Origin: Christensenellaceae bacterium
Lineage (GTDB): Bacteria > Bacillota > Clostridia > Christensenellales > CAG-138
DNA length: 64,000 bases
Assembly (NCBI GenBank): GCA_963675855.1
Contig: OY776633.1
Location: 96,901 to 160,900 of the forward strand
Direction of reading: 5' to 3'
Shown piece after piece: positions 1 through 64,000 of this stretch. How positions within the stretch are numbered: position 1 is the stretch's first letter; the number at the start of each line of letters is the position of its first letter. The notes beneath the pieces were generated by a model. The model was not told where the DNA came from, did no database searches, and was given only the letters and a program-made list of their open reading frames with translations. A program made the position numbers and the translations under genes.

Positions 1-70
1 TTCATTCTTCGACTTTTGCATCTTTCGACGCCCTTGCCTCAGAATTACTGGCTTGTTTTTGTTTCTTGCA

Positions 71-195
71 CTATATAGTTTTCAAGGTGCTCGACGGCCT
101 TTTTACCCTTTCGAATCGTCCGGCCCCGCCGCTTTCGTTTCGTCCGTTTCTTGCGACAGCCTGATTAGTATAACAGTGAAACGGATTCAAGACAA
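71..195 (-). promoter_or_regulatory. Probable rRNA operon promoter and leader (sigmaA promoter plus boxA-like element); the transcript runs off the left edge
   Basis: Minus strand reads TTGTCT(195-190)-17 nt-TATACT(172-167) with an extended TG. It is followed by GCACCTTGAAAACTATATAG (90-71), which resembles Firmicute rrn leader boxA/processing-stem sequence. No credible ORF; lies downstream of lysS, where Bacillus subtilis has an rrn operon. The rRNA itself is not in the window. Confidence 0.65.
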
Positions 196-346
196 AGGAT
201 GTTTATGCTCAAAATCTTCTAATTTTCGCTTTAATTTGTGTTTAAACACAACTATTTAAAATTATACCCGTAATTTGTTCTTATTCTCTCTTTTTCTGTC
301 TTTTTTAAAATTCATAAATCATATACGGAAAATGGGCCGAAAATAG

Positions 347-376
347 AAAAAACCGCCCCGTAAAAGAGGCGGCTTT
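347..376 (-). terminator. Intrinsic terminator after lysS
   Basis: Minus strand AAAGCCGCCTC-TTTTAC-GGGGCGG followed by TTTTTT. Confidence 0.8.
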
Positions 377-421
377 CCTGTTGCATTTTTTATATGATCG
401 GCAGGGTATCCCCACCTATAT

Positions 422-1930
422 CTACTTCACCGGTTTCATCGTCGGGAAGAGCAGCACGTCGCGGATCGTCGCGGCGTCGGTGAGCAGCATGACGAGCCGG
501 TCGATACCGATGCCGATGCCGCCCGTCGGCGGCAAGCCGTATTCGAGGGCAAGGCAGAAATCCTCGTCGATCATCATGGCCTCGTCGTCGCCCTTTGCGC
601 GCTCCTGCGCCTGCTGCACGAAGCGTCCGCGCTGGTCGACTGGATCGTTGAGCTCGGAAAACGCGTTGGCGTATTCATGTCCCGAAATAAAGAGCTCAAA
701 GCGCTCCGTCAGGTGCGGCTCCTTCGGTTTGCGCTTGCTCAGCGGCGAAATCTCGACCGGATAGTCCGTGATGAACGTCGGCTGAATCAACGTGTCCTCG
801 ACAAACGCGTCAAACGCCTCGGCCAGCAGCTTGCCGCGCGATGTGGTCTTGTCCTTAATCTCCAACCCAAGCCCCTTTGCCTTTAGACGCGCTTCTTCAT
901 CCGAAACGCAGGCGTAGAAATCCACGCCGGTCTGCCGCTTCACCGCGTCGTTCATCGTCACGCGCGCAAACGGCGGGGTCAGGTCGATGTCCCGGCCTTG
1001 ATAAGAAATCTTCATCGTGCCGTTGACGGCGAGGCTGCAGCGGGAGATGAGATCCTCCGCCAGCTCCATCATACCGTTGTAATCGGTATACGCCTGATAT
1101 GCCTCGATGGTCGTGAACTCGGGGTTGTGCATGGCGTCCATACCCTCGTTGCGGAACAGCCGCCCGATCTCGTAGACGCGCTCCAATCCGCCGACGACGC
1201 ACTCCTTGAGGTGCAGCTCGGTGGCGATGCGCAGGTACATGTCGAGGTCGAGCGTGTTGTGGTGCGTCATAAACGGCCGCGCGGTCGCGCCGCTGGCGGT
1301 CGTGTTGAGCACGGGCGTTTCCACCTCGATGAATCCCCGCTCGTCCATGCGGCGGCGGATTTCGGCGATGATGCGGCTGCGCTTTTGAAACATATCGCGC
1401 ACTTCGGGATTGACGATGAGGTCGACAAACCGCTGGCGGTAACGCAGTTCGGGGTCTTTCAGGCCGTGATACTTCTCCGGCAGCGGACGCAGGGACTTGG
1501 ACAGGAGCGTAACCTCCTCTGCGTGGATGCTGGTTTCCCCCGTCCTCGTAACGAACACATACCCCTTGACGCCGAGGATATCGCCGATATCAAACGTCTT
1601 AAACGCAGCGTAGGATTCCTCGCCGATGTCGTCTCGCTTTACGTAAACCTGAATGCGGCCTTTTGCGTCGAGCAGGTGTGCGAAGCTCGCCTTTCCCATG
1701 ATACGCCGCGAGACCATGCGCCCCGCGATCGACACCTGCATGCCGTGTTCGCCTTCCTGCGGCGGCGGCGCGGCGAGGATGTCGCTGCTGGTATGGCTCA
1801 CGTCATAGGACGTGTTCGCAAACGGATCGTTGCCCGCCTCCTGCAGCGCGGATAATTTATCGCGCCTGATCTGCAGCAGTTCCGAGAGCTGTTCCTGCGT
1901 GAGTTCCTGTTCGATGGGCGGGTGTTCCAT
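422..1930 (-). CDS. lysS: Lysine--tRNA ligase (class II)
   Basis: OB-fold (GRMVSRRIMGKASF), YRQRFVDLI, motif 2 FRNEG..HNPEFT, motif 3 YGLPPTGGIGIGIDRL. Start moved to ATG 1930 behind AGAGGAGAGG. Confidence 0.97.
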   Translation of the reverse strand: MEHPPIEQELTQEQLSELLQIRRDKLSALQEAGNDPFANTSYDVSHTSSDILAAPPPQEGEHGMQVSIAGRMVSRRIMGKASFAHLLDAKGRIQVYVKRDDIGEESYAAFKTFDIGDILGVKGYVFVTRTGETSIHAEEVTLLSKSLRPLPEKYHGLKDPELRYRQRFVDLIVNPEVRDMFQKRSRIIAEIRRRMDERGFIEVETPVLNTTASGATARPFMTHHNTLDLDMYLRIATELHLKECVVGGLERVYEIGRLFRNEGMDAMHNPEFTTIEAYQAYTDYNGMMELAEDLISRCSLAVNGTMKISYQGRDIDLTPPFARVTMNDAVKRQTGVDFYACVSDEEARLKAKGLGLEIKDKTTSRGKLLAEAFDAFVEDTLIQPTFITDYPVEISPLSKRKPKEPHLTERFELFISGHEYANAFSELNDPVDQRGRFVQQAQERAKGDDEAMMIDEDFCLALEYGLPPTGGIGIGIDRLVMLLTDAATIRDVLLFPTMKPVK

Positions 1931-1970
1931 TTTCGATCCTCTCCTCTGTCCTCTTTTGCTGACGGTCTGC

Positions 1971-2000
1971 AAAAAACAAGGGGGCCAGCAGCCCCCGTTG
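1971..2000 (-). terminator. Terminator-like hairpin between greA and lysS
   Basis: Minus strand CAACGGGGGC-TGCTG-GCCCCCTTG followed by TTTTTT. Confidence 0.65.
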
Positions 2001-2012
2001 AACCTGTACGCG

Positions 2013-2486
2013 TTACTTGCCGATGGAAGCGACCTTCAGCTTCATCATGCCGCCGGGGGTGACGACCTCGACTATGTCGCCGATTTTATGGCCCAGCACA
2101 GCTTTGCCGACCGGCGATTCGTTTGAAATGCGCCCGTTGGTTGGGTCGGTCTCCGCGCTGCCGACGATCTGGAAGGTGTATTTTTTTGATTTATCGTTTA
2201 CGTCGCTGAGTTTCACCGTCGCGCCGACGCCGACCATCGTATAGTCGATTGCGTTCTCGTCGATGACCTTCGCGTTCTTCAGCTCTTTTTCAAGCTGAAC
2301 GATATCGTATTCGTTCTTCGCCTGCTCGTTCTTCGCGGCGTCGTATTCCGCGTTTTCGGAGAGGTCTCCAAACGCGCGCGCGATTTTCAGCTGTTCGGCG
2401 ATCTCGAGCCGCCGCGTCGTTTTCAGTGTCTCCAGGCGTTCCTCGCGTTTTGCGATCTCTTCGGGTGTCAGCCAGGTTTCTGCCAT
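2013..2486 (-). CDS. greA: Transcription elongation factor GreA
   Basis: ARAFGDLSENAEYDAAK and ISNESPVGKAVLG motifs; ATG 2486 behind AAGGAG. Confidence 0.96.
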   Translation of the reverse strand: MAETWLTPEEIAKREERLETLKTTRRLEIAEQLKIARAFGDLSENAEYDAAKNEQAKNEYDIVQLEKELKNAKVIDENAIDYTMVGVGATVKLSDVNDKSKKYTFQIVGSAETDPTNGRISNESPVGKAVLGHKIGDIVEVVTPGGMMKLKVASIGK

Positions 2487-2540
2487 CGTTCGTTTCTCCT
2501 TTTGCGTGCGGGATCGTTTCAAATCCTACCGTGTTTACCT

Positions 2541-2569
2541 ATTATATTTATGAAAAAAAGTCGTGTCAA
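2541..2569 (-). promoter_or_regulatory. Consensus sigmaA promoter for greA-lysS
   Basis: TTGACA-17 nt-TATAAT on the minus strand, overlapping the dusB stop. Confidence 0.85.
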
Positions 2570-3516
2570 CCCCATATTTTTTCCAATTCCTCCAGGGTCC
2601 TGCACGCGTTGACGCGGGTTCTGAGTTTCGCGGCGTCCTTCGTTCCGCGCAGGTAAAACGCCAGATGTTTGCGCAGTTCCACGATCGCGCGGTCGCCCTT
2701 TTCCTCCAGCGCCATGCGCGCGTGGCGCAGCGCAGTCTCGCGCCGCTCTTCCCGGGTCGGCGGCGTATAGGCGCGCCCGTCGAGCGCGCAGCGGATCTCC
2801 TCGAACACGAACGGGTTGCCCAGCGCGCCGCGTCCGACCATCACGCCGTCGCAACCGGTTTCGCGGAGCGTCTCCAGCGCGCTCTGCGCATCGCGCACGT
2901 CTCCGTTTGCGATGACCGGGATCGAAACCGCCTGTTTGACCGCAGCCATACACGCAAGGTCGGCTTTCCCGGAATACATCTGCGTTCGGGTTCTGCCGTG
3001 TATGGTGAGAAACGAAGCGCCGCTTTCTTCACACATGCGGGCGAATTCCACGGCGTTTTGATGCGCTTCGTCCCAACCCTTTCGGAATTTGACCGATACG
3101 GGCACATGCGCGGCTTTTGCCGTCGCCTCCACGATGCTTCCCGCAAGCGCGGGATCGAGCATGAGCGCGCAGCCGTCGCCGTTGCCGGCGATCTTCGGCG
3201 CGGGACAGCCCATGTTCAGGTCGATGGCAAGGAGCTTATCGCCCAGATCTTCCTCTACGATGCGCACCGCGGCAGAAAGCGTCTCCGTTTCGCTGCCGAA
3301 GAGCTGTACGGCGTACGGCTCGTCCTCGTCCTTCGTAAAATACAGCGCCCGGGTCCTTCCGCTCATAAAGAGCAGCCCCTTGGCGCTTACCATTTCGCTG
3401 ATGAGCAGATCCGCGCCCTTTTCGCGGCAGAGCAGGCGGAACGACCGGTCGGTGTACCCCGCCATCGGGGCCAGGCATACGGCGGGCCTCCCCGCGGGAA
3501 AAATCCGCCGCGTCAT
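2566..3516 (-). CDS. dusB: tRNA-dihydrouridine synthase B
   Basis: LAPMAG, QLFGS, DLNMGCP, TIHGRT, IANGD and MVGRGALGNP motifs. Confidence 0.93.
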   Translation of the reverse strand: MTRRIFPAGRPAVCLAPMAGYTDRSFRLLCREKGADLLISEMVSAKGLLFMSGRTRALYFTKDEDEPYAVQLFGSETETLSAAVRIVEEDLGDKLLAIDLNMGCPAPKIAGNGDGCALMLDPALAGSIVEATAKAAHVPVSVKFRKGWDEAHQNAVEFARMCEESGASFLTIHGRTRTQMYSGKADLACMAAVKQAVSIPVIANGDVRDAQSALETLRETGCDGVMVGRGALGNPFVFEEIRCALDGRAYTPPTREERRETALRHARMALEEKGDRAIVELRKHLAFYLRGTKDAAKLRTRVNACRTLEELEKIWG

Positions 3517-4157
3517 GGCGCGTCCGGCACTTCCGTTGGCTTCGGGGTCGGCGTCGCCGCTGGAATAGGTGACTCGTTGGGATCCGGCGTGCCGAGGTCG
3601 GACTGATCGGGATTCTCCTCGAGCACCGTCATTTCGGAGATATACCAGCGCGCGTTGGCGTTGATGAATTTGATCTTATAGCGCCGCGGTGTCCACTGCG
3701 GCAGGGGGAAATCGTCCGCGTTCTGATCCTCGCCGAGCTGATCCGCGTTGATCGTGCCTTTGAGCGACACGCGCTCGGTCGCGATGACCGTCGCGCTCAT
3801 CGACCACGGCAGCACGCTGATGCGGTTGATCGTCAGATCGTAGCTGTAATCCGATATCGTATAGTTGGCGTACGTCGCGTCCGACATAGCGGGGTCGCCG
3901 TCCAAAAACGAGAGCGTGAAATACTCCTCCAGGTCGTTGCGCGCGCCGTCGGTGATCACGCAATCCGCGCGCAGCGCCATGCCTTCCGATGTCAGTATAT
4001 AAAGGTTGGAGTAACGCTCCGCCGTTAAAAACGCGCCGATGCATAAAATGACGCCCATGATAATCATCAGAAGCGTACGCACAAGGTACAGCATCGAGCG
4101 GCGCGCGATGCGCAGATTGCGTGCGTTCTTCGGTTCTTCGTGATTGGAATGCGTCAT
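3513..4157 (-). CDS. Hypothetical membrane-anchored protein
   Basis: One N-terminal hydrophobic helix after a basic stretch, Pro/Thr-rich tail, RBS GAGGGTGAGG, ATGA overlap with dusB. Confidence 0.75.
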   Translation of the reverse strand: MTHSNHEEPKNARNLRIARRSMLYLVRTLLMIIMGVILCIGAFLTAERYSNLYILTSEGMALRADCVITDGARNDLEEYFTLSFLDGDPAMSDATYANYTISDYSYDLTINRISVLPWSMSATVIATERVSLKGTINADQLGEDQNADDFPLPQWTPRRYKIKFINANARWYISEMTVLEENPDQSDLGTPDPNESPIPAATPTPKPTEVPDAP

Positions 4158-4372
4158 GGCCTCACCCTCGCTCGCTATGATAGCATATCGTACTACGCTT
4201 GGCAAACCAACAAATTGGAAACAAATCCGCACGATTTTTGCCGCAATTGCGGCCGTGTTTCGTGACGATCTCACACGCCTATACCCTGCTTCGGTTGACA
4301 TATATGATAGAGCGCTTATAATGGAAACGCCGGGTTTTCGGCAAATATCAAAAACAGAGGAATCCTATCGCC

Positions 4373-5212
4373 ATGGAAGAATGCAACCACGAATGCTCGA
4401 GCTGCTCCGCAAACTGCGACAGCCGTGAACCAAACAGCCTCATCGAAGCGCCGCACGTGTTGACGCACGTGAAAAAAGTCATCGGCGTGGTCAGCGGCAA
4501 AGGCGGCGTCGGCAAGTCCATCGTCACCTCTATGCTCGCCGTGTTGATGCGCCGCAGGGGATACCGCACCGCCATACTGGACGCGGACATCACCGGGCCC
4601 TCCATCCCGCAGGCGTTCGGCCTGCACGGCAAGGCGGAAGGCTCCGAAGAGGGCATCTTCCCGATGCAGACCAAGACCGGCATCGAGGTCATGAGCATGA
4701 ACGTGCTGCTCGAAAACGAGACCGACCCCGTCGTCTGGCGCGGGCCGATCATCGCGGGTTCGGTCAAGCAGTTCTGGACGGACGTGATCTGGGGCAGCGT
4801 GGACGTGATGTTCATCGACATGCCGCCGGGCACGGGCGACGTGCCGCTGACGGTATTCCAGTCCATCCCCGTGGACGGCATCGTCGTGGTCACCTCTCCC
4901 CAGCAGCTCGTGAGCATGATTGTGGAGAAGGCCATGTATATGGCGGGTCTTCTCAAAATACCCGTGCTCGCGCTCGTGCAGAACATGAGCTATGTCGAGT
5001 GCCCCAAATGCAAGGAGATCATCCGTCCGTTCGGCGAGAGCGACATCGCCGCGCTGGCAAAGAAGCACGACATCCCTCTCACCGCCGAACTGCCGATTGA
5101 AAAGGAACTCGCAGTCGCCTGCGACGCGGGTGTGATCGAACTCTTCGTTGGCGACTGGCTCAACCATCTTGCGGATAACATCGAAGCGATGGTAAAAGAA
5201 GAGAAAAAGTAG
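4373..5212 (+). CDS. mrp: Mrp/NBP35 family Fe-S carrier ATPase
   Basis: SGKGGVGKS, DADITGPS, WRGP, DMPPGTGD, CPKC and a Cys-rich N-terminus. TTGACA-16-TATAAT promoter at 4295-4322. Confidence 0.92.
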   Translation: MEECNHECSSCSANCDSREPNSLIEAPHVLTHVKKVIGVVSGKGGVGKSIVTSMLAVLMRRRGYRTAILDADITGPSIPQAFGLHGKAEGSEEGIFPMQTKTGIEVMSMNVLLENETDPVVWRGPIIAGSVKQFWTDVIWGSVDVMFIDMPPGTGDVPLTVFQSIPVDGIVVVTSPQQLVSMIVEKAMYMAGLLKIPVLALVQNMSYVECPKCKEIIRPFGESDIAALAKKHDIPLTAELPIEKELAVACDAGVIELFVGDWLNHLADNIEAMVKEEKK

Positions 5213-5275
5213 ATTTTTCCGGAATATCTATAATAAAGTCGTCTGATTCTCACGGCGACGCAAAGGAGATACGGC

Positions 5276-5641
5276 ATGATCATATCGCACATTGATAAAA
5301 CGAAAACCGTGACGCTGCCCGACGGCTTATATAAAAACGTCAAGGGGCAGGTCCTGATCTCTCCGGCATGCGGCTCCGATGAAAACGTACTGCGGCTTTT
5401 TCACATCGCGCAGGGCGGTCATTCCGCCAATCACACGCACGATTACCCGCACTACATCTATGTTCTCGAGGGCGAAGGCACGATCGAGTTGAATCATGAG
5501 AAATATCCGATCAAAGCCGGATCGTACGCCTTTGTTCCCAACAACGTTCAGCATCAGCTGGTCAATACCGCCACGGCCGGGCAAGCGCTGAAATTTTTAT
5601 GCATGGTTCCGGTGGAAGGCCATAAAGGATTTCCAGAGTAA
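5276..5641 (+). CDS. Cupin domain protein
   Basis: HTH..PH..YVLEGEG and G...FVP....HQL.N cupin motifs; RBS AAGGAG. Confidence 0.85.
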   Translation: MIISHIDKTKTVTLPDGLYKNVKGQVLISPACGSDENVLRLFHIAQGGHSANHTHDYPHYIYVLEGEGTIELNHEKYPIKAGSYAFVPNNVQHQLVNTATAGQALKFLCMVPVEGHKGFPE

Positions 5642-5662
5642 AAGTTTCATATAATTGTGATA

Positions 5663-5694
5663 AGCAAAACGACCGGTGCGCCGGTCGTTTTGCT
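5663..5694. terminator. Bidirectional terminator hairpin between cupin and doc (copy 1 of a duplicated hairpin)
   Basis: AGCAAAACGACCGG-TGCG-CCGGTCGTTTTGCT between convergent genes. Confidence 0.8.
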
Positions 5695-5703
5695 ATCGCC
5701 AAT

Positions 5704-6081
5704 TCATTTCACGTTTTCCCTTACCCAGGCAAGCAAGCCGTCATACTTCATCGAGCCATCGGCAACCGATAATCCAACGCGCACAACTTCCGCGTTCGTC
5801 GGGCGGATTTTAATCCCGTTCACTTCGAGGAACGTGAGCATGATGTACATACCGATGCGTTTATTCCCGTCCACAAACGCGTGATTTGAGATGAGCGCAA
5901 ATCCCAGCCGCGCGGCTTTCTCTTCCTTGGATGGATAAAGATCCTCACCGTCAAACGTTGCATACGCGCTCTCCAGCGCGGAATCCAACAAACCGATATC
6001 GCGCAGACCCGGGTCGCCGCCCGTTTCCTGCGTGATCAGCTGATGCAGTAAAAGAACCTTGTCCTGTGAGAATCTGATCAC
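5704..6081 (-). CDS. doc: Death-on-curing (Doc/Fic) family toxin
   Basis: GLRD.GLL.SAL and HAFVDGNKR Doc motif; GTGA overlap with the upstream antitoxin. Confidence 0.92.
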   Translation of the reverse strand: MIRFSQDKVLLLHQLITQETGGDPGLRDIGLLDSALESAYATFDGEDLYPSKEEKAARLGFALISNHAFVDGNKRIGMYIMLTFLEVNGIKIRPTNAEVVRVGLSVADGSMKYDGLLAWVRENVK

Positions 6082-6320
6082 TTCGCAAGTTCCAAAAACG
6101 CGGAGCGGTAGAGCCGCAAAATCCGTGCGGCTGCAACGTCGATCTTTTCCTCGTCCGACAGCTCAAATTCCGGTTCGCGTTCCATATCGACCAAACGGTA
6201 TTTCGGCCTGTTGTTTCGAAATATGACGGCTACGCCGTATCGGTCCGCAATTCGTGCAACACGAGAGAAGTTTTGATTTGCCTCCGTCATGGACGAGATG
6301 GTTTCCGTATCGATTTCCAT
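6078..6320 (-). CDS. phd: Phd/YefM family antitoxin
   Basis: SMTEANQNFSRV...VIFRNNRP Phd-type N-terminus; 80 aa; immediately upstream of doc. Confidence 0.88.
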   Translation of the reverse strand: MEIDTETISSMTEANQNFSRVARIADRYGVAVIFRNNRPKYRLVDMEREPEFELSDEEKIDVAAARILRLYRSAFLELAK

Positions 6321-6338
6321 AAGAGTTCCTCCGTTGTT

Positions 6339-6372
6339 ATTGTAACGGGAATATAGGATTAAATCAACCTAT
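6339..6372 (-). promoter_or_regulatory. phd-doc promoter with overlapping palindromic operator
   Basis: TTGATT-17 nt-TACAAT on the minus strand. The inverted repeat ATAGG-N10-CCTAT (6353-6372) covers the -35, as expected for TA autorepression. Confidence 0.7.
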
Positions 6373-6413
6373 TTTTTTTAAAATTCCGCACATCGCCAAA
6401 CTATTCCAACAAA

Positions 6414-6444
6414 ACAAAACGACCGGTTCAACCGGTCGTTTTGT
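6414..6444 (-). terminator. Terminator after kbl (copy 2 of the duplicated hairpin)
   Basis: ACAAAACGACCGGTT-C-AACCGGTCGTTTTGT, about 11 nt after the kbl stop. Confidence 0.8.
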
Positions 6445-6455
6445 ATTTGAAACGA

Positions 6456-7640
6456 TTATAACCCCATCTCCGCCTTGACGGCGGCAAAGGCCGCAACCGC
6501 GAAATCGAGGTCTTCTTTTGTGTGCGCCGCGGAGACCTGCGTGCGGATGCGAGCCTTGCCCGTCGGCACCACGGGATAGAAGAAACCGATCACGTAAACG
6601 CCGTGCTCCAGCATCCTGGCCGCAAACTCCTGCGCGACCTTCGCGTCGTAGAGCATGACCGGCACGATGGGATGCTCGCTTTCGGGCACGTCGAAGCCGA
6701 GTTTGCCCAGTTCCGCGCGGAAATACTTCGTGTTTTCATGCAGTTTATCGCGCAGCGCGGTGGATTCTTCCAGCAGGTCGAGCACCTTGATGCTCGCCGC
6801 GCAGATTGCGGGCGCGACGGTGTTGGAAAACAGGTACGGCCGAGAGCGCTGCCGCAGCAGATCGACGATCTGTTGCTTAGCCGCCGTATAACCGCCGCTT
6901 GCTCCGCCGAGCGCCTTGCCCAGCGTTCCGGTGATGATGTCCACGCGTCCCATCACGCCGCAGTATTCGTGCGTGCCGCGCCCGTGCGCTCCCATGAAAC
7001 CCACGGCGTGGCTGTCGTCCACCATCACCAGCGCGCCGTATTCCTCCGCCAGATCGCAGACGCCGGAGAGGTTTGCGACAAACCCGTCCATGGAAAACAC
7101 GCCGTCGGTGGCAACGAGCTTGATGCGCGCGCCTTTCGCCGCCTCCAGCTGCTCGCGAAGGCTTTTCATATCGTTGTTTTTATAGCGGTAGCGCGCGGCC
7201 TTGCACAGGCGCACGCCGTCGATGATGCTCGCGTGATTGAGCTCGTCGGAGATCACCGCGTCGGCGTCGGTCAACAGCGTTTCGAACAGGCCGCCGTTGG
7301 CGTCGAAGCAGGAGCTGTAGAGGATCGCGTCGTCCATGCCGAGGAAGTTTGCAACGCGTTTTTCCAGTTCCTTATGGATGCCCTGCGTGCCGCAGATGAA
7401 GCGCACGGACGATAATCCGTAGCCCCATGTGTCATAAGCTTCCTTTGCGCTTTTAATGATTTCGGGATTGTCCGCCAGCCCCAGATAGTTGTTGGCGCAC
7501 ATGTTGAGCACGCTCTTTGTCTTCGTCGTATCGATGCGCGCGCCCTGCGGCGTGGTGATCACGCGCTCGTCCTTATAGGTGCCCGCGGCGCGAATGTCGC
7601 TTAACAGTCCGCTGTAGATGTCGTATGCCGGTTTTCTCAT
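6456..7640 (-). CDS. kbl: Glycine C-acetyltransferase (2-amino-3-ketobutyrate CoA ligase)
   Basis: [44 protein letters not shown] (PLP Lys), [11 protein letters not shown]. Confidence 0.96.
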
Positions 7641-8689
7641 GTCCGCTCCTCCGTCCAGTCCAGTACCACCTTGCCGGATTGTCCGCTGTTCATCACGGCG
7701 AAGGCTTCTTCGAATTCGGTATAGTGATAGCGGTGCGTCAGTACAGGCGAGAGGTCCAGCCCGGCCTCCACCATCGCCATCATCTTGTACCAGGTTTCAT
7801 ACATCCTGCGCCCGTACACGCCCTGCAGCGTGAGGCCCTTAAAGATCACGTCGTTCCAGTCGATCACGGTGCCCGGGCCCGCGATGCCGAGTAGCGCCAC
7901 CCTGCCGCCGTTTCGCATGAGCTTGAGCATCTGGTTCAGCGCCGCGCCGCTGCCGCTCATCTCGCAGCCCACGTCGAAGCCCTCTATGATGTGCAGTTCC
8001 TTCATCGCGTCCTCGACGGTCTGGTTTTTGAGGTTGACCACCGCCGACGCGCCCATCTGTTTCGCGATGCCGAGGCGGTAGTCGTTCACGTCGGTCACGA
8101 CTATGCGGCGCGCGCCGTTCTGGCGGCAGATGCCGACCGCCATCATGCCGATGGGCCCCGCGCCCGTGATGAGCACGTCCTCGCCGGTCACGTCGAACAT
8201 CGTCGCCGTGTGGCAGGCGTTGCCGTACGCGTCGTAAAACGCGACGATCTCCTCCGGCGTGGTCGTCGGCACGGCGATGACGTTCGTCTCCGGAATGCAG
8301 AGGTATTCCGCAAACGCGCCGTCGCGGTTGACGCCGACGCCCTTAGTAAACTTGCACCAGTGCCCGTTGCCCGCGCGGCAGTTTCGGCAGTGGCCGCAGA
8401 CGATGTGCCCCTCTCCGGTCACGATCTGGCCGACGTGGTAATCGTCCACGCCCGGGCCGAGCGCGGCGATCTCGCCGACGTATTCGTGCCCGACGGTCAT
8501 CGGCGGCACGATGGTCTTCTGGCTCCAGGGATCCCAGTTGTAGATGTGTACGTCGGTTCCGCAGATGGCGGTCTTGTGGATCTTGATGAGCACTTCGCCG
8601 ATCTGCGGCACGGGGGTTTTTACCTGTTTGAGGGTCAGCCCCTTGTCGGCGGTCTCCTTGACGAGCGCGCGCATGTAGGCAGGAAACAT
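7637..8689 (-). CDS. tdh: L-threonine 3-dehydrogenase
   Basis: [46 protein letters not shown]; ATG 8689 behind GGAGGG; coupled to kbl. Confidence 0.95.
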
Positions 8690-8819
8690 GGATCGTATCC
8701 CTCCAAATTTACAGTATTCGCGTAACCGCATGTTTATACAATATGACTGTAACGCCTTTTTACGTTATTTTCAATGCATCTGGAATAATATAAAATCCTG
8801 CACAGGCCGGAACGAATTT

Positions 8820-8850
8820 CGCCCGCCGGAGAGCGTGCTTCCGGCGGGCG
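8820..8850 (-). terminator. Hairpin after gcvT-glyA
   Basis: CGCCCGCCGGA...TCCGGCGGGCG inverted repeat; the U-tract is weak on the minus strand. Confidence 0.55.
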
Positions 8851-8862
8851 GTTTATCGTTGT

Positions 8863-11514
8863 TTATATGCCGCTCCTTTGTGCGAGCATATCAAGCGCGG
8901 CGTTCGTCTGTTCGTCCGTAAAGCAATAGCCGAGCTTCGTATGTCCCGCGCGGAGTTTTGCCACTTCCTCCGCGATGGGTTTATCCTTCAGCGCGCAGTC
9001 GGCGATAAGCTGCGCAAGCTTTGCAAACTGCTCCGGCCCGAATCCAAAGCGCGTCATCTCCGATACGCCGAGGCGCAGCGCGCCGCTTGCGGTAAAGCCC
9101 TCTTCCTCGGGCGTTGCCTGATAGTTGACGATCACATTGTTCTCCTCGAGCCGCTCGGCGATCTCCGGCCCCGTGCCATAGCCGGTCTTCACGATGACCT
9201 GGTGCGTCTCGGTGTAGTCGATCGCAAGATCGCCCGCAACGTCCAGCCCGGCGGCTTTCAGGCTCTTTGCAAACGACTTGGCGTTGGCGATCACGTTTTT
9301 TTGATACGTGTCTCCGAATTCGTTCATCTCGTACGCCGCCATCAAAAGGCCCACGACCGTGCCAAGATGGTGGTTGCTCACCGCGCCCGGGAACGCGCGC
9401 GTCTGGATCGTCTTCCAGAGATCGTACTTCAGCTCTTCTTCCTTGTAGTTGACCGCGATCACGCCGCGCTGCGGGCCGAAGAACGTCTTGTGCGTCGAGC
9501 CGGTAACGATCTCCGCGCCCTCTTCAAACGGCTGCTGGAAGTGCGGCCCGACGAGGCCGAGCACATGCGCCATGTCGTACATGATCGTAGTGGGGATCTT
9601 CATCCCGTCCACAAACGCCCTGATCTCGCGCACGGGTTCTTTGTGCAGAACCATCGACTTGCCGAAGATGATGAACTCCGGCCGGTAGCGCTCGATGACT
9701 TTCTTCGTCTCCTCCACGTCGATCTTGAAGAGATTGTCCCGGCAGACGGGGAAGTTGACCACGGCGGGCCGCTCCGTTTCGGGGTCGATCGCAACATAGT
9801 CGTGCAGCGCGCCCATCGGCTGGGCGCTGAGGTGTCCGCCCTTGATGATGTGGTTGTTGAGAATGTAGCCGAGGCGCTTTGGCGTGTGTTTGCGGTCGAC
9901 CCGGTTTTTGAAATCCATCAACGCGGAGAACACCGTTGTGTTGCTCATCTGCCCGCTGATGATGCGCGCTTCGACCTCCGTGCAGTTGAAATATTTTCGC
10001 AGCTCCGCAACCAGCGCGCGTTCGACTTCGTCGATAAACTTCGTGCCCTGATAATAGAACACCTCGTGGTCGTAGAACGACGCGGTCTTTTTATGCTCGG
10101 CATAGCGAAAGCTCGGATCGCTGCCGGAAAGCAGCCGCACCGCGCGCGAAGCGGTCATCTCAGAGGGGATGAGGTTGATGCAGCGCTCCTGACGCCAGGC
10201 ATGGTTGTCCGCCGCTTTTTTTAAGAGCGTCAGCGCGCTTGCCGGCAGATCGGCTGAGGGGTTATCTTTTGGCTCCTCCGGCGCGTCCGCGACGATTGGG
10301 CGCGCATACGGCGGCGCGTCGCCGCGCAGATGCCAGGCGGGCACTACCGCGGAAACGAGGCTGCCGCGAATCTCCACCTCGACCGCGTCGTCGGTGAGGA
10401 TGTCCGAATCCAGCAGCGCCAGGCCGATGGATCTTAACGCCTTCTGATCGGTGAACTTCTCTAAAAGGCTGCCCTGGTTTTCCACCAGATACCGCGGCAC
10501 CATGGTTCCGCTGGTGACATACCCGATCTCTTTTCCGTCCTTGAACACGGGGAATCCCGCGCGCAGCACGCCGCGTCCGGTCAGCGCGACCGGACGCACC
10601 CTGCGCGGCAGCGCACGTGTATCTGAAAAATCGCGGTTGAGGATGCGGCTGCTCGCGGCGAACTGCTGTTCCAGCGGCGCGCGGCCGATCATATTTTTCT
10701 TTTCCCCGGCAAAACTCACGGCAAAGCGCGCCAGCGAGATAGCGAAAATCGGAATCTCGTTTCCATCCTTATCGATCCCCAGTTCATGGCCGTAGAGCGG
10801 CAAGCCCGCTTCAAGGCGCAGCGTGTCTCGCGCGCCGAGGCCGTTCGGCTTTGCGCCGCGCTTGACCAGTTCGTCCCAGAGGAACACGCCATCCTCGCGC
10901 AGCGCGAAGATCTCGTAGCCCACGGGTTCGCCGGTGTAGCCGGTCTTGGCGATGTGCGCCGTTTTACCGCAGAGCTTCACGGTGCCGAGCGCGTTTTTCA
11001 CCGGCTCGGTCAAAAACGCGCCCTCCGCCATGTCGCTGAGTATCTGTTTGGATTTCGGGCCCTGCAGGGAAAGCAGCGCGACGGCTTCCGATTTATTCTC
11101 AATCTGCGCGTCGAACGCTTTGATCTCGTTTGTCAGGTGCGCCCAGTCCTTTTCGGCGTTCGCCGCGTTGACCACGAGGATATACGCATCCTCGACGAAG
11201 CGATACAGATACGCGTCGTCGACCGCTCCGCCGGTTTCGTTCGGAATGATGGCATACTGCGCCTGGTCTAGTTCCAGCGCGGAGACGTTGCTGCTCAGCA
11301 CGTGCTGCAAAAACGCCTTGGCGTCCTTGCCGGTGATGCGGAAGCGCCCCATGTGGCTCACGTCGAACAATCCGCAGCCGCTCCGGGTCGCGAGGTGCTC
11401 GGTCACGATGCCTTCGGGATACTGAATCGGCATCTCCCAGCCGCCGAAGTCAACCATGGTCGCGCCCGCCGCTACGTGGCGCTCGTAAAATACCGTCCGT
11501 TTCAATTCGCTCAT
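8863..11514 (-). CDS. gcvT: Fused glycine cleavage T protein (aminomethyltransferase) and serine hydroxymethyltransferase
   Basis: N-half GcvT: FGGWEMP, FDVSHMG, TGYTGE.GYE, GLGARDTLRLEAGLPLYGHEL. C-half SHMT: NLIPSE, YYQG, GGHLS, DMAH, GSTHKTFFGPQ, LRLG. One continuous 883-aa frame. Confidence 0.92.
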   Translation of the reverse strand: MSELKRTVFYERHVAAGATMVDFGGWEMPIQYPEGIVTEHLATRSGCGLFDVSHMGRFRITGKDAKAFLQHVLSSNVSALELDQAQYAIIPNETGGAVDDAYLYRFVEDAYILVVNAANAEKDWAHLTNEIKAFDAQIENKSEAVALLSLQGPKSKQILSDMAEGAFLTEPVKNALGTVKLCGKTAHIAKTGYTGEPVGYEIFALREDGVFLWDELVKRGAKPNGLGARDTLRLEAGLPLYGHELGIDKDGNEIPIFAISLARFAVSFAGEKKNMIGRAPLEQQFAASSRILNRDFSDTRALPRRVRPVALTGRGVLRAGFPVFKDGKEIGYVTSGTMVPRYLVENQGSLLEKFTDQKALRSIGLALLDSDILTDDAVEVEIRGSLVSAVVPAWHLRGDAPPYARPIVADAPEEPKDNPSADLPASALTLLKKAADNHAWRQERCINLIPSEMTASRAVRLLSGSDPSFRYAEHKKTASFYDHEVFYYQGTKFIDEVERALVAELRKYFNCTEVEARIISGQMSNTTVFSALMDFKNRVDRKHTPKRLGYILNNHIIKGGHLSAQPMGALHDYVAIDPETERPAVVNFPVCRDNLFKIDVEETKKVIERYRPEFIIFGKSMVLHKEPVREIRAFVDGMKIPTTIMYDMAHVLGLVGPHFQQPFEEGAEIVTGSTHKTFFGPQRGVIAVNYKEEELKYDLWKTIQTRAFPGAVSNHHLGTVVGLLMAAYEMNEFGDTYQKNVIANAKSFAKSLKAAGLDVAGDLAIDYTETHQVIVKTGYGTGPEIAERLEENNVIVNYQATPEEEGFTASGALRLGVSEMTRFGFGPEQFAKLAQLIADCALKDKPIAEEVAKLRAGHTKLGYCFTDEQTNAALDMLAQRSGI

Positions 11515-12959
11515 ATCGCTTCCTCCGGAAATTCATATCTGAGTATGGGGTTTCGCGCGGCGCCGACCTCGTCCGGCCGCCCGATGGGCGTGGTCACGGG
11601 AGAGGCGTGCAGCGCCTCCGGTTCCGTCTTTGCGCGCGCGAGAATGGTTTTAACCGCCTCCGCCGCGGCATCGAGCGTCTCTTTGCCTTCCGTCTCGGTG
11701 GGTTCGAACATGAGCGCCTCGTGCACAATCAGCGGGAAATACATCGTCGGCGGGTGCATGCCGTAATCGATCATGGATTTCGCCATGTCCATCGCGCTCA
11801 CACCCGTCTCTTTTTTGAGCGCTTCGAGCGAGACGACGAACTCATGCATGCAGAAGCCTTCGTTCGCGGCGGGCAAAATGTCTTTCAGCAGCGCGCGCAG
11901 ATAGTTGGCGTTGAGCACCGCGTTTTCGCTGGCCTCTTTCAACCCGTCGCCGCCGAGCATGGTGATATAGGTCAGCGCGCGGAGCACGACGAGGAAGTTG
12001 CCGTAAAACGACTTCATGCGGCCGACGCTCCCTTCCGGATCGGTGAATCCGAACGTACCGTCCGCTTTCCGCACCGGCAGGCGGTTTGGCAGATACGGCG
12101 TCAGGCATTCCTTGCAGCCGACCGCGCCCGCGCCGGGTCCGCCGCCGCCGTGCGGTGTGGAAAACGTCTTATGAAGATTGAGGTGCACAGCGTCAAAGCC
12201 CATGTCGCCCGGGCGCGCCGCGCCCATGACGGCGTTCATATTCGCGCCGTCGTAGTAGCAAAGCCCGCCCGCGCCGTGCACGATGTTGGTGATTTCGAGT
12301 ATGTTTTTATCGAAGATGCCGAGCGTGTTGGGGTTGGTCAGCATCAGTCCGGCGGTGTCGGGTCCGACCGCCGCGCGCAGCGCGGAAAGGTCGACCGTTC
12401 CGTCCGGCGCGGACGGGATGTTGACCACCGAAAAGCCGGTCATGCTCGCGGTCGCGGGGTTCGTTCCGTGCGCGGAATCCGGCACGATGATCTTTGTTCG
12501 CGCTTCGTCGCCGCGCGCTTTGTGATAGCGTTTCATCAGCAGCAGGCCGAGAAACTCGCCGTGCGCGCCCGCCGCGGGCTGGAAGGTCATCTCGTCCATG
12601 CCCACGAGCGTGCAGAGCAGTTCTTTTGCGCGCACGAGCGCTTCGATCGCGCCCTGCGCGGTTTCGGCGGGCTGAAGCGGGTGGATTCCGGTGAACCCTT
12701 CCAGAGATGCCGCCTGTTCGTTGACGGCGGGATTGTATTTCATGGTGCAGGAGCCCAGCGGGTAGAACCCGTCGTTGACGCCGTACACCTGCGTTTCCAG
12801 TTCGGAGAAGTGGCGGCTCACATCCGTTTCGCCCAGCTCCGGCAGGCGCGGCGGCGTCTTTCGCAGCAGCGATGTGTCGATTGCGGCGCGCGGCGCGCGC
12901 GATTCGGGTACGCGGACGCCTCTTCTGCCTGATACGCTTCGTTCAAACGATAGTCTCAT
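11511..12959 (-). CDS. gcvPB: Glycine dehydrogenase (decarboxylating) subunit 2
   Basis: YPLGSCTMKYNP, PAAGAHGE, SAHGTNPA, LNLHKTFSTPHGGGGPG; ATG 12959 behind GGCGGTGAG. Confidence 0.95.
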   Translation of the reverse strand: MRLSFERSVSGRRGVRVPESRAPRAAIDTSLLRKTPPRLPELGETDVSRHFSELETQVYGVNDGFYPLGSCTMKYNPAVNEQAASLEGFTGIHPLQPAETAQGAIEALVRAKELLCTLVGMDEMTFQPAAGAHGEFLGLLLMKRYHKARGDEARTKIIVPDSAHGTNPATASMTGFSVVNIPSAPDGTVDLSALRAAVGPDTAGLMLTNPNTLGIFDKNILEITNIVHGAGGLCYYDGANMNAVMGAARPGDMGFDAVHLNLHKTFSTPHGGGGPGAGAVGCKECLTPYLPNRLPVRKADGTFGFTDPEGSVGRMKSFYGNFLVVLRALTYITMLGGDGLKEASENAVLNANYLRALLKDILPAANEGFCMHEFVVSLEALKKETGVSAMDMAKSMIDYGMHPPTMYFPLIVHEALMFEPTETEGKETLDAAAEAVKTILARAKTEPEALHASPVTTPIGRPDEVGAARNPILRYEFPEEAI

Positions 12960-14287
12960 ATGCTCACCGCCTTTACCGTCTCGACCAGCGCGTCGATCTG
13001 AGATTTCGTGTTGCGCTCCGTCGCGCACCAGAGGATGCCTCCTTCGACGGGCAGCCCGCCGAGGACTCCCTTTTCCTCCAGCGCTTTGAGCGCCTTTTCC
13101 GCAAGGCCGGCGGGCGTTTTCGTCACGAATTCGTGAAAGAACGGCGTGTCCGGGTAAGCCGGTTCAAATCCATTGATCGTTCCAAGCTCAGACGCGAGGT
13201 AATGCGCGTTGTCGTAACATGCGCGCGCAACCTCCGCAAGGCCCCGCGGGCCCATTGCGGAGCAGTATGCCGCGGCGGTTAAGGCGCAGAGCGCCTGATT
13301 GGAACAGATGTTGCTGCTCGCTTTTTCTCTGCGGATGTGCTGCTCGCGCGCCTGGAGCGTCAGCACAAAGCAGCGCCTGCCCTCGGCGTCCGCCGTCTGT
13401 CCAACGATGCGTCCCGGCAGTTTGCGGACCATGTCCTTCTTGCAGGCCATGAATCCGAGGAAAGGACCGCCGAAGCTCAGCGGCATACCAAGCGGCTGCC
13501 CGTCGCCGATGGCGACGTCCGCGCCGCACTCTCCCGGCGAGCGTAAGAGCGCCATGGCGGTCGGGTTCATGCTGACCACGAGCTTCGCGCCAGCCGCGTG
13601 CACAAGCTCGGCAACGGCAGGCACGTCCTCTACGACGCCGAAGTAGTTTGGAGACTGAATGATGAGGCTGGCCGCGCCGCCATGCAGCGCGGTTTTCAGC
13701 GCGTCGAGATCGAGCCTGCCGTTTTTATTCGGCACGACGGCGGTTTGAGCGCCCGCGCCGAAACAGTAAGTATTCACGGTTTCTATGGATTCGGGATTGA
13801 GCCCTTCCGCGAGCAGCGTCAGCGTACGGCTGCGCTCGCGGCACATGGCCGCGGCTTCGGCGGCGGCGCTCGCGCCGTCGTAGACCGAGGCGTTGCCGGC
13901 GTCCATGCCGGTGAGTTCACACAGTATGGTCTGATATTCGAAGATCGTCTGGAGTATGCCCTGGCTGATCTCCGGCTGGTAGGGCGTATACGCGGTGACG
14001 AACGCTTCCTTCGCGCTGACGCGGCTCACCACGGCGGGGATGTGGTGCCAGTATGCGCCCGCGCCGCGAAATACGGCGGAGAACACACGGTTTTTGTTTG
14101 CCAGCGCGCGCATCTGATCGAGCGCTTCAAACTCCGAAACGCCGTTCGGCATGGCGGCTACCGCTTCGGCGGCTTTTTCCCGCATGGCCTGCGGGATATC
14201 GGCATACAACTCATCGACGGCCAAAACGCCTACTGCGTTCAGCATCTGCTTGCGCTGGGTATCGGTGGACGGCAGAAAATTGCCCAA
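12956..14287 (-). CDS. gcvPA: Glycine dehydrogenase (decarboxylating) subunit 1
   Basis: TAYTPYQPEISQG, NASVYDGASA, QAREQHIRREKASSNICSNQ; TTG 14287 behind AAGGAGG. Confidence 0.95.
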   Translation of the reverse strand: MGNFLPSTDTQRKQMLNAVGVLAVDELYADIPQAMREKAAEAVAAMPNGVSEFEALDQMRALANKNRVFSAVFRGAGAYWHHIPAVVSRVSAKEAFVTAYTPYQPEISQGILQTIFEYQTILCELTGMDAGNASVYDGASAAAEAAAMCRERSRTLTLLAEGLNPESIETVNTYCFGAGAQTAVVPNKNGRLDLDALKTALHGGAASLIIQSPNYFGVVEDVPAVAELVHAAGAKLVVSMNPTAMALLRSPGECGADVAIGDGQPLGMPLSFGGPFLGFMACKKDMVRKLPGRIVGQTADAEGRRCFVLTLQAREQHIRREKASSNICSNQALCALTAAAYCSAMGPRGLAEVARACYDNAHYLASELGTINGFEPAYPDTPFFHEFVTKTPAGLAEKALKALEEKGVLGGLPVEGGILWCATERNTKSQIDALVETVKAVSI

Positions 14288-14382
14288 AGCAATCCCTCCT
14301 TCTATGACGGATTCCATGATTTGGTCAGGATGTTTTTCATTCAAAGTCAACCAGCTTCCGCTTGGGGAGATTGTTGGAAGAA

Positions 14383-14760
14383 TTACCCCTCCGTGCAGAA
14401 AGCCTCGTAAGCGGCGGCGTCCATCAGCTCCGCCGTCGCGGTCACGTCCGTCACCTCGACCAGCCATGATCCGTACGGATCGGCGTTGATCGATTCCGGC
14501 GCGTCGGAAAGCGCGTCGTTAACGGCGCTCACCTTGCCGCTCACGGGGCTGAGCACTTCCGAAACGGCCTTGACGCTCTCCACGTCGCCGAGGGATGCGT
14601 CCGCGCTCAGCGCGTCGCCCGCCTGCGGCAGGTCGATGAAAACGATATCGCCCAGGGACTGCTGGGCAAAGTCGCTCAGCCCTACGCGGTAAGCGCCGTT
14701 GCCAAGGTCTAAGAGCCATTCGTGGGAGTTTGTGTATTTGCGGTCGTCGAGCAGTGTCAT
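14383..14760 (-). CDS. gcvH: Glycine cleavage system H protein
   Basis: KYTNSHEW, GLSDFAQ..LGDIVF, VESVKAVS (lipoyl Lys), INADPYGSWL; ATG 14760 behind GGAGGG. Confidence 0.95.
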   Translation of the reverse strand: MTLLDDRKYTNSHEWLLDLGNGAYRVGLSDFAQQSLGDIVFIDLPQAGDALSADASLGDVESVKAVSEVLSPVSGKVSAVNDALSDAPESINADPYGSWLVEVTDVTATAELMDAAAYEAFCTEG

Positions 14761-14801
14761 GATGTTTCCCTCCGTGTTTTTTAAATTTGTCATGCCGGCC
14801 A

Positions 14802-15016
14802 TAAAAAAACAGGACGCGCGAACCAGTTCGCGCGCCCCGTATCTGTACCTGAAAGATTCTTCCGCAATCGCTGATATAAGTCCTGCGGAATTGCCTCGTC
14901 GGTGCTGAAAACAGCTTTCCGAAGCTTCGTCGAGCACCGGTCCTTTTGCCTGAGAGTTTATTGCGTAATCCCCTTCGGCTCTACTTTGTCGTAGTCTCTC
15001 CCGATGCCGTCATCCG
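14802..15016 (-). ncRNA. Tandem glycine riboswitch with terminator expression platform
   Basis: Aptamer 1 GGAGAGA..CCGAAGG..CTCTCAGG-CAAAAGGAC; aptamer 2 GGAAAG..CCGACGAGGCAA..CTTTCAGGTAC; then GGGGCGCGCGAAC-TG-GTTCGCGCGTCC-TGTTTTTTT. TTGACA-18-TACACT promoter at 15067-15038. Confidence 0.92.
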
Positions 15017-15241
15017 AATATTCTTTTTTACGCAGTCAGTGTATCGTATTTTTATACCGACTGTCAACGTCAAAAAGAGAAGTTTTTGCCGCCGGGCCCG
15101 CTATGTCACGCGCGCGCCGACCGTGCGAAAGTCACAAAAACGCCGGGATTTCCGTGTTGCAATGCCGTGTTTCCTATGTTAATATTGTTTGATACTGGCG
15201 TATTATGCCAATTTATTGAGAGACGTTCGTTGGAGGAGTAC

Positions 15242-16666
15242 ATGGCAACCTTTGAAAAACTGGAAAACAACCGCGCAAAACTGACCATCACCGTTTCACC
15301 GGAAACGTTCGGTCCGGCCGTACAGAAAGCATACCAGAAAACCGCGAACCAATACAACGTTCCGGGCTTTCGCAAGGGCAAGGCCCCGCGCAAGGTCATT
15401 GAAAACATGTATGGCGAAGGCGCGTTCTACGAAGAAGCGTTTGAAATCGTCTGGGGCGACGCGTACGACGCCGCGCTGGAAGAGCACAAGCTCACCGCCG
15501 TGGACAAGCCTTCCCTGGATATCACCACCATCAGCGGCGCGGACGGCGTCGTATTCACCGCACAGGTGCAGCTGAAACCCGAGGTCACCCTCGGCGCCTA
15601 TAAAAAGCTCGAAGTACCCGAGCCGGATTTCACCGTGCAAGATGAAGCGGTTATGGCCGAGATCGAGAAGGAACGCGAAAAGAACGCACGCTTTATTGAA
15701 GTCGACCGCGCCGTGGAAAACGGCGACCGTGTGATGCTGGACTATTCCGGCAGCGTAAACGGCGAGAAGTTCGACGGCGGCACCGCCGAAGATCAGCTTC
15801 TGGTCATCGGTTCCGGTTCGTTCATCCCCGGATTTGAAGAGCAGCTCGTGGGTATGAAAGCAGGCGAGGAAAAGGATATCAACGTCAAGTTCCCGGACGA
15901 ATACTCCGCGCCGCTTGCCGGCAAGGACGCCGTGTTCGCCGTAAAGATCAAGGCCGTACAGGTGAAAGAGCTGCCCGAGCTGGACGACGAGTTCGCAAAG
16001 GACATATCCGACTTTGACACGTTCGAAGCGCTCAAGGCGGACAAGCGGGCGCAGATGGAAGAAAAAGCGGCAAAGAACCGCCAAACCGCCATCGAAAACA
16101 TCGCCCTGCAGAAGGCCGCGGACAACGCCATCGTCGACATTCCGGACGTGATGGTCGAGCGTCAGATCAGCTACATGCTGCGCGACATTGCGTATCAACT
16201 GAGCATGAGCGGGCTTTCGCTGGAGGATTACGTTAAATACTCCGGCACGGACATGAACGGCCTGAAGGAGAGTTACCGCACCGAAGCAACCGCACGCGTT
16301 AAGATGCAGCTCGTCATCGAAGCCATCGGCGAAAAAGAGGGCGTTTCCTGCACGGACGACGACGTCAAAGCCGTCATCGAAGAGTACGCGGCCGGCAGCG
16401 GCAAAAGCGTGGAAGAGTTTGAAACGTCGCTTTCCGACGACGACCGCGAATATTTTTCCGACAACGCGACGGCTCGTAAAACCGTTAAGATCGTAACCGA
16501 CAGCGCGGTGCTCGTCAAAGGCGAATCCGCCGAGAAGAAGCCCGCCAAAAAGGCCGCCGCCAAGAAACCGGCCGAAAAGAAGCCAGCAGAGAAAAAAACG
16601 GACGACGGCGAACCGGCGGAGAAGCCCGTTAAAAAAACCGCGAAGAAAGCCGAGCCAAAGGAGTAA
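15242..16666 (+). CDS. tig: Trigger factor
   Basis: PGFRKGKAP ribosome-binding motif, FKBP domain (FIPGFEEQLVG), ELDDEFAK; ATG behind GGAGGAG; Lys/Ala/Pro-rich tail. Confidence 0.96.
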   Translation: MATFEKLENNRAKLTITVSPETFGPAVQKAYQKTANQYNVPGFRKGKAPRKVIENMYGEGAFYEEAFEIVWGDAYDAALEEHKLTAVDKPSLDITTISGADGVVFTAQVQLKPEVTLGAYKKLEVPEPDFTVQDEAVMAEIEKEREKNARFIEVDRAVENGDRVMLDYSGSVNGEKFDGGTAEDQLLVIGSGSFIPGFEEQLVGMKAGEEKDINVKFPDEYSAPLAGKDAVFAVKIKAVQVKELPELDDEFAKDISDFDTFEALKADKRAQMEEKAAKNRQTAIENIALQKAADNAIVDIPDVMVERQISYMLRDIAYQLSMSGLSLEDYVKYSGTDMNGLKESYRTEATARVKMQLVIEAIGEKEGVSCTDDDVKAVIEEYAAGSGKSVEEFETSLSDDDREYFSDNATARKTVKIVTDSAVLVKGESAEKKPAKKAAAKKPAEKKPAEKKTDDGEPAEKPVKKTAKKAEPKE

Positions 16667-16717
16667 CATCCGGCGGACGGATCGAACACAGGGTTCCGAT
16701 ATAAGGAGAGAAACAGC

Positions 16718-17302
16718 ATGAACCTCATCCCGATGGTCGTCGAGCAGACCAACCAGGGCGAACGCAGCTACGACATCTACAGCCGCCTGCTCAAAGACCG
16801 CATCATCTTCATCGGCGGACAGATCGACGACGACGTGGCAAACATCGTCGTGGCGCAGATGCTCTTTTTGGAGGGCGACGACCCCGATAAAGACATCAAC
16901 CTCTACATCAACTCGCCCGGCGGCTCCGTGAGCGCGGGGCTTGCCATCTACGACACGATGCAGTACATTAAATGTGAGGTGTCGACCATCTGCGTTGGCC
17001 TCGCGGCGTCCATGGGCGCGTTTCTGCTCGCGGCGGGCGCAAAGGGCAAGCGCAAGGCGCTGCCCAACGCCGAGATCATGATCCATCAGGTCAGCGGCGG
17101 CGCGCACGGGCAGGCGACGGACATCAACATCCAGGCCGAACAGATACTCAAAATCAAAAAACGGCTCAATCAAATCCTGTCTGAGCGCACGGGCCAGAAA
17201 ATCGAGCGCGTCACGCAGGATACGGAGCGGGACAATTACATGAGCGCCGAGGAGGCGCGCGCATACGGATTGATCGACGAAGTCTTTCCGCCGCGCAGAT
17301 AA
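16718..17302 (+). CDS. clpP: ATP-dependent Clp protease proteolytic subunit
   Basis: [44 protein letters not shown]. Confidence 0.98.
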
Positions 17303-17320
17303 CCCGGAAAGGGGCAGGTT

Positions 17321-18592
17321 ATGACCAAGATAGAAGAATCGTCCACCGTGCGCTGTTCGTTTTGCGGCAAGGCGCAGGAGGACGTGCACCGCATCATCGC
17401 GGGACCCGGCGTGAACATCTGCAACGAGTGCGTCGAGCTCTGCCGCGAAATCATAGAGGAAGACGTCGAGGCCGAACCCATCGACCTGACGAATATCCCC
17501 AAGCCGCTGGAGATCGTCCATCAGCTCAGCCAGTACGTCATCGGCCAGGACACGGCCAAGCGCGCGCTGGCCGTCGCGGTGTACAACCATTATAAACGCA
17601 TCCACACGCCCGCTAAAAAGGACGACGACGTGGAGCTGCAAAAGAGCAACATCATCATGCTCGGGCCCACGGGCAGCGGCAAGACCATGCTCGCGCAGAC
17701 GCTCGCGCGCATTCTCAACGTGCCGTTTGCCGTAGCGGACGCGACCAGCCTCACCGAGGCGGGCTACGTCGGCGAGGATGTGGAAAACATTCTGCTCAAG
17801 CTCATCCAGGCCGCGGATTACGACGTGGACAAAGCCAGCAAGGGCATCATCTACATCGACGAAATCGACAAGATCGCCCGAAAGGGAGAAAACGTCTCCA
17901 TCACACGGGACGTCTCCGGCGAGGGCGTGCAGCAGGCGCTTTTGAAGATCCTCGAAGGCACCGTCGCTTCCGTTCCCCCGCAGGGCGGGCGCAAGCATCC
18001 GCACCAGGAGTTCATCCAGATCGACACGACGAACATCCTCTTTATCTGCGGCGGCGCGTTTTCGGGCATCGACAAGATCATCGAAAAGCGCATCGGGCAT
18101 AAGATCCTCGGCTTCGGCGCGGAGATTCAGAGCAGCGTGCAGAAGGACATCGGCGAGACGCTCAAAAGCACCCTGCCGGAAGATCTGCTCAAGTACGGCT
18201 TGATTCCGGAATTCGTCGGGCGCATGCCGATCATCGTCACCCTCGAAAACCTCGACGAAGAGGCGCTCATGCGCATCCTCACCGAGCCGAGGAACGCGCT
18301 GGCGCGGCAGTACCAGCGGCTGTTTGAAATGGACGGCGTCGATCTCGCGTTTGACGACGAAGCGCTGCGCGCCGTGGCGAAGAAGGCCATCGAGCGCAAG
18401 ACCGGCGCGCGCGGACTAAGGGCGATATTGGAAGACGTGATGCTGGACATCATGTTCGACATCCCCTCGCGCGAGGACGTCGGCTCCTGCCGCATCACCA
18501 AGGACGTGATCGACAAGTCCTGCCCGCCGCAAATGGCGGAAGGCGCCGGCGAAAAGAAGAACGCCGTCAAAAAACCCAAACAGTCGGCGTAA
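17321..18592 (+). CDS. clpX: ATP-dependent Clp protease ATPase ClpX
   Basis: CSFCGK...ICNECV zinc finger, [33 protein letters not shown] loop. Confidence 0.98.
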
Positions 18593-18603
18593 CGTAAAAA
18601 CAC

Positions 18604-18637
18604 AAAAAAACGAATCCGTTTGGGTTCGTTTTTTTTT
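18604..18637. terminator. Bidirectional terminator between clpX and the GT fusion gene
   Basis: A7-CGAATCC-GTTT-GGGTTCG-T9 between convergent genes. Confidence 0.85.
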
Positions 18638-18655
18638 GCGGTAATTTTGTTATAT

Positions 18656-21598
18656 CTACAGTTTCCCCGTCATCGAGACGGTGGTAAACGTCCGCAGCGT
18701 GTGCTGCAGCCGCTCGCGCTTAAGAAGCGGGAGCATGTTGCGCACGATTTCTTTTCGCGTAACGCCCGTGAACTCCATGAGCATCTCCGACGCTTCGCGC
18801 ACGGACGGGCTTTCGTCGAACACGACCCTTATCGTGTCTTCGCCTGTCAGCGTGATGCGCATCAGCCGTGAAAACGGCGTTTCGATGAAATGCGCGGCGA
18901 TGTTTAAAGAGAGCATGCCCGCGTCGTCGGTCCCGGCCTGAACCGCAAACCGCGCCTCGAACACATCCCCCCTCTGCGTCAGCGTCGCCGGGGTATAGCT
19001 GTTTTCGGCCAGCATAAACCGGTGCCTGTTCTCCCCCTCCACCAGTTCTACGGCAAGCGCGCCGCCCTCCCCGCGCGAAAACGCGAGCCGGCTCAGGCCG
19101 GATGTAAAGTTATTGTGCACGCTCTGCAGCAGAAACGGGAATATGCCGCCGATATTTTTTTCAAACGAGTAAACGCGTCCCTCCAGCTTCGAAACGAACG
19201 TCTCCAGCGGCACGTCACCCTTTGACGGATCGAAAAACGGCTTGCGGCGGCGCACGCTCAGAACGTCCCGCGCCACGGCCAGCGCCTCCTCCCCGCTCGG
19301 GTCGCGCGGCAGCAGCTCGCTTTCCTCGCGGTCGAGCGCCGCGGTCACGTAGTCGAGCACGCCGCCCTGCGCAAAGAGGCGCGGCGTACCGGAAAAGAGC
19401 ACCACCAGCGCGTTTTTATCCGGCAGCGCGAGCATATACTGCCCGAACGCGCCGTTGAACAGAAACGCCCCTTTGCGCGCGGTCATCCAGATCTGGTGTC
19501 CGTAGCCGTAGGTAATCTCCCCGTTCGGCGTGGCAATCTGCGGTTTTGTCGCCTCTTTGATCCAGCGCTCCGACAGGAGGCGGACGTCGCCGCCGGGCGC
19601 GTGCCAAACGCCTTTGTTCAGGTAGAGCTGCCCGATCTTGGCGACGCTCTCCGGCGTCAGCGATAGCCCCCAGCCTCCCTTTTCGGTGCCGTTTGGGCAG
19701 GTTTCCCAGTAATGTTCCTCGATACCGAGCGGATTGTAAAGCCGCGGTTCGAGATAGCGCGTAAGCGTATCGCCGGTCTTTCTGCGCACAATGGCCGCGA
19801 GCATATAGGTATTCATGGAGTTGTAATCGAACGCGCTGCCCGGTTCGAATTTCGTATACGCGTGCAGAAATTCCCGCTCCCAGTCCGCGCCCATCGCCGA
19901 TCCCGCTTCGTTAAAGTGAGAGCCCGTGCTCATATTCAGCAGCATGCGCACGCTCATGCGCCGGGCGGGGTGCGCCTCGCCAGGCGGCGCTTTTTCAAAA
20001 AAGATATCACAGAGCCGTTCGTTCAGATCAAGCGATCCTTCGTCGACCAGCATGCCGATCGCGGTCGCGGTAACGCTTTTACTGAGCGAGTAAAGCTGGT
20101 GCGGCCGGCTGCAATCGTATGGCGCCCATGCCGCCTCGGCGATCACCTTTCCGTTTTTCAGCACCATGATCTCATGCGCGCAGGCGTCTTCGTCCGCCTG
20201 CATGGTATCCAGCAGCGCGGCGACGGCGCGCGAGGGGACGCCTTCCCGCTCCGGCGTGCTGCGCGCCAGGGGCAACCTGTCCCGCTTTAATCCAAAGGCG
20301 GGCTTTTGCGGGCTGTGGCCGTAAGCGTACAGATGCTGCGTATCCTGCGTCAAAAACCTCCATACCATGTCCATCGCGCGCTTTTCGAGCGTGAGATCGA
20401 TCTTGTCCATCTCCCTGCGGAAAATCCCGCGCTTCCGGCGCAGCATCGCCCGCTCCGTACCCGCAAGCGCTTCGTAACGCGCGTTAACCTTTTGCATCAC
20501 CGCGTCCCAGGATACCGGCGATACGGCGCGCGCGTTTTCGCTCAACCGCGCCATGCATCCGGGATCTTTCAGATACCCGGCGATCGCATCCGCCATGCTC
20601 TGGGGCGTGTCCCGGCAGATCAGCCCGTTGACGCCGTCCTGGATAAATCCGCCCGGCGCGCCGCTTTCGACGGCCAGCGAGGGCGTTCCCTGTAGCGCCG
20701 CCTCGCGCGCGGCGAGTCCCGTGCCGGCGCCCTGCATAGGGCAGAGGCAAAGAGCGCTCTCCGCGTAGAGGCCGCCGAGAAGCGCTTCGTCCGTGATCCG
20801 GCCGAGAAAACGAACCGTACCGGCCAGGCCCAATTCTCTTACGGTTACGCGCGCGTTTCTTTCGTCCGGCCCTCCTCCGGCGATAAGCAGCTGAAAGCGC
20901 ACGCCCCGGCGGCGCAGCAACGCGGCCGCCTCAAAGATGCGCGGCAGGTTCTTCTGCTTATCAAGGCCGCCGGTAAAGAGCAGCGCCGGATCCGCCGTAA
21001 GGTGAAATTCCTCCCGCGCGCGGCGGCGCGCCGTTTCGGACGCCGCCTCCAGCCCGGTGCCGTTACCAAACACCTCCACGTTGCCGTGAAAGCCGCGTTC
21101 GTAGAGGAACGCCTTCGCCTCCTCGTTTGCGGTCCAGATTTCGTCGCATCTGCTGAAAAAATCGAACGCAAACGCCCTGCCGAGCTGGCTCTGCCTCTCG
21201 TCCTCGTTTTCCTGCAGGAATTCGCGGATATATTTTGTGTGAAACGTGCCGATCAGCGGCGCGCGGGATTTCTCCGCCAGGCGCAGCGCTTCCATGCCGG
21301 ACGAGCCGGGACCGTGCGCATGGACGATGTCGAACACGTGTGCGTTGGCGCGGGCAAGATAATGCACGTCCAGCGAAGCCAGCGCGGCCTTCGCCTGCAA
21401 CCCGCCGGGAACGGGCAGCGCGAGATAGTCCAGTATTTCAAACGGATACTTCCCGCGGTACCCCTGGGTAACCATAGGCGTGATCACGTATATCTCTTGC
21501 CCCAGCGCGCTCAGTCCGCGCGCATAAGCGTTCACGATGCGGCTGATTCCGTCGTAAACAGGCAGAAACGAATCGGTGCACTGCGCGATTTTCAACAT
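18656..21598 (-). CDS. GT4 glycosyltransferase fused to a beta-lactamase-fold (class C-like) serine hydrolase
   Basis: N-part: TDSFLP..DG, IVHAH, GTFHTKY, G.LDKQKN, F.GRI, REAA..GTP. C-part: SxxK (YSLSKS), LLNMSTG, PG..FDYNS, PLGI, GWGL, YG.QIW, FNGAFGQ. Confidence 0.85.
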   Translation of the reverse strand: MLKIAQCTDSFLPVYDGISRIVNAYARGLSALGQEIYVITPMVTQGYRGKYPFEILDYLALPVPGGLQAKAALASLDVHYLARANAHVFDIVHAHGPGSSGMEALRLAEKSRAPLIGTFHTKYIREFLQENEDERQSQLGRAFAFDFFSRCDEIWTANEEAKAFLYERGFHGNVEVFGNGTGLEAASETARRRAREEFHLTADPALLFTGGLDKQKNLPRIFEAAALLRRRGVRFQLLIAGGGPDERNARVTVRELGLAGTVRFLGRITDEALLGGLYAESALCLCPMQGAGTGLAAREAALQGTPSLAVESGAPGGFIQDGVNGLICRDTPQSMADAIAGYLKDPGCMARLSENARAVSPVSWDAVMQKVNARYEALAGTERAMLRRKRGIFRREMDKIDLTLEKRAMDMVWRFLTQDTQHLYAYGHSPQKPAFGLKRDRLPLARSTPEREGVPSRAVAALLDTMQADEDACAHEIMVLKNGKVIAEAAWAPYDCSRPHQLYSLSKSVTATAIGMLVDEGSLDLNERLCDIFFEKAPPGEAHPARRMSVRMLLNMSTGSHFNEAGSAMGADWEREFLHAYTKFEPGSAFDYNSMNTYMLAAIVRRKTGDTLTRYLEPRLYNPLGIEEHYWETCPNGTEKGGWGLSLTPESVAKIGQLYLNKGVWHAPGGDVRLLSERWIKEATKPQIATPNGEITYGYGHQIWMTARKGAFLFNGAFGQYMLALPDKNALVVLFSGTPRLFAQGGVLDYVTAALDREESELLPRDPSGEEALAVARDVLSVRRRKPFFDPSKGDVPLETFVSKLEGRVYSFEKNIGGIFPFLLQSVHNNFTSGLSRLAFSRGEGGALAVELVEGENRHRFMLAENSYTPATLTQRGDVFEARFAVQAGTDDAGMLSLNIAAHFIETPFSRLMRITLTGEDTIRVVFDESPSVREASEMLMEFTGVTRKEIVRNMLPLLKRERLQHTLRTFTTVSMTGKL

Positions 21599-21830
21599 GC
21601 TAAAAATCCTCCGACACTATTTTAACACAGCGTCTGCGCGTACGCCATCGCAGACATTTTTCGAAGGCTTTGTAATATATGGCCGCACATTTGACTAATC
21701 AATTTCACGTCGTGTTAACATCAGTTCCATCATACAGTGTTGATTTATTTTCGACGATAGTTTATATTGAAACCATCCGTATAATTCGCGCCGCTTCGGC
21801 GCCGGAATTTCGAAAATGGAGGTAGAACCG

Positions 21831-22397
21831 TTGGAGAGTAAAAAGATGGATCGCCGCGTTCGGAAAACCCGCTCGCACCTGCGCACGGGGCTGACGCAGC
21901 TCATGCGCGAAAAACCGATCAAGGACATCACCGTGCGCGAATTAGCGCAGCTGGTAGATATCAACCGCTGCACGTTTTACCTGCATTACCGCGATATCTA
22001 CGACATGGTGGATCAAGTGGAACAGGAGGTCATCGGAGAGTTTGAGCAACTTGTCGACTCGCACCCCGCCCAGGAACTGCTTGATAAGCCACTCGCTCTT
22101 TTGACGGATCTCTTCGAGTTTTTTTCCGCCAACGCGGATCTGTGCTCCGCGCTGCTCGGCGGCAACGGGGATATGGCGTTTTTCAACAAGCTCATCTTCA
22201 TCGTTCGCGAGCGCGTGATCGAATACTGGCATCTAGAGCAAAAGAAGGATCCCGAGCAGTACGATTACTACTTCGCCTTTCTCGCCGCGGGGTTTATCGG
22301 CGTCATCCGGGAATGGTACGCGCGCGGCATGCGCGAGCTTCCCTCTCATATGGCGGCCATGTCCGAACAGCTGATTCTTTACGGCTTTCGCGGATAA
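21831..22397 (+). CDS. TetR/AcrR family transcriptional regulator
   Basis: DRRVRKT..L, ITVRELA...DINRCTFYLHY HTH; TTG 21831 behind GGAGG (alternative ATG 21846). Confidence 0.9.
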   Translation: MESKKMDRRVRKTRSHLRTGLTQLMREKPIKDITVRELAQLVDINRCTFYLHYRDIYDMVDQVEQEVIGEFEQLVDSHPAQELLDKPLALLTDLFEFFSANADLCSALLGGNGDMAFFNKLIFIVRERVIEYWHLEQKKDPEQYDYYFAFLAAGFIGVIREWYARGMRELPSHMAAMSEQLILYGFRG

Positions 22398-22489
22398 CGC
22401 GGCTCTATGTTTACGCCGGGTTCATGATACGGCGTTATGCTGAATAGAAATCGATCTTAATCAAATAGAAAGAGACAGAACAACATAAC

Positions 22490-24346
22490 ATGACAGAACA
22501 TACGCCATCCAAAAAACCGATCTACTACTATGCCCTGCTGGCGATGGTCGCGCTGCTGCTGCTCAACGCATTCGTGTTTCCCGCGCTGACGCAGCAGGAG
22601 GTAACGGAGGTCGGGTACAACGAGTTTCTGGCCATGGTGGACGAAGGAAAGGTGGACGAAGTCGCGCGCGATGAAACCACGCAGACCATCACGTTTACCA
22701 GCGAACAAAACGGCGAAACGCTGTATTACAAGACCGGCATCTGGCCGGACGACACGCTCGTCTCCCGCCTGAGCGACGCGGGCGTGACATTCACCGCAAA
22801 CATCCCGACGCAGACGTCCCCGCTGACGAGCTTTCTGGTCGGCTGGCTGCTGCCGATCGCCATCTTCATCGCGCTCGGCCAGTTTTTGATGAAGCGCATG
22901 CAAAAAGGCATGCCCGGCGGCATCGGCAACGCGCTGTCTTTCGGCAAGGCCAACGCAAAGATCTACGTCGAAGCACAGACGGGCAAGACCTTCGGCGACG
23001 TCGCCGGGCAGGACGAGGCCAAGGACGCGCTGCTCGAAATCGTCGACTTTCTGCATAATCCCGACCGGTACGCCGGTATCGGCGCGAAGCTGCCCAAGGG
23101 CGCGCTGCTCGTAGGCCCTCCGGGCACGGGTAAAACGCTGCTGGCAAAGGCCGTCGCGGGCGAGGCGAACGTCCCGTTTTTCAGCATTTCCGGTTCGGCG
23201 TTTGTCGAGATGTTCGTCGGCATGGGCGCGGCGAAGGTGCGCGACCTCTTCTCCCAGGCGGAGCAAAAGGCGCCCTGCATCGTGTTCATCGACGAAATCG
23301 ACACCATCGGCAAACGGCGCGACATGGCACTCGGCGGCAACGACGAGCGCGAGCAGACGCTCAACCAGCTGCTCACGGAGATGGACGGCTTCGACGCGCG
23401 AAAAGGCGTCGTCATCCTCGCGGCAACGAACCGCCCCGACTCGCTCGACCCCGCGCTGCTGCGCCCCGGCCGGTTCGACCGGCGCATCCATGTAGAACTG
23501 CCCGATCTAAAGGGCCGCACGGACGTGCTGAAGGTGCACGCACGCGGCATTAAGATCGCCGAAAACGTGGACTTCGAAGCCATCGCCCGCGCGACGAGCG
23601 GCGCGTCCGGCGCGGACCTGGCCAACATCCTCAACGAAGCCGCTCTGCGCGCCGTGCGCATGAAGCGCGACATCGTCGAGCAGGCGGATCTTGAGGACAG
23701 CGTGGAGGTCGTCATCGCAGGCTACGCGCGCAAGAACGCCGTCATCACGCCCAAGGAGAAGCGCATCGTCGCCTACCACGAAATCGGGCACGCGCTGGTC
23801 GCCGCCACGCAGACGGAGAGCGCGCCAGTGCACAAGATCACCATCGTGCCGCGCACGAGCGGCGCGCTGGGCTACACCATGCAGGTGGACGAGGTGGAAC
23901 GCTTCCTCATGACCAAGGAAGAGGCGGAAAACAAGATCGCGACCCTCACCGGCGGCAGGGCCGCGGAGGAGGTCGTGTTCGGTTCCGTCACAACGGGCGC
24001 GAGCAACGACATCGAACAGGCGACGCGCATCGCCCGCGCGATGGTCGTGCGCTACGGCATGAGCGACAAATTCGGCATGGTCGCGCTGGAGTGCCAGAGC
24101 AATCCGTACATCAGCAGCGAAGGCGCCATGACCTGTTCTTCGGACACCGCGGCGCGCGTCGACGCGGAAGTCATCGCCATCGTCGAACAGGCGCACAAGC
24201 GGGCAAAGCAGATTCTGAAAGAACACGAACCCGCGCTGCACAAGCTCGCCGCGCACCTTCTGGAGCGCGAAACCATCACCGGCGAGGAGTTCATGCGGCT
24301 GTTGAAGGAGTTTTCAGCCGAGCAGCCGGCCGCCGCAGGCGCATAG
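22490..24346 (+). CDS. ftsH: ATP-dependent zinc metalloprotease FtsH (probably a secondary paralog)
   Basis: Two N-terminal TM helices, [34 protein letters not shown]. Confidence 0.95.
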
Positions 24347-24360
24347 CATAACTTCCGATC

Positions 24361-24387
24361 AAGGCGGGGTGAGGCCCCGCCTTTTTT
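24361..24387 (+). terminator. Terminator after ftsH
   Basis: AAGGCGGGG-TGAGG-CCCCGCC followed by TTTTTT. Confidence 0.85.
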
Positions 24388-24426
24388 ATAAAAATGTGAA
24401 CATATTGTGGAAGCGGACCCATGCGC

Positions 24427-24485
24427 TTGAAAACGCGCAAAAAGTGTATTATTCTAGATTAGCACTCGTTTAAAGCGAGTGCTAA
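24427..24485 (+). promoter_or_regulatory. sigmaA promoter followed by a perfect CIRCE (HrcA operator)
   Basis: TTGAAA(24427)-17 nt-TATTCT, then TTAGCACTC-N9-GAGTGCTAA at 24459-24485. Confidence 0.95.
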
Positions 24486-24523
24486 CGACGAATCGGAAAA
24501 TTCGATACGGAGGCGCACCATTC

Positions 24524-26404
24524 ATGGCAAAAAAACAATTCAAGGCGGAATCGCGGCGCATTCTCGACCTGATGATCGACAGCATTTACACGCATAAAGA
24601 GATCTTTCTGCGCGAACTCATCAGCAACGCCAGCGACGCGATCGATAAGCTCTACTTCATCTCGCTGACCGACGACAAGGTGGGAAAGAACCGCGAGGAC
24701 TTCGAAATCCGCATCGCGGCGGACAAGGATAACCGCGTCCTGACCGTCTCCGACAACGGCATCGGCATGACGAAAGACGAGTTGGACGCAAACCTCGGCA
24801 CCATCGCCAAGAGCGGCACGCTCGCGTTTAAAAAGGAACACGACACCGGCGACGCGGTGGACATCATCGGCCAGTTCGGCGTCGGCTTCTATTCCGCGTT
24901 TATGGTCGCGGACAACGTCAAGGTGCTCTCGCGCGCTTACGGCAGCGACGAAGCCTGGCTCTGGGAGAGCGCGGGCCGGGACGGCTACACCCTCACGGCG
25001 GCGGAAAAACCGGACTGCGGCACCGTCATCACGCTCGCCGTCAAGCAGAACACGGACGATGAAAACTACGACCGGTTTTTGAGCCAGCACTCGATCTCCT
25101 CGCTCGTTAAGCAGTACTCGGACTATATCCGCTACCCCATCCGCATGCAGATGCAGCATACGCGCCCCAAAAACGGCGAGCCGGGCGACACGGAGACCGT
25201 CACCGAGGACGAAACGCTCAACAGCCAGATCCCCCTCTGGAAGAAAGCCAAAAAGGAAATCAAGCCGGAGGAATACAACGAGTTTTACAAAAGCAAGTTC
25301 CACGACTTCGAGGATCCGCTGTTGACCATCCACTTCAGCGGCGAGGGCGCGGTCAACTACGACGCGCTACTGTATATCCCGAAGAACCCGCCGTACGATT
25401 TTTACGCCAAGGAATTCCAGCGCGGGCTGCAGCTTTACTCCAGCGGCGTGATGATCATGGAGAAAAATGCGGATCTGCTGCCGGACTATTTCGGCTTTGT
25501 CAGCGGTCTCGTTGACAGCAGCGATCTATCGCTTAATATCTCGCGCGAGCTGTTACAGCACGACCGGCAGCTCAAGACCATCGCGGTGACGCTCAAAAAG
25601 CGGATCAAGAGCGAATTGAAAAAACTCATGGACAACGACCGCGAGAAATACGAGGCGTTTTATAAGAGCTTCCGCCTGCCGGTCAAATACGGCCTGTACA
25701 GCGACTACGGCATGAACAAGGATTTCCTCTCCGACCTCGTGCTCTACCACAGCGCGGCAGAAAACAAACTCGTCTCGCTGAAAGAGTACGTCGACGCGAT
25801 GAAGGAAGACCAGAAGCATATCTACTACGCCTGCGCCGAGACGAATGAACGCGCCATGAAGCTGCCGCAGACCGAGCGCGTGCGCGAGCAGGGCTACGAC
25901 ATCCTCTGCATGACGGACGACGTGGACGAGTTCGCCGTGCGCATGCTCGCGGCTTATATGGAAAAGACGTTCAAGTCCGTTTCGGACGCGGACCTCAACC
26001 TCATCTCCGACGAGGAAAAGCGGGCGCAGGAGCGCGCGCAGGAAGAGCACAAGGACATCCTCGCCGCGCTCAAAGAAGCGCTTTCCGGGAAGGTAAAGGA
26101 CGTGCGTTTAAGCGACCGGCTGAAAAGCTCCCCCGTCTGCCTGACCAGCGACGGCCCGCTCTCCATCGAGATGGAAAAGGTGCTTTCCAGCATGCCGGCG
26201 TCCGACGGATCGGTCAAGGCCGAGCGCGTGCTGGAGATCAACCCGGCACATCCGGTGTTTACTGCTCTGTCAAACATCCCCGCGGACGACGCGAGGATCG
26301 GCAAATACGCAAACCTCCTCTACGACCAGGCGCTGCTGATTGAGGGGCTGCCCGTCGAGGACCCCGTTGCGTTTTCAAACGCCGTCTGTGAACTGATGGT
26401 ATAG
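24524..26404 (+). CDS. htpG: Chaperone HtpG (Hsp90)
   Basis: IYTHKEIFLRELISNASDA, DNGIGMT, IGQFGVGFYSAF, LNISRE; ATG behind GGAGG. Confidence 0.97.
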   Translation: MAKKQFKAESRRILDLMIDSIYTHKEIFLRELISNASDAIDKLYFISLTDDKVGKNREDFEIRIAADKDNRVLTVSDNGIGMTKDELDANLGTIAKSGTLAFKKEHDTGDAVDIIGQFGVGFYSAFMVADNVKVLSRAYGSDEAWLWESAGRDGYTLTAAEKPDCGTVITLAVKQNTDDENYDRFLSQHSISSLVKQYSDYIRYPIRMQMQHTRPKNGEPGDTETVTEDETLNSQIPLWKKAKKEIKPEEYNEFYKSKFHDFEDPLLTIHFSGEGAVNYDALLYIPKNPPYDFYAKEFQRGLQLYSSGVMIMEKNADLLPDYFGFVSGLVDSSDLSLNISRELLQHDRQLKTIAVTLKKRIKSELKKLMDNDREKYEAFYKSFRLPVKYGLYSDYGMNKDFLSDLVLYHSAAENKLVSLKEYVDAMKEDQKHIYYACAETNERAMKLPQTERVREQGYDILCMTDDVDEFAVRMLAAYMEKTFKSVSDADLNLISDEEKRAQERAQEEHKDILAALKEALSGKVKDVRLSDRLKSSPVCLTSDGPLSIEMEKVLSSMPASDGSVKAERVLEINPAHPVFTALSNIPADDARIGKYANLLYDQALLIEGLPVEDPVAFSNAVCELMV

Positions 26405-26416
26405 AAGTATCGACGC

Positions 26417-26448
26417 AAAAAACGGCGGGCCGTACGGCCCGCCGTTTT
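26417..26448 (+). terminator. Terminator after htpG
   Basis: AAAACGGCGGGCC-GTAC-GGCCCGCCGTTTT. Confidence 0.85.
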
Positions 26449-26516
26449 GTTTGTAAGAACGTTCAAAAGACGATAATCCTTGCTTTGCATTTTACAAACG
26501 GATAAAATAATTATGT

Positions 26517-26954
26517 ATGGCCATGATCGATGAAATCCGGCGCGCAACGAATACCGGCGTCCAAAAAGACCCGCGCCATCTCTCTCCGCTGGCGCTCGCG
26601 CAGATCGGCGACACCGTTTGCGATCTTTACGCGCGCGTCTACCTCAACGACCAGTTCGCACGCTCGCCGCGCGAGCTGCACCTCGCCGCGAGCAAATATG
26701 TCTGCGCGGCGGGGCAGGCCGCGGCGTACCGCAGGATAGAGCCTGCGCTGACCGAGGAGGAGGCCGCCGTATTCCGCCGCGGGCGCAACGCCCACAGCGG
26801 CATCGTTCCTAAAAACGCCTCCGCCGCGGACTACCACGCGGCCACGGGGCTTGAGGCGCTGATCGGCTGGCTGTTTTTAAGCGGCGCGGACGAACGGCTG
26901 AACGAGCTGATGGCGCGCTACTTCCAGCCGGATTACGAGCACCCCCAAGCATAG
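26517..26954 (+). CDS. mrnC: Mini-ribonuclease III
   Basis: LALA.IGD, V.A..QA, RRGRNA, Y..ATGLEALIG.L; conserved position before rlmB. Confidence 0.9.
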   Translation: MAMIDEIRRATNTGVQKDPRHLSPLALAQIGDTVCDLYARVYLNDQFARSPRELHLAASKYVCAAGQAAAYRRIEPALTEEEAAVFRRGRNAHSGIVPKNASAADYHAATGLEALIGWLFLSGADERLNELMARYFQPDYEHPQA

Positions 26955-27001
26955 TCAACGACGATTTTTTCACTATTTATATCGAAACGAGGAAATTTCC
27001 C

Positions 27002-28189
27002 ATGGCACAGAAACAATACGGCTCCGGTCGGGACGACCGTGGCAAAGGTTCTTCTTCCCGCTCGGGCGGCGGGCAAAAGGGCGGTTATACGAAGTCCTAC
27101 AATGACAAATCCGAAGGCGGTTATAAAAAGTCTTACGGAAACAAAGCCGAAGGCGGATACAAAAAATCGTACGGCGATAAATCCGAGGGCGGCTATCAAA
27201 AATCCTACGGCGACAAGCCCGAGGGCAGATATAAAAAGCCCTACGGCGACAAACCCGAGGGCAGATATAAAAAGCCCTACGGCGACAAGCCGTACGAGAA
27301 AAAACCCTACGGAAAAAAGCCGTACGAAAAGAAATCTTACGATAAAAAAGCTCCTTACGCCGATCGGCGTTCGGAAGAATTCAAATCCCGCGACCGCCTC
27401 CCCGAAGACGATCGCGGCGCCCGCGAACCGGACGAACTGCCGTTTTTGATCCTCGGGCGCAACGCCGTCAAGGAGGCGATCAAGAGCGGGCGCAGCATCG
27501 ACCGCGTCGAGGTCGTCGGCGATCCCGACGGCTCGCTGCGCGAAATCCTCGGCCTCGCGCGCGATCGAAAGCTCGTCGTCCGCGAAGTGGAAAGAAAGCA
27601 TCTCGACGAAATCTGCCTGCCCTTCGGCCACGGCGGCAAGCCCGGCAACCACCAGGGCATCGTGGCGTATGCGGCGGGCGTGGAATACTGCGCCGTTTCG
27701 GACATCCTCGCGCTGGCAAAAGAAAAGGGCGAAGATCCGTTCGTCGTCGTGCTCGACGGCATCATGGATCCGCATAACCTCGGCTCCATCATCCGCAGCG
27801 CGGAGTGCGCGGGCGCGCACGGCGTGGTGATCGGCAAGCGCAGGAGCGCGTCCGTCACCGCGGCGACCGTCAAGGCCAGCGCGGGCGCGACGGAGCACGT
27901 GAGGATCGCGCGCGTGGTCAACATCCCCGCCGCGCTGGACGAACTCAAGCGCGCGAAGCTCTGGGTCGCGGGCGCGGACATGACGGGCCAACCCATGGGC
28001 AAGCAGGGGCTCAACGGCCCTCTCGCGCTGGTCATCGGCGGCGAAGGCGCGGGGCTGAGCAAGCTCGTTTCAGAAAAATGCGATTTTCTCGTCGCCATCC
28101 CACTCTTCGGCAAGATCGCCTCGCTCAACGCGGGCGTAGCCGCCGGCGTGCTCATGTTTGAGAAAAAGCGTCAGGACGGCGCTGAATGA
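27002..28189 (+). CDS. rlmB: 23S rRNA (Gm2251) methyltransferase with an N-terminal low-complexity repeat extension
   Basis: GRNAV.EA, NHQG, LDGIMDPHNLGSIIRSA, KASAGA, IGGEG.G, SLNAGVA SPOUT motifs. Confidence 0.93.
   Translation: MAQKQYGSGRDDRGKGSSSRSGGGQKGGYTKSYNDKSEGGYKKSYGNKAEGGYKKSYGDKSEGGYQKSYGDKPEGRYKKPYGDKPEGRYKKPYGDKPYEKKPYGKKPYEKKSYDKKAPYADRRSEEFKSRDRLPEDDRGAREPDELPFLILGRNAVKEAIKSGRSIDRVEVVGDPDGSLREILGLARDRKLVVREVERKHLDEICLPFGHGGKPGNHQGIVAYAAGVEYCAVSDILALAKEKGEDPFVVVLDGIMDPHNLGSIIRSAECAGAHGVVIGKRRSASVTAATVKASAGATEHVRIARVVNIPAALDELKRAKLWVAGADMTGQPMGKQGLNGPLALVIGGEGAGLSKLVSEKCDFLVAIPLFGKIASLNAGVAAGVLMFEKKRQDGAE
27092..27350 (+). repeat. Imperfect 36-bp coding tandem repeat, K(S/P)YGDK(P/S)EG(G/R)YK, about 5 full and 3 shortened copies
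   Basis: For example CCTACGGCGACAA.CCCGAGGGCAGATATAAAAAG repeats at 36-nt spacing; visible in the translation. Confidence 0.9.
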
Positions 28190-28800
28190 CCAGTTACGAA
28201 ACGTTCTCCGACGAAGAACTCCTGCGCCGCCACCGCGAAGGCGACGCGCGCGCAGAGGAAGCGCTCTACGCGCGCTACAAGCAGGTCGTGCGCAGCAAGG
28301 CGCGCACGTATTTTCTTGTCGGCGCGGATCGCGAGGACATCATACAGGAGGGTATGATCGGGCTTTACAAGGCGGTCATGGACTACCAGTTCGACAGGCA
28401 GGCGTCTTTTCGCGCGTTCGCGGAGCTTTGCGTCACACGCCAGATCATCACCGCCATCAAGGGCGCGACGCGCAAGAAGCATATCCCGTTGAACACGTAT
28501 ATCTCCTTCAACCGCTCCGTACGCGAAGGCGACGGCGAACGCCCGCTCATCGATGTGCTCACCAGCACGCGCATCACCGACCCGGAGGAGGTGCTCATCG
28601 GCCGGGAGAACTACGCGGCGGTGGCGGACAGCATCGAAAATTCGTTGAGCAAGCTCGAACGCGACACGCTTGCGCTGTATCTGAAAGGGTACTCCTACCA
28701 GCAGATCGCCGAGGCGCTGGACATCTCGGCTAAGAGCGTGGACAACGCCATTCAGCGGGTGAAGAAAAAGCTGGAAGCGCGATTAAAATCGATGAAATGA
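28186..28800 (+). CDS. sigH: RNA polymerase sigma factor SigH
   Basis: YFLVGADREDIIQEGMIGLYKA, RKKHIPLN.Y.S, SYQ.IA..L....KSVDNA.QRVK.K; ATGA overlap with rlmB. Confidence 0.95.
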   Translation: MTSYETFSDEELLRRHREGDARAEEALYARYKQVVRSKARTYFLVGADREDIIQEGMIGLYKAVMDYQFDRQASFRAFAELCVTRQIITAIKGATRKKHIPLNTYISFNRSVREGDGERPLIDVLTSTRITDPEEVLIGRENYAAVADSIENSLSKLERDTLALYLKGYSYQQIAEALDISAKSVDNAIQRVKKKLEARLKSMK

Positions 28801-28808
28801 ATCATACA

Positions 28809-28838
28809 AAAACAGGATGGCGAATGCCATCCCGTTTT
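28809..28838. terminator. Bidirectional terminator between sigH and the M23-like gene
   Basis: AAAACAGGATGGC-GAAT-GCCATCCCGTTTT. Confidence 0.75.
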
Positions 28839-28850
28839 ATTGCCGAAGCA

Positions 28851-29957
28851 TCAGTCTATATAATACAACGGGTTATAGGGGACGCCGTCTACGATGATCT
28901 CATAGTGGAACACCGGCTTGCCGCCGTCCTCGTCCGCGGCGAGTACGCCGACCTTGTCGCCGATGAACACGCGCTGGTTATATTCCACCTGCACGTCGCT
29001 TAAGTGCGTCAGCCTTGACACGAACCCGTTTCCGTGGTCGATATCGACCACGAAGCCGTACGCGCCGCGCTCGCCGCAGTATACCACGACTCCCTCGCCG
29101 GGCGCGACAATGCTCGTGCCCTCGCTGTTTGAAAGGTTCAGCCCGTAATTCATCTTTCCGTCGACATAACCAAAGAAGCTCACGACCTGCCCGCGCATGG
29201 GATAACCAAGCTGCAGGTCTCCCTTGCTTTTTCCCTGCGGCCCTTCGAGGCGCTCGGGCGTGCCGGACGTGTCCTTCTTCGTGTACGTGCCTGTGCGCAG
29301 GATCGTCGCGCGCGCCTGGTGCAGCGTAAGCGTGACCGGCGTACCCGTTTCGAGCAGTTCTCCCGCGCGGTAGACGGCCTGCATGCTCGTTTGCGTCACT
29401 TCACCCGCGCCCAGCTGCGTGAAAATACGCGCGCCTTTCGGCAGCGCTTCTTCCTCGGACTGCTGCACCTCAGGGCTCGATTCCTGCGTCTGCGTCCGAA
29501 TCGTGGTCAGACGGATGGGTACGATCGACGGATCTTTAAAGAGCAGTTCCAGCGCCTCGCCCGCCTCCAGCGGCTTGACGTAAGGGTCGGCGGACGTGAG
29601 GATGAGTTCGCAGTCGAACCGCGCGGAGAGAAACTTCTCCCCCTCCGGCGCGATCGCGCTGCTGTTTAAGTATTCCCAGAGCATCTGCTTGGCCGCAAGC
29701 TCCGAACCCAGCGTCATCACCGGTTCGCGGTCGACCAGCAGCGTCACGGTATTCTGGTAGGAAACCGGTTCCAGCGTCGGCGCGGGCGTGTTCTCCAGCG
29801 TCTCTAGATTCACCATTTCCGCCTGCGCCTCTTCCATCAGCACGGGGCCCGTCTGCGGCTGCGGCATGGCGGCGCGGACGGCGCCGATGACGCCGAGCGC
29901 GAACAGCACGCCCGCCGCGGCGATCAGGAAGATGCGGTTGAGAAGTTTTTTATTCAC
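28851..29957 (-). CDS. Membrane-anchored M23/LytM-fold protein with a G5-like region and a degenerate active site
   Basis: N-terminal TM helix. C-terminal LytM pattern (YP..G...S.FG, YG..V.IDHGNG, HL, NP..Y), but HxxxD reads NYGLN and HxH reads VFH. Confidence 0.85.
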   Translation of the reverse strand: MNKKLLNRIFLIAAAGVLFALGVIGAVRAAMPQPQTGPVLMEEAQAEMVNLETLENTPAPTLEPVSYQNTVTLLVDREPVMTLGSELAAKQMLWEYLNSSAIAPEGEKFLSARFDCELILTSADPYVKPLEAGEALELLFKDPSIVPIRLTTIRTQTQESSPEVQQSEEEALPKGARIFTQLGAGEVTQTSMQAVYRAGELLETGTPVTLTLHQARATILRTGTYTKKDTSGTPERLEGPQGKSKGDLQLGYPMRGQVVSFFGYVDGKMNYGLNLSNSEGTSIVAPGEGVVVYCGERGAYGFVVDIDHGNGFVSRLTHLSDVQVEYNQRVFIGDKVGVLAADEDGGKPVFHYEIIVDGVPYNPLYYID

Positions 29958-29967
29958 GTTTTTTTGG

Positions 29968-30076
29968 TTTTGATCCTTTCCAGCCCGCCCTCGTCAACCA
30001 ATCTTGACGTAAACCGCGTTTCCGATTTTGATCCTTCCAGCCCGCCTGCGTCAGCCGACCTTGACATAAGCCGCGT
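29968..30076. repeat. Diverged tandem duplication (about 52 bp) of the SpoIID-SH3 gene 3' end plus the downstream RBS
   Basis: 29968-30019 aligns with 30026-30076 with 7 substitutions and 1 indel. Confidence 0.85.
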
Positions 30077-32834
30077 AACAGTACCCTTTCGTACCGCTGT
30101 AATCGACATAGCACCAGCCGTTTGCGATCGAATAGATCGTGACCGTCGAACCTCTGTCCATCGTGAGCAGTATCTGCGAACCGGAACTCGTCGAAGGCTG
30201 CTCTCTGAGGTTGAGCCGTCCCGTGACCACGCCCGTCGTCGTAATGGGTTCCACGGCGCTGGTCATGGTGACGTATTTTGCGAGCGTATATCCTGCGATT
30301 TTCGCGGAAGGAATTTCTATTTGATACCAGCTGCCGTACGAACCGGTCACCAGCACGCTCGTATAGCGTACGAGCCTGCCGAAGCTGTTGTAACGCGTGT
30401 CCGGCCCTTCGCGAAGGATGATGCCGGAGGCGTTGATATACCCGTCGCTGGACGCCGCGCCGCTGCTGCTGTAGGAACTCAGCTGCGTCAGGGTGACATA
30501 TTTGGCGTAGATGTATCCTTCCAGCCCGGTGGGTGAAACACGCACATGGTACCAGGAACCAGTTTTTTCATAGATGTCGAGCTCGGTGTCTTTCACGAGC
30601 CTTCCGTAGCTTCTGGTGGACGTGCTTCCACCCGCGCGGATGTTCACGCCGTTTGCGTTGACCACACCCACTGCGGAAAGCTCGGGCGCCAATGTCGGTC
30701 CCGGCTCCGGGGTCGGCGACGGCGTTGCCGTAAAATCGGACGCCGTAGGCGCGGGCGTCGCGTCCGTTTGACCCGCCGTCTGGTCCGCCGCCGGGGCGGA
30801 GCCGGAGCTCTGCGCGGTGCTCTGGGTAATGACGACGTAGCTCTTGCTGATGAAGCCGTCCTGTCCGGTCGAGATGATTTTTACTTTATACCAGCCATTC
30901 ACCATGCCGTAGATGCCAAGCTGGGTGTCCTGCGAAAGCTGCGCGACCGCGGAATAGCTCGTTCCCGGGCCGCTGCGGCAGTTCACCGCGCTGGCGGAGA
31001 CCTTGCCCTGCGCGATCATGCTGGCGCCCGTGAGCTGGATGAAGTCGTAACGGATGTACCCCGTTTTACCGTTCGGCGTGACGATATAATACCACTCGCC
31101 GGTGATGCCGTTGAGCGTCACCTGCGTACCCTCCGCGAGGGTTTCCAGCACGCTGCCGGAGGTAGAGGCGATGGAGCGGACGTTGACCGAACCGCCCTGC
31201 ACCTTGCCGGTCGAGGCGCTCGTATCTGCGGTTTCGGGCTGCGTCGCGCCGACCGATTCGGGGAACGTATAGCCCATTGTGCCGAGCGTCGCGCCCGGGT
31301 AATAGAAGCGGAGTATTTCGGAATAGCTCTTGCCGATGTTCGCCATGTACTGGGCGCCGCGCTGGCTCATGCCGACGCCGTGGCCGTGGCGGGCGTGGTA
31401 GATCGTCCATCCGCCGCTCGTCGGTGCGGCATAGAAGATCTTCAACACCGTCGATTGAAACAGCCCCGCGGCGACCATGTCCGAAATCGGGAAGCTGATG
31501 CTGACCTGGCTTGTGCGCACGGTCTCGATTTCAGGCGTCGGCGAAGGCGTCGGGTCAAAGGCGGGCGTGGGGCTCGGCGTCGGCGCAAAGGTCGGTGTCG
31601 GCGACGGCGTTGCCTCCGGCGCAGGCTCCGGCGAAGGCGTAACGCCATCCGGCAGCGGCGTCGAATCCGTATTATCCGGCGTAGCGGCCGGTTTAAAGGT
31701 CGGGGTGGGGCTCGGCGTGGGTTCGAAGGTCGGCGTGGGGCTCGGCGTCGGCGCAAAGGTCGGCGTGAGGCTCGGGATGAGCGCTTCATCGAGGTTTGCG
31801 CGCACGGTCGCCGTCACGGTTACCGTGGTATGGTTCAGATCGTCCGCATAACCCGCCGTGCCGGAGGAAACCACGCTGTCGATGGACTGTATCCCGGCAA
31901 AATAGAAGTTCTTCGGGATCACGCCGCGTTCGGCGACCGCAGCCATAAGCCGCGCGTCGAGAAACGCGAACGCCGCGGTCCCCATCTGCTGCTCGCTGTA
32001 GATCGCGGAGAAAAACACCTTTTCCACCGGCGTAACGGGGTTTTTCAGGTCGTACGGATCCGCGCCGTAGTTATACGCGCCGTCGTAGATCGGGCTGGTC
32101 CATCGGTCGGAAGGAAGTATCATCCAGCCGCCGTTGCTCGCGGCGTAGTAACAGTAGAGCGGCACGCTGTTGTAGTAAAGAACGCTTCCCATGGTAGAGT
32201 CCACGGCGCGGATGACGTTCTGAAGCGTGGGGTCGTATCCTTTGTACACCTGGTCGCTCGATGTGTCGGTCAGATCGTATGTTCCGCTCTGCCGGGTTTT
32301 GAGCAGCGCGTAGCCTTTCGCCGCGATGGCCTGCGCCTTGAGCGCCTCCAGCGGGAATGCGTTGTTCATCTCGTATCCGACCACGCCGTAGAGGTAATGC
32401 GAAAGCGGCACGCGGTTGATGATCGTGAGCACGCCGTTATTGGCGGAAATAGCGAAGTTGCCGAGATAATTGCGCGAGCCCGCGGCGGTCTTGACCGTCA
32501 GGTACCCTGCGCCGCGCGCAATGTCCGCGCGTTCTATGGTCGCGCCGCCGCCGGTATAGATCTTCCCCTCGGTTGAGTGTGTGACGGTGACCGTGCTGCC
32601 GCTGGCGGATATGTTAAGCGTCCCGTCCGTAAACGTGCGCTGCGTCTGCGCGAGCGTATAGGTGCCTTTTACAGGCACGCTCATCGACCGCGCCGACTGC
32701 GTGGATAGCAGCACGCGGATGTATTTTACGCCGGAGTCCGCCGGCGCGGAGGATAGCGGCACGGCGAGCAGAAACATCGCCAGTACTGCCAGCACGGCGA
32801 TTCCTCTGCGAATCCGGATCGAACGTATCATCAT
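30051..32834 (-). CDS. Secreted SpoIID/LytB-domain peptidoglycan hydrolase with a Pro/Thr linker and five SH3b domains
   Basis: Signal peptide; [33 protein letters not shown]; TPSP repeats; five N.R..(P/A)ST...W Y.V...GY SH3b-type units. Confidence 0.9.
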
Positions 32835-32967
32835 ATGTCCCCCGAAATTAGATTCTGCACAACGCATATGTAACAATTATTTGATGTGATTGTATCGGAT
32901 TTGACCGCTGGATTGCACCTGTTTTTTTAATTCTTCTCGGATTGTTCACTTTGCGGCAACAGCCCGT

Positions 32968-33822
32968 CTACACGTTCGCCCCAGTCGCCTCGCCCGCCCG
33001 TTTGACGCTTTCGCATACGCGCGCAAACGGCAGGTCTTCAAGCTCAAGCAGCGCGGCTTCCGCGGCGGTGCGGTTGGAAAAAACGCCGAATACGGCGCTC
33101 CCGCTGCCGCTCATACAGGCGGCCTTGGCCCCGGCCTTGAAAAGCCTCTGTTTGACGCGCCCGATTTCGGGCACGAGCTCGACCGCCGGTTCTTCCAGCG
33201 CGTTGTATAACAGCGGGCAGAGCGCGTCGAGATCGCCCGCAGAGAGGGCTTTGAGCGCCGCGGCGTTGTCCGGCATTTCGCGCGGAAGCTTTAAAAGCGA
33301 AAAAAGTTTTCTGGTGGAGACGCCTTCGTGCGGTTTTGCAACGACGAAGCACAGCTTTATGCCGCGCACGGGCGTGAGCGCTTCTCCGACGCCCTCGGCG
33401 CGCTGCGTGCCGCCGCGGAGGCAAAAAGGCACGTCCGCCCCGACCTTCAGGCCGAGTTCAACGAGCGTGGGTTCGTCCACTTCGCCGTAAAGCGTCTGCA
33501 GGCCGTTAAGCGCTGCCGCCGCGTCCGCGCTGCCGCCACCGAGCCCTGCTTCGGCGGGGATGCGCTTGACCACGCGTATTCGCGCGCCGCGCCCCGTAAG
33601 CGCGCGGTACGCTTCCGCCGCGCGCCGGAGCGTGTTGTCGTAAGGCAGCGTCATGCCCGTGCTCGTGACCACGATATCCCGCGCGCGCTCGACGGCGACC
33701 GTGTCGAACAAATCGATGCTCTGCATGATCGAGTCAAGCGCGTGGTAGCCGTCCGTGCGTTTAAAGAGCACACCGAGCGTGAGATTCAGTTTTGCATAGG
33801 CGCGCTGCAATGTCCTGTCCAT
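32968..33822 (-). CDS. ispE: 4-diphosphocytidyl-2-C-methyl-D-erythritol kinase
   Basis: AKLNL.L, DGYH, KRIP..AGLGGGSADAAA, GADVPF, MSGSGS.VFG; start placed at ATG 33822. Confidence 0.95.
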   Translation of the reverse strand: MDRTLQRAYAKLNLTLGVLFKRTDGYHALDSIMQSIDLFDTVAVERARDIVVTSTGMTLPYDNTLRRAAEAYRALTGRGARIRVVKRIPAEAGLGGGSADAAAALNGLQTLYGEVDEPTLVELGLKVGADVPFCLRGGTQRAEGVGEALTPVRGIKLCFVVAKPHEGVSTRKLFSLLKLPREMPDNAAALKALSAGDLDALCPLLYNALEEPAVELVPEIGRVKQRLFKAGAKAACMSGSGSAVFGVFSNRTAAEAALLELEDLPFARVCESVKRAGEATGANV

Positions 33823-33951
33823 GGCACAAAGTATAGCAAAAACACGCGCGGTTTGCCAGACGGCCCCGCACGAAAACGAGTTTGTCACTGTCGCGTTTTT
33901 ATCCCTTGTGCTATACTATTGTTTGTTTAAATTCGAAGGAGAACACCCTAT

Positions 33952-34734
33952 ATGCTGTTTTCGCCGTTGTGCAGCGGTTCGTCCGGCAATGCCTCGTATC
34001 TGGAGGCGGGCGGCGTGCGCCTGCTCATCGACGCGGGCGTCACAGCCAAGCGGTTAAACGAGCTGATGTCCATGATCGACGTCTCGCCGACAGGGCTGGA
34101 CGCCATACTGATCACCCATGAACACTCCGATCATATCTCCGGCATCGGCGTGCTCTCGCGCAAGTACGATATCCCTGTCTACGCGGCGGAAAAGTGCTGG
34201 GATAACATGCCGCAAAGCATCGGCAGAATCGCGCAGAAAAACATCCGCGTGTTCGAACCCGACCGGGAGTTTTATTTAAAGCAGCTTTGCGTGCACCCGT
34301 TCACTATACCGCACGACGCGGCGCACGCCGTGGGCTATTCGTTTGTCCACGGCGGCAAGAAGCTCTCCATTATGACCGACATCGGGCATGTCAGCAACCG
34401 CATGCTCGATGCGGTGGCGAATTCCGATCTGATCCTGCTCGAAGCCAACCACGACGTGGACATGCTCAAAGCGGGCAGTTACCCCTATCCGCTCAAGATG
34501 CGCATCCTCTCCTCCAACGGGCATCTTTGCAACGAGGACGCGGGGCTCGTGCTGCAAAAGCTGCATAGCCGCGGGGTGAAAAACGCGATCCTGGGGCACC
34601 TGTCGGAGGAGAACAATACGCCGGAGCTCGCGCTGGTGACGGTGCAGGCGCTGCTTGAGGAAGCGGGGCTTCTCGAGAGCATGTTCGTCACGGTCGCGGA
34701 CCGGTTTCAACCCTGCGGATTATTCGAATTATAG
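33952..34734 (+). CDS. MBL-fold metallo-hydrolase (YycJ/WalJ-like)
   Basis: SGSSGN, DAG, THEHSDH, HDA, TD.G, EANHD, GHL.N, HLSEENN; precedes rlmH. Confidence 0.9.
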   Translation: MLFSPLCSGSSGNASYLEAGGVRLLIDAGVTAKRLNELMSMIDVSPTGLDAILITHEHSDHISGIGVLSRKYDIPVYAAEKCWDNMPQSIGRIAQKNIRVFEPDREFYLKQLCVHPFTIPHDAAHAVGYSFVHGGKKLSIMTDIGHVSNRMLDAVANSDLILLEANHDVDMLKAGSYPYPLKMRILSSNGHLCNEDAGLVLQKLHSRGVKNAILGHLSEENNTPELALVTVQALLEEAGLLESMFVTVADRFQPCGLFEL

Positions 34735-34738
34735 CATC

Positions 34739-35218
34739 ATGAAAATCAAAATCGCCTGTGTCGGAAAACTGAAGGACCGATTCAACCGCGAGGCCGTAGC
34801 GGAATACGCAAAGCGTCTCTCGCGTTTTTGTACGCTCGAAATATCCGAGGTTTCGGATGAAAAAGCGCCGGAGTCTCTCTCCGAAGCGGAGGAAGCGCAG
34901 GTGCTCGACAAAGAGGGCGAACGTCTGCTGGGGCGCATCCAGCCGGGCGAGTTTGTCATATGCCTCGCAATCGACGGCAAACAGTTCGGCTCCGAAGCGT
35001 TTGCGGGCATCATCCAAACTACGTTTGAGCGCGGCTTTTCCTGCATCACGTTCGTTATCGGCGGGTCGCTCGGTTTGAGCCCGCGCGTGTTAGAGCGCGC
35101 GAACTTGAGGCTCTCGCTATCCGAAATGACCCTTCCGCACGGCCTCTGCCGCGCGGTGCTGACAGAGCAGATCTACCGCGCGTTCAAGATCTACGCGCAC
35201 GAGCCGTATCACAAGTGA
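34739..35218 (+). CDS. rlmH: 23S rRNA (m3Psi1915) methyltransferase
   Basis: VGKLK, EY.KRL, F.IGGSLG, MTLPH.L, EQIYRA.KI...EPYHK. Confidence 0.95.
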   Translation: MKIKIACVGKLKDRFNREAVAEYAKRLSRFCTLEISEVSDEKAPESLSEAEEAQVLDKEGERLLGRIQPGEFVICLAIDGKQFGSEAFAGIIQTTFERGFSCITFVIGGSLGLSPRVLERANLRLSLSEMTLPHGLCRAVLTEQIYRAFKIYAHEPYHK

Positions 35219-35282
35219 CGCAGGCGCCGCAAATTGACACGTTTTGTTTTCATTTCGGCCCGGAAGCCGGACTGCCGTTTGT

Positions 35283-35311
35283 TTGACACGGCTTTTTTAA
35301 TCATATATAAT
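35283..35311 (+). promoter_or_regulatory. Consensus sigmaA promoter
   Basis: TTGACA-17 nt-TATAAT directly before the riboswitch. Confidence 0.9.
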
Positions 35312-35324
35312 ATAAAGACAATCA

Positions 35325-35514
35325 TATTGCTGAATCTTCCGTGCGCAACACGGAAGAGCGGGAGAACCAATTATTGGGGTGAATCCGGCGGTTCCGCCGG
35401 TAGGACAGCTTTCAGTCCGAACCCGTCAGCTAATCTCGTAAGCGTGGAAAGCTGGTTTCATTTGGCGTCTATTCTTTCATGCGCTTGCGATTTCGCGGGC
35501 GCATGTTTCTTTCT
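35325..35514 (+). ncRNA. c-di-AMP (ydaO/yuaA) riboswitch with terminator
   Basis: GCTGAATC..GAGCGGGAGAACC..GGGGTGAATCC..GGTAGG..CCGAACCCGTCAGCTAATCTCGTAAGC matches the ydaO consensus blocks. Followed by CATGCGCTTGCGA-TT-TCGCGGGCGCATG-TTTCTTT. Confidence 0.92.
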
Positions 35515-35577
35515 CTGTTTTTTGCCCGTACAAAGACAAATTCAATTCTAAATTCTTTCACGAAAGGAGACTTGCGT

Positions 35578-36366
35578 ATGATCCGAACAGCCGTATGCGG
35601 CGTTGGCCGCACGGGTAAAGAAGTGCTTCGCGCGGTTCTCGACAGCGATCAATTTCAACTCCTTGCCGCGTTTTGCAGCCCGAACAGCGAAAAGGCCGGG
35701 CGCGACGTCGGCAACTACCTCAACCGCAACGACGTCGGCATCCACATCCGGGAGGTCACGCAGATTGATCAAGCGCTCACCGAGACACCGGTCGACGTGG
35801 TGATCGATTTTTCCAACCCCGCCGTCACCAGGATGCTGCTGCGCGCCTGCAAAAAGCACCGCGCCGCAGCCGTTCTCTGCACAACCGGATACTCGGAAGC
35901 GGATCTTTTATGGATGAGCGAATTCGTCAAGCACAATAAATCCGGCGTGGTGTTCGCGCCGAACGTAACGCTCGGCGTCAACGTGCTGCTCGCGGCGCTA
36001 AGGCTCGTCGCGCGCGCGTTGCCCGGCTTCGACTATCACATCACGGAAACGCACCACAATAAAAAATTCGACGTCCCCTCCGGCACGGCGAAAAAACTCG
36101 CCGCCGCTATCGAGGAGGAGCTTCCCGCAGGGCCGGAGGTGCCCATCAGCGCAATCCGCGCGGGCGGCTACGTCGGCCTGCACACCATCATGCTCGCCAG
36201 CGATTACGAGCGGCTTTCGCTGACGCATGAGTCGTTCAGCCGCCGGGCGTTCGTGGAGGGCGCGCTGGTCGCCGCCGCGTTCATCGCGGGGAAGATCGGC
36301 TGGTACACCATGGAAGACGTGCTCGGCATGCACGAGCCGCAGCAGGCGGCGGCAGACGCGGTATAG
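35578..36366 (+). CDS. dapB: 4-hydroxy-tetrahydrodipicolinate reductase
   Basis: G.GRTG, DV.IDFS.P, TTG, APN...G, ETHHNKKFDVPSGTA, R.G...G.H, R.AF..GA; ATG behind AAGGAG. Confidence 0.88.
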   Translation: MIRTAVCGVGRTGKEVLRAVLDSDQFQLLAAFCSPNSEKAGRDVGNYLNRNDVGIHIREVTQIDQALTETPVDVVIDFSNPAVTRMLLRACKKHRAAAVLCTTGYSEADLLWMSEFVKHNKSGVVFAPNVTLGVNVLLAALRLVARALPGFDYHITETHHNKKFDVPSGTAKKLAAAIEEELPAGPEVPISAIRAGGYVGLHTIMLASDYERLSLTHESFSRRAFVEGALVAAAFIAGKIGWYTMEDVLGMHEPQQAAADAV

Positions 36367-36390
36367 CCGCTTTCCCGGCGCAGCCGGCAA

Positions 36391-36663
36391 TTGACATTTT
36401 GTAAACCCGGGCGTATACTAATAACTACTTTCGGAGAGACCCGGGAAGCAGTAGCGCCACCTTAGAGCGCATCCACCCAAGAGAGCCGCGCATTTTGCTG
36501 CGAGCGCGGCGGCGGATGACGGCGCGAAGACCGCCCGGCGACCGAACCAGCGGGTGCCGCCCGATACAGCGCAAGAGAGAGCGCGGAGCGATCCGCGAAT
36601 ACGGGTGGAACCACGGTAGCGTATCTATCGTCCCAGAGCATAAGACGCTTTGGGACGTTTTTT
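36391..36663 (+). promoter_or_regulatory. Promoter and Thr T-box riboswitch
   Basis: TTGACA-17-TATACT; stem I AGTA/GAA loop-E with specifier ACC (36530-36532); T-box AATACGGGTGGAACCACG (36598-36615); terminator GTCCCAGAGC..GCTTTGGGAC followed by a T-tract. Confidence 0.92.
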
Positions 36664-36721
36664 ATTGTTCCGGTAAAAAACGGCGGACAGGATTTAGTTA
36701 GACACAACAGGAGGAAACAAA

Positions 36722-38671
36722 ATGATTATCACATTTCCAGACGGAAGCAAACGCGAATTCGCCGACGGCATAACGGGTCTCGACATCGCGAACGAAATCA
36801 GCCCGCGCCTTGCCAAGGCAACGCTGTCATGCGCCATCGACGGCGCGCACACAGACGCGTTCAGGCCCGTCACGGGCGACCACGCGATCCAGTTTTTCAC
36901 CTTTAAGGATGAAGACGGCCGCTGGGCGTACCGCCACACGGCCTCGCACGTGCTCGCGCAGGCGGTCAAGCGGCTCTGGCCGGAGACGAAACTCGCCATC
37001 GGCCCCGCGATCGAAAACGGGTTTTACTACGACTTCGACACGCCGGAGACCTTCTCGCCCGAAGACCTCGGCAAAATCGAGGCCGAAATGGCGAAGATCG
37101 AGAAGGAAGATCAGCAGGTCGAGCGCTTCGAGCTGCCCCGCGAGGAAGCCATCGCGTACATGGACAAGCTCGGCGAGCCGTACAAGGTCGAGCTCATACG
37201 CGACCTGCCGGAGGGTTCCGTCATCAGCTTCTACCGCCAGGGCGACTTCGTCGACCTCTGCGCGGGCCCGCACGTAAAAAGCACCGGCGTAGTGAAAAAC
37301 ATCAAGCTGTTAAACGTCGCCGGCGCGTATTGGCGCGGCAGCGAGAAGAACAAGATGCTCCAGCGCATCTACGGCACGGCGTTTGAAAAAAAATCCGAAC
37401 TGGACGCGTACGTCACCGCGCTGGAAGAAGCGAAAAAACGCGACCACAACAAACTCGGCCGCGAGCTGGAGCTGTTTACGACCGTGGATATCATCGGACA
37501 GGGGCTGCCGATCCTGCTGCCAAAGGGCGCGCGGGTGATTCAACTGCTGCAGCGCTTTGTCGAGGACGAGGAGCAAAAGCGCGGCTACATGCTCACAAAG
37601 ACGCCGTTTATGGCCAAGCGGGAGCTGTATAAGATCTCCGGCCACTGGGACCACTACCGCGAGGGCATGTTCATCATGAGCGACACGCCGGACATCGAGG
37701 ACGAAAACGCGGAAGTGTTCGCGCTGCGCCCCATGACCTGCCCGTTCCAGTTTATGGCGTTTTTAAACCGCTCGCGCTCGTATCGCGACCTGCCGATGCG
37801 CTACAACGAGACGAGCACGCTGTTTCGAAACGAGAGCAGCGGCGAGATGCACGGGCTGATCCGATTAAGACAGTTCACCATCTCCGAAGGCCATCTTGCC
37901 TGCCGCCCCGATCAGGTGGCGGAGGAGTTCAAGGGCTGCCTTGACCTTGCGAAGTTCATGATCGACACGCTCGGCTTTACGGACGACGTGAGTTATCAGT
38001 TCAGCAAATGGGACGAGAACGACACGGACAAGTACATCGGCGACAAAGCGGACTGGGAATGCACGCAGGACATGATGCGCGACATCCTCAACGACCTGAA
38101 GGTGCCGTATCACGAGGCCGAAGGCGAGGCCGCCTTCTACGGGCCGAAGCTGGACATCCAGATCCGCAACGTCTATGGCAAAGAGGACACGCTGATTACG
38201 ATTCAGATCGACTTCCAGCTGGCCGAGCGCTTCGGCATGCAGTATATGGACAGCGACGGGCAGAAGAAATACCCCGTCGTCATCCACCGCACGTCCATCG
38301 GCTGCTACGAGCGCACGCTCGCGCTGCTGATTGAAAAATACGCCGGCGCGCTGCCGGTCTGGATGGCGCCCGTGCAGGTGAAAATATTGCCGATCACCGA
38401 CCGCACGGCGGATGCGTCCGTCGAGATTCAAAAGTCGCTTGAGCAGTACGGCGTCCGCGTGGAAACCGACCTGCGCAATGAAAAGATCGGCTTTAAGATT
38501 CGCGAGGCGCAGATGCAGAAAACGCCGTATATGCTCGTCATCGGCGACAAGGAAGTGGAGCAAAACATCGTCGCGGTGCGCTCGCGCAAGGACGGCGACC
38601 TAGGCACCATGACGCTGGACGACTTCCGCGCCAAGCTGCTGGAAGAGATCGCCACCAAGGCAAAGTCGTAA
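36722..38671 (+). CDS. thrS: Threonine--tRNA ligase
   Basis: TGS domain, HTASH.LAQA, DLCAGPH, AKKRDH.KLG, RPMTCP, FYGPK.D, IHR...G..ER. Confidence 0.98.
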   Translation: MIITFPDGSKREFADGITGLDIANEISPRLAKATLSCAIDGAHTDAFRPVTGDHAIQFFTFKDEDGRWAYRHTASHVLAQAVKRLWPETKLAIGPAIENGFYYDFDTPETFSPEDLGKIEAEMAKIEKEDQQVERFELPREEAIAYMDKLGEPYKVELIRDLPEGSVISFYRQGDFVDLCAGPHVKSTGVVKNIKLLNVAGAYWRGSEKNKMLQRIYGTAFEKKSELDAYVTALEEAKKRDHNKLGRELELFTTVDIIGQGLPILLPKGARVIQLLQRFVEDEEQKRGYMLTKTPFMAKRELYKISGHWDHYREGMFIMSDTPDIEDENAEVFALRPMTCPFQFMAFLNRSRSYRDLPMRYNETSTLFRNESSGEMHGLIRLRQFTISEGHLACRPDQVAEEFKGCLDLAKFMIDTLGFTDDVSYQFSKWDENDTDKYIGDKADWECTQDMMRDILNDLKVPYHEAEGEAAFYGPKLDIQIRNVYGKEDTLITIQIDFQLAERFGMQYMDSDGQKKYPVVIHRTSIGCYERTLALLIEKYAGALPVWMAPVQVKILPITDRTADASVEIQKSLEQYGVRVETDLRNEKIGFKIREAQMQKTPYMLVIGDKEVEQNIVAVRSRKDGDLGTMTLDDFRAKLLEEIATKAKS

Positions 38672-38685
38672 CAAACGGGAGACAC

Positions 38686-38712
38686 AAAAAGAGGGCGCAT
38701 ATGCGCCCTCTT
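38686..38712. terminator. Terminator hairpin between thrS and the DUF2806 gene
   Basis: AAAAAGAGGGCGC-ATAT-GCGCCCTCTT between convergent genes. Confidence 0.75.
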
Positions 38713-38726
38713 AAACGATAAATGTA

Positions 38727-39704
38727 TTAAGTTGATTCTAGAAGATCAATGCTCATATTGGCAGATAAGGAACCTGATGAGTTTTTCGTAATTGGATGAG
38801 CTGACATATGAAATATAGAATGATCAAAATCGATTGTTTTTAATAACTTAATTATGCATTCTGAATCTGAAATAATATTCAGTGTATCAATCAGCTCTCG
38901 TCCAGCAGTTGTAAACTCGATGCATTTTATGGTAAAAGTACCTGCTTTCGATTTTTGATTCCAAACTCGTATTAATAATGAATCTGTGTTCATCTCTAAC
39001 ATAGCATTACCAAAGAAATTGTTTTCTACACTTGTATTAAAATCACAGACAACCAATCCACATTCATCTAGCAATCGAAGATCATCGTACTTTACTTGAT
39101 AATTCGATAAAACATCCATATTTCTAATTAAAAATCGACGCTCTTTTAATCCAATTGAGTAAGTTGATATTTTACTGAACAAAACAGCTTCTTTTTGCGA
39201 GATATTTTTCAATGTCTCTAACGTTCTTAGAGAAAATGATCTTGGTTTTTTGATTTCTCCAGCAAGAACTGAAGCCCAAATATTCCTCATTTCCTCGTTG
39301 CTGATATCTTCAACACAATTAAAGAATCGTACAATCCAATCATCGTCGACGGGTTCATTTGTTACAGTTTCTTCGTCTTTTAACACTTCATAAGATTTGT
39401 CAGCTATTATTTCAATATTCTGTTGCTTTCTGACTTCCTGAAAAACCATTCTGGATTCTGCGTGTTCTGCTAGTTCTTGAATACTACGTGCATCCATTTG
39501 AATTCCATCTCTATCAAGAAGGATAGGCAAGTAGCTATTACGTTGAACCGCTCCGGCTATTGTTTCTATTTCGTATGCTGTTGCATCTGCCATTTTCCTT
39601 TTATAACGAGGGTCATAGGCTCTTCCAATTCCACGTGAAACAACTTCAATTAATTTTGTGGCTGGTGCAGATAATGCTTTAGCAGCTTCTAATAACTCTC
39701 CCAT
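38727..39704 (-). CDS. AT-rich DUF2806-like protein
   Basis: R.QQNIE.I, VDDDW..RFF...EDIS.EEM..IWA.VLAGE...P.SFSLRTL..L pattern. Sampled 60-nt lines have 13-22 G+C versus 38 in a sampled flanking line. Own promoter TTGCAA-16-TACAAT. Confidence 0.8.
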   Translation of the reverse strand: MGELLEAAKALSAPATKLIEVVSRGIGRAYDPRYKRKMADATAYEIETIAGAVQRNSYLPILLDRDGIQMDARSIQELAEHAESRMVFQEVRKQQNIEIIADKSYEVLKDEETVTNEPVDDDWIVRFFNCVEDISNEEMRNIWASVLAGEIKKPRSFSLRTLETLKNISQKEAVLFSKISTYSIGLKERRFLIRNMDVLSNYQVKYDDLRLLDECGLVVCDFNTSVENNFFGNAMLEMNTDSLLIRVWNQKSKAGTFTIKCIEFTTAGRELIDTLNIISDSECIIKLLKTIDFDHSIFHMSAHPITKNSSGSLSANMSIDLLEST

Positions 39705-39773
39705 ACAGAATCCCCCATTTGACAATACTAATTATCATTGTATCAACTGTGTAATAAGTTGCAAGGGTGATTA

Positions 39774-40640
39774 TTAGTCGAAAAGTTTCATCTGCCTCTC
39801 TTTCGACTCAAACGTCCACAAATACTTAAAAACATCTTCTGTCTTGTACAATATCCCGTTCTCTTTGCAAACCCGTGTAAATATCCCCATCAATTTTCTA
39901 TTATTCGGACTCATACAGCTATACGCGTTGCCAAAGGTCTGCATGTATTTCTGCTTCACCCCGGGAAACTCGCGATCCAGTGCGGCGTAAAAATACTCCC
40001 GGTCTCCTTCCCGCAGCGTCACCCCAAAGCCGAAGCACAGGATGCCCTTCACCCCCGCTCGTACGCAGTAGTCCAGCAGCCCGAGCAGGTTCTCCTCCGT
40101 GTCGTTGATAAACGGCAATATCGGCGTGAGCCACACCACCGTCGGGATGCCCGCCTCCTTGAGCGTCATCAGCATGTCAAAGCGCTCACGCGTGGTGGAA
40201 ACATGCGGTTCGATCTTCTTGCAGAGCGCTTCGTCATAGGTCGTCAGCGTGACCTGCACGACGCATTTTGTGCGCTCGTTGATCTTTTTGAGCAGGTCGA
40301 GGTCGCGCAGCAGCCGCGCGGACTTGGTTAGTATCGCGAGACCGAAGCCGTACCGCTCAATGCGCTCGATGCTCTGTCTCGTGAGTTCCAGCTCCGTTTC
40401 GAGCGGGATGTACGGGTCGCACATTGACCCCGTGCCGATCATGCACGGCTTGCGTTTTCTCTTCAACTGCGCTTCGAGAATCTTCACCGCATCGCGCTTG
40501 ACCTCAATGTCCTCGAATACGTGGTCGATATGATAGCATTTGCTCCGGCTGTCGCAGTAGATGCAGCCGTGCGAACACCCGCGGTAGAGGTTCATACCGT
40601 TCTGCGGCGAGAGGATGGTCTTATAGTCGGCGTAGTGCAT
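39774..40640 (-). CDS. Radical SAM protein (spore photoproduct lyase/Rv2578c-like)
   Basis: N.YRGCSHGCIYC (CxxxCxxC), DPY...E, LTKS, IEP, PILPFIND. Confidence 0.88.
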   Translation of the reverse strand: MHYADYKTILSPQNGMNLYRGCSHGCIYCDSRSKCYHIDHVFEDIEVKRDAVKILEAQLKRKRKPCMIGTGSMCDPYIPLETELELTRQSIERIERYGFGLAILTKSARLLRDLDLLKKINERTKCVVQVTLTTYDEALCKKIEPHVSTTRERFDMLMTLKEAGIPTVVWLTPILPFINDTEENLLGLLDYCVRAGVKGILCFGFGVTLREGDREYFYAALDREFPGVKQKYMQTFGNAYSCMSPNNRKLMGIFTRVCKENGILYKTEDVFKYLWTFESKERQMKLFD

Positions 40641-40809
40641 CGGCGGCGTATTCCCTCCTCCCGCATAGTCGTTTCAGTATAGCAGAACAAACCCGACAAA
40701 TATATGTCATGTTTTCTATCGGTTATCCCACGAAAAAAGTTTAACACTCTTAACAGTTTTTTCGGCGTTTCTTCGCACTTTCTCCACAGGCGTATCGTAT
40801 CATACCGCC

Positions 40810-41499
40810 ATGAAGTATAATAAAACACCAAACAACTTGAAAAAGAAGCGCAGATTTTTCGTCGTCGCTTTACTGCTGCTCGCCGCCGTCCTGCTTCCGC
40901 TTGGCGTGAACGCAGGTATGTGCCTCTCGGTACGGGATCAAATTCTGTCACCGGAAGAGGCCGGCAGTCTCGACGCGGACGCCATTCTCGTACTCGGCGC
41001 ACGCGTCTGGAACAACGGCAGTCCGAGCGGCATCCTCGAAGACCGGCTCATCACCGGTATCGCAGCCTACGAAGCAAACGCTTCCAAACGCCTGCTCATG
41101 AGCGGCGACCACGGGCGCGACGACTACGACGAGGTCAACGCCATGAAGGATTACGCCGTCGACGCGGGCGTTCCCGCCGGCGCGGTCTTTATGGATCACG
41201 CGGGGTTTTCCACTTATGAAAGCCTCTACCGCGCGCGCGATGTGTTTCAGGTGAAAACGGTGTTGATCGTCACGCAGCAATACCACCTCTACCGCGCGTT
41301 ATATGTCGCCCGCGCGCTGGGGCTGGACGCGTACGGCATCGCGTCCGATCTTCGAACCTATCCCGGCATGCCGCGCTTTGAAGCGCGCGAAATTCTGGCG
41401 CGCTGCAAGGATTTTGTCTATACGCTCTATATGCCGCTTCCGACGTATCTTGGCGAGCCGATCCCGATTTCGGGCGACGCCAGCCTGACAGACGGATAG
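40810..41499 (+). CDS. SanA/YdcF (DUF218) family membrane protein
   Basis: N-terminal TM helix, LVLGA, L.DRL, MSGD....YDE, DHAGFSTYES, VTQ.YHL.RA, RE.LA. Confidence 0.88.
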   Translation: MKYNKTPNNLKKKRRFFVVALLLLAAVLLPLGVNAGMCLSVRDQILSPEEAGSLDADAILVLGARVWNNGSPSGILEDRLITGIAAYEANASKRLLMSGDHGRDDYDEVNAMKDYAVDAGVPAGAVFMDHAGFSTYESLYRARDVFQVKTVLIVTQQYHLYRALYVARALGLDAYGIASDLRTYPGMPRFEAREILARCKDFVYTLYMPLPTYLGEPIPISGDASLTDG

Positions 41500-41517
41500 C
41501 CTCGATTTCGCGATATC

Positions 41518-41545
41518 AAAAAGCGCCGCTAAATAGCGGCGCTTT
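41518..41545. terminator. Bidirectional terminator between the sanA-like gene and ftsZ
   Basis: AAAAAGCGCCGCT-AAAT-AGCGGCGCTTT. Confidence 0.85.
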
Positions 41546-41558
41546 AATTTTTCATTCG

Positions 41559-42893
41559 TTAGCGGTTGCGCAGGAACGCGGGCACGTCCAGCTTGCTCTT
41601 AGGCTTCTCCTGGTAGTCCCTTCGGATGTCGTTTTCTCCGAACACCTGATCCTGCCGCTGCTGGGGAATCGGCGCGGCGACGGGTTCGTCCGTCATGATC
41701 GGGCGGCGCGGCGCGTAGGACGCCGAAGCGTACTGCGGCTGGTTCGGCGCCTGCCGCATCGGCGGCTGATACTGCGGCTGCGCCGGATACGGCTGCGGCT
41801 GCGCGGGCTGCTGCTGTTGCTGGGCTGCCTGCTGCGGGTGCGGCTGCGCGGCCTGCTGGGCTGCGTTGGCGTTGCCGTACGGCATGCGGTAGGAACTGAA
41901 CGCGCCAAAGCCGGGTACGCCCTGCGTATTGCCGCTGCGGTCGGAGCGGTCGAATCCGGTCGCGATAACCGTGATGCGCAGCGCGTCGCCCATGGCTTCG
42001 TCGATATCCGCGCCAAATATGATGTTCGCTTCCGGATCGACGTTTTCGCTGATGAGCTCCGCCGCTTCGTTGACTTCCAAAAGGCTTAGATCCGGGCCGC
42101 CGGTGATATTCATGAGCACGCCGCGCGCGCCGGTGATGCTTGTTTCGAGCAGCGGGCTTTCAATGGCCTGGCGCGCCGCTTCCGCCGCGCGTTTTTCGCC
42201 GCTGGCGTTGCCGATGCCCATATGCGCAAGGCCCTTTTCCCGCATGACGGTCTTCACGTCCGCAAAGTCGAGGTTGATCATCGCCGGCACCGCGATGAGG
42301 TCCGAAATGCCCTGAATGCCCTGGCGCAGAACGTCGTCCGCGACACGCAGCGCATCCGGTAGGCTCGCGCGGCCTACGAGGTCGATGAGCTTGTCGTTCG
42401 GAATCGTGATGAGCGTATCCACGGCGGGTTTGAGCGCGGCGATGCCGATCTCGGCGTTGCGCATGCGCACCTTGCCCTCGAACGTAAAGGGCTTTGTCAC
42501 CACCGCGATGGTAAGTATGCCAAGCTCGCGCGCGCACTCGGCTACGATGGACGTAGCCCCCGTGCCCGTTCCGCCGCCCATGCCGGCGGTGATAAACGCC
42601 ATATCGGTGCCGCGCAGCGCTTCGGTGATGAGCTCCCGGCTCTCGTCCGCGGCCTTACGGCCAACTTCGGGGTCAGCGCCCGCACCGAGGCCTTTGGTCA
42701 GCTTTTCGCCGATCTGTATCTTGGTCGGCGCTTTGGCAAGAAACAGCGCCTGTTTATCCGTATTGATTGCGACAAAGTCCACGCCGCGGAGACCGTACTG
42801 CACCATGCGGTTGATGGCGTTGCAGCCGGCGCCCCCTACGCCGATGACCTTTAACTGCGCAAAGGATGTGTTCTCGAAGTCCGGTTCAAACAT
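41559..42893 (-). CDS. ftsZ: Cell division protein FtsZ
   Basis: [16 protein letters not shown] tubulin signature, INLDFAD, C-terminal LDVPAFLR; Gln/Pro-rich linker. Confidence 0.98.
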
Positions 42894-42905
42894 TGTTTGT
42901 CCCCC

Positions 42906-44087
42906 TTATTTGGTAAAAAGGTTGCGCATCCTGTCCACGAGCGTAGCGGGCGACGTATCGGTCACGACGTCGTCGCTCGTGGCGCGCAAAACGAAATCTA
43001 AAGCTGAAAAGGCACTGGTGTAATTCGGCGTATCCATATCCGCCACCCACGGGGTGTCGCGCTGAATGTTCAGCTGCAGCCCGCGCTTGAGGTAGTCGAT
43101 GCCGCCTTTCATCATGGCGATCCCGCCGCCGGTGAGGTACGTAACGGGACTCGCCTCAGGCGAAATCCCCATCTCCCTGAGCGCCGTGCGAATCAGGGAA
43201 ACCAGTTCGCCCGCGCGCGCTTCCACGATCAGTTCGATCGCCGAATGCTCCACGCGCTTTACGCCTTTCGGCGTGCGCACAATTTCGGTGTTGCTCAGCG
43301 GCTCCTGCAAAAAAACGAAACGCCGCTTCACCTGCTCCGCCGTTTCAAACGGGATCTCCAGTCCGAAGGCGAGGTCGGAAGCAATCTGCTTTCCCCCGGC
43401 TTCGATGCTTCTGAAATCCGTCAGCGCGGCGTTTTCGACGATGGAGACGTCGGTATGCGTATACCCCGCGTCGATGAGTACCGCCGGGCGTACGCGCTCT
43501 TTTTCGGGAATCACCGCCAGCGCCGCGCAAAGCTGCGAAGAGACGCTCATCGAAATCTCGATGTTCAGCGGAGAAAGCGCCTGTTCCATCGCGTGAACGA
43601 ACTCTTCCTGCACGAACATGTGAGAAACGAGCGCGCCGAGTTCCTCGGTCTTGGCACCCGTCGGGAGAGCGGACGACACCACCCCGCCGACCGTAAAGGA
43701 GACGGGCGTGCTGTGCATGAGCACATAGCCGTTCAGCTTTACCTTTTTAAGGGAGAGCGAGATGACATCGTCGATATCCTCCGCCATCACACGTTTCCCA
43801 CGGCCTCCGATGGGCAGCGCCGCTTCGCTCAGAATGATCCTGCAAAACGGCGCGGGAACGCTGACGGCGGCTTCGCGGATGCGCATGCGCGCTTCCTGCT
43901 CGGTTTTGGAAACCGCCTCGACGATTGCGTTATGCAGCGAGCGGTGATCCGAAAATGCGCCTGTCTGATAGCCGTTGTACGGGCACACCGAGACGCCGTG
44001 CACCGTAATGCCATCGCGATTGACAAAACTGCCGCACAGACAGACAATCTTGGAACTTCCGATGTCCAGCACCGCAGTCGGCTTCAA
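42906..44087 (-). CDS. ftsA: Cell division protein FtsA
   Basis: LDIGSSKI, ID.G...T, GG.....DL, AE..K, LTGGG, amphipathic C-terminus (RMRNLF); TTG behind GGAGG; upstream of ftsZ. Confidence 0.9.
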   Translation of the reverse strand: MKPTAVLDIGSSKIVCLCGSFVNRDGITVHGVSVCPYNGYQTGAFSDHRSLHNAIVEAVSKTEQEARMRIREAAVSVPAPFCRIILSEAALPIGGRGKRVMAEDIDDVISLSLKKVKLNGYVLMHSTPVSFTVGGVVSSALPTGAKTEELGALVSHMFVQEEFVHAMEQALSPLNIEISMSVSSQLCAALAVIPEKERVRPAVLIDAGYTHTDVSIVENAALTDFRSIEAGGKQIASDLAFGLEIPFETAEQVKRRFVFLQEPLSNTEIVRTPKGVKRVEHSAIELIVEARAGELVSLIRTALREMGISPEASPVTYLTGGGIAMMKGGIDYLKRGLQLNIQRDTPWVADMDTPNYTSAFSALDFVLRATSDDVVTDTSPATLVDRMRNLFTK

Positions 44088-44273
44088 TGCGGTATCCTCC
44101 GCTTACTTCGCAACATACACTGCGATATTATATCATAACGCAAAGAAAAGTCGCAACACAACCGTATTGTTTCCGAATTGTTCGAATTTTCGTCATGGTT
44201 GCGATTTTGCGGTCTACAACTTGATGAAACAGCCGTATAGAAATCAATATCTAGCGCCTGTAACGGCTGGATT

Positions 44274-45500
44274 TTACCTGGCCGATACGGGCTGGCTGCC
44301 GGTTCGGCGCGCCGCAGCGGCTTTTTCGACCGCGTCGAGCGCGTCCTTCGCAATCTGCGTATACGAAAGGTTCCTTTCGCCATAACGCCGTGCGTTTTCC
44401 CCCATTCGCCTTGCGGCTTCTTCGTCACGCGTAAAGCGGTTCAGCATGTCGAACAATTCGTCCGCGGAGCCCGTCTTCAGGAAAAAGGCGCCCGGGTTTG
44501 CAGGGTCGCTCAGGTGCGCCGCGTCGCCGGGTTCCGGCTCGTGAAACGCAGCGGGAATCCCGAGGCACACCGTCTGCTCCCAGAGCACGGAATGCGCGCC
44601 GGGATATACCGCAAAATCGCTCGCGGCGATATGCTCCAGCACCCTTTCCCCCGGCAGAAACCCGGTGAAACGAACGCGTTCGTTATCCCGGCAAGCCGCG
44701 GCGACGCGGGATCGGACGCTTTCATCCATACTTCCCACATAGAGCAGCCACCAGTTGCGTTTGTTCAGCCGAACGAACGCCTCCGCGAGCTCGACCGGGC
44801 GCTTCTTTTCATCCAGCTTGCCCGCGAGCACAATCATCTTCGCGTCCGGCGGCATTCCGAGCGCGGAACGCACCTCTGCGCGAAGCGCCTGCTTTCTTAC
44901 ATAGGGAAGCGTTTCAAGCTGCGCGCCCAGCCAGAGCGGGTGCAGCATTTCCTCCGAAAACCCGAGCTCTTTTTCGGCGAACGTCCTGCGCGGCGGTGTC
45001 ACGTAAAACACCTTCTCGTATCGCCGTTCCATATATCGCCGCCAGAGCCGGTACGCCAGCTTAAAATACAGAAGCCGCCGGACGCGGTCTTTTACCGTAC
45101 CCGAAAAACACGCGTTGAACGCAAGCAGGTACGTTTCGTGCGTGTCGGCGCAAAAAAGGCACCCGGGATATTGTCTGCCGTATTGGAGCAGTTCAAAGCT
45201 TCTCGCCAGCACAAACCCGTGCACGAAGATCAGATCGGGTTTTTCGCGCTTCAGCAGTTCGTTCAGGCCGGATATCCGCGTATACAGGCGTTTGTAACGA
45301 ATCTTGACATAGCGCACCGCCACGCCGTCGTCCGTCGCTTCGTCCCCGGGCTGATGTTGCGCGCCGTCATAAAACGCCGGATTGTCCACGCCCGCGATCA
45401 CGCTTACCTCGTGCCCGAGCGCCGCCATAGCGGCGGGCAGGTAGTTCTCCTGATACGTGTACCCGGCCATATAGTGCTGTACGAGGTGTACGATCTTCAA
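44274..45500 (-). CDS. GT4 glycosyltransferase
   Basis: KIVH, GY.YQEN.L, PDLIFVH, GKL...K, F.GF, DFAVYPG.HSVLWE; probable TTG start at 45500 behind AAGGA. Confidence 0.82.
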   Translation of the reverse strand: MKIVHLVQHYMAGYTYQENYLPAAMAALGHEVSVIAGVDNPAFYDGAQHQPGDEATDDGVAVRYVKIRYKRLYTRISGLNELLKREKPDLIFVHGFVLARSFELLQYGRQYPGCLFCADTHETYLLAFNACFSGTVKDRVRRLLYFKLAYRLWRRYMERRYEKVFYVTPPRRTFAEKELGFSEEMLHPLWLGAQLETLPYVRKQALRAEVRSALGMPPDAKMIVLAGKLDEKKRPVELAEAFVRLNKRNWWLLYVGSMDESVRSRVAAACRDNERVRFTGFLPGERVLEHIAASDFAVYPGAHSVLWEQTVCLGIPAAFHEPEPGDAAHLSDPANPGAFFLKTGSADELFDMLNRFTRDEEAARRMGENARRYGERNLSYTQIAKDALDAVEKAAAARRTGSQPVSAR

Positions 45501-45555
45501 AGCGGCAAAATCCTTTCCCGTTCCGGCCGGCTGCAGTTCTTTTGCCGGGCTATTG

Positions 45556-46812
45556 TTACTGTTTCGTAAGTTTTGCATAGATTTCGAGAAGCCGCGCGTG
45601 ATTTTTCTGCGGGTTGTGCCGCCGCGCCGCCGCCTCACGCCCCTCCGCCGAGAGTCGCCTTGCCAGCGCGCTGCTGATGAAGATGCGTTTCACCGCGTCC
45701 GCAAGCTGCTCCGGCTCGTCATACGGATACAGGATTCCCTCCAGGCCGTCCTGCACCATGTCCGGCGTGCCGCCGACACGGCTCGCAACCACCGGCGTAC
45801 CGAGCAGCATGGCTTCGCCGATGGCGTTGCTGCTGTTTTCGATGGCGGAAGGGTTCAGCGCGACATGCGCGCGAAGGTAGCGTTCCTTCATGCCCTGCGC
45901 GGACAGCGCGCCGAGAAACGAAACATGCTCCTCCAGCCCCAGCATGCGGATACGTCTCGCCAGATACCGCGCGTAGCTCTGGCGGCGCAGGCGCGGCATC
46001 AGCCCCCCTGCGCGCGGGTCAGCGCCGGTCGTATAGAGCTTCACACCCGGAAACTCACGCTTTAAAACCGCAAGCGCTTCCAATGCCTGATGCAGCCCCT
46101 TAATCGGATAATTGCCCTGTGAAACGAAGATGCTGTGCCGCTCGCAGCCGTCCGGCCGCCAAGCGCCTTCGTAAAACTCCGGCCGCAGGGTCTCGCTGCA
46201 GAAATGGTACGCCGCGTACGGATTGATTCGCTCCACGCTTTGTTTGTCCCAGCCGGTGCGGCCGATCACATGGCGCGCCTTTTTCAGCGCGGCGATTTCA
46301 AATTCGCCCCGGCGTGCAAATTTCTCTCCTTGCTGCCTGATATTATCCCGCCGCAGAAAATCCCGCGGGGTGAAGCCGTTTACAACGCGTTCCGGCAGCC
46401 CCGCCGCGTATTGCCGCGCGATCAGCGATATCAGCCCCTGTACGCTCACGACCGTGCAGGCGAGCATGCCTTCCTGTTCGGCGGCGTTGAGCATGGCCAG
46501 CGAAAACGGATATTCCGTACCCCAGATATGGATCACGTCCGGCGCTTCGTGCCGCAGCAGCTTCCGAAATTCTTTCTCCTGTTCGGACGAGTAATCGAGC
46601 GGATCCTGCCGAAACGACCAGCCCGTGAGCCGCCCGGCGGTCACGCGCGTATGCGCGCCCGTCGTGCGGTAACAGCAGATCAGGCTGTTGTCCGGGTCTT
46701 CCAGCAGCCGGTCGCAGAAGCTCACAAGCCACCCGCCCGCAAACGACGGGGTTAAGCCGGTAATCCGCGCGATCTGCGGCAGAACGGGTTCCGCTACCCA
46801 AAGGATCTTCAC
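45556..46812 (-). CDS. GT4 glycosyltransferase
   Basis: MKILW, GGW, PD.IHIWGTE, YPIKG, PS.IENS.NA.GEAM.LG.PVVAS.VGG. Confidence 0.88.
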   Translation of the reverse strand: MKILWVAEPVLPQIARITGLTPSFAGGWLVSFCDRLLEDPDNSLICCYRTTGAHTRVTAGRLTGWSFRQDPLDYSSEQEKEFRKLLRHEAPDVIHIWGTEYPFSLAMLNAAEQEGMLACTVVSVQGLISLIARQYAAGLPERVVNGFTPRDFLRRDNIRQQGEKFARRGEFEIAALKKARHVIGRTGWDKQSVERINPYAAYHFCSETLRPEFYEGAWRPDGCERHSIFVSQGNYPIKGLHQALEALAVLKREFPGVKLYTTGADPRAGGLMPRLRRQSYARYLARRIRMLGLEEHVSFLGALSAQGMKERYLRAHVALNPSAIENSSNAIGEAMLLGTPVVASRVGGTPDMVQDGLEGILYPYDEPEQLADAVKRIFISSALARRLSAEGREAAARRHNPQKNHARLLEIYAKLTKQ

Positions 46813-47834
46813 GTGCGCCTCCTTTGCCTGAGCGCGCGCAGCGTCATGAGCCTGCGCGACTCGTCGCCCAGCAGCCTGAACAGCCTGTCCTCTTCCGTAC
46901 TCTTTTTAGACAAAACCGCCCGGAGAGCGCCGCGTTTTTGTGCGCGTTCCTCTTCCAGATAATATCGCAGGCACATCTCGTCGACCGCGCTTCGATACGC
47001 CGCGTCGTCGAGATAGAGTCTGTTTTGATCGTCGATTTCGCGTTTGAACGCTTCGTCGGTCGAAGCGCGCAGTTCGCCGGACGTATGCTCCAACGCGCGC
47101 GTCTCGTATTCCAGCCGCCCGTTTTGCAAAAGCGTCAGCGAAATCGCCAGCGAATCGTCGGCATCCGGCCCGCCGAGCCCGTAAAACACCAGCCCGTTTC
47201 GGTGCGCTTCCCAACCCTTCGCCGCGCCCGTGTCCGCAACGACGCTCGCGCCCGCGTCGATCAGGCGGCGGTATCGCGCGCGCCACTCCGGCAGTGGCAG
47301 CCGCGCGCCGGGAAGTCCCGCGCGCAAGAATACGATCACATGGTCGCACTGGTTAAGAAGCATGCGCACCTGGTCGTATGCCATGAGTCCTAGCACGTCC
47401 GCCCGTCCGTCGAATCCGCCCGCGCGCCGTTCTCCGTAGGATAAAAACCCGACGCGCACGTCGTTGACGCAGAGCACGGCCGGCGCGTTTGCCAGCGCTT
47501 CCGTCCTTCCCGCGCCGATGGCGTGCGTGCCGCCGAGCGCGGCGCGCACTTCGTCGAGTCGGCCGCCTTCCATGCCCGCGAGCGCGGCGATGTCCGCGCC
47601 GTTTTGCATGAGCCATACGGCCGTCTGTTCGTCGTCATCGTGCAGCGCGAATGCGCGCAGATCGTGCGCGCCGATCTCCTCCGCCAGCGCCGCGCCGATA
47701 CGCGGCGCGCCGCCCTGCATGCGCCCGGCGCCGCCGAGCAGCAGAACCCGCGCGCGCGGTTTTTGTTCCGGTTGAAGAACCGATTCTTCCGTACCGGGCC
47801 GGTTCGATTCGTTTTTCTTTTTCCCGTTTGCCAT
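46809..47834 (-). CDS. CapA/PGA_cap-like metallophosphatase-fold protein, degenerate
   Basis: IGAG, VGFLSY, D.VIV, LIDAGA..V, E.....G.VFYGLG pattern, but the GD, NNH, HWG and GHHPH metal ligands are absent. Confidence 0.6.
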   Translation of the reverse strand: MANGKKKNESNRPGTEESVLQPEQKPRARVLLLGGAGRMQGGAPRIGAALAEEIGAHDLRAFALHDDDEQTAVWLMQNGADIAALAGMEGGRLDEVRAALGGTHAIGAGRTEALANAPAVLCVNDVRVGFLSYGERRAGGFDGRADVLGLMAYDQVRMLLNQCDHVIVFLRAGLPGARLPLPEWRARYRRLIDAGASVVADTGAAKGWEAHRNGLVFYGLGGPDADDSLAISLTLLQNGRLEYETRALEHTSGELRASTDEAFKREIDDQNRLYLDDAAYRSAVDEMCLRYYLEEERAQKRGALRAVLSKKSTEEDRLFRLLGDESRRLMTLRALRQRRRT

Positions 47835-47837
47835 TTG

Positions 47838-49049
47838 TTACATCCCGCCTTTTGTGCGGCTGATATTGTTCAGCAGCTGCAGCACTCGCGCAGCCTGCGC
47901 TTTGTTCGATTTGTTTTTTAGCACGAACGCTTTCGCCGCAAGGCCTTTTTCATGCAGGGTTTCGCGTGGAAGCGCGAGCGTTTCTTCAAGCGTTTTTGCC
48001 ATTCCCCCGACCGACTCGTCCAAAATGAGGTAAGCATAATCGTCGTATTCGCGCGGCATACCGGAGAGCTTCGTGGTGAGCACGGGCGTGCCGGACGCCA
48101 TGTATTCGAGGTTTTTCGAAGGAAACGAGTAGGCGGTGAACGCCTCTTCAGACGGGCGGGGGTTGACGAGCAGCGTCGCGCGCAGCTCCTCCTCCACTAC
48201 GGCGGCGTTGTCCGCCACGCCGCGGCATTCGATCCTCATATCCCGCGCGGCCAGTTCGCGGAGTTCCTCCGCCGCGTCGCCTTCGCCGTAGAACACCAGC
48301 CGCGCATTTGCATCCTTTACCTGAAGGAACGCGCGCGCCAGCGTTGTTACGCCGTACCTTGCATGCAGCATGCCGGCATAGAGGCAAACCCTTTCGGGAT
48401 GTTTGTCCTCCAGCCGGTTGTTCCGCGAAGCCATCGCCGCGTCCACCTGCCCTTCGGCTACGATGTACGGCCTGCAATGCGGATTGACCCGCGCGTCCAT
48501 TGCCTCGGTGAGCAGCACATACCCGTCGTAGCGCGCGAGCCGGCGCGCGTTGAAATCCGCGACGCGGGTTTGACCGAAGAGGACGTGCGGCACGTCGGTC
48601 ACGATAGCGACGCAGGGGCGGCGCGTCAGCCGCGTCGCTGCGCGCACGCCGGTGCTCAGCGCAATGTTCAGCCCGTCGCAGACGGCATAGCCGCCGCGCC
48701 AAAGAAAGCGCAGCGCGGCAAAAAACGCGCCGCCGGCCACAAAGAGGTGCTTTACAAACGGCAGTCTGAGAACCGGCAGGTACCGGTAGGACACGCCGTC
48801 GCGCTCCTCGCGCGGCAGGCGGACGAAGACCCGCCTGCTGGTGAGCCGCGAGACCGGCGGTGCGGTGAGCGCGATAACCTCCGCGCCGTTTTGAATCAGC
48901 CCCCGCGCCATGAGCGCGTGATACTTCTGCGCGGCGAGGCTCGGTTTTGTCGCCGCGCTAGAAAACAGCGCGGAGTACGTCTCCGCGCTCACGAGCGTCG
49001 ATGCGTATAGCACGCGCGCGCGCGCGTCTTTATCGCTTTCTATGGGCAT
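47838..49049 (-). CDS. GT4 glycosyltransferase
   Basis: IVTD.P, LLT..M, EG, YAG.L...YG, LVNPR......YSFPSK.LEYMASG.PV. Confidence 0.87.
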   Translation of the reverse strand: MPIESDKDARARVLYASTLVSAETYSALFSSAATKPSLAAQKYHALMARGLIQNGAEVIALTAPPVSRLTSRRVFVRLPREERDGVSYRYLPVLRLPFVKHLFVAGGAFFAALRFLWRGGYAVCDGLNIALSTGVRAATRLTRRPCVAIVTDVPHVLFGQTRVADFNARRLARYDGYVLLTEAMDARVNPHCRPYIVAEGQVDAAMASRNNRLEDKHPERVCLYAGMLHARYGVTTLARAFLQVKDANARLVFYGEGDAAEELRELAARDMRIECRGVADNAAVVEEELRATLLVNPRPSEEAFTAYSFPSKNLEYMASGTPVLTTKLSGMPREYDDYAYLILDESVGGMAKTLEETLALPRETLHEKGLAAKAFVLKNKSNKAQAARVLQLLNNISRTKGGM

Positions 49050-50176
49050 TTTTTCCTTCCCCAGGTCGTCTGCATGACGATATCCGTATAGCTTTCGATG
49101 ATCTTGACGACCTTGGCGCTCACGTTTTCATCCATATAGTCTTCGGGCATGGCGGTCGGCTCGCGGTTTTCCGCCATGCCGATGGAAAGCTCCATCGCCT
49201 GCGTGATACTCTTTCCCGTAACGCCGCCGATCACGATCGTGCCCGCGTCCAGCGCCTCCGGCCGCTCGGTGGAGGTGCGGATCAGCACGGCGGGAAAGCC
49301 GAGCATGGCGCTTTCTTCGGAGAGCGTGCCGCTGTCCGAGAGCACGCAGTAAGCGGAGAGCTGCAGTCGGTTGTAGTCGAAAAAGCCGAACGGCTCGAGC
49401 GAGCGCACGTTCGGGTGGAACGCAAAGCCGCGCGCTTCGATGAACTTACGGCTGCGCGGGTGCGTAGAGTAGATCACCGGCATATCGTAGGCTTCGGCAA
49501 CGCCGTTTACCGCGCTCATAAGCGAGAGGAACGCGTCCTCGTCGTCTATGTTTTCCTCGCGGTGCGCCGAGAGCAGGATGTATTTTTTTTCGGTCAGGTT
49601 GAGACGCGACAAGACGTCGCTTTTGATGATCTTTTCCCTGTGTTTTTCGAGCACCTCGCGCATGGGCGACCCGGTAACGAAGATAAACTTGCCGTCGAAG
49701 CCCTCCGAAAGCAGGTAACGGCGGGAGTTCTCCGTATACGGCAGGTTCACGTCGCTGATGCGATCCACGATCACGCGGTTGACCATCTCCGGTACGTTCC
49801 AGTCCCAGCAGCGATTGCCCGCCTCCATGTGGAAGATCGGTATCTTGAGCCGTTTTGCGGCAATGGCCGCGAGTGCCGAGTTCGTATCCCCGAGCACTAA
49901 AAGCGCGTCCGGCCGTTCGCTTTTTAAAACATCATAGCTCTTTGCGATGATATTCCCCATCGTCTCGCCGAGATCCCTGCCGACGCAGCCGAGGTAGTGA
50001 TCCGGCGCGCGCAGTCCAAGCTCGTCGAAAAAGACCTGGTTCAGCTTCTCGTCATAGTTCTGGCCGGTATGTACGAGTACGTGGTCGAAATAGCGGTCCG
50101 CGCACGGGATCACCGCCGAGAGGCGGATGATCTCCGGCCGCGTACCGAGTATGGTCATGAGTCTGAGCTTGTTCAT
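49040..50176 (-). CDS. UDP-sugar 2-epimerase (FnlC/Cap5G/WbjD type)
   Basis: GTRPEIIRLS, HTGQNYD, GDTNS, HMEAGNRC, HREEN, SDSGT..EE, TERPE; follows the fnlA- and fnlB-like genes. Confidence 0.9.
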   Translation of the reverse strand: MNKLRLMTILGTRPEIIRLSAVIPCADRYFDHVLVHTGQNYDEKLNQVFFDELGLRAPDHYLGCVGRDLGETMGNIIAKSYDVLKSERPDALLVLGDTNSALAAIAAKRLKIPIFHMEAGNRCWDWNVPEMVNRVIVDRISDVNLPYTENSRRYLLSEGFDGKFIFVTGSPMREVLEKHREKIIKSDVLSRLNLTEKKYILLSAHREENIDDEDAFLSLMSAVNGVAEAYDMPVIYSTHPRSRKFIEARGFAFHPNVRSLEPFGFFDYNRLQLSAYCVLSDSGTLSEESAMLGFPAVLIRTSTERPEALDAGTIVIGGVTGKSITQAMELSIGMAENREPTAMPEDYMDENVSAKVVKIIESYTDIVMQTTWGRKKCP

Positions 50177-51294
50177 CACGCTCTTTCCACCTCCGAAGCG
50201 ATGGTGTCCGGATGTTCGGCATCGAAGCACTCGCTCGCCCACATCAGCGTCACCATGTCGGTCTTTCCGGTATTTTCGATGCTGTGCGTGTAGCCGACCG
50301 GTATGTCGACCACCGCGAGCTGCTTACCGCTGACGGGATACTCGATCACGTCGTCCATATCGATCCTGCGGAATTTGATGACGCCCGAACCGGATACCAC
50401 GAGAAATTTCTCCGCCTTGGTGTGATGCCAGTGGTCGCCCTTGACGACGCCGGGCCGGCTGACGTTGACGGATACCTGCCCGCCCCCGGCGGATCGTAAA
50501 AACTCCGTAAAGCTGCCGCGCTCGTCCTCGTGCGTCTCCAGCGGATACGAAAATTCCATCACTGGCAAAAAGCTCAGATAGGTGGCGTAGAGCTTGCGCG
50601 TGAGCGGGTCGCTCATGTCCGGCAGAACGTTCGTTTCGCGGATTTCCCGAAACGAGCGGATGCGGTTGGCCACGTCTCCGAGCTTTGCCGTATGGACGAT
50701 GGGAACGACGCAGTGCGGCCCTTCCATGGTGGCCTTGTCGTCGATCAGGTCGCACAGCGCCTCCGCCACGTCGTCCACATAGGCGAGGCTGAGTACGGCG
50801 GACTCGTTGTTTACCGCGATGGGCAGATCGTGCGAAACATTGTAGCAGAACGTCGCCACCGCGCTGTTGTAGTTGGGTTTGGACCACTTGCCGAACACGT
50901 TGGGGAATCGAAAGACGTATACTTTCGCGCCGGTTTCGCGCGCGTAATGGTCGAGTAGCTCCTCCGCGGCTTTCTTGCTGCGGCCGTAGAGGTTCGGCAG
51001 CGCCGCCTGCGTGGAGGATGCGTACATGACGGGGCAGCGGTTTTTATGCCGGATCATCATACGAAGCAGGGTGTCGGTAAAACCGAAATTGCCCTGCATG
51101 AACTCCTCCTGCTGTTTGGGGCGGTTGACCCCAGCGAGGTGGAATACAAAGCCGCACTCGGCGCAGTAACGTTCCAGAAACTCCATGGGCGTGTCCGCGT
51201 CGAATTTCAGCAGATCGTGATAGCCGCGCGCGCGCAGCGCGACGATCAGGTTTCTGCCGATGAACCCCCCGGCGCCCGTGATCAGTATCTTCAT
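50176..51294 (-). CDS. FnlB/Cap5F/WbjC-type SDR reductase with a C-terminal cupin domain
   Basis: TGAGGFIG, HLAGVNRP, YG.SK, NVFGKW..PNYNS, DERGSF.E, HWHH.K.EKF.V, PVGYTH. Confidence 0.9.
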   Translation of the reverse strand: MKILITGAGGFIGRNLIVALRARGYHDLLKFDADTPMEFLERYCAECGFVFHLAGVNRPKQQEEFMQGNFGFTDTLLRMMIRHKNRCPVMYASSTQAALPNLYGRSKKAAEELLDHYARETGAKVYVFRFPNVFGKWSKPNYNSAVATFCYNVSHDLPIAVNNESAVLSLAYVDDVAEALCDLIDDKATMEGPHCVVPIVHTAKLGDVANRIRSFREIRETNVLPDMSDPLTRKLYATYLSFLPVMEFSYPLETHEDERGSFTEFLRSAGGGQVSVNVSRPGVVKGDHWHHTKAEKFLVVSGSGVIKFRRIDMDDVIEYPVSGKQLAVVDIPVGYTHSIENTGKTDMVTLMWASECFDAEHPDTIASEVERA

Positions 51295-51364
51295 ACGCAC
51301 CAATCCCCGTTTCCGCGTCCCGTTCTGATGTGCCTGTCCGTTTCCGCGTACAATCCGTGTATTG

Positions 51365-52396
51365 TTAGCGCTGCTGTCCGCCGTTCAATTCATTTTGAAT
51401 ATAGGAAAGCGCCAGCAGCCGCTCCTTCACCTCTTCGATTGTCAGCAGGTCGGTGTTGTTGGAGTTGAATTCCGTCAGGGTTTTTTTCTCCCTGTAGCCT
51501 CGCTCGAAATACTGTTCGTAGTTCAGGTCCCGCGCGTCGGCGGGAACGCGATAATACTTGCCGAGATCTTCCGCGCGGGCGCATTCCTCATTCGTTAAGA
51601 GCGTTTCGTACATCTTCTCGCCGTGGCGGATGCCGATGATGCGCACGGGGTTTTCCGCGCCGAAGATCTGTTTGACCGCTTCCGCAAGCACGGCGATTGT
51701 GCACGCCGGCGCTTTCTGCACCATGATATCGCCCGTGCTTCCGTTTTCAAAAGTATACGCGACGAGTTCCACCGCCTCCTCGAGGCTCATGATAAAGCGC
51801 GTCATGTCCGGGTGTGTCAGCGTCAGCGGCAATCCGGATTTGATCTGCTCTACGAAAAGCGGGATCACGCTTCCGCGCGAGCACATGACGTTGCCGTAGC
51901 GCGTGCAGCAGATCGTCGTTTGTTCCGGTGAAACCGTGCGCGAACGCGCGACGGCGACCTTCTCCATCATGGCCTTGCTCGTGCCCATGGCGTTGACGGG
52001 GTATGCGGCCTTGTCCGTGGACAGACAGATGACGCGCCGCACGCCCTCCTCTATGGCGGCTTCGAGCACGTTGTCCGTGCCAAGGACGTTTGTCTTGACC
52101 GCCTCGACCGGAAAAAATTCGCAGGACGGTACCTGCTTGAGCGCCGCCGCGTGAAATACGTAGTCTACGTTATAGATCGCGCCTTTGAGGCTGCCAGTAT
52201 CGCGTACGTCGCCGAGGAAAAAGCGGATCTTGTCGCTCTGATAGCGGCGGCGCATATCGTCCTGCTTCTTCTCGTCCCGCGAGAAGATGCGGATCTCCTT
52301 CACGCCGGAGTGGAGAAACCGCTCCAGTACGGCGTTGCCGAAGCTCCCCGTTCCGCCTGTAATCAGCAGCGTTTTTCCGTCAAACACACCCTTCAC
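51365..52396 (-). CDS. UDP-GlcNAc 4,6-dehydratase/epimerase (FnlA/Cap5E/WbjB type)
   Basis: TGGTGSFG, FSRDEKKQDDMR, HAAALKQVPSCEF, STDKA.YP.NAMG.SKA, RYGNV..SRGSV, RHGEK.YE. Confidence 0.92.
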   Translation of the reverse strand: MKGVFDGKTLLITGGTGSFGNAVLERFLHSGVKEIRIFSRDEKKQDDMRRRYQSDKIRFFLGDVRDTGSLKGAIYNVDYVFHAAALKQVPSCEFFPVEAVKTNVLGTDNVLEAAIEEGVRRVICLSTDKAAYPVNAMGTSKAMMEKVAVARSRTVSPEQTTICCTRYGNVMCSRGSVIPLFVEQIKSGLPLTLTHPDMTRFIMSLEEAVELVAYTFENGSTGDIMVQKAPACTIAVLAEAVKQIFGAENPVRIIGIRHGEKMYETLLTNEECARAEDLGKYYRVPADARDLNYEQYFERGYREKKTLTEFNSNNTDLLTIEEVKERLLALSYIQNELNGGQQR

Positions 52397-52407
52397 CCCG
52401 TTTCAGC

Positions 52408-54234
52408 TTATCGCAGCCAGTCATAATACGCCCGCGTCGCCTGCGCGCGCGAAACGTGGCCGCAGGCATAGCTCCTTGCGCGCGCGCCGAGTTCTTCAAG
52501 CGGCACGGTGCTCGCGTGCAGACGCAGTATCGCGTCCGCCATCTCCCGCGGTTCGCCGGGCGCTACGCATACGCCGTAACCCTCGCGCTCGATGGAGCGC
52601 GCCCACTCGCTGCCCGCGTCCACGCAGGCGATGACCGGCCTGCCCGCGGCGAGCGCGGACCAGGTTTTGCTCGGCATGGCGAAGCGCGTCGTGCCTTTTT
52701 TCAGCGGTACGAGCGCGGCGTTTCCCAGAGAATACACCTCCGCCACGCGTTCCGAGGCATACAGCGGGAAGAGCAGCACGTTTTCGATCCGCTCGTGTTC
52801 GATGCGGTTCTTTACGTGCTCTGAAAGCTCGCCTCCTCCGAATATGACGATGCGGATATCCTCCTGCTCCAGCAGAAGTTTCGCCGCGTCGAGAATCACA
52901 TCCGGCTCCTGCAGAACACCGAGCGTTCCGGCATAAACGGCGTAGAAGCGGTCTCTGGGCAGATTCAGTTCGTCGAACAGCGTGTTTTTCTCGCGCGAAA
53001 CGGGCTGAATGCTCTCGGTGTCCGCCCAGTTCGGGATCACGGCAACCTTCCGCTCATCAATCCCGCGGGCGACCAACGTACGTTTCATGTCCTCCGAAAG
53101 CGTAACGAACGCTGAATTTTTACGATAGACGCGCTGTTCCATGCGCCGGGACAGCCGCACGACGGGATGCCATTCGGTGAATTTGCCCATGGCGACCATG
53201 CTGTCGGGAAAAATGTCCTGCAGGATATAGACCGTCCGTGCGCGGCGGCTTAATTTCGCGCCGACCAGGCCGAGAAACGGCGGCATGCTGCCGAGCAGGT
53301 ACACGTCCGCCTTGATCCTCTTCGCCTCGCGGCTGAGCGCGCGCGTGTTGTTCAGAAAATGCAGCGCGCGCTGGAAGAAGCTCTTCCCCTCGCGCTTTTT
53401 TGTGCCGACGCGCAGGACGCGGTAGCCCTCCGGCGTTGTTTCGTCCGTTCGTTCGAGGTATGTGTCCCTGACTTCTTCGCTCAACCCGCGGTTGGGCATA
53501 TTGGTGATGACGCTGACGCGTGCGCCGTAGCGGCACAAATCCTCCGCCAAATCGGCATAGAGGTGCGTAATGGGCGTGATCTCCGGCGCGAAATACGTCG
53601 TCACCAGCGCAACGTGCAGCCGTTCTTCCGTATCCGCCGCCCCCTCTCGCACGCCGCGGCGCTTCAGCACGCTTCCGATCGTGCCGAAAAAGCAGCGGCA
53701 GTCCATGATAAATCCGAATCGTTCGACATACTCTCCGTCATAGGCGGCTTTAACCGGAACCGGCAATTCGTCCCGCCCGTTGATCTGCGCCCATCCGGTC
53801 AGCCCGGGGCGCAGGTGGTTGGGCGTCAGGCCGCGTTTCGATATGTGCCTGTCACGCTCGGCAATCAGGTCGAACTGGTTCCAGAGCGCGGGACGTGGGC
53901 CGACGATCGACATATCCCCCGTAATGATGTTCCAAAGCTGCGGCAGCTCGTCGAGGCTGGTTCTGCGCAGGAAACGGCCGACGCGGGTGATGCATGCGCC
54001 GGAATTCTTTAAAAGATGCGTCGGCACGTCGCACGGGGTATCCGCGCGCATGGTGCGGAATTTGAGAATTGAAAAATGCGTCTTGTCTTTTCCAACGCGC
54101 TTCTGGCGAAAGAGCACCGGTCCGCGCGATTCCAGTTTGACCGCGGCGGCAAGAACAAGCAGCAGGGGGGAAAGCGCAACGCCGCCGATCAGGGAAACGA
54201 TGACGTCCAGCCATCGCTTGATGCGAAAATACAT
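52408..54234 (-). CDS. Priming phosphoglycosyl transferase fused to a WbuB-like GT4 glycosyltransferase
   Basis: N-part: KR..D, GPV.F.Q.R.G, KFRTM, LR.TSLDELPQL, GDMS.VGPRP, PGLTGWAQ.NGR. C-part: YF.PE, PNR, S.PP, QD.FP, IPNW, YAG..G..Q, PSK....LAAG.P. One frame; ATG behind AGAAGGAAG. Confidence 0.87.
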   Translation of the reverse strand: MYFRIKRWLDVIVSLIGGVALSPLLLVLAAAVKLESRGPVLFRQKRVGKDKTHFSILKFRTMRADTPCDVPTHLLKNSGACITRVGRFLRRTSLDELPQLWNIITGDMSIVGPRPALWNQFDLIAERDRHISKRGLTPNHLRPGLTGWAQINGRDELPVPVKAAYDGEYVERFGFIMDCRCFFGTIGSVLKRRGVREGAADTEERLHVALVTTYFAPEITPITHLYADLAEDLCRYGARVSVITNMPNRGLSEEVRDTYLERTDETTPEGYRVLRVGTKKREGKSFFQRALHFLNNTRALSREAKRIKADVYLLGSMPPFLGLVGAKLSRRARTVYILQDIFPDSMVAMGKFTEWHPVVRLSRRMEQRVYRKNSAFVTLSEDMKRTLVARGIDERKVAVIPNWADTESIQPVSREKNTLFDELNLPRDRFYAVYAGTLGVLQEPDVILDAAKLLLEQEDIRIVIFGGGELSEHVKNRIEHERIENVLLFPLYASERVAEVYSLGNAALVPLKKGTTRFAMPSKTWSALAAGRPVIACVDAGSEWARSIEREGYGVCVAPGEPREMADAILRLHASTVPLEELGARARSYACGHVSRAQATRAYYDWLR

Positions 54235-54382
54235 GTTCTTCCTTCTGCGGCGGGATGTTTTTCCCATCGCCAGCTGGATCAATCCGCGGGTTTTTAGCGT
54301 TAATTTGCCGGCAAATCGCCGTCGTTTTCCGGGATTTTGCCTGCACAAACCAAACGGGCCTGTTCCCCCGCTTATAGCGAAA

Positions 54383-54411
54383 ATTTTACCATGCAAGTCA
54401 GTGGGTGTCAA
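54383..54411 (-). promoter_or_regulatory. sigmaA promoter of the glycan operon
   Basis: TTGACA-17 nt-TAAAAT on the minus strand, giving a leader of about 140 nt. Confidence 0.8.
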
Positions 54412-54444
54412 TCGAGCGCAAGGCGCGCGCCGCTGCGGCAAACG

Positions 54445-54473
54445 AAACGGAGGAAGCGCTTCCTCCGTTTTTT
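54445..54473 (-). terminator. Terminator after the BTAD regulator
   Basis: AAACGGAGGAA-GCGC-TTCCTCCGTTT inverted repeat. Confidence 0.7.
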
Positions 54474-54497
54474 TATCTCTCTATGCGGCCGGCTTTT

Positions 54498-55745
54498 TCA
54501 CTCCCCGTCCTTGCATTCGTAAACGCGTTTTTGCGTGTTTACGTCGTATTTATTGATGCAAAGCGGGCGGAGCTTGTAGGTGAGCACCACGCTCGATTTG
54601 ACGTATTCGTTGTAAAACGCCTTTTTGATGCGGTCCATGACGAGCCGCCCCGTCTCGTATGTGACGGAAGGCAGCAGCACGACATACTGCATGACGCTGT
54701 ATCGCGATATGGTGTCCCCGCGCCGCAGGTTGGTCTGCGCGACGTGCAGCAGCTGCTTCATGATGTTGTCGAGCACGAGGTTGTCGAAGCGCTGCTCGTA
54801 GGTGTTGCTGATGGTCAAAAGCGCTAAAAACATCGTGCCGTTGTAGCGTTCGAGCATGCGCCGCTGGAGCTGGTAGATCTCCTTGAAAATCTCGTACTCG
54901 CAGATGAACGCGCCGTAGCTTTCGGTGTTCTCCTCGAGCATATTCTGCACTTTTTCGATGTCCGCTTCCATCTCCTGGTCGGCCTGTACGATGAGCTTGT
55001 ACACCGCGCGGATCTCGCCGGAAGGCTGGATGCCGAGCTGTTTATAGTGCAGGTCGGTCGCGAAATAATACTGCGAGAGCGCCTCGCGCTTCTTACCCGT
55101 CTTGACCAGCGCCATCATGAGTTCGAGGTGCAGACGTTCGTCGAACATGTCCACGTCCATCGCCTTGCGGCAGACCTGCACGATAACGTCGTATTCCTCT
55201 TCCTCTTTTAACAGATCGAGCAGGATAAACACGCTTTCTAGAAACAGGTCGTGGTAATACACGCTCTTGGGAACGACCCACATCTCTTCTGCGGAGTTGG
55301 TCAAAAGCGGCCCCGTATAGATCTGCAGCATCTGAAGGTAGCGTTCGATGCTTTCGCGCTTGCTCATGCCGGGCGTGCGCGCCTCCTGGCAGAGCCGCTC
55401 AAACTCGAACACGTCGATCTCGCAGTCGAGGTTCGGATTCCACTGATACGCGCCGCGCGCGGTGAGGACGGACTCCGACAGTTCCGGCAGGCCGCTTTGA
55501 TCCACCAGCGAGCGGTAGCGGTGCAGCAGTGTTCGAAGCGCCGTCGCGGGGTTTCTGTTATCCTTGTCCGACCAGAGCATTTCGAGAAGCTCCTCGTGCG
55601 GAACAGCCCTGTCCTTTTTCAGGATCAGATATTCAAGAAATTGGCTCGTCTTCTTTGCCTGGCGCAATTGCGTGAGCGCAACGTTTCCGTTGACCACGAT
55701 TTCAAAAGTGCCAAACATTCTGATTTTAATCTTCGCGTTGGACAT
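54498..55745 (-). CDS. SARP-type regulator: winged HTH, BTAD and a degenerate GGDEF-like domain
   Basis: I.MFG.F, L.YL, L.EMLW......P..AL...L.R.R, Y.WN, D..EFE, Y.G.LL, D..DE..H..LM, A...Y, LG..PS. C-terminal LRRGD.ISRYSVMQYVVLLP in place of RxxDxxxRxGGDEF. Confidence 0.85.
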   Translation of the reverse strand: MSNAKIKIRMFGTFEIVVNGNVALTQLRQAKKTSQFLEYLILKKDRAVPHEELLEMLWSDKDNRNPATALRTLLHRYRSLVDQSGLPELSESVLTARGAYQWNPNLDCEIDVFEFERLCQEARTPGMSKRESIERYLQMLQIYTGPLLTNSAEEMWVVPKSVYYHDLFLESVFILLDLLKEEEEYDVIVQVCRKAMDVDMFDERLHLELMMALVKTGKKREALSQYYFATDLHYKQLGIQPSGEIRAVYKLIVQADQEMEADIEKVQNMLEENTESYGAFICEYEIFKEIYQLQRRMLERYNGTMFLALLTISNTYEQRFDNLVLDNIMKQLLHVAQTNLRRGDTISRYSVMQYVVLLPSVTYETGRLVMDRIKKAFYNEYVKSSVVLTYKLRPLCINKYDVNTQKRVYECKDGE

Positions 55746-55790
55746 GCCGTCTCCTCCTTGTCGGTTCGGGTGTATGCGAAACTGTTCCGC

Positions 55791-56855
55791 TCAACCCTCG
55801 GTCAATTTCTTTCTCATCTGGTCGGGATTTGCCGCAAAGAGCAGTGCGGTCTCCTTTGAGACGCGCCCGTCTGCGTACAAACGGAGGATATCTCCGTCCA
55901 TCGTGCGCATACCCTCCCGCGCGCCGGCGTAGATGACGTTGTCCATCTGGTGCGCCTTGCCGTCGCGGATCATATTTTGAATCGCGCTGTTAACCAGCAT
56001 GATCTCAAACGCGGGTTCGAGCCCGCCGTCCGCAGTCGGCAGCAGCTGCTGGCTGACCACGGCGCGCAGCACCATCGACAGCTGCACGCGTATCTGCTGC
56101 TGCTGGTTGGCGGGAAATACGTCTATGATGCGGTCTATCGTCTTCGCCGCGCCGATGGTGTGCAGCGTGCTGAGCACGAGCTGCCCCGTTTCGGCGGCGG
56201 TCAGCGCGGTCTGTATCGTCTCGAAATCGCGCATTTCGCCGAGCAGTATCACATCCGGCGCCTGCCTTAATGCCGCGCGCAGGGCGGTCTGGTAACTGCG
56301 TGTATCGTGGTCCAATTCGCGCTGGCTGAGCACGCTCTGCTTATGCGCGTGGATAAACTCGATCGGATCCTCGATCGTAACGATGTGCCCGCGCCGGTTG
56401 GCATTGATGCGGTCGATCACGCACGCGAGCGTGGTCGATTTTCCGCTCGCCGCGGGGCCGGTAACGAGCACGAGCCCTTTTTTGATGTCCGCAAGACGAA
56501 GTATCTCGTCCGGTATGTGCATGGCATGCGGGTCCGGAAGCGCGAGCGAAACGATGCGCAGCACCATCGCAAGCGAGTTGCGCTGCTGGTACGCGTTGCA
56601 CCTGAATCGCCCGACGCCGCTGATGGAAAACGAAAAATCGTCGTCGCCTTCTTCCAAAAGACAGTCCATCTCCCGGTGGTCCATGTCGTAAACCTGCTTG
56701 ATAAGCCGCTTCGTGTCGTCCGGCCGCAGCACCGTATCAAGGAGCGGCCGCACCTCGCCGGAAACCTTCAGGCGCACGCAGGAACCGGGTATGATGAACA
56801 CATCCGATCCGCCTTTTTCGATTGCCGCCTGCAGGATATCCTGTATTTCCGTCAT
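55791..56855 (-). CDS. pilT: PilT/PilU family type IV pilus ATPase
   Basis: SD..I, GR.R.N, GPAASGKST, TIEDPIE, LRQ.PDVIL.GE.RD, TG.LV.STLH, AIQNMIRD (AIRNLIRE-like); no PilB N-terminal domain. Confidence 0.92.
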   Translation of the reverse strand: MTEIQDILQAAIEKGGSDVFIIPGSCVRLKVSGEVRPLLDTVLRPDDTKRLIKQVYDMDHREMDCLLEEGDDDFSFSISGVGRFRCNAYQQRNSLAMVLRIVSLALPDPHAMHIPDEILRLADIKKGLVLVTGPAASGKSTTLACVIDRINANRRGHIVTIEDPIEFIHAHKQSVLSQRELDHDTRSYQTALRAALRQAPDVILLGEMRDFETIQTALTAAETGQLVLSTLHTIGAAKTIDRIIDVFPANQQQQIRVQLSMVLRAVVSQQLLPTADGGLEPAFEIMLVNSAIQNMIRDGKAHQMDNVIYAGAREGMRTMDGDILRLYADGRVSKETALLFAANPDQMRKKLTEG

Positions 56856-56859
56856 AGGT

Positions 56860-57276
56860 TCAATCCCCCTGCCAGAGCGTCCCGGCGCTCTGACCGACCC
56901 ACTCCGACGCGTTTTCATAGCGATATTTGAGAATAACGCAGCTTCCGCCGGACAAATCGACCGTTACGCCCAGCGTATGCCCGTCGAACGAACCCACCGA
57001 AAACGCATAGGTCCCGTCCGCTTGCCGCGTCACGCCCTCTATACTCTCCGGCTTTTCGCCCGCCGCCAGCGCGTCGTCCAGCGCGGCGATGAGCCGCTGC
57101 GCACGCGCGTCCGCGTCATAATACGCGTCGGTGCTGACTGCGGTCTTGTCAGTGAGCGCCGCGTCCGAGCGCGCCTGCAACAGTGCGAGCGAGGCAAACA
57201 GCGTCAGGCTCACAACCACGAGAATGAGCAGTATGCTCGACGCGCCGACGCCCATGCGGGAAGGAACCTGTTTCAT
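56860..57276 (-). CDS. Pilin-like small protein (PilX/GspK-like N-terminus)
   Basis: Short basic leader, G|ASSILLILVVVSL hydrophobic helix, small soluble domain; ATGA coupling to the upstream gene. Confidence 0.6.
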   Translation of the reverse strand: MKQVPSRMGVGASSILLILVVVSLTLFASLALLQARSDAALTDKTAVSTDAYYDADARAQRLIAALDDALAAGEKPESIEGVTRQADGTYAFSVGSFDGHTLGVTVDLSGGSCVILKYRYENASEWVGQSAGTLWQGD

Positions 57277-57695
57277 GGGCCCACCTCCGCATCCGGAATA
57301 TACCGCGCGGCGTCCAGCCAATAGATCTCGCCGCCGGGCGAAGCGACGCTGAGTTCAATGTCGTACAGCGTGCCCTGCAGCGGAGAATCGTCCGGCGTGA
57401 CGATACAATCCACCGTCAGATCGGAAGCGGTCTCCATCGAAAAAGCATATACGCCGCATTCGTTGCAGTCGCCTTCACCGGCGGGGTTCGCCTTGATTCG
57501 CTCGGCCGCACTTTCCATGGCGATGATCGCACGCGCATGGTAGGCGCTCTCCTGAGCGGTTACGCTTGCGGCCGCAATCAGCCGGACGATCACGCTCGCC
57601 GAGAGCGCGAAGAAAAGAATGACGAAGATCAGCTCGATGAGCACCGGGCTGAATACGCTGCGTTTTTTCACCGAGCGAAGCGTGGTTTGCGTCAT
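57273..57695 (-). CDS. Pilin-like small protein
   Basis: KKRS..SPVLIELIFVILFF resembles the (G|F)TLIEL class III signal but lacks the Gly; long helix follows. Confidence 0.62.
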   Translation of the reverse strand: MTQTTLRSVKKRSVFSPVLIELIFVILFFALSASVIVRLIAAASVTAQESAYHARAIIAMESAAERIKANPAGEGDCNECGVYAFSMETASDLTVDCIVTPDDSPLQGTLYDIELSVASPGGEIYWLDAARYIPDAEVGP

Positions 57696-58195
57696 GCGCC
57701 GCCCTCCTTCGCCGCCTGCAGGCAGAGCGCGGCGCTGTGCGCCTCTCCGCCTTCGTCTACCAATTCTATGGAAAGTAGGCCGCCTTCCAGCGTCAGGCGC
57801 ATCGCGTTAGCCGAAAAGATGCCTTCACCGTAATCCGGCGAAAACGCGGCGTCCGCCGCTGCGAAATATTCGCAAACCTGCGTCCCGTCGCAGTAGATAT
57901 AAGTGTTGTACCGTTCGCCGCCGTATATGCCGCCGAGTACGAGCACGTCCGTGCCGTCTTCGCCGCGCACGATCGAAAGCATGTCCGCTTCGTCCGCGCC
58001 GCGCACTTTGCCGATCAGATAGCTCAACCCCGTGCGGGAGACGTATGCGTGCTCCGCCGTGTCGTTGATCATGCGGTAAGAGCGCGCGCCGGCGATAACG
58101 ATGACGAGCGAAAGCAGCGCAAACGCCGCAAGCAGCGCGAAAATGAAAGCCCCGCGCATTTCGCCGCGTCCGCGGACGCCCGATCCGGCGCTCAC
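57692..58195 (-). CDS. DUF4860-like, pilin-like membrane protein
   Basis: RG|AFIFALL TM helix; RT.LSY...KVR..D, Y.TYIY...G...EY and G..I pattern recalled for DUF4860. Confidence 0.65.
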   Translation of the reverse strand: MSAGSGVRGRGEMRGAFIFALLAAFALLSLVIVIAGARSYRMINDTAEHAYVSRTGLSYLIGKVRGADEADMLSIVRGEDGTDVLVLGGIYGGERYNTYIYCDGTQVCEYFAAADAAFSPDYGEGIFSANAMRLTLEGGLLSIELVDEGGEAHSAALCLQAAKEGGA

Positions 58196-58521
58196 GAGCC
58201 GCCTCCGATCCGCACCACGCGCACGCCCGGCATGACGTTTGCCGCGATGACGTCATAGAAAACGATATAACGGCTCGCGTCGACGCGGACGCCGTAGTTG
58301 TCGTAGATGTATTCGAGGTTCGGCGGATACTTGCCCTCCACGGCGTAGCAGGTGACGACGGCGCGCTGCAGCGCGGAATCGACCATCTCCTCTTCCCGCG
58401 CGTCGTTTCGGCGGGCCGCGACGGCAAGCGAAATGAGAAAGAAGACGGCAATCAGCGCAAACACGACGATTGCGAAAACCAGCCCTTTATGCCGCCCGCG
58501 CGCACGCTCGTACAGGTGCAT
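58192..58521 (-). CDS. Pilin-like small protein
   Basis: RHKG|LVFAIVVF TM helix, then RA.V.CYA.EG.YP..L.Y....YG; RBS AAAGGAGG. Confidence 0.65.
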   Translation of the reverse strand: MHLYERARGRHKGLVFAIVVFALIAVFFLISLAVAARRNDAREEEMVDSALQRAVVTCYAVEGKYPPNLEYIYDNYGVRVDASRYIVFYDVIAANVMPGVRVVRIGGGS

Positions 58522-58567
58522 GCCGAATCCTCCTTTCCCAGTGTAGCAATTTCAACCAATTCGCGGT

Positions 58568-59623
58568 TCAGCCGACCGCGGACAGCACCGACAGCAGCGG
58601 CAGCATGACCGAAAGCAGTATGCCGCCGATGACGATGGAGAGCACCGCAACCAGCGTCGGTTCGATCATGGCGATGACGTTGTGGATTGCGTCGTCCGCC
58701 TCTTCCATATAGACGCCGCTGAGTTTTTCCATCACGGCGTCGAGCTTGCCCGCCGCCGCACCGAAGCGGATCATCTTCTCGTGCATGGGGTCAAACAGGC
58801 CGCTTTTTTCCGCGGCGTCCGCAAACCCGGCTCCGCCGAGCAGTTCGCCGGCGGCAAGGTCGGCCCGCAGCCTGTGTTTTTTATCCGTAACCACCGACGG
58901 CGCAAGCCGTATCGCGTCCTCGACGGGATAGCCCGCCGCGAGCATCATGGACAGCGCCGAGGCATACCGCGCCGTGGACAGCCGCGCGTTGACGCGGCGA
59001 ACGGACGGAACGAGTTTTGCAAGCAGCGCAAGCACAGAACCGCGCCGTTTCGTGCGCAGCAGCACACCCGCAACAATCAGCAGCACCGCGAATACGCCGA
59101 CAAATACGAGCATGAACTTACCGAACCCCACGCCGAACTGCATCGCCGCCGAGGCGGGGCTGCCCGCCGCGAGGCCGAGGCTGTCGAACACGCGCCGGAA
59201 CACCGGCATCACGCTGATGACGAGGATAGCGATGACCACCGCGAGCATCATGACCAGCACGCTCGGGTAGAGGATCGCGTTTTTAACGGACGTTTTGATC
59301 TGCGCTTCCCACTGATAGTAATTCGCCAGCGAAGCCATGACTTCGTCGAGCTTGCCCGCGCGCTCGCCGATGCGCACCATGGCGAGCATATAGTCCGGAA
59401 AGATGCCAGCATCCTCCAGCGCGGCGGACAGTTCGCCCCGGCGGTTCACCGCCGCGCGTATCTGATCGAAGCGCGCGCCGTAGCGGCTGCCCTCGTAACT
59501 TCGCGCGAGCGTCTCCATGCCGTCGCCCAGTGGGATACCCGCTTTGAGCACCATGGCAACCTGCTCGCAGAAAAGCGCGGTTTCATCCGGCGGAAGCGTT
59601 TTTTGCGTCTGTTGATCCTGCAT
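58568..59623 (-). CDS. Type II secretion F / PilC family inner-membrane platform protein
   Basis: F..Q....L.AGIP, M...GE..G.LD, YP, second repeat L..ML.AG, G...G.LD, IEP; three TM segments. Confidence 0.9.
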   Translation of the reverse strand: MQDQQTQKTLPPDETALFCEQVAMVLKAGIPLGDGMETLARSYEGSRYGARFDQIRAAVNRRGELSAALEDAGIFPDYMLAMVRIGERAGKLDEVMASLANYYQWEAQIKTSVKNAILYPSVLVMMLAVVIAILVISVMPVFRRVFDSLGLAAGSPASAAMQFGVGFGKFMLVFVGVFAVLLIVAGVLLRTKRRGSVLALLAKLVPSVRRVNARLSTARYASALSMMLAAGYPVEDAIRLAPSVVTDKKHRLRADLAAGELLGGAGFADAAEKSGLFDPMHEKMIRFGAAAGKLDAVMEKLSGVYMEEADDAIHNVIAMIEPTLVAVLSIVIGGILLSVMLPLLSVLSAVG

Positions 59624-59687
59624 TCCGGTTCCCTTTCCTAATAATTATGCCTGCCGCGCGGCAATATCGCGCCAGCGTGTTTCTCCG

Positions 59688-60596
59688 TCAATAGATACGC
59701 TCTACGATATAATCGCTCTCACGGTGTCCGGATTTATCGAGCGTCGCGTCCATCCATACCCACTCTCCGTCGAGATAGACGCTGTTCCAGGCATGATAGA
59801 GGTTTTCCGGCGTTACGGTGCCGATGAGCATCTTGGCCGGAATCCCCTCGGATCGGAGCATCACGGCCAGCAGCGCCGCGTAATCGAAGCAGATGCCCGT
59901 TCCGGTTTCCAGCGATTCGTCCGCGTCCGGCAGATATCCGCCTGGCACCGTCGCGGCCTTTTCCGTATCGTACGTCATGTGTTTCACGACGAATCGGTAA
60001 AACGCCCTGGCAATCTTCTCTTCGTCCGTCATGCCGTCCGAAAGCTCCCTCGCCCGGCCGACGGCCCGCGTTTCCTCATCATACCACACATACTGGTTGG
60101 GATACAGGTACGGCACGGTTTCGTCCGCAAGAAGCACGTCGATTTGCACGCCGTAGCGGACGGCATAAAGGTCGTTTTCCACCTGCTCCATCACGCGGAC
60201 GGTATACGCGCCGTCCCCCATCTGCAGGGGAAAGACGCTGTAATCGTCTCCGGCGGGCAGGTCGTAATAATAGGTCTGTTCCGCTGTCGAGATGCGCGCC
60301 TTGAGCCGCTTGCCGGTTTCGCTGCATCGCACCATGACGTACCCCTGGTCGGTATGCGACGCGTCAATCGTAACGCCTTCGCCTTCAAAAACGACGGTTC
60401 CGGACGCTTCCGGCAGCAAAAGAGGCTTTTCGGCGGTCTGCCCTTCCCCTTCGGCCTGCGCGGCGTTCCGCGCGGTTTCCGTCGTACCCAACAGCGCCAG
60501 GGAACCGCCCTTGCAGGCCGTCAGGAGCAGGAAGCCGAAAAAAAGCAGCCACGTAAACCCTTTTTGCAGCCGTCCGGCTACCGACCCTTTTTTCAT
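59688..60596 (-). CDS. Transglutaminase-like lipoprotein
   Basis: Lipobox LLLTA|C; Cys-His-Asp triad GICFDYA, YHAWN, WMDAT; start placed at ATG 60596. Confidence 0.87.
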   Translation of the reverse strand: MKKGSVAGRLQKGFTWLLFFGFLLLTACKGGSLALLGTTETARNAAQAEGEGQTAEKPLLLPEASGTVVFEGEGVTIDASHTDQGYVMVRCSETGKRLKARISTAEQTYYYDLPAGDDYSVFPLQMGDGAYTVRVMEQVENDLYAVRYGVQIDVLLADETVPYLYPNQYVWYDEETRAVGRARELSDGMTDEEKIARAFYRFVVKHMTYDTEKAATVPGGYLPDADESLETGTGICFDYAALLAVMLRSEGIPAKMLIGTVTPENLYHAWNSVYLDGEWVWMDATLDKSGHRESDYIVERIY

Positions 60597-60809
60597 ATCC
60601 AGATTATACTGCGAAAAATCACACGAATGCAACAAATTGTTACTTAGCTACTATCAGGTCTCGCCGAAAAACTCTTTGTTTTAGGCGATCTTTTGTTACA
60701 TAACGGTGATCTCTCCGGCCGCTTCACGCGATTGTTACAGATCGCGTAATGTATGCAACACAACCGAAGTCATCCGTTCCGCCCCGCGTAACGCGGATGA
60801 TCGCGGCGT

Positions 60810-60847
60810 AAAAAACCCGGCGCCCTCATGAAAAGGGCGCCGGGCTT
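60810..60847 (-). terminator. Terminator after the surface protein gene
   Basis: Minus strand AAGCCCGGCGCCCT-TTTCATG-AGGGCGCCGGG followed by TTTTTT. Confidence 0.85.
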
Positions 60848-60875
60848 ATCTTCTGTTTTTTTCGCTTGCTGAAAC

Positions 60876-63800
60876 TTATACGCCTTTGAGAATGTCGTAT
60901 GTCCACGGTTTTTCCTGTTTCCGGTTCTTATCCTTGCTCCTGCTCTTTGTGGTTCCAATGACGACCAGCAGGAACTGGACGAACGCGATGGCGGCCATAT
61001 AGATCGTCCACCGGTCGGTGAGCGTCATTGGATTGTTCATATTCTCCGTGAGCAGGAACGCGACGACTCCGCCGACAGCGGGCAGGAGCGTCAGAATCCG
61101 CGCGATGAGCTGCCTCTTCTGTGTTTCCGGCGTTACGACGCCATCTTCCACGTCCTTTTTCCTTCCGATCAGGCCAAAGAACACCCAGAGCGACGCCAGC
61201 GCAGTCGCCGCCGCAAGGATCAGGTTTACGATCGCCCACGCCGAGCCTCCGAACAGAGGCGTCCTCTCAGCTGCTATTATTTCCGGCTCTTCTTCGATGT
61301 CCGCAACCACCTTCGACATCGTGCCGTAGATCACGAGATCCCCGTCCGGTATCGTCAGCGGAATATCCGTCGTCCAGCCTTCGAAGACAAAACCTTCCAG
61401 CGCGGGATCGGTCGGAACCGGCAGCGCATCGCCGTACGAAAGGCCGGTATACGTAATGTACGTTTCGTTCCCGTCAAATTCACCCGTTCCGCCGGAGACG
61501 ATAAACGTCACCGTAAAGAGCTCCTTTTCCCACTGCGCGTAGAAGTTAAGCTGCCGCGGAGGCATCGTGACAACGTCGCCGGGCTGCCTGGTAACGTCCG
61601 TCGCCGCGACCGTTTCGCTCCATCCGGTAAAGCGGTAACCGGTTCTCGTAAACGTGTTTTCCGCAACCGTTACGTCCGCGTCGGTCGGGTAGCGTCCCTC
61701 CTCAAACATAACGCCCTCCGCGCCGTTGGGATGGTAGTTGACGGGCGAAACCGTCGCTTCCCAGACGGCGGTGAGCGTGACGTCGTTGTCCGGCATCGTG
61801 AAGGTATCGCCCGGATCAAACGTCCTCGCCGTCCCGCCGATATCCGTCGTGCTCCAGTGCAGGAAACTGTAACCGGAATTGTACGGAACAACGCCGGAGA
61901 TCGTAATCAGCGCGCCGGAGAGAATGTTCGTCCGGGCTGCGGGTAGGTAGAGCACGGCGGCGTCCGTGCCCGCGTCGTAGTCCACGTCGTAGGTCTCGTC
62001 GTAAACCTCGCGCGTCCAAACGGCGTTGAGTGTATAGTTGCTGCCGATCGACGGAATCGTTCCGCCGAGCGCGACCGGGTGCCCGTCGCCGCGTCGCGCC
62101 AGCCGGTCAGTTCATAACCGGCCCGAACGACGCCGTAGCCGTCGGCAACGACCGCGTTGGTTCCATAACCGAACCATTCGGTCTGCGGGAATCCCGTCAC
62201 GGCGGCCACGGTATTGGTGTTGTAGATCACGCGCGGGTTGATCGTAAAGTCCGCCGCGGCCGTCAAGAACGTATAGTTGCTCAAAACATCCGGCGCCGCC
62301 GCGACGCCCGGCGCCAGCACTCCTGGGTAAATCCCCACGTAGTTGTCGGTGTTTGTGCGGAGCACGGATACCGTAACACTTCCAAGGTCGCCGGCCAGCA
62401 CGGCGTAGTACGTCGTGCCGTTCACCGTTCCAGTCTTGTAGGTATACCCGAACGCCGGATCGGCCGTGCTGTAGTTTTTCTCTGCGTTCAGCGCGGATAC
62501 GAGCACCGCGCGCTTTGTCACCGTCAGCGTGCCGGGCGTAATCGAAACGCTGTAATCTTCGCTTCGCGTCGCTAAGCTGAAGGTATAGTCAAAGCCGTTC
62601 TCAACGGAGCCGGCGTTTGTGATCGTGCCCGTCGTGTTCGTCGCGGCGAACCCTTCGCCGCCGGCAAAGCCGTCGCTCGCCGCCCCGAACCCCCAGCCGC
62701 TCTGCGTCAGCGGAGTCCCGTCGTAAACCCTGTTCGCATCAAACGTACTGACCAGAATCGCACGCGGCGCAATCGTGATCGAAGCCGAGCCGAACGCGGG
62801 CGCGTAGTTGCCGTTGATCGCTACGAAATAGACCGTTTTACTCTCGCTCACGTGCGTCGCCGTCGGGCTGGCCGTCAGCGTGTAGTCGGCCGGGTTCGCG
62901 CTGTAGTCCGCGCTGTAATAGATCTGCGTACCGGCGGAGACGTTCGCCGAAGCCGTTACGCCGTGCGCGAGGCCGTCGTATTTGCCGCTGTAATCGGCGG
63001 CGTTCACCGTCAGCGTATCCGCCGCCGTAACCGTCAACGTGCCTTTTGTGATTTCGAACGCATAGTTCGCCGGATCGGTCGAAGCGTTGAGCGTGTAGGC
63101 AAAGCCGTTTTCAATGGAGCCGACGTTCGTGATCGTTCCGTCAGCGGCGGCGCTGGTAAATCCCTCGCCGTCGGCAAACCCGTCGTTGCCCGCTGCGTCG
63201 TAGCTCCAGTCCGGATTCGTCAGCGCGGTGCCGTCGTAAGGTTTGCTGTCGCTCACCGTCGTCAGCGCAATGGTTCTTTTATCGATTTTTATGACTTCGC
63301 TGCCGAACACCGGGTTGTAATTCGGGTTCGTTACCACGAAGTACACCGTCGTGCCGGGTGTGAAATCCGTTTCCGCCGGGCTTTCCGTCAGCGTATAGTC
63401 CGCCGGATCGCCGCTGTATGTCAGGCTGTAGCGCACCATCGAACCGCCTTGCGCGGGGGTCACCGTGATCGCGTGCGGATAGCCGTCGTAGATACCCGCA
63501 TACCCTTGTGAATCCGCCGTCGTATTCGCGGGCAGGATCGTCAGCGTGCCTTTGACGGTTGAAACGTCATATTGATACGTAACGTCCTCCGCGCCGCTCA
63601 AAATCGTAAAATCGGGCCCGATGGAAACGCTCGTGGGATACGCGCCGGCGTATGTTCCGCCGCCGTATACCGTGTAGCCGCTCACCGTGACGGCCGGGTC
63701 GGACACCGTTCCCGTCGTAATGGTATGCAGGCTGCCGTCGTAAGGGTAACTTGCGCTGTCGGCCGTGATGACGAGCGGTTTGTTCTGGGCGTACAGCGCA

Positions 63801-64000
63801 TAGATCGTCGTGTTTTCGGTCAGATCCTCCGCTGAAGCGGGGTTGTACGCGCCAAGCCAATAGTAGTTGACGCCGTTATAAGATACGTTCTGCGGCGGCG
63901 TGACAGAATACGTCGCGTCGCCCGTGCCGTATGCCACCCACTCGGTGCCGAGCAGTTCGCCGCTTGCATCCGCGCGGTACATTACCCGCGGGTTCACCGT
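60876..64000 (-). CDS. Large repeat-rich surface protein (YDG/MBG-like and InlB B-repeat-like units, 3-TM C-terminal anchor); 5' end outside the window; one frameshift near 62078
   Basis: Repeated YDG...GTLTVT units and Y..N......R.GY.F.GW....L.A.W units. ORFs 61907-63997 and 60876-61985 join into one coherent protein if one base is added at the GGG at 62077-62079. Confidence 0.85.

Follow-up and report, generated by a model that had tools for sequence, protein, structure and literature searches.

A conserved type IV filament-like gene cassette with a PilT-family ATPase in gut and digester Clostridia

All positions refer to the window, the 64,000-nt stretch of DNA that was analysed. Eight co-oriented ORFs on the minus strand (54498–60635) formed one unit in the ORF list and by Pfam and NCBIfam assignment. 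The unit encoded a transglutaminase-like lipoprotein, a short PilC/GspF platform, four small N-terminally anchored proteins (s1 to s4), a PilT-family ATPase, and a BTAD/SARP regulator. The layout agreed with the original prediction: the eight genes lay at the position claimed, the four small genes overlapped by (A/G)TGA (junctions GTGA, ATGA, and ATGA), and the quoted N-terminal strings KG|LVF, RG|AFI, SPVLIEL, and G|ASS were all present in the translations. PilB, PilM/N/O, a canonical pilin, and a peptidase, described as missing from the unit, were indeed absent from its ORF translations and their Pfam and NCBIfam matches.

The proposed promoter could be read in the sequence as TTGCAT-18 nt-TATAAT (60603–60632, minus strand), and the TATAAT and its spacing to the ATG were kept in two same-genus genomes, L025 and L026. 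A consensus scan did not call it because the first hexamer matches at just 3/6 positions. Since the operon ATG (60596) lies 6 nt past the -10 box and has no ribosome-binding site, the first mRNA of the operon may be leaderless. The hairpin of the proposed terminator was confirmed, with 12 pairs at 54444–54471 after the regulator gene; the scan scored its T-run on the plus strand, and the tail on the operon strand is TTCGTTTG. Beyond this hairpin there was a promoter-like site for the next gene at 54411–54383. At the other end, a hairpin with an 11-pair stem (10 G-C) and a T-run following on the minus strand (60816–60844) ends the upstream gene, which encodes a surface protein with repeats, at least 1734 aa long, that lies beside the cassette in the source genus. 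The stem was conserved in two same-genus genomes, and this strong hairpin is predicted to be the upstream operon boundary that separates off the repeat-protein gene.

The regulator gene (54498–55745, minus strand) encoded a predicted winged helix, a BTAD domain, and a degenerate GGDEF-like domain with an RxxD (Pfam and NCBIfam). BTAD scored 66.5 bits against a cut-off of 22.1 and Trans_reg_C 24.7 bits, just under its cut-off of 26.2; on its predicted winged helix and BTAD domain the protein belongs with the SARP-type regulators. The GGDEF match (17.2 bits) was below the cut-off of 23.8, and the DgcR model gave an E of 8.5e-7. RxxD was present in 18/18 linked regulator homologues, with the GGDEF position degenerate. 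In c-di-GMP receptors of the I-site type an RxxD stands five residues ahead of the GGDEF signature, and the regulator may sense c-di-GMP through its RxxD. Within the genus the protein was 94% identical, with dN/dS of 0.03–0.04. A motif scan found four TGTAACAA-like sites at 60628–60739 (minus strand), three direct and one inverted partner overlapping the -35 region. Only 21 matches with at most one mismatch occurred window-wide, four of them inside these 112 nt, and when the intergenic regions of three same-genus genomes were aligned the sites stood out as conserved while the rest had diverged. This cluster is a candidate set of regulator-binding sites, possibly for the linked BTAD protein, which would switch on the operon through them.

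The sole ATPase of the unit (55791–56855, minus strand, ORF to 56918, likely start ATG at 56855) was a PilT-family hexameric ATPase, as the original prediction had it. It scored 412.6 bits with TIGR01420 (PilT/PilU, cut-off 319.1) and 330.7 bits to solved PilT, with at most 93.2 bits to GspE/PilB. The ATPase phylogeny suggested at the time placed it in the PilT clade, which a 99% branch split from PilB; 15 cassette ATPases and one displaced copy formed a single clade (96–97% SH-aLRT) inside the PilT radiation. Cassette ATPases kept Walker A, Walker B, the His box, and the AIRNLIRE-type motif. The platform (58568–59623, minus strand, 351 aa) had two T2SSF domains (149 bits) and an N-terminus ~50–60 residues shorter than 12 canonical PilC proteins.

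Of the four small proteins of the source operon, only s2 had a Pfam or NCBIfam family, DUF4860 (PF16152, 67.1 bits, cut-off 25), which was present in 23/24 same-genus genomes. Located at 57692–58195 (minus strand), s2 resembled a diverged type IVa minor pilin; its profile matched over its full length a canonical minor pilin encoded in the type IVa locus of a relative (95.8%, E 7.7e-9, 143 columns). Canonical s2 members matched GspH/J weakly. G-xxxx-E was kept in only 4/112 s2 homologues, and the source s2 lacked the cleavage-site Gly. The next protein, s3 (57273–57695, minus strand), appeared to be a small pilin of the ComGE/GspI kind that keeps Glu5 and has Ser at -1. Its Glu5 was conserved in 16/16 members of one set and 99/104 of a larger one, with Gly at -1 in just 26/104. 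Below cut-offs, s3 members matched ComGE (7/16), GspI (5/16), and ComGF (5/16); 6/16 matched the GFxxxE motif. The pattern was reversed in s4 (56860–57276, minus strand), a probable PilX/GspK-type minor pilin that kept Gly at -1 (15/15 in one set, 92/96 in a larger set) and, like GspK, had no Glu5; position +5 was always hydrophobic. Against the PilX_N protein of the canonical locus, s4 gave 83.8% (hhalign, E 7.9e-6).

The remaining small protein, s1 (58192–58521, minus strand), belonged to a large unnamed family of 1332 cluster representatives at E ≤0.001. It was a predicted bitopic protein with a basic tail, one membrane helix, and an ectodomain bearing C[YF]xx[ED]Gx[YF]P, a motif present in 138/148 family representatives. 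With canonical major pilins, hhalign gave its profile 82% using 17 sequences and 66% using 128; alignment proteins scored far lower (PilO 1.6%, PilN 0.2%). The GspG model did not match s1. Among named Atlas clusters GspG came nearest, scoring 0.77, which is no more than a lead. The idea of four atypical pilins can thus be kept for three of them, since the profiles and motifs indicate that s2, s3, and s4 are homologous to pilins. Pilin ancestry of s1 was weakly indicated, and s1 was not a prepilin in any family representative (GFTLIE-type N-terminus in 0/148). The reported lack of a canonical GFTLxE prepilin extended to the whole source genome, where no N_methyl motif was found (best E 0.73).

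First in the operon was the gene for a 302-aa transglutaminase-like lipoprotein (59688–60596, minus strand, ORF to 60635, likely start ATG 60596) with the lipobox LLTAC. Transglut_core (PF01841) scored 76 bits against a cut-off of 23, and the Cys-His-Asp triad named in the original prediction was confirmed: the three columns were retained in 75, 76, and 75, respectively, of the 76 linked homologues. In 53/72 loci with room for it, the gene immediately preceded PilC on the same strand. The adjacent repeat protein had been put forward as its substrate, which the neighbourhoods did not support: that adjacency was limited to the genus (2/2 same-genus loci), and only 3/19 distant loci had weak generic repeat matches.

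This lipoprotein or neighbouring surface proteins might be the cargo or helper of a Gram-positive T2SS-like piston that pushes folded proteins through a thick wall, an arrangement to which we give a low probability. GspF was the best-scoring platform model (188.7 bits), and s3 members matched GspI, with parts resembling a GspG/H/I/J/K layout; all model scores were below cut-offs. In the source genus the cassette adjoins the large repeat protein, and pilin-dependent secretion is reported as a proposed role of a second pilus gene set of Clostridium perfringens (bioRxiv 10.1101/2024.11.04.621531). Relative to the T2SS core (GspE, GspF, GspG, and GspH-K), however, the unit had no GspC/L/M, secretin, or GspE-type ATPase (GspE model 125.3 bits, cut-off 630.25). 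No candidate cargo gene conserved beyond the genus was found, and the lipoprotein, with a signal peptide and lipobox of its own, can do without a special export route.

The ComG system of Bacilli (ComGA, ComGB, ComGC-GG, and ComC) came closer to the cassette in size and gene order than the original prediction had allowed. Both are compact operons with one small ATPase, a short platform, four to five small pilin-like proteins, and no PilM/N/O in the unit. The cassette platform was ComGB-sized and matched the ComGB model NF041012 almost end to end (positions 3–330 of 332) at 122.6 bits (cut-off 240), and s3 members matched the ComGE and ComGF models. One family had the order ATPase-platform-s1-s2-s3-s4, as in comGA to comGG, and ComEC and DprA were present in the source genome. 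These likenesses would be explained if the cassette were a clostridial counterpart of the ComG pseudopilus for DNA uptake, with ComGA replaced by an ATPase of the PilT clade, but we consider this improbable. The misfit to ComG was upheld for the ATPase, which fell well short of the ComGA model NF041000 (128.5 bits, cut-off 300), sits in the PilT clade, and is usually encoded last. The cassette also lacked a ComGC-type prepilin and a dedicated ComC. The source genome's sole HHH_3 match fell in an ORF of 740 aa, and a short ComEA was thus not detected there. ComEC and DprA are also common among non-transformable bacteria. No competence regulon is known to include a transglutaminase-like lipoprotein or a SARP/GGDEF-like regulator such as those attached here. 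A further point on the side of DNA uptake is that Com operons are reported as limited to Bacilli (PMC3244431).

The cassette is common in gut and digester Clostridia. Its core order PilC-s1-s2-s3-s4-PilT occurred in 19/19 wide loci from other Clostridia, with the gene set kept together across families, and recurred in most of 120 further loci, none of which had a PilB-like ORF (0/120). PilT directly followed s4 in 60/79 loci with room for it and did not in 19/79. Compared with two same-genus genomes, dN/dS was 0.03–0.28 for all eight genes, which indicates purifying selection. This and the conservation across Clostridial families argue that the operon did not arise by chance. If the cassette were a type IVa pilus locus in decay that no longer did anything by itself, this could account for the eroded prepilin motifs of s2 and s3 and for the loss of PilB, PilD, PilM/N/O (in the unit), and the major pilin. 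Such decay is very improbable and already largely refuted by the low dN/dS, the intact and translationally coupled ORFs, the order held across many families, the conserved ATPase motifs and transglutaminase triad, and the size of the s1 family. The literature searched yielded no description of the cassette, and the view of it as an undescribed, conserved type IV filament-like unit stands.

We looked for other filament genes in the source genome and its genus, as the original prediction had recommended for pilB and pilD. Neither PilB nor a long PilD was found in the source genome, where the T2SSE-family ATPases were the cassette PilT and TadA. The latter was part of a full Tad locus ~1.9 Mb away, which held TadA, TadB/C, Flp, TadE/F, and the genome's single A24 peptidase, a 207-aa enzyme that lacks the A24 N-terminal domain. 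None of these Tad genes was in the cassette, and its ATPase scored 41.6 bits with the TadA-family model (cut-off 373.15), in keeping with the stated misfit to Tad operons. The PilB cut-off was reached in 0/31 genomes of the genus, where the only matches were to the cassette's own PilT core at ~110 bits. Nor was a PilB-type ATPase found in 6/20 carriers examined, of which one was a fragmented assembly whose contig ends gave partial matches; the cassette is thus not always accompanied by pilB. The original prediction needs an addition as regards the peptidase. An A24 peptidase was present in 20/20 carriers examined and, in a class sample, in 34/36 carriers vs 254/400 of the whole sample, so an A24 enzyme acting in trans is probably still needed. 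Two carriers without any A24 peptidase were both 99% complete but fragmented assemblies.

The other 14/20 carriers had PilB in a canonical type IVa locus that was complete or nearly so, and long PilD-type peptidases were encoded elsewhere in 15/20. The cassette could therefore work with that canonical locus where there is one, which is a counterweight to an independent machine. On a broader version of this idea, the cassette would be an accessory module giving a tip complex and retraction motor to another system's filament, type IVa where present and Tad in the source genome. A same-order relative had a full canonical type IVa locus ~350 kb from its cassette, the five clearly PilB-less carriers all had TadA-like ATPases and short A24 peptidases, and in one genome (G254) the cassette was 17 kb from a Tad ATPase. 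We nevertheless regard an accessory role as unlikely. The cassette has its own platform protein, superfluous for an accessory, and canonical loci already hold their own PilT and minor pilins, including s2-like and s4-like ones. Tad uses Flp pilins and TadB/C platforms that are unrelated to the cassette set, and the genus keeps all eight genes under apparent purifying selection with PilB in none of its 31 genomes.

Monoderm type IVa loci (in Clostridia pilB-pilT-pilC-pilA-pilD-minor pilins-pilMNO) were among the nearest known systems, the host being a monoderm by inference from its taxonomy. The cassette shares with them a PilT-family ATPase and a PilC-family platform, and homology links its s2 to the minor pilin, and its s4 to the PilX_N protein, of the same-order relative's locus. 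Unlike these loci, the unit has no PilB, PilD, PilM/N/O, or canonical major pilin, its platform is N-terminally shortened, the class III signals of s2 and s3 are eroded, and s1 and the transglutaminase-like lipoprotein are added. Profile and tree comparisons consistently point to a type IVa pilus gene set as the origin of the cassette, which retains just four kinds of component: a PilC that has become shorter, an ATPase of the PilT clade dedicated to it, a group of diverged minor pilins, and the family-specific bitopic s1. It usually comes with the surface transglutaminase-like lipoprotein and often with a SARP-type regulator, and it evidently persists under purifying selection in genomes without PilB, long PilD, or a canonical pilin.

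Our preferred explanation, which we hold with slightly better than even confidence, is that the cassette encodes a pseudopilus machine that works without PilB, a hitherto undescribed form within the type IV filament superfamily. In such a machine, s2, s3, and s4 would build on the platform either a tip of the minor-pilin type or a short pseudopilus, and s4, and s3 where possible, would be cut by the genome's available A24 peptidase, in the source genome the Tad-locus enzyme. The PilT-clade hexamer would be the sole motor of a short filament, probably in both directions, with s1 as an uncleaved pilin-like base or repeating subunit. At the point where the filament comes out, the lipoprotein would cleave or cross-link a partner in the wall or on the surface. 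Rather than long pili, the most likely output would be a role at the surface, in adhesion, aggregation, or crossing of the wall. Several observations weigh against the pseudopilus machine. To our knowledge, PilT drives retraction in all systems characterised so far, and the canonical major subunit is missing. The link of s1 to pilins is weak and s1 is never a prepilin, most s2 and s3 proteins lack Gly at -1, and PilT does not always directly follow s4. The two carriers without an A24 peptidase and the GGDEF match below the Pfam cut-off count against it as well.

A more specific proposal is tentative, and we think it possible but doubtful: a new family of filament machines with a PilT-clade ATPase as sole bidirectional motor, a short filament of largely uncleaved minor-pilin-derived subunits and s1, a transglutaminase-like enzyme covalently tailoring the filament or its exit through the wall, and control by a c-di-GMP-sensing SARP. 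If true, this proposal would break with the rule that no filament is assembled without a PilB/GspE/ComGA-type ATPase and cleavage of prepilins. A partial precedent, which also speaks for the preferred pseudopilus machine, is the MSHA pilus of Vibrio cholerae, for which PilT is required in extension as well as retraction (PMC9815625), although that pilus keeps a dedicated extension ATPase and the source genome of the cassette has none. Among the carriers, L070 had an intermediate form with the order PilB-PilT-PilC-canonical pilin-s1-like-s2.

The cassette is a conserved gene set that is derived from type IVa pili and independent of PilB. In the window it occupies 54498-60635 on the minus strand as eight tightly packed ORFs, with a protein with a transglutaminase core and a BTAD/SARP regulator (both by Pfam/NCBIfam) at its two ends. 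Between them are a platform of 351 aa with two T2SSF (PilC/GspF) domains, four small proteins (s1-s4) and a PilT-family ATPase. Protein s2 belongs to DUF4860 (PF16152), and s1, s3 and s4 had no family match in Pfam or NCBIfam. For the transglutaminase-core protein, translation from the ATG at 60596 yields a signal peptide and the lipobox LLTAC. Genes overlap at three junctions among s1-s4 (GTGA, ATGA and ATGA), and the other operon starts have Shine-Dalgarno-like sequences upstream. A predicted promoter, TTGCAT-18 nt-TATAAT at 60632-60603, was present in the sequence and kept in two same-genus genomes, and was not called by a consensus scan. The ATG is 6 nt past the -10 box with no ribosome-binding site between them, an arrangement that would permit a leaderless first cistron. 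At 60816-60844, a strong hairpin with a T-run lies between the operon and the repeat-protein gene upstream and insulates the one from the other. A second hairpin (54444-54471) is 3' of the regulator gene, and beyond it is a promoter-like site that would serve the next gene. Of the 21 TGTAACAA-like sites found across the 64-kb window, four are clustered within 112 nt upstream of the operon. These four are candidate binding sites for the operon's regulator and form conserved islands in an alignment of three same-genus genomes. Riboswitch control was rejected: no riboswitch was found near the operon, and Rfam matches in the window were limited to a c-di-AMP riboswitch (35318-35459, plus strand, 97 bits) and a glycine riboswitch (14928-15013, minus strand, 60 bits), both unrelated to it.

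The window ATPase scored 412.6 bits against TIGR01420 (PilT/PilU; cut-off 319.1) and fell below cut-off on the ComGA (128.5 vs 300) and PilB (111 vs 676) models. Among solved structures, Aquifex PilT gave 330.7 bits with it and GspE or PilB no more than 93.2 bits. Phylogeny agreed with the original prediction that the motor is of PilT type: in a maximum likelihood tree with TadA as the root, built from 54 ATPases of these loci without the frameshifted copy of locus L022, PilB and the PilT radiation were separated at 99% SH-aLRT support. One clade (96-97% SH-aLRT) contained 15 cassette ATPases and a displaced copy, encoded in a genome where no ATPase gene adjoins the cassette, and a second PilT clade contained three cassette ATPases from ATPase-first lineages. 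Cassette ATPases retained Walker A, Walker B, the His box and a motif that we take to be of the AIRNLIRE type. The cassette PilT of L022 (5620-6671; same-order genome G033) was in two frames with tblastn pieces meeting near residue 225, owing to a frameshift or sequencing error.

Cassette platforms were 328-390 aa (n = 20, median near 350), compared to 400-420 aa for the canonical type IVa PilC proteins of the same genomes (n = 12), which are ~50-60 N-terminal residues longer. PilB binding has been linked to the N-terminal cytoplasmic domain of PilC, and if this holds, the shortened platform would be consistent with PilB loss. The ComGB model aligned end to end with the window platform, with a score under its cut-off. 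This alignment favors the alternative that the cassette is a ComG-like DNA-uptake pilus, as do the ComEC and DprA of this genome; the ATPase score on the ComGA model and the single HHH_3 (ComEA-type) match in the genome, which lies within a 740-aa ORF, count against this reading.

Of the small proteins, s1 was the best conserved. It newly defines a large unnamed family, which at 50% identity counts 1332 cluster representatives at E ≤0.001 (1058 at ≤1e-10). The motif C[YF]xx[ED]Gx[YF]P occurred in 138 of the 148 representatives examined (of 150 listed), and a prepilin N-terminus in none of the 148. Homologues were annotated as 'hypothetical protein' at source, except for one called PulG by JGI, and an s1 homologue in the Atlas gave unnamed clusters alone, apart from a lead to GspG at a score of 0.77. 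The s1 profile matched canonical major pilins at 82% (17 sequences) and 66% (128 sequences) in an alignment spanning the leader, the helix and the Y..G.YP stretch. PilO and PilN served as helix-anchored controls for this alignment and neither matched (1.6% and 0.2%), so s1 was rejected as their equivalent; it was also rejected as the first minor pilin of the type IVa locus of a same-order relative (1.2%). Neither the s1 nor the s2 profile had a significant match to solved structures, the best being TcpA in pilin register (E 1.9). In another locus, L070 (G061:C4:27500-44000), a canonical pilin gene is located between the platform and an s1-like gene, which leaves room for a major subunit other than s1. 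The full L070 order (PilB-PilT-PilC-canonical pilin-s1-like-DUF4860; GFSVVE signal intact; no s3 or s4 detected) could represent an intermediate form.

DUF4860 can now be assigned to the type IVa minor pilins: the s2 profile matched the 147-aa minor pilin preceding PilX_N in the canonical locus at 95.8% (E 7.7e-9) over 143 columns, essentially full length. The 242-aa minor pilin of that locus was rejected as the s2 counterpart (5.5%). Only 4 of 112 s2 proteins among the matches listed had a G-xxxx-E signal, and most had an acidic residue at the helix start instead. The s4 profile matched the PilX_N protein itself at 83.8% (E 7.9e-6, 72 columns). A Gly ahead of the hydrophobic stretch was found in 15/15 aligned s4 proteins and in 92/96 among the matches listed, and position +5 was acidic in neither set. 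The Glu5 equivalent of s3 was present in 16/16 and, among the matches listed, in 99/104, with position -1 of these 104 occupied by Gly (26), Ser (23), Pro (12), Asn (9), Arg (7) and others. Gain of the transglutaminase gene was not associated with loss of this Gly in the loci among the matches listed (Gly/non-Gly 10/35 with the gene and 4/11 without). Members of s3 (n = 16) matched ComGE (7), the GFxxxE motif (6), ComGF (5) and GspI (5). The ComGE and ComGF matches favor the ComG-like reading and the GspI matches a further alternative, a secretion piston; the ATPase scores to ComGA and GspE count against the two readings respectively.

DUF4860 was found in 38/400 sampled Clostridia genomes and 20/219 genera, placing the cassette in about one tenth of sampled genomes. 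Tracing neighborhoods through this gene bore out the predicted unit, as the platform, s1 and a PilT-type ATPase recurred in 19/19 wide loci, in other families, with most remaining small genes also detected and the order the same. The ATPase gene came first, ahead of the platform, in one family, and was ~32 kb from the cassette in locus L071. Three loci of one family (L063, L064 and L072) had a conserved extra gene after the cassette PilT (product MAYICE..., 246-562 aa). Searching DNA with a degenerate pattern of the s1 motif recovered at least 120 further loci, titled in their records as Oscillospiraceae, Lachnospiraceae, Ruminococcus, Butyrivibrio, Faecalicatena, Flavonifractor, Mogibacterium and others. 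Among the matches listed (120 loci), s1 was detected in 117, s2 in 112, the platform in 112, s3 in 104 and s4 in 96, and the fetched stretches contained no PilB-like ORF (0/120). Where there was room in these listed loci, PilT was directly 3' of s4 in 60/79 and a transglutaminase-like gene directly 5' of the platform in 53/72, with 7 more loci having the latter elsewhere in the fetched stretch.

Twenty carrier genomes were examined in full, one of which (G424) was fragmentary. A PilB-type ATPase was encoded elsewhere in 14 and a long PilD-type peptidase in 15, which favors the alternative that the cassette is an accessory module for another system. Both were absent from this genome, G097, G254, G423 and G303 (95-100% complete). 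The same-order relative encodes a full canonical locus (PilB-PilT-PilC-PilA(x2)-PilD-three minor pilins-PilX_N-PilM-PilN-PilO) ~350 kb from its own cassette, so the cassette is a paralogous system of its own and no fragment of that locus.

The genome holding the window is a single contig of 2.85 Mb (95.5% complete). The lack of PilB and a prepilin peptidase seen in the operon led to a search of the whole genome, which found no PilB and no long PilD-type peptidase, and the prepilin N-methylation motif had no match anywhere in it (best E 0.73). Its sole other T2SSE-family ATPase was TadA, in a complete Tad locus ~1.9 Mb away with a TadZ-like protein, RcpC, TadB, TadC, TadE, a TadG-like protein and a 207-aa A24 prepilin peptidase. 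This Tad locus (L009, G000:C1:2058000-2077000) adjoins phage-like packaging genes (portal, large terminase and gp3-like) and may be beside or inside a prophage. None of 31 genomes of the genus reached the PilB cut-off, and their only matches to the PilB model were the P-loop core of the cassette PilT (~110 bits). DUF4860 was found in 23/24 same-genus genomes. Compared with two of these, all eight genes had dN/dS of 0.03-0.28, ratios that are approximate because synonymous sites are near saturation. These low ratios count against the alternative of a decaying remnant. Low dN/dS in a genus with no PilB indicates that the cassette is maintained by selection without an extension ATPase.

An A24 peptidase was present in 20/20 carriers examined. 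It was also found in 34/36 class-sample genomes with DUF4860 above cut-off compared to 254/400 overall, a purely descriptive comparison since these genomes are related to each other. The two DUF4860 genomes without A24 had no match even at E ≤1, and are 99% complete but in 130-160 contigs. Together with the near-invariant Gly of s4, the A24 peptidases of carriers suggest that prepilin processing in trans has been retained; in this genome, the enzyme of the Tad locus would have to perform it.

The transglutaminase core triad was kept in cassette-linked homologues (n = 76; Cys in 75, His in 76 and Asp in 75). The 18 aligned linked regulators shared a C-terminal GGDEF-like domain with a degenerate signature, SxxQ[YF], although the domain match of the window regulator was weak (17 bits). 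All 18 had RxxD five residues upstream of this signature, a spacing that we take to be the inhibitory-site geometry of diguanylate cyclases.

We propose that s2, s3 and s4 would form, with s1, a short pseudopilus or tip complex. The PilT-clade motor would power this pseudopilus on the shortened platform, and the surface Cys-His-Asp enzyme would act beside it. The SARP-type regulator would govern the operon, possibly in response to c-di-GMP. PilT is taught as a retraction motor and, to our knowledge, all described bacterial type IV filament systems have an assembly ATPase of the PilB/GspE/ComGA/TadA type, whereas the cassette retains PilT alone. A PilT-only cassette under selection in a PilB-less genus makes filament assembly by a PilT-clade motor directly testable in nature. 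Because carriers include cultured gut and rumen genera as titled in records (Faecalicatena, Flavonifractor and Butyrivibrio), the cassette, as a surface machine that c-di-GMP may control, could influence adhesion, aggregation or wall passage among gut bacteria. Literature searches returned no description of the cassette, and nothing for 'DUF4860' or for an operon of transglutaminase, PilT and PilC. The nearest precedent for an extension-promoting PilT appears to be the Vibrio cholerae MSHA pilus, where PilT is reported to promote extension (PMC9815625). The accessible portions of Imam et al. 2011 (PMC3244431), Denise et al. 2019 (PMC6668835) and Pelicic 2019 (PMC6916266) place pilT inside Gram-positive pil operons, treat PilB as the essential assembly ATPase and contain no PilT-only system; the supplementary tables of PMC3244431 and PMC6668835 (pil operons, detected systems) are outside that negative and may include such loci.

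The adjoining repeat protein, originally suggested as a substrate of the enzyme, was rejected as a conserved partner. This upstream surface protein (60876-64000, minus strand) has Flg_new / Listeria-Bacteroides repeats and C-terminal membrane helices. Two overlapping ORFs in different frames encode it here, with the break near 61907-61985, whereas a same-genus genome has a single uninterrupted ORF (at least 1734 aa); the split is a frameshift, pseudogene or assembly error. Directly downstream of the operon is a surface-glycan gene set (49040-54441, minus strand) that includes a 677-aa fused Bac_transf sugar transferase with GT4 glycosyltransferase domains and further ORFs that are epimerase/dehydratase-like by eye. 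The cassette thus lies between envelope-glycan and surface-protein genes. Elsewhere in the window, positions 38001-40000 had a G+C of 0.44 compared to ~0.60 in the remainder and are possibly foreign DNA.
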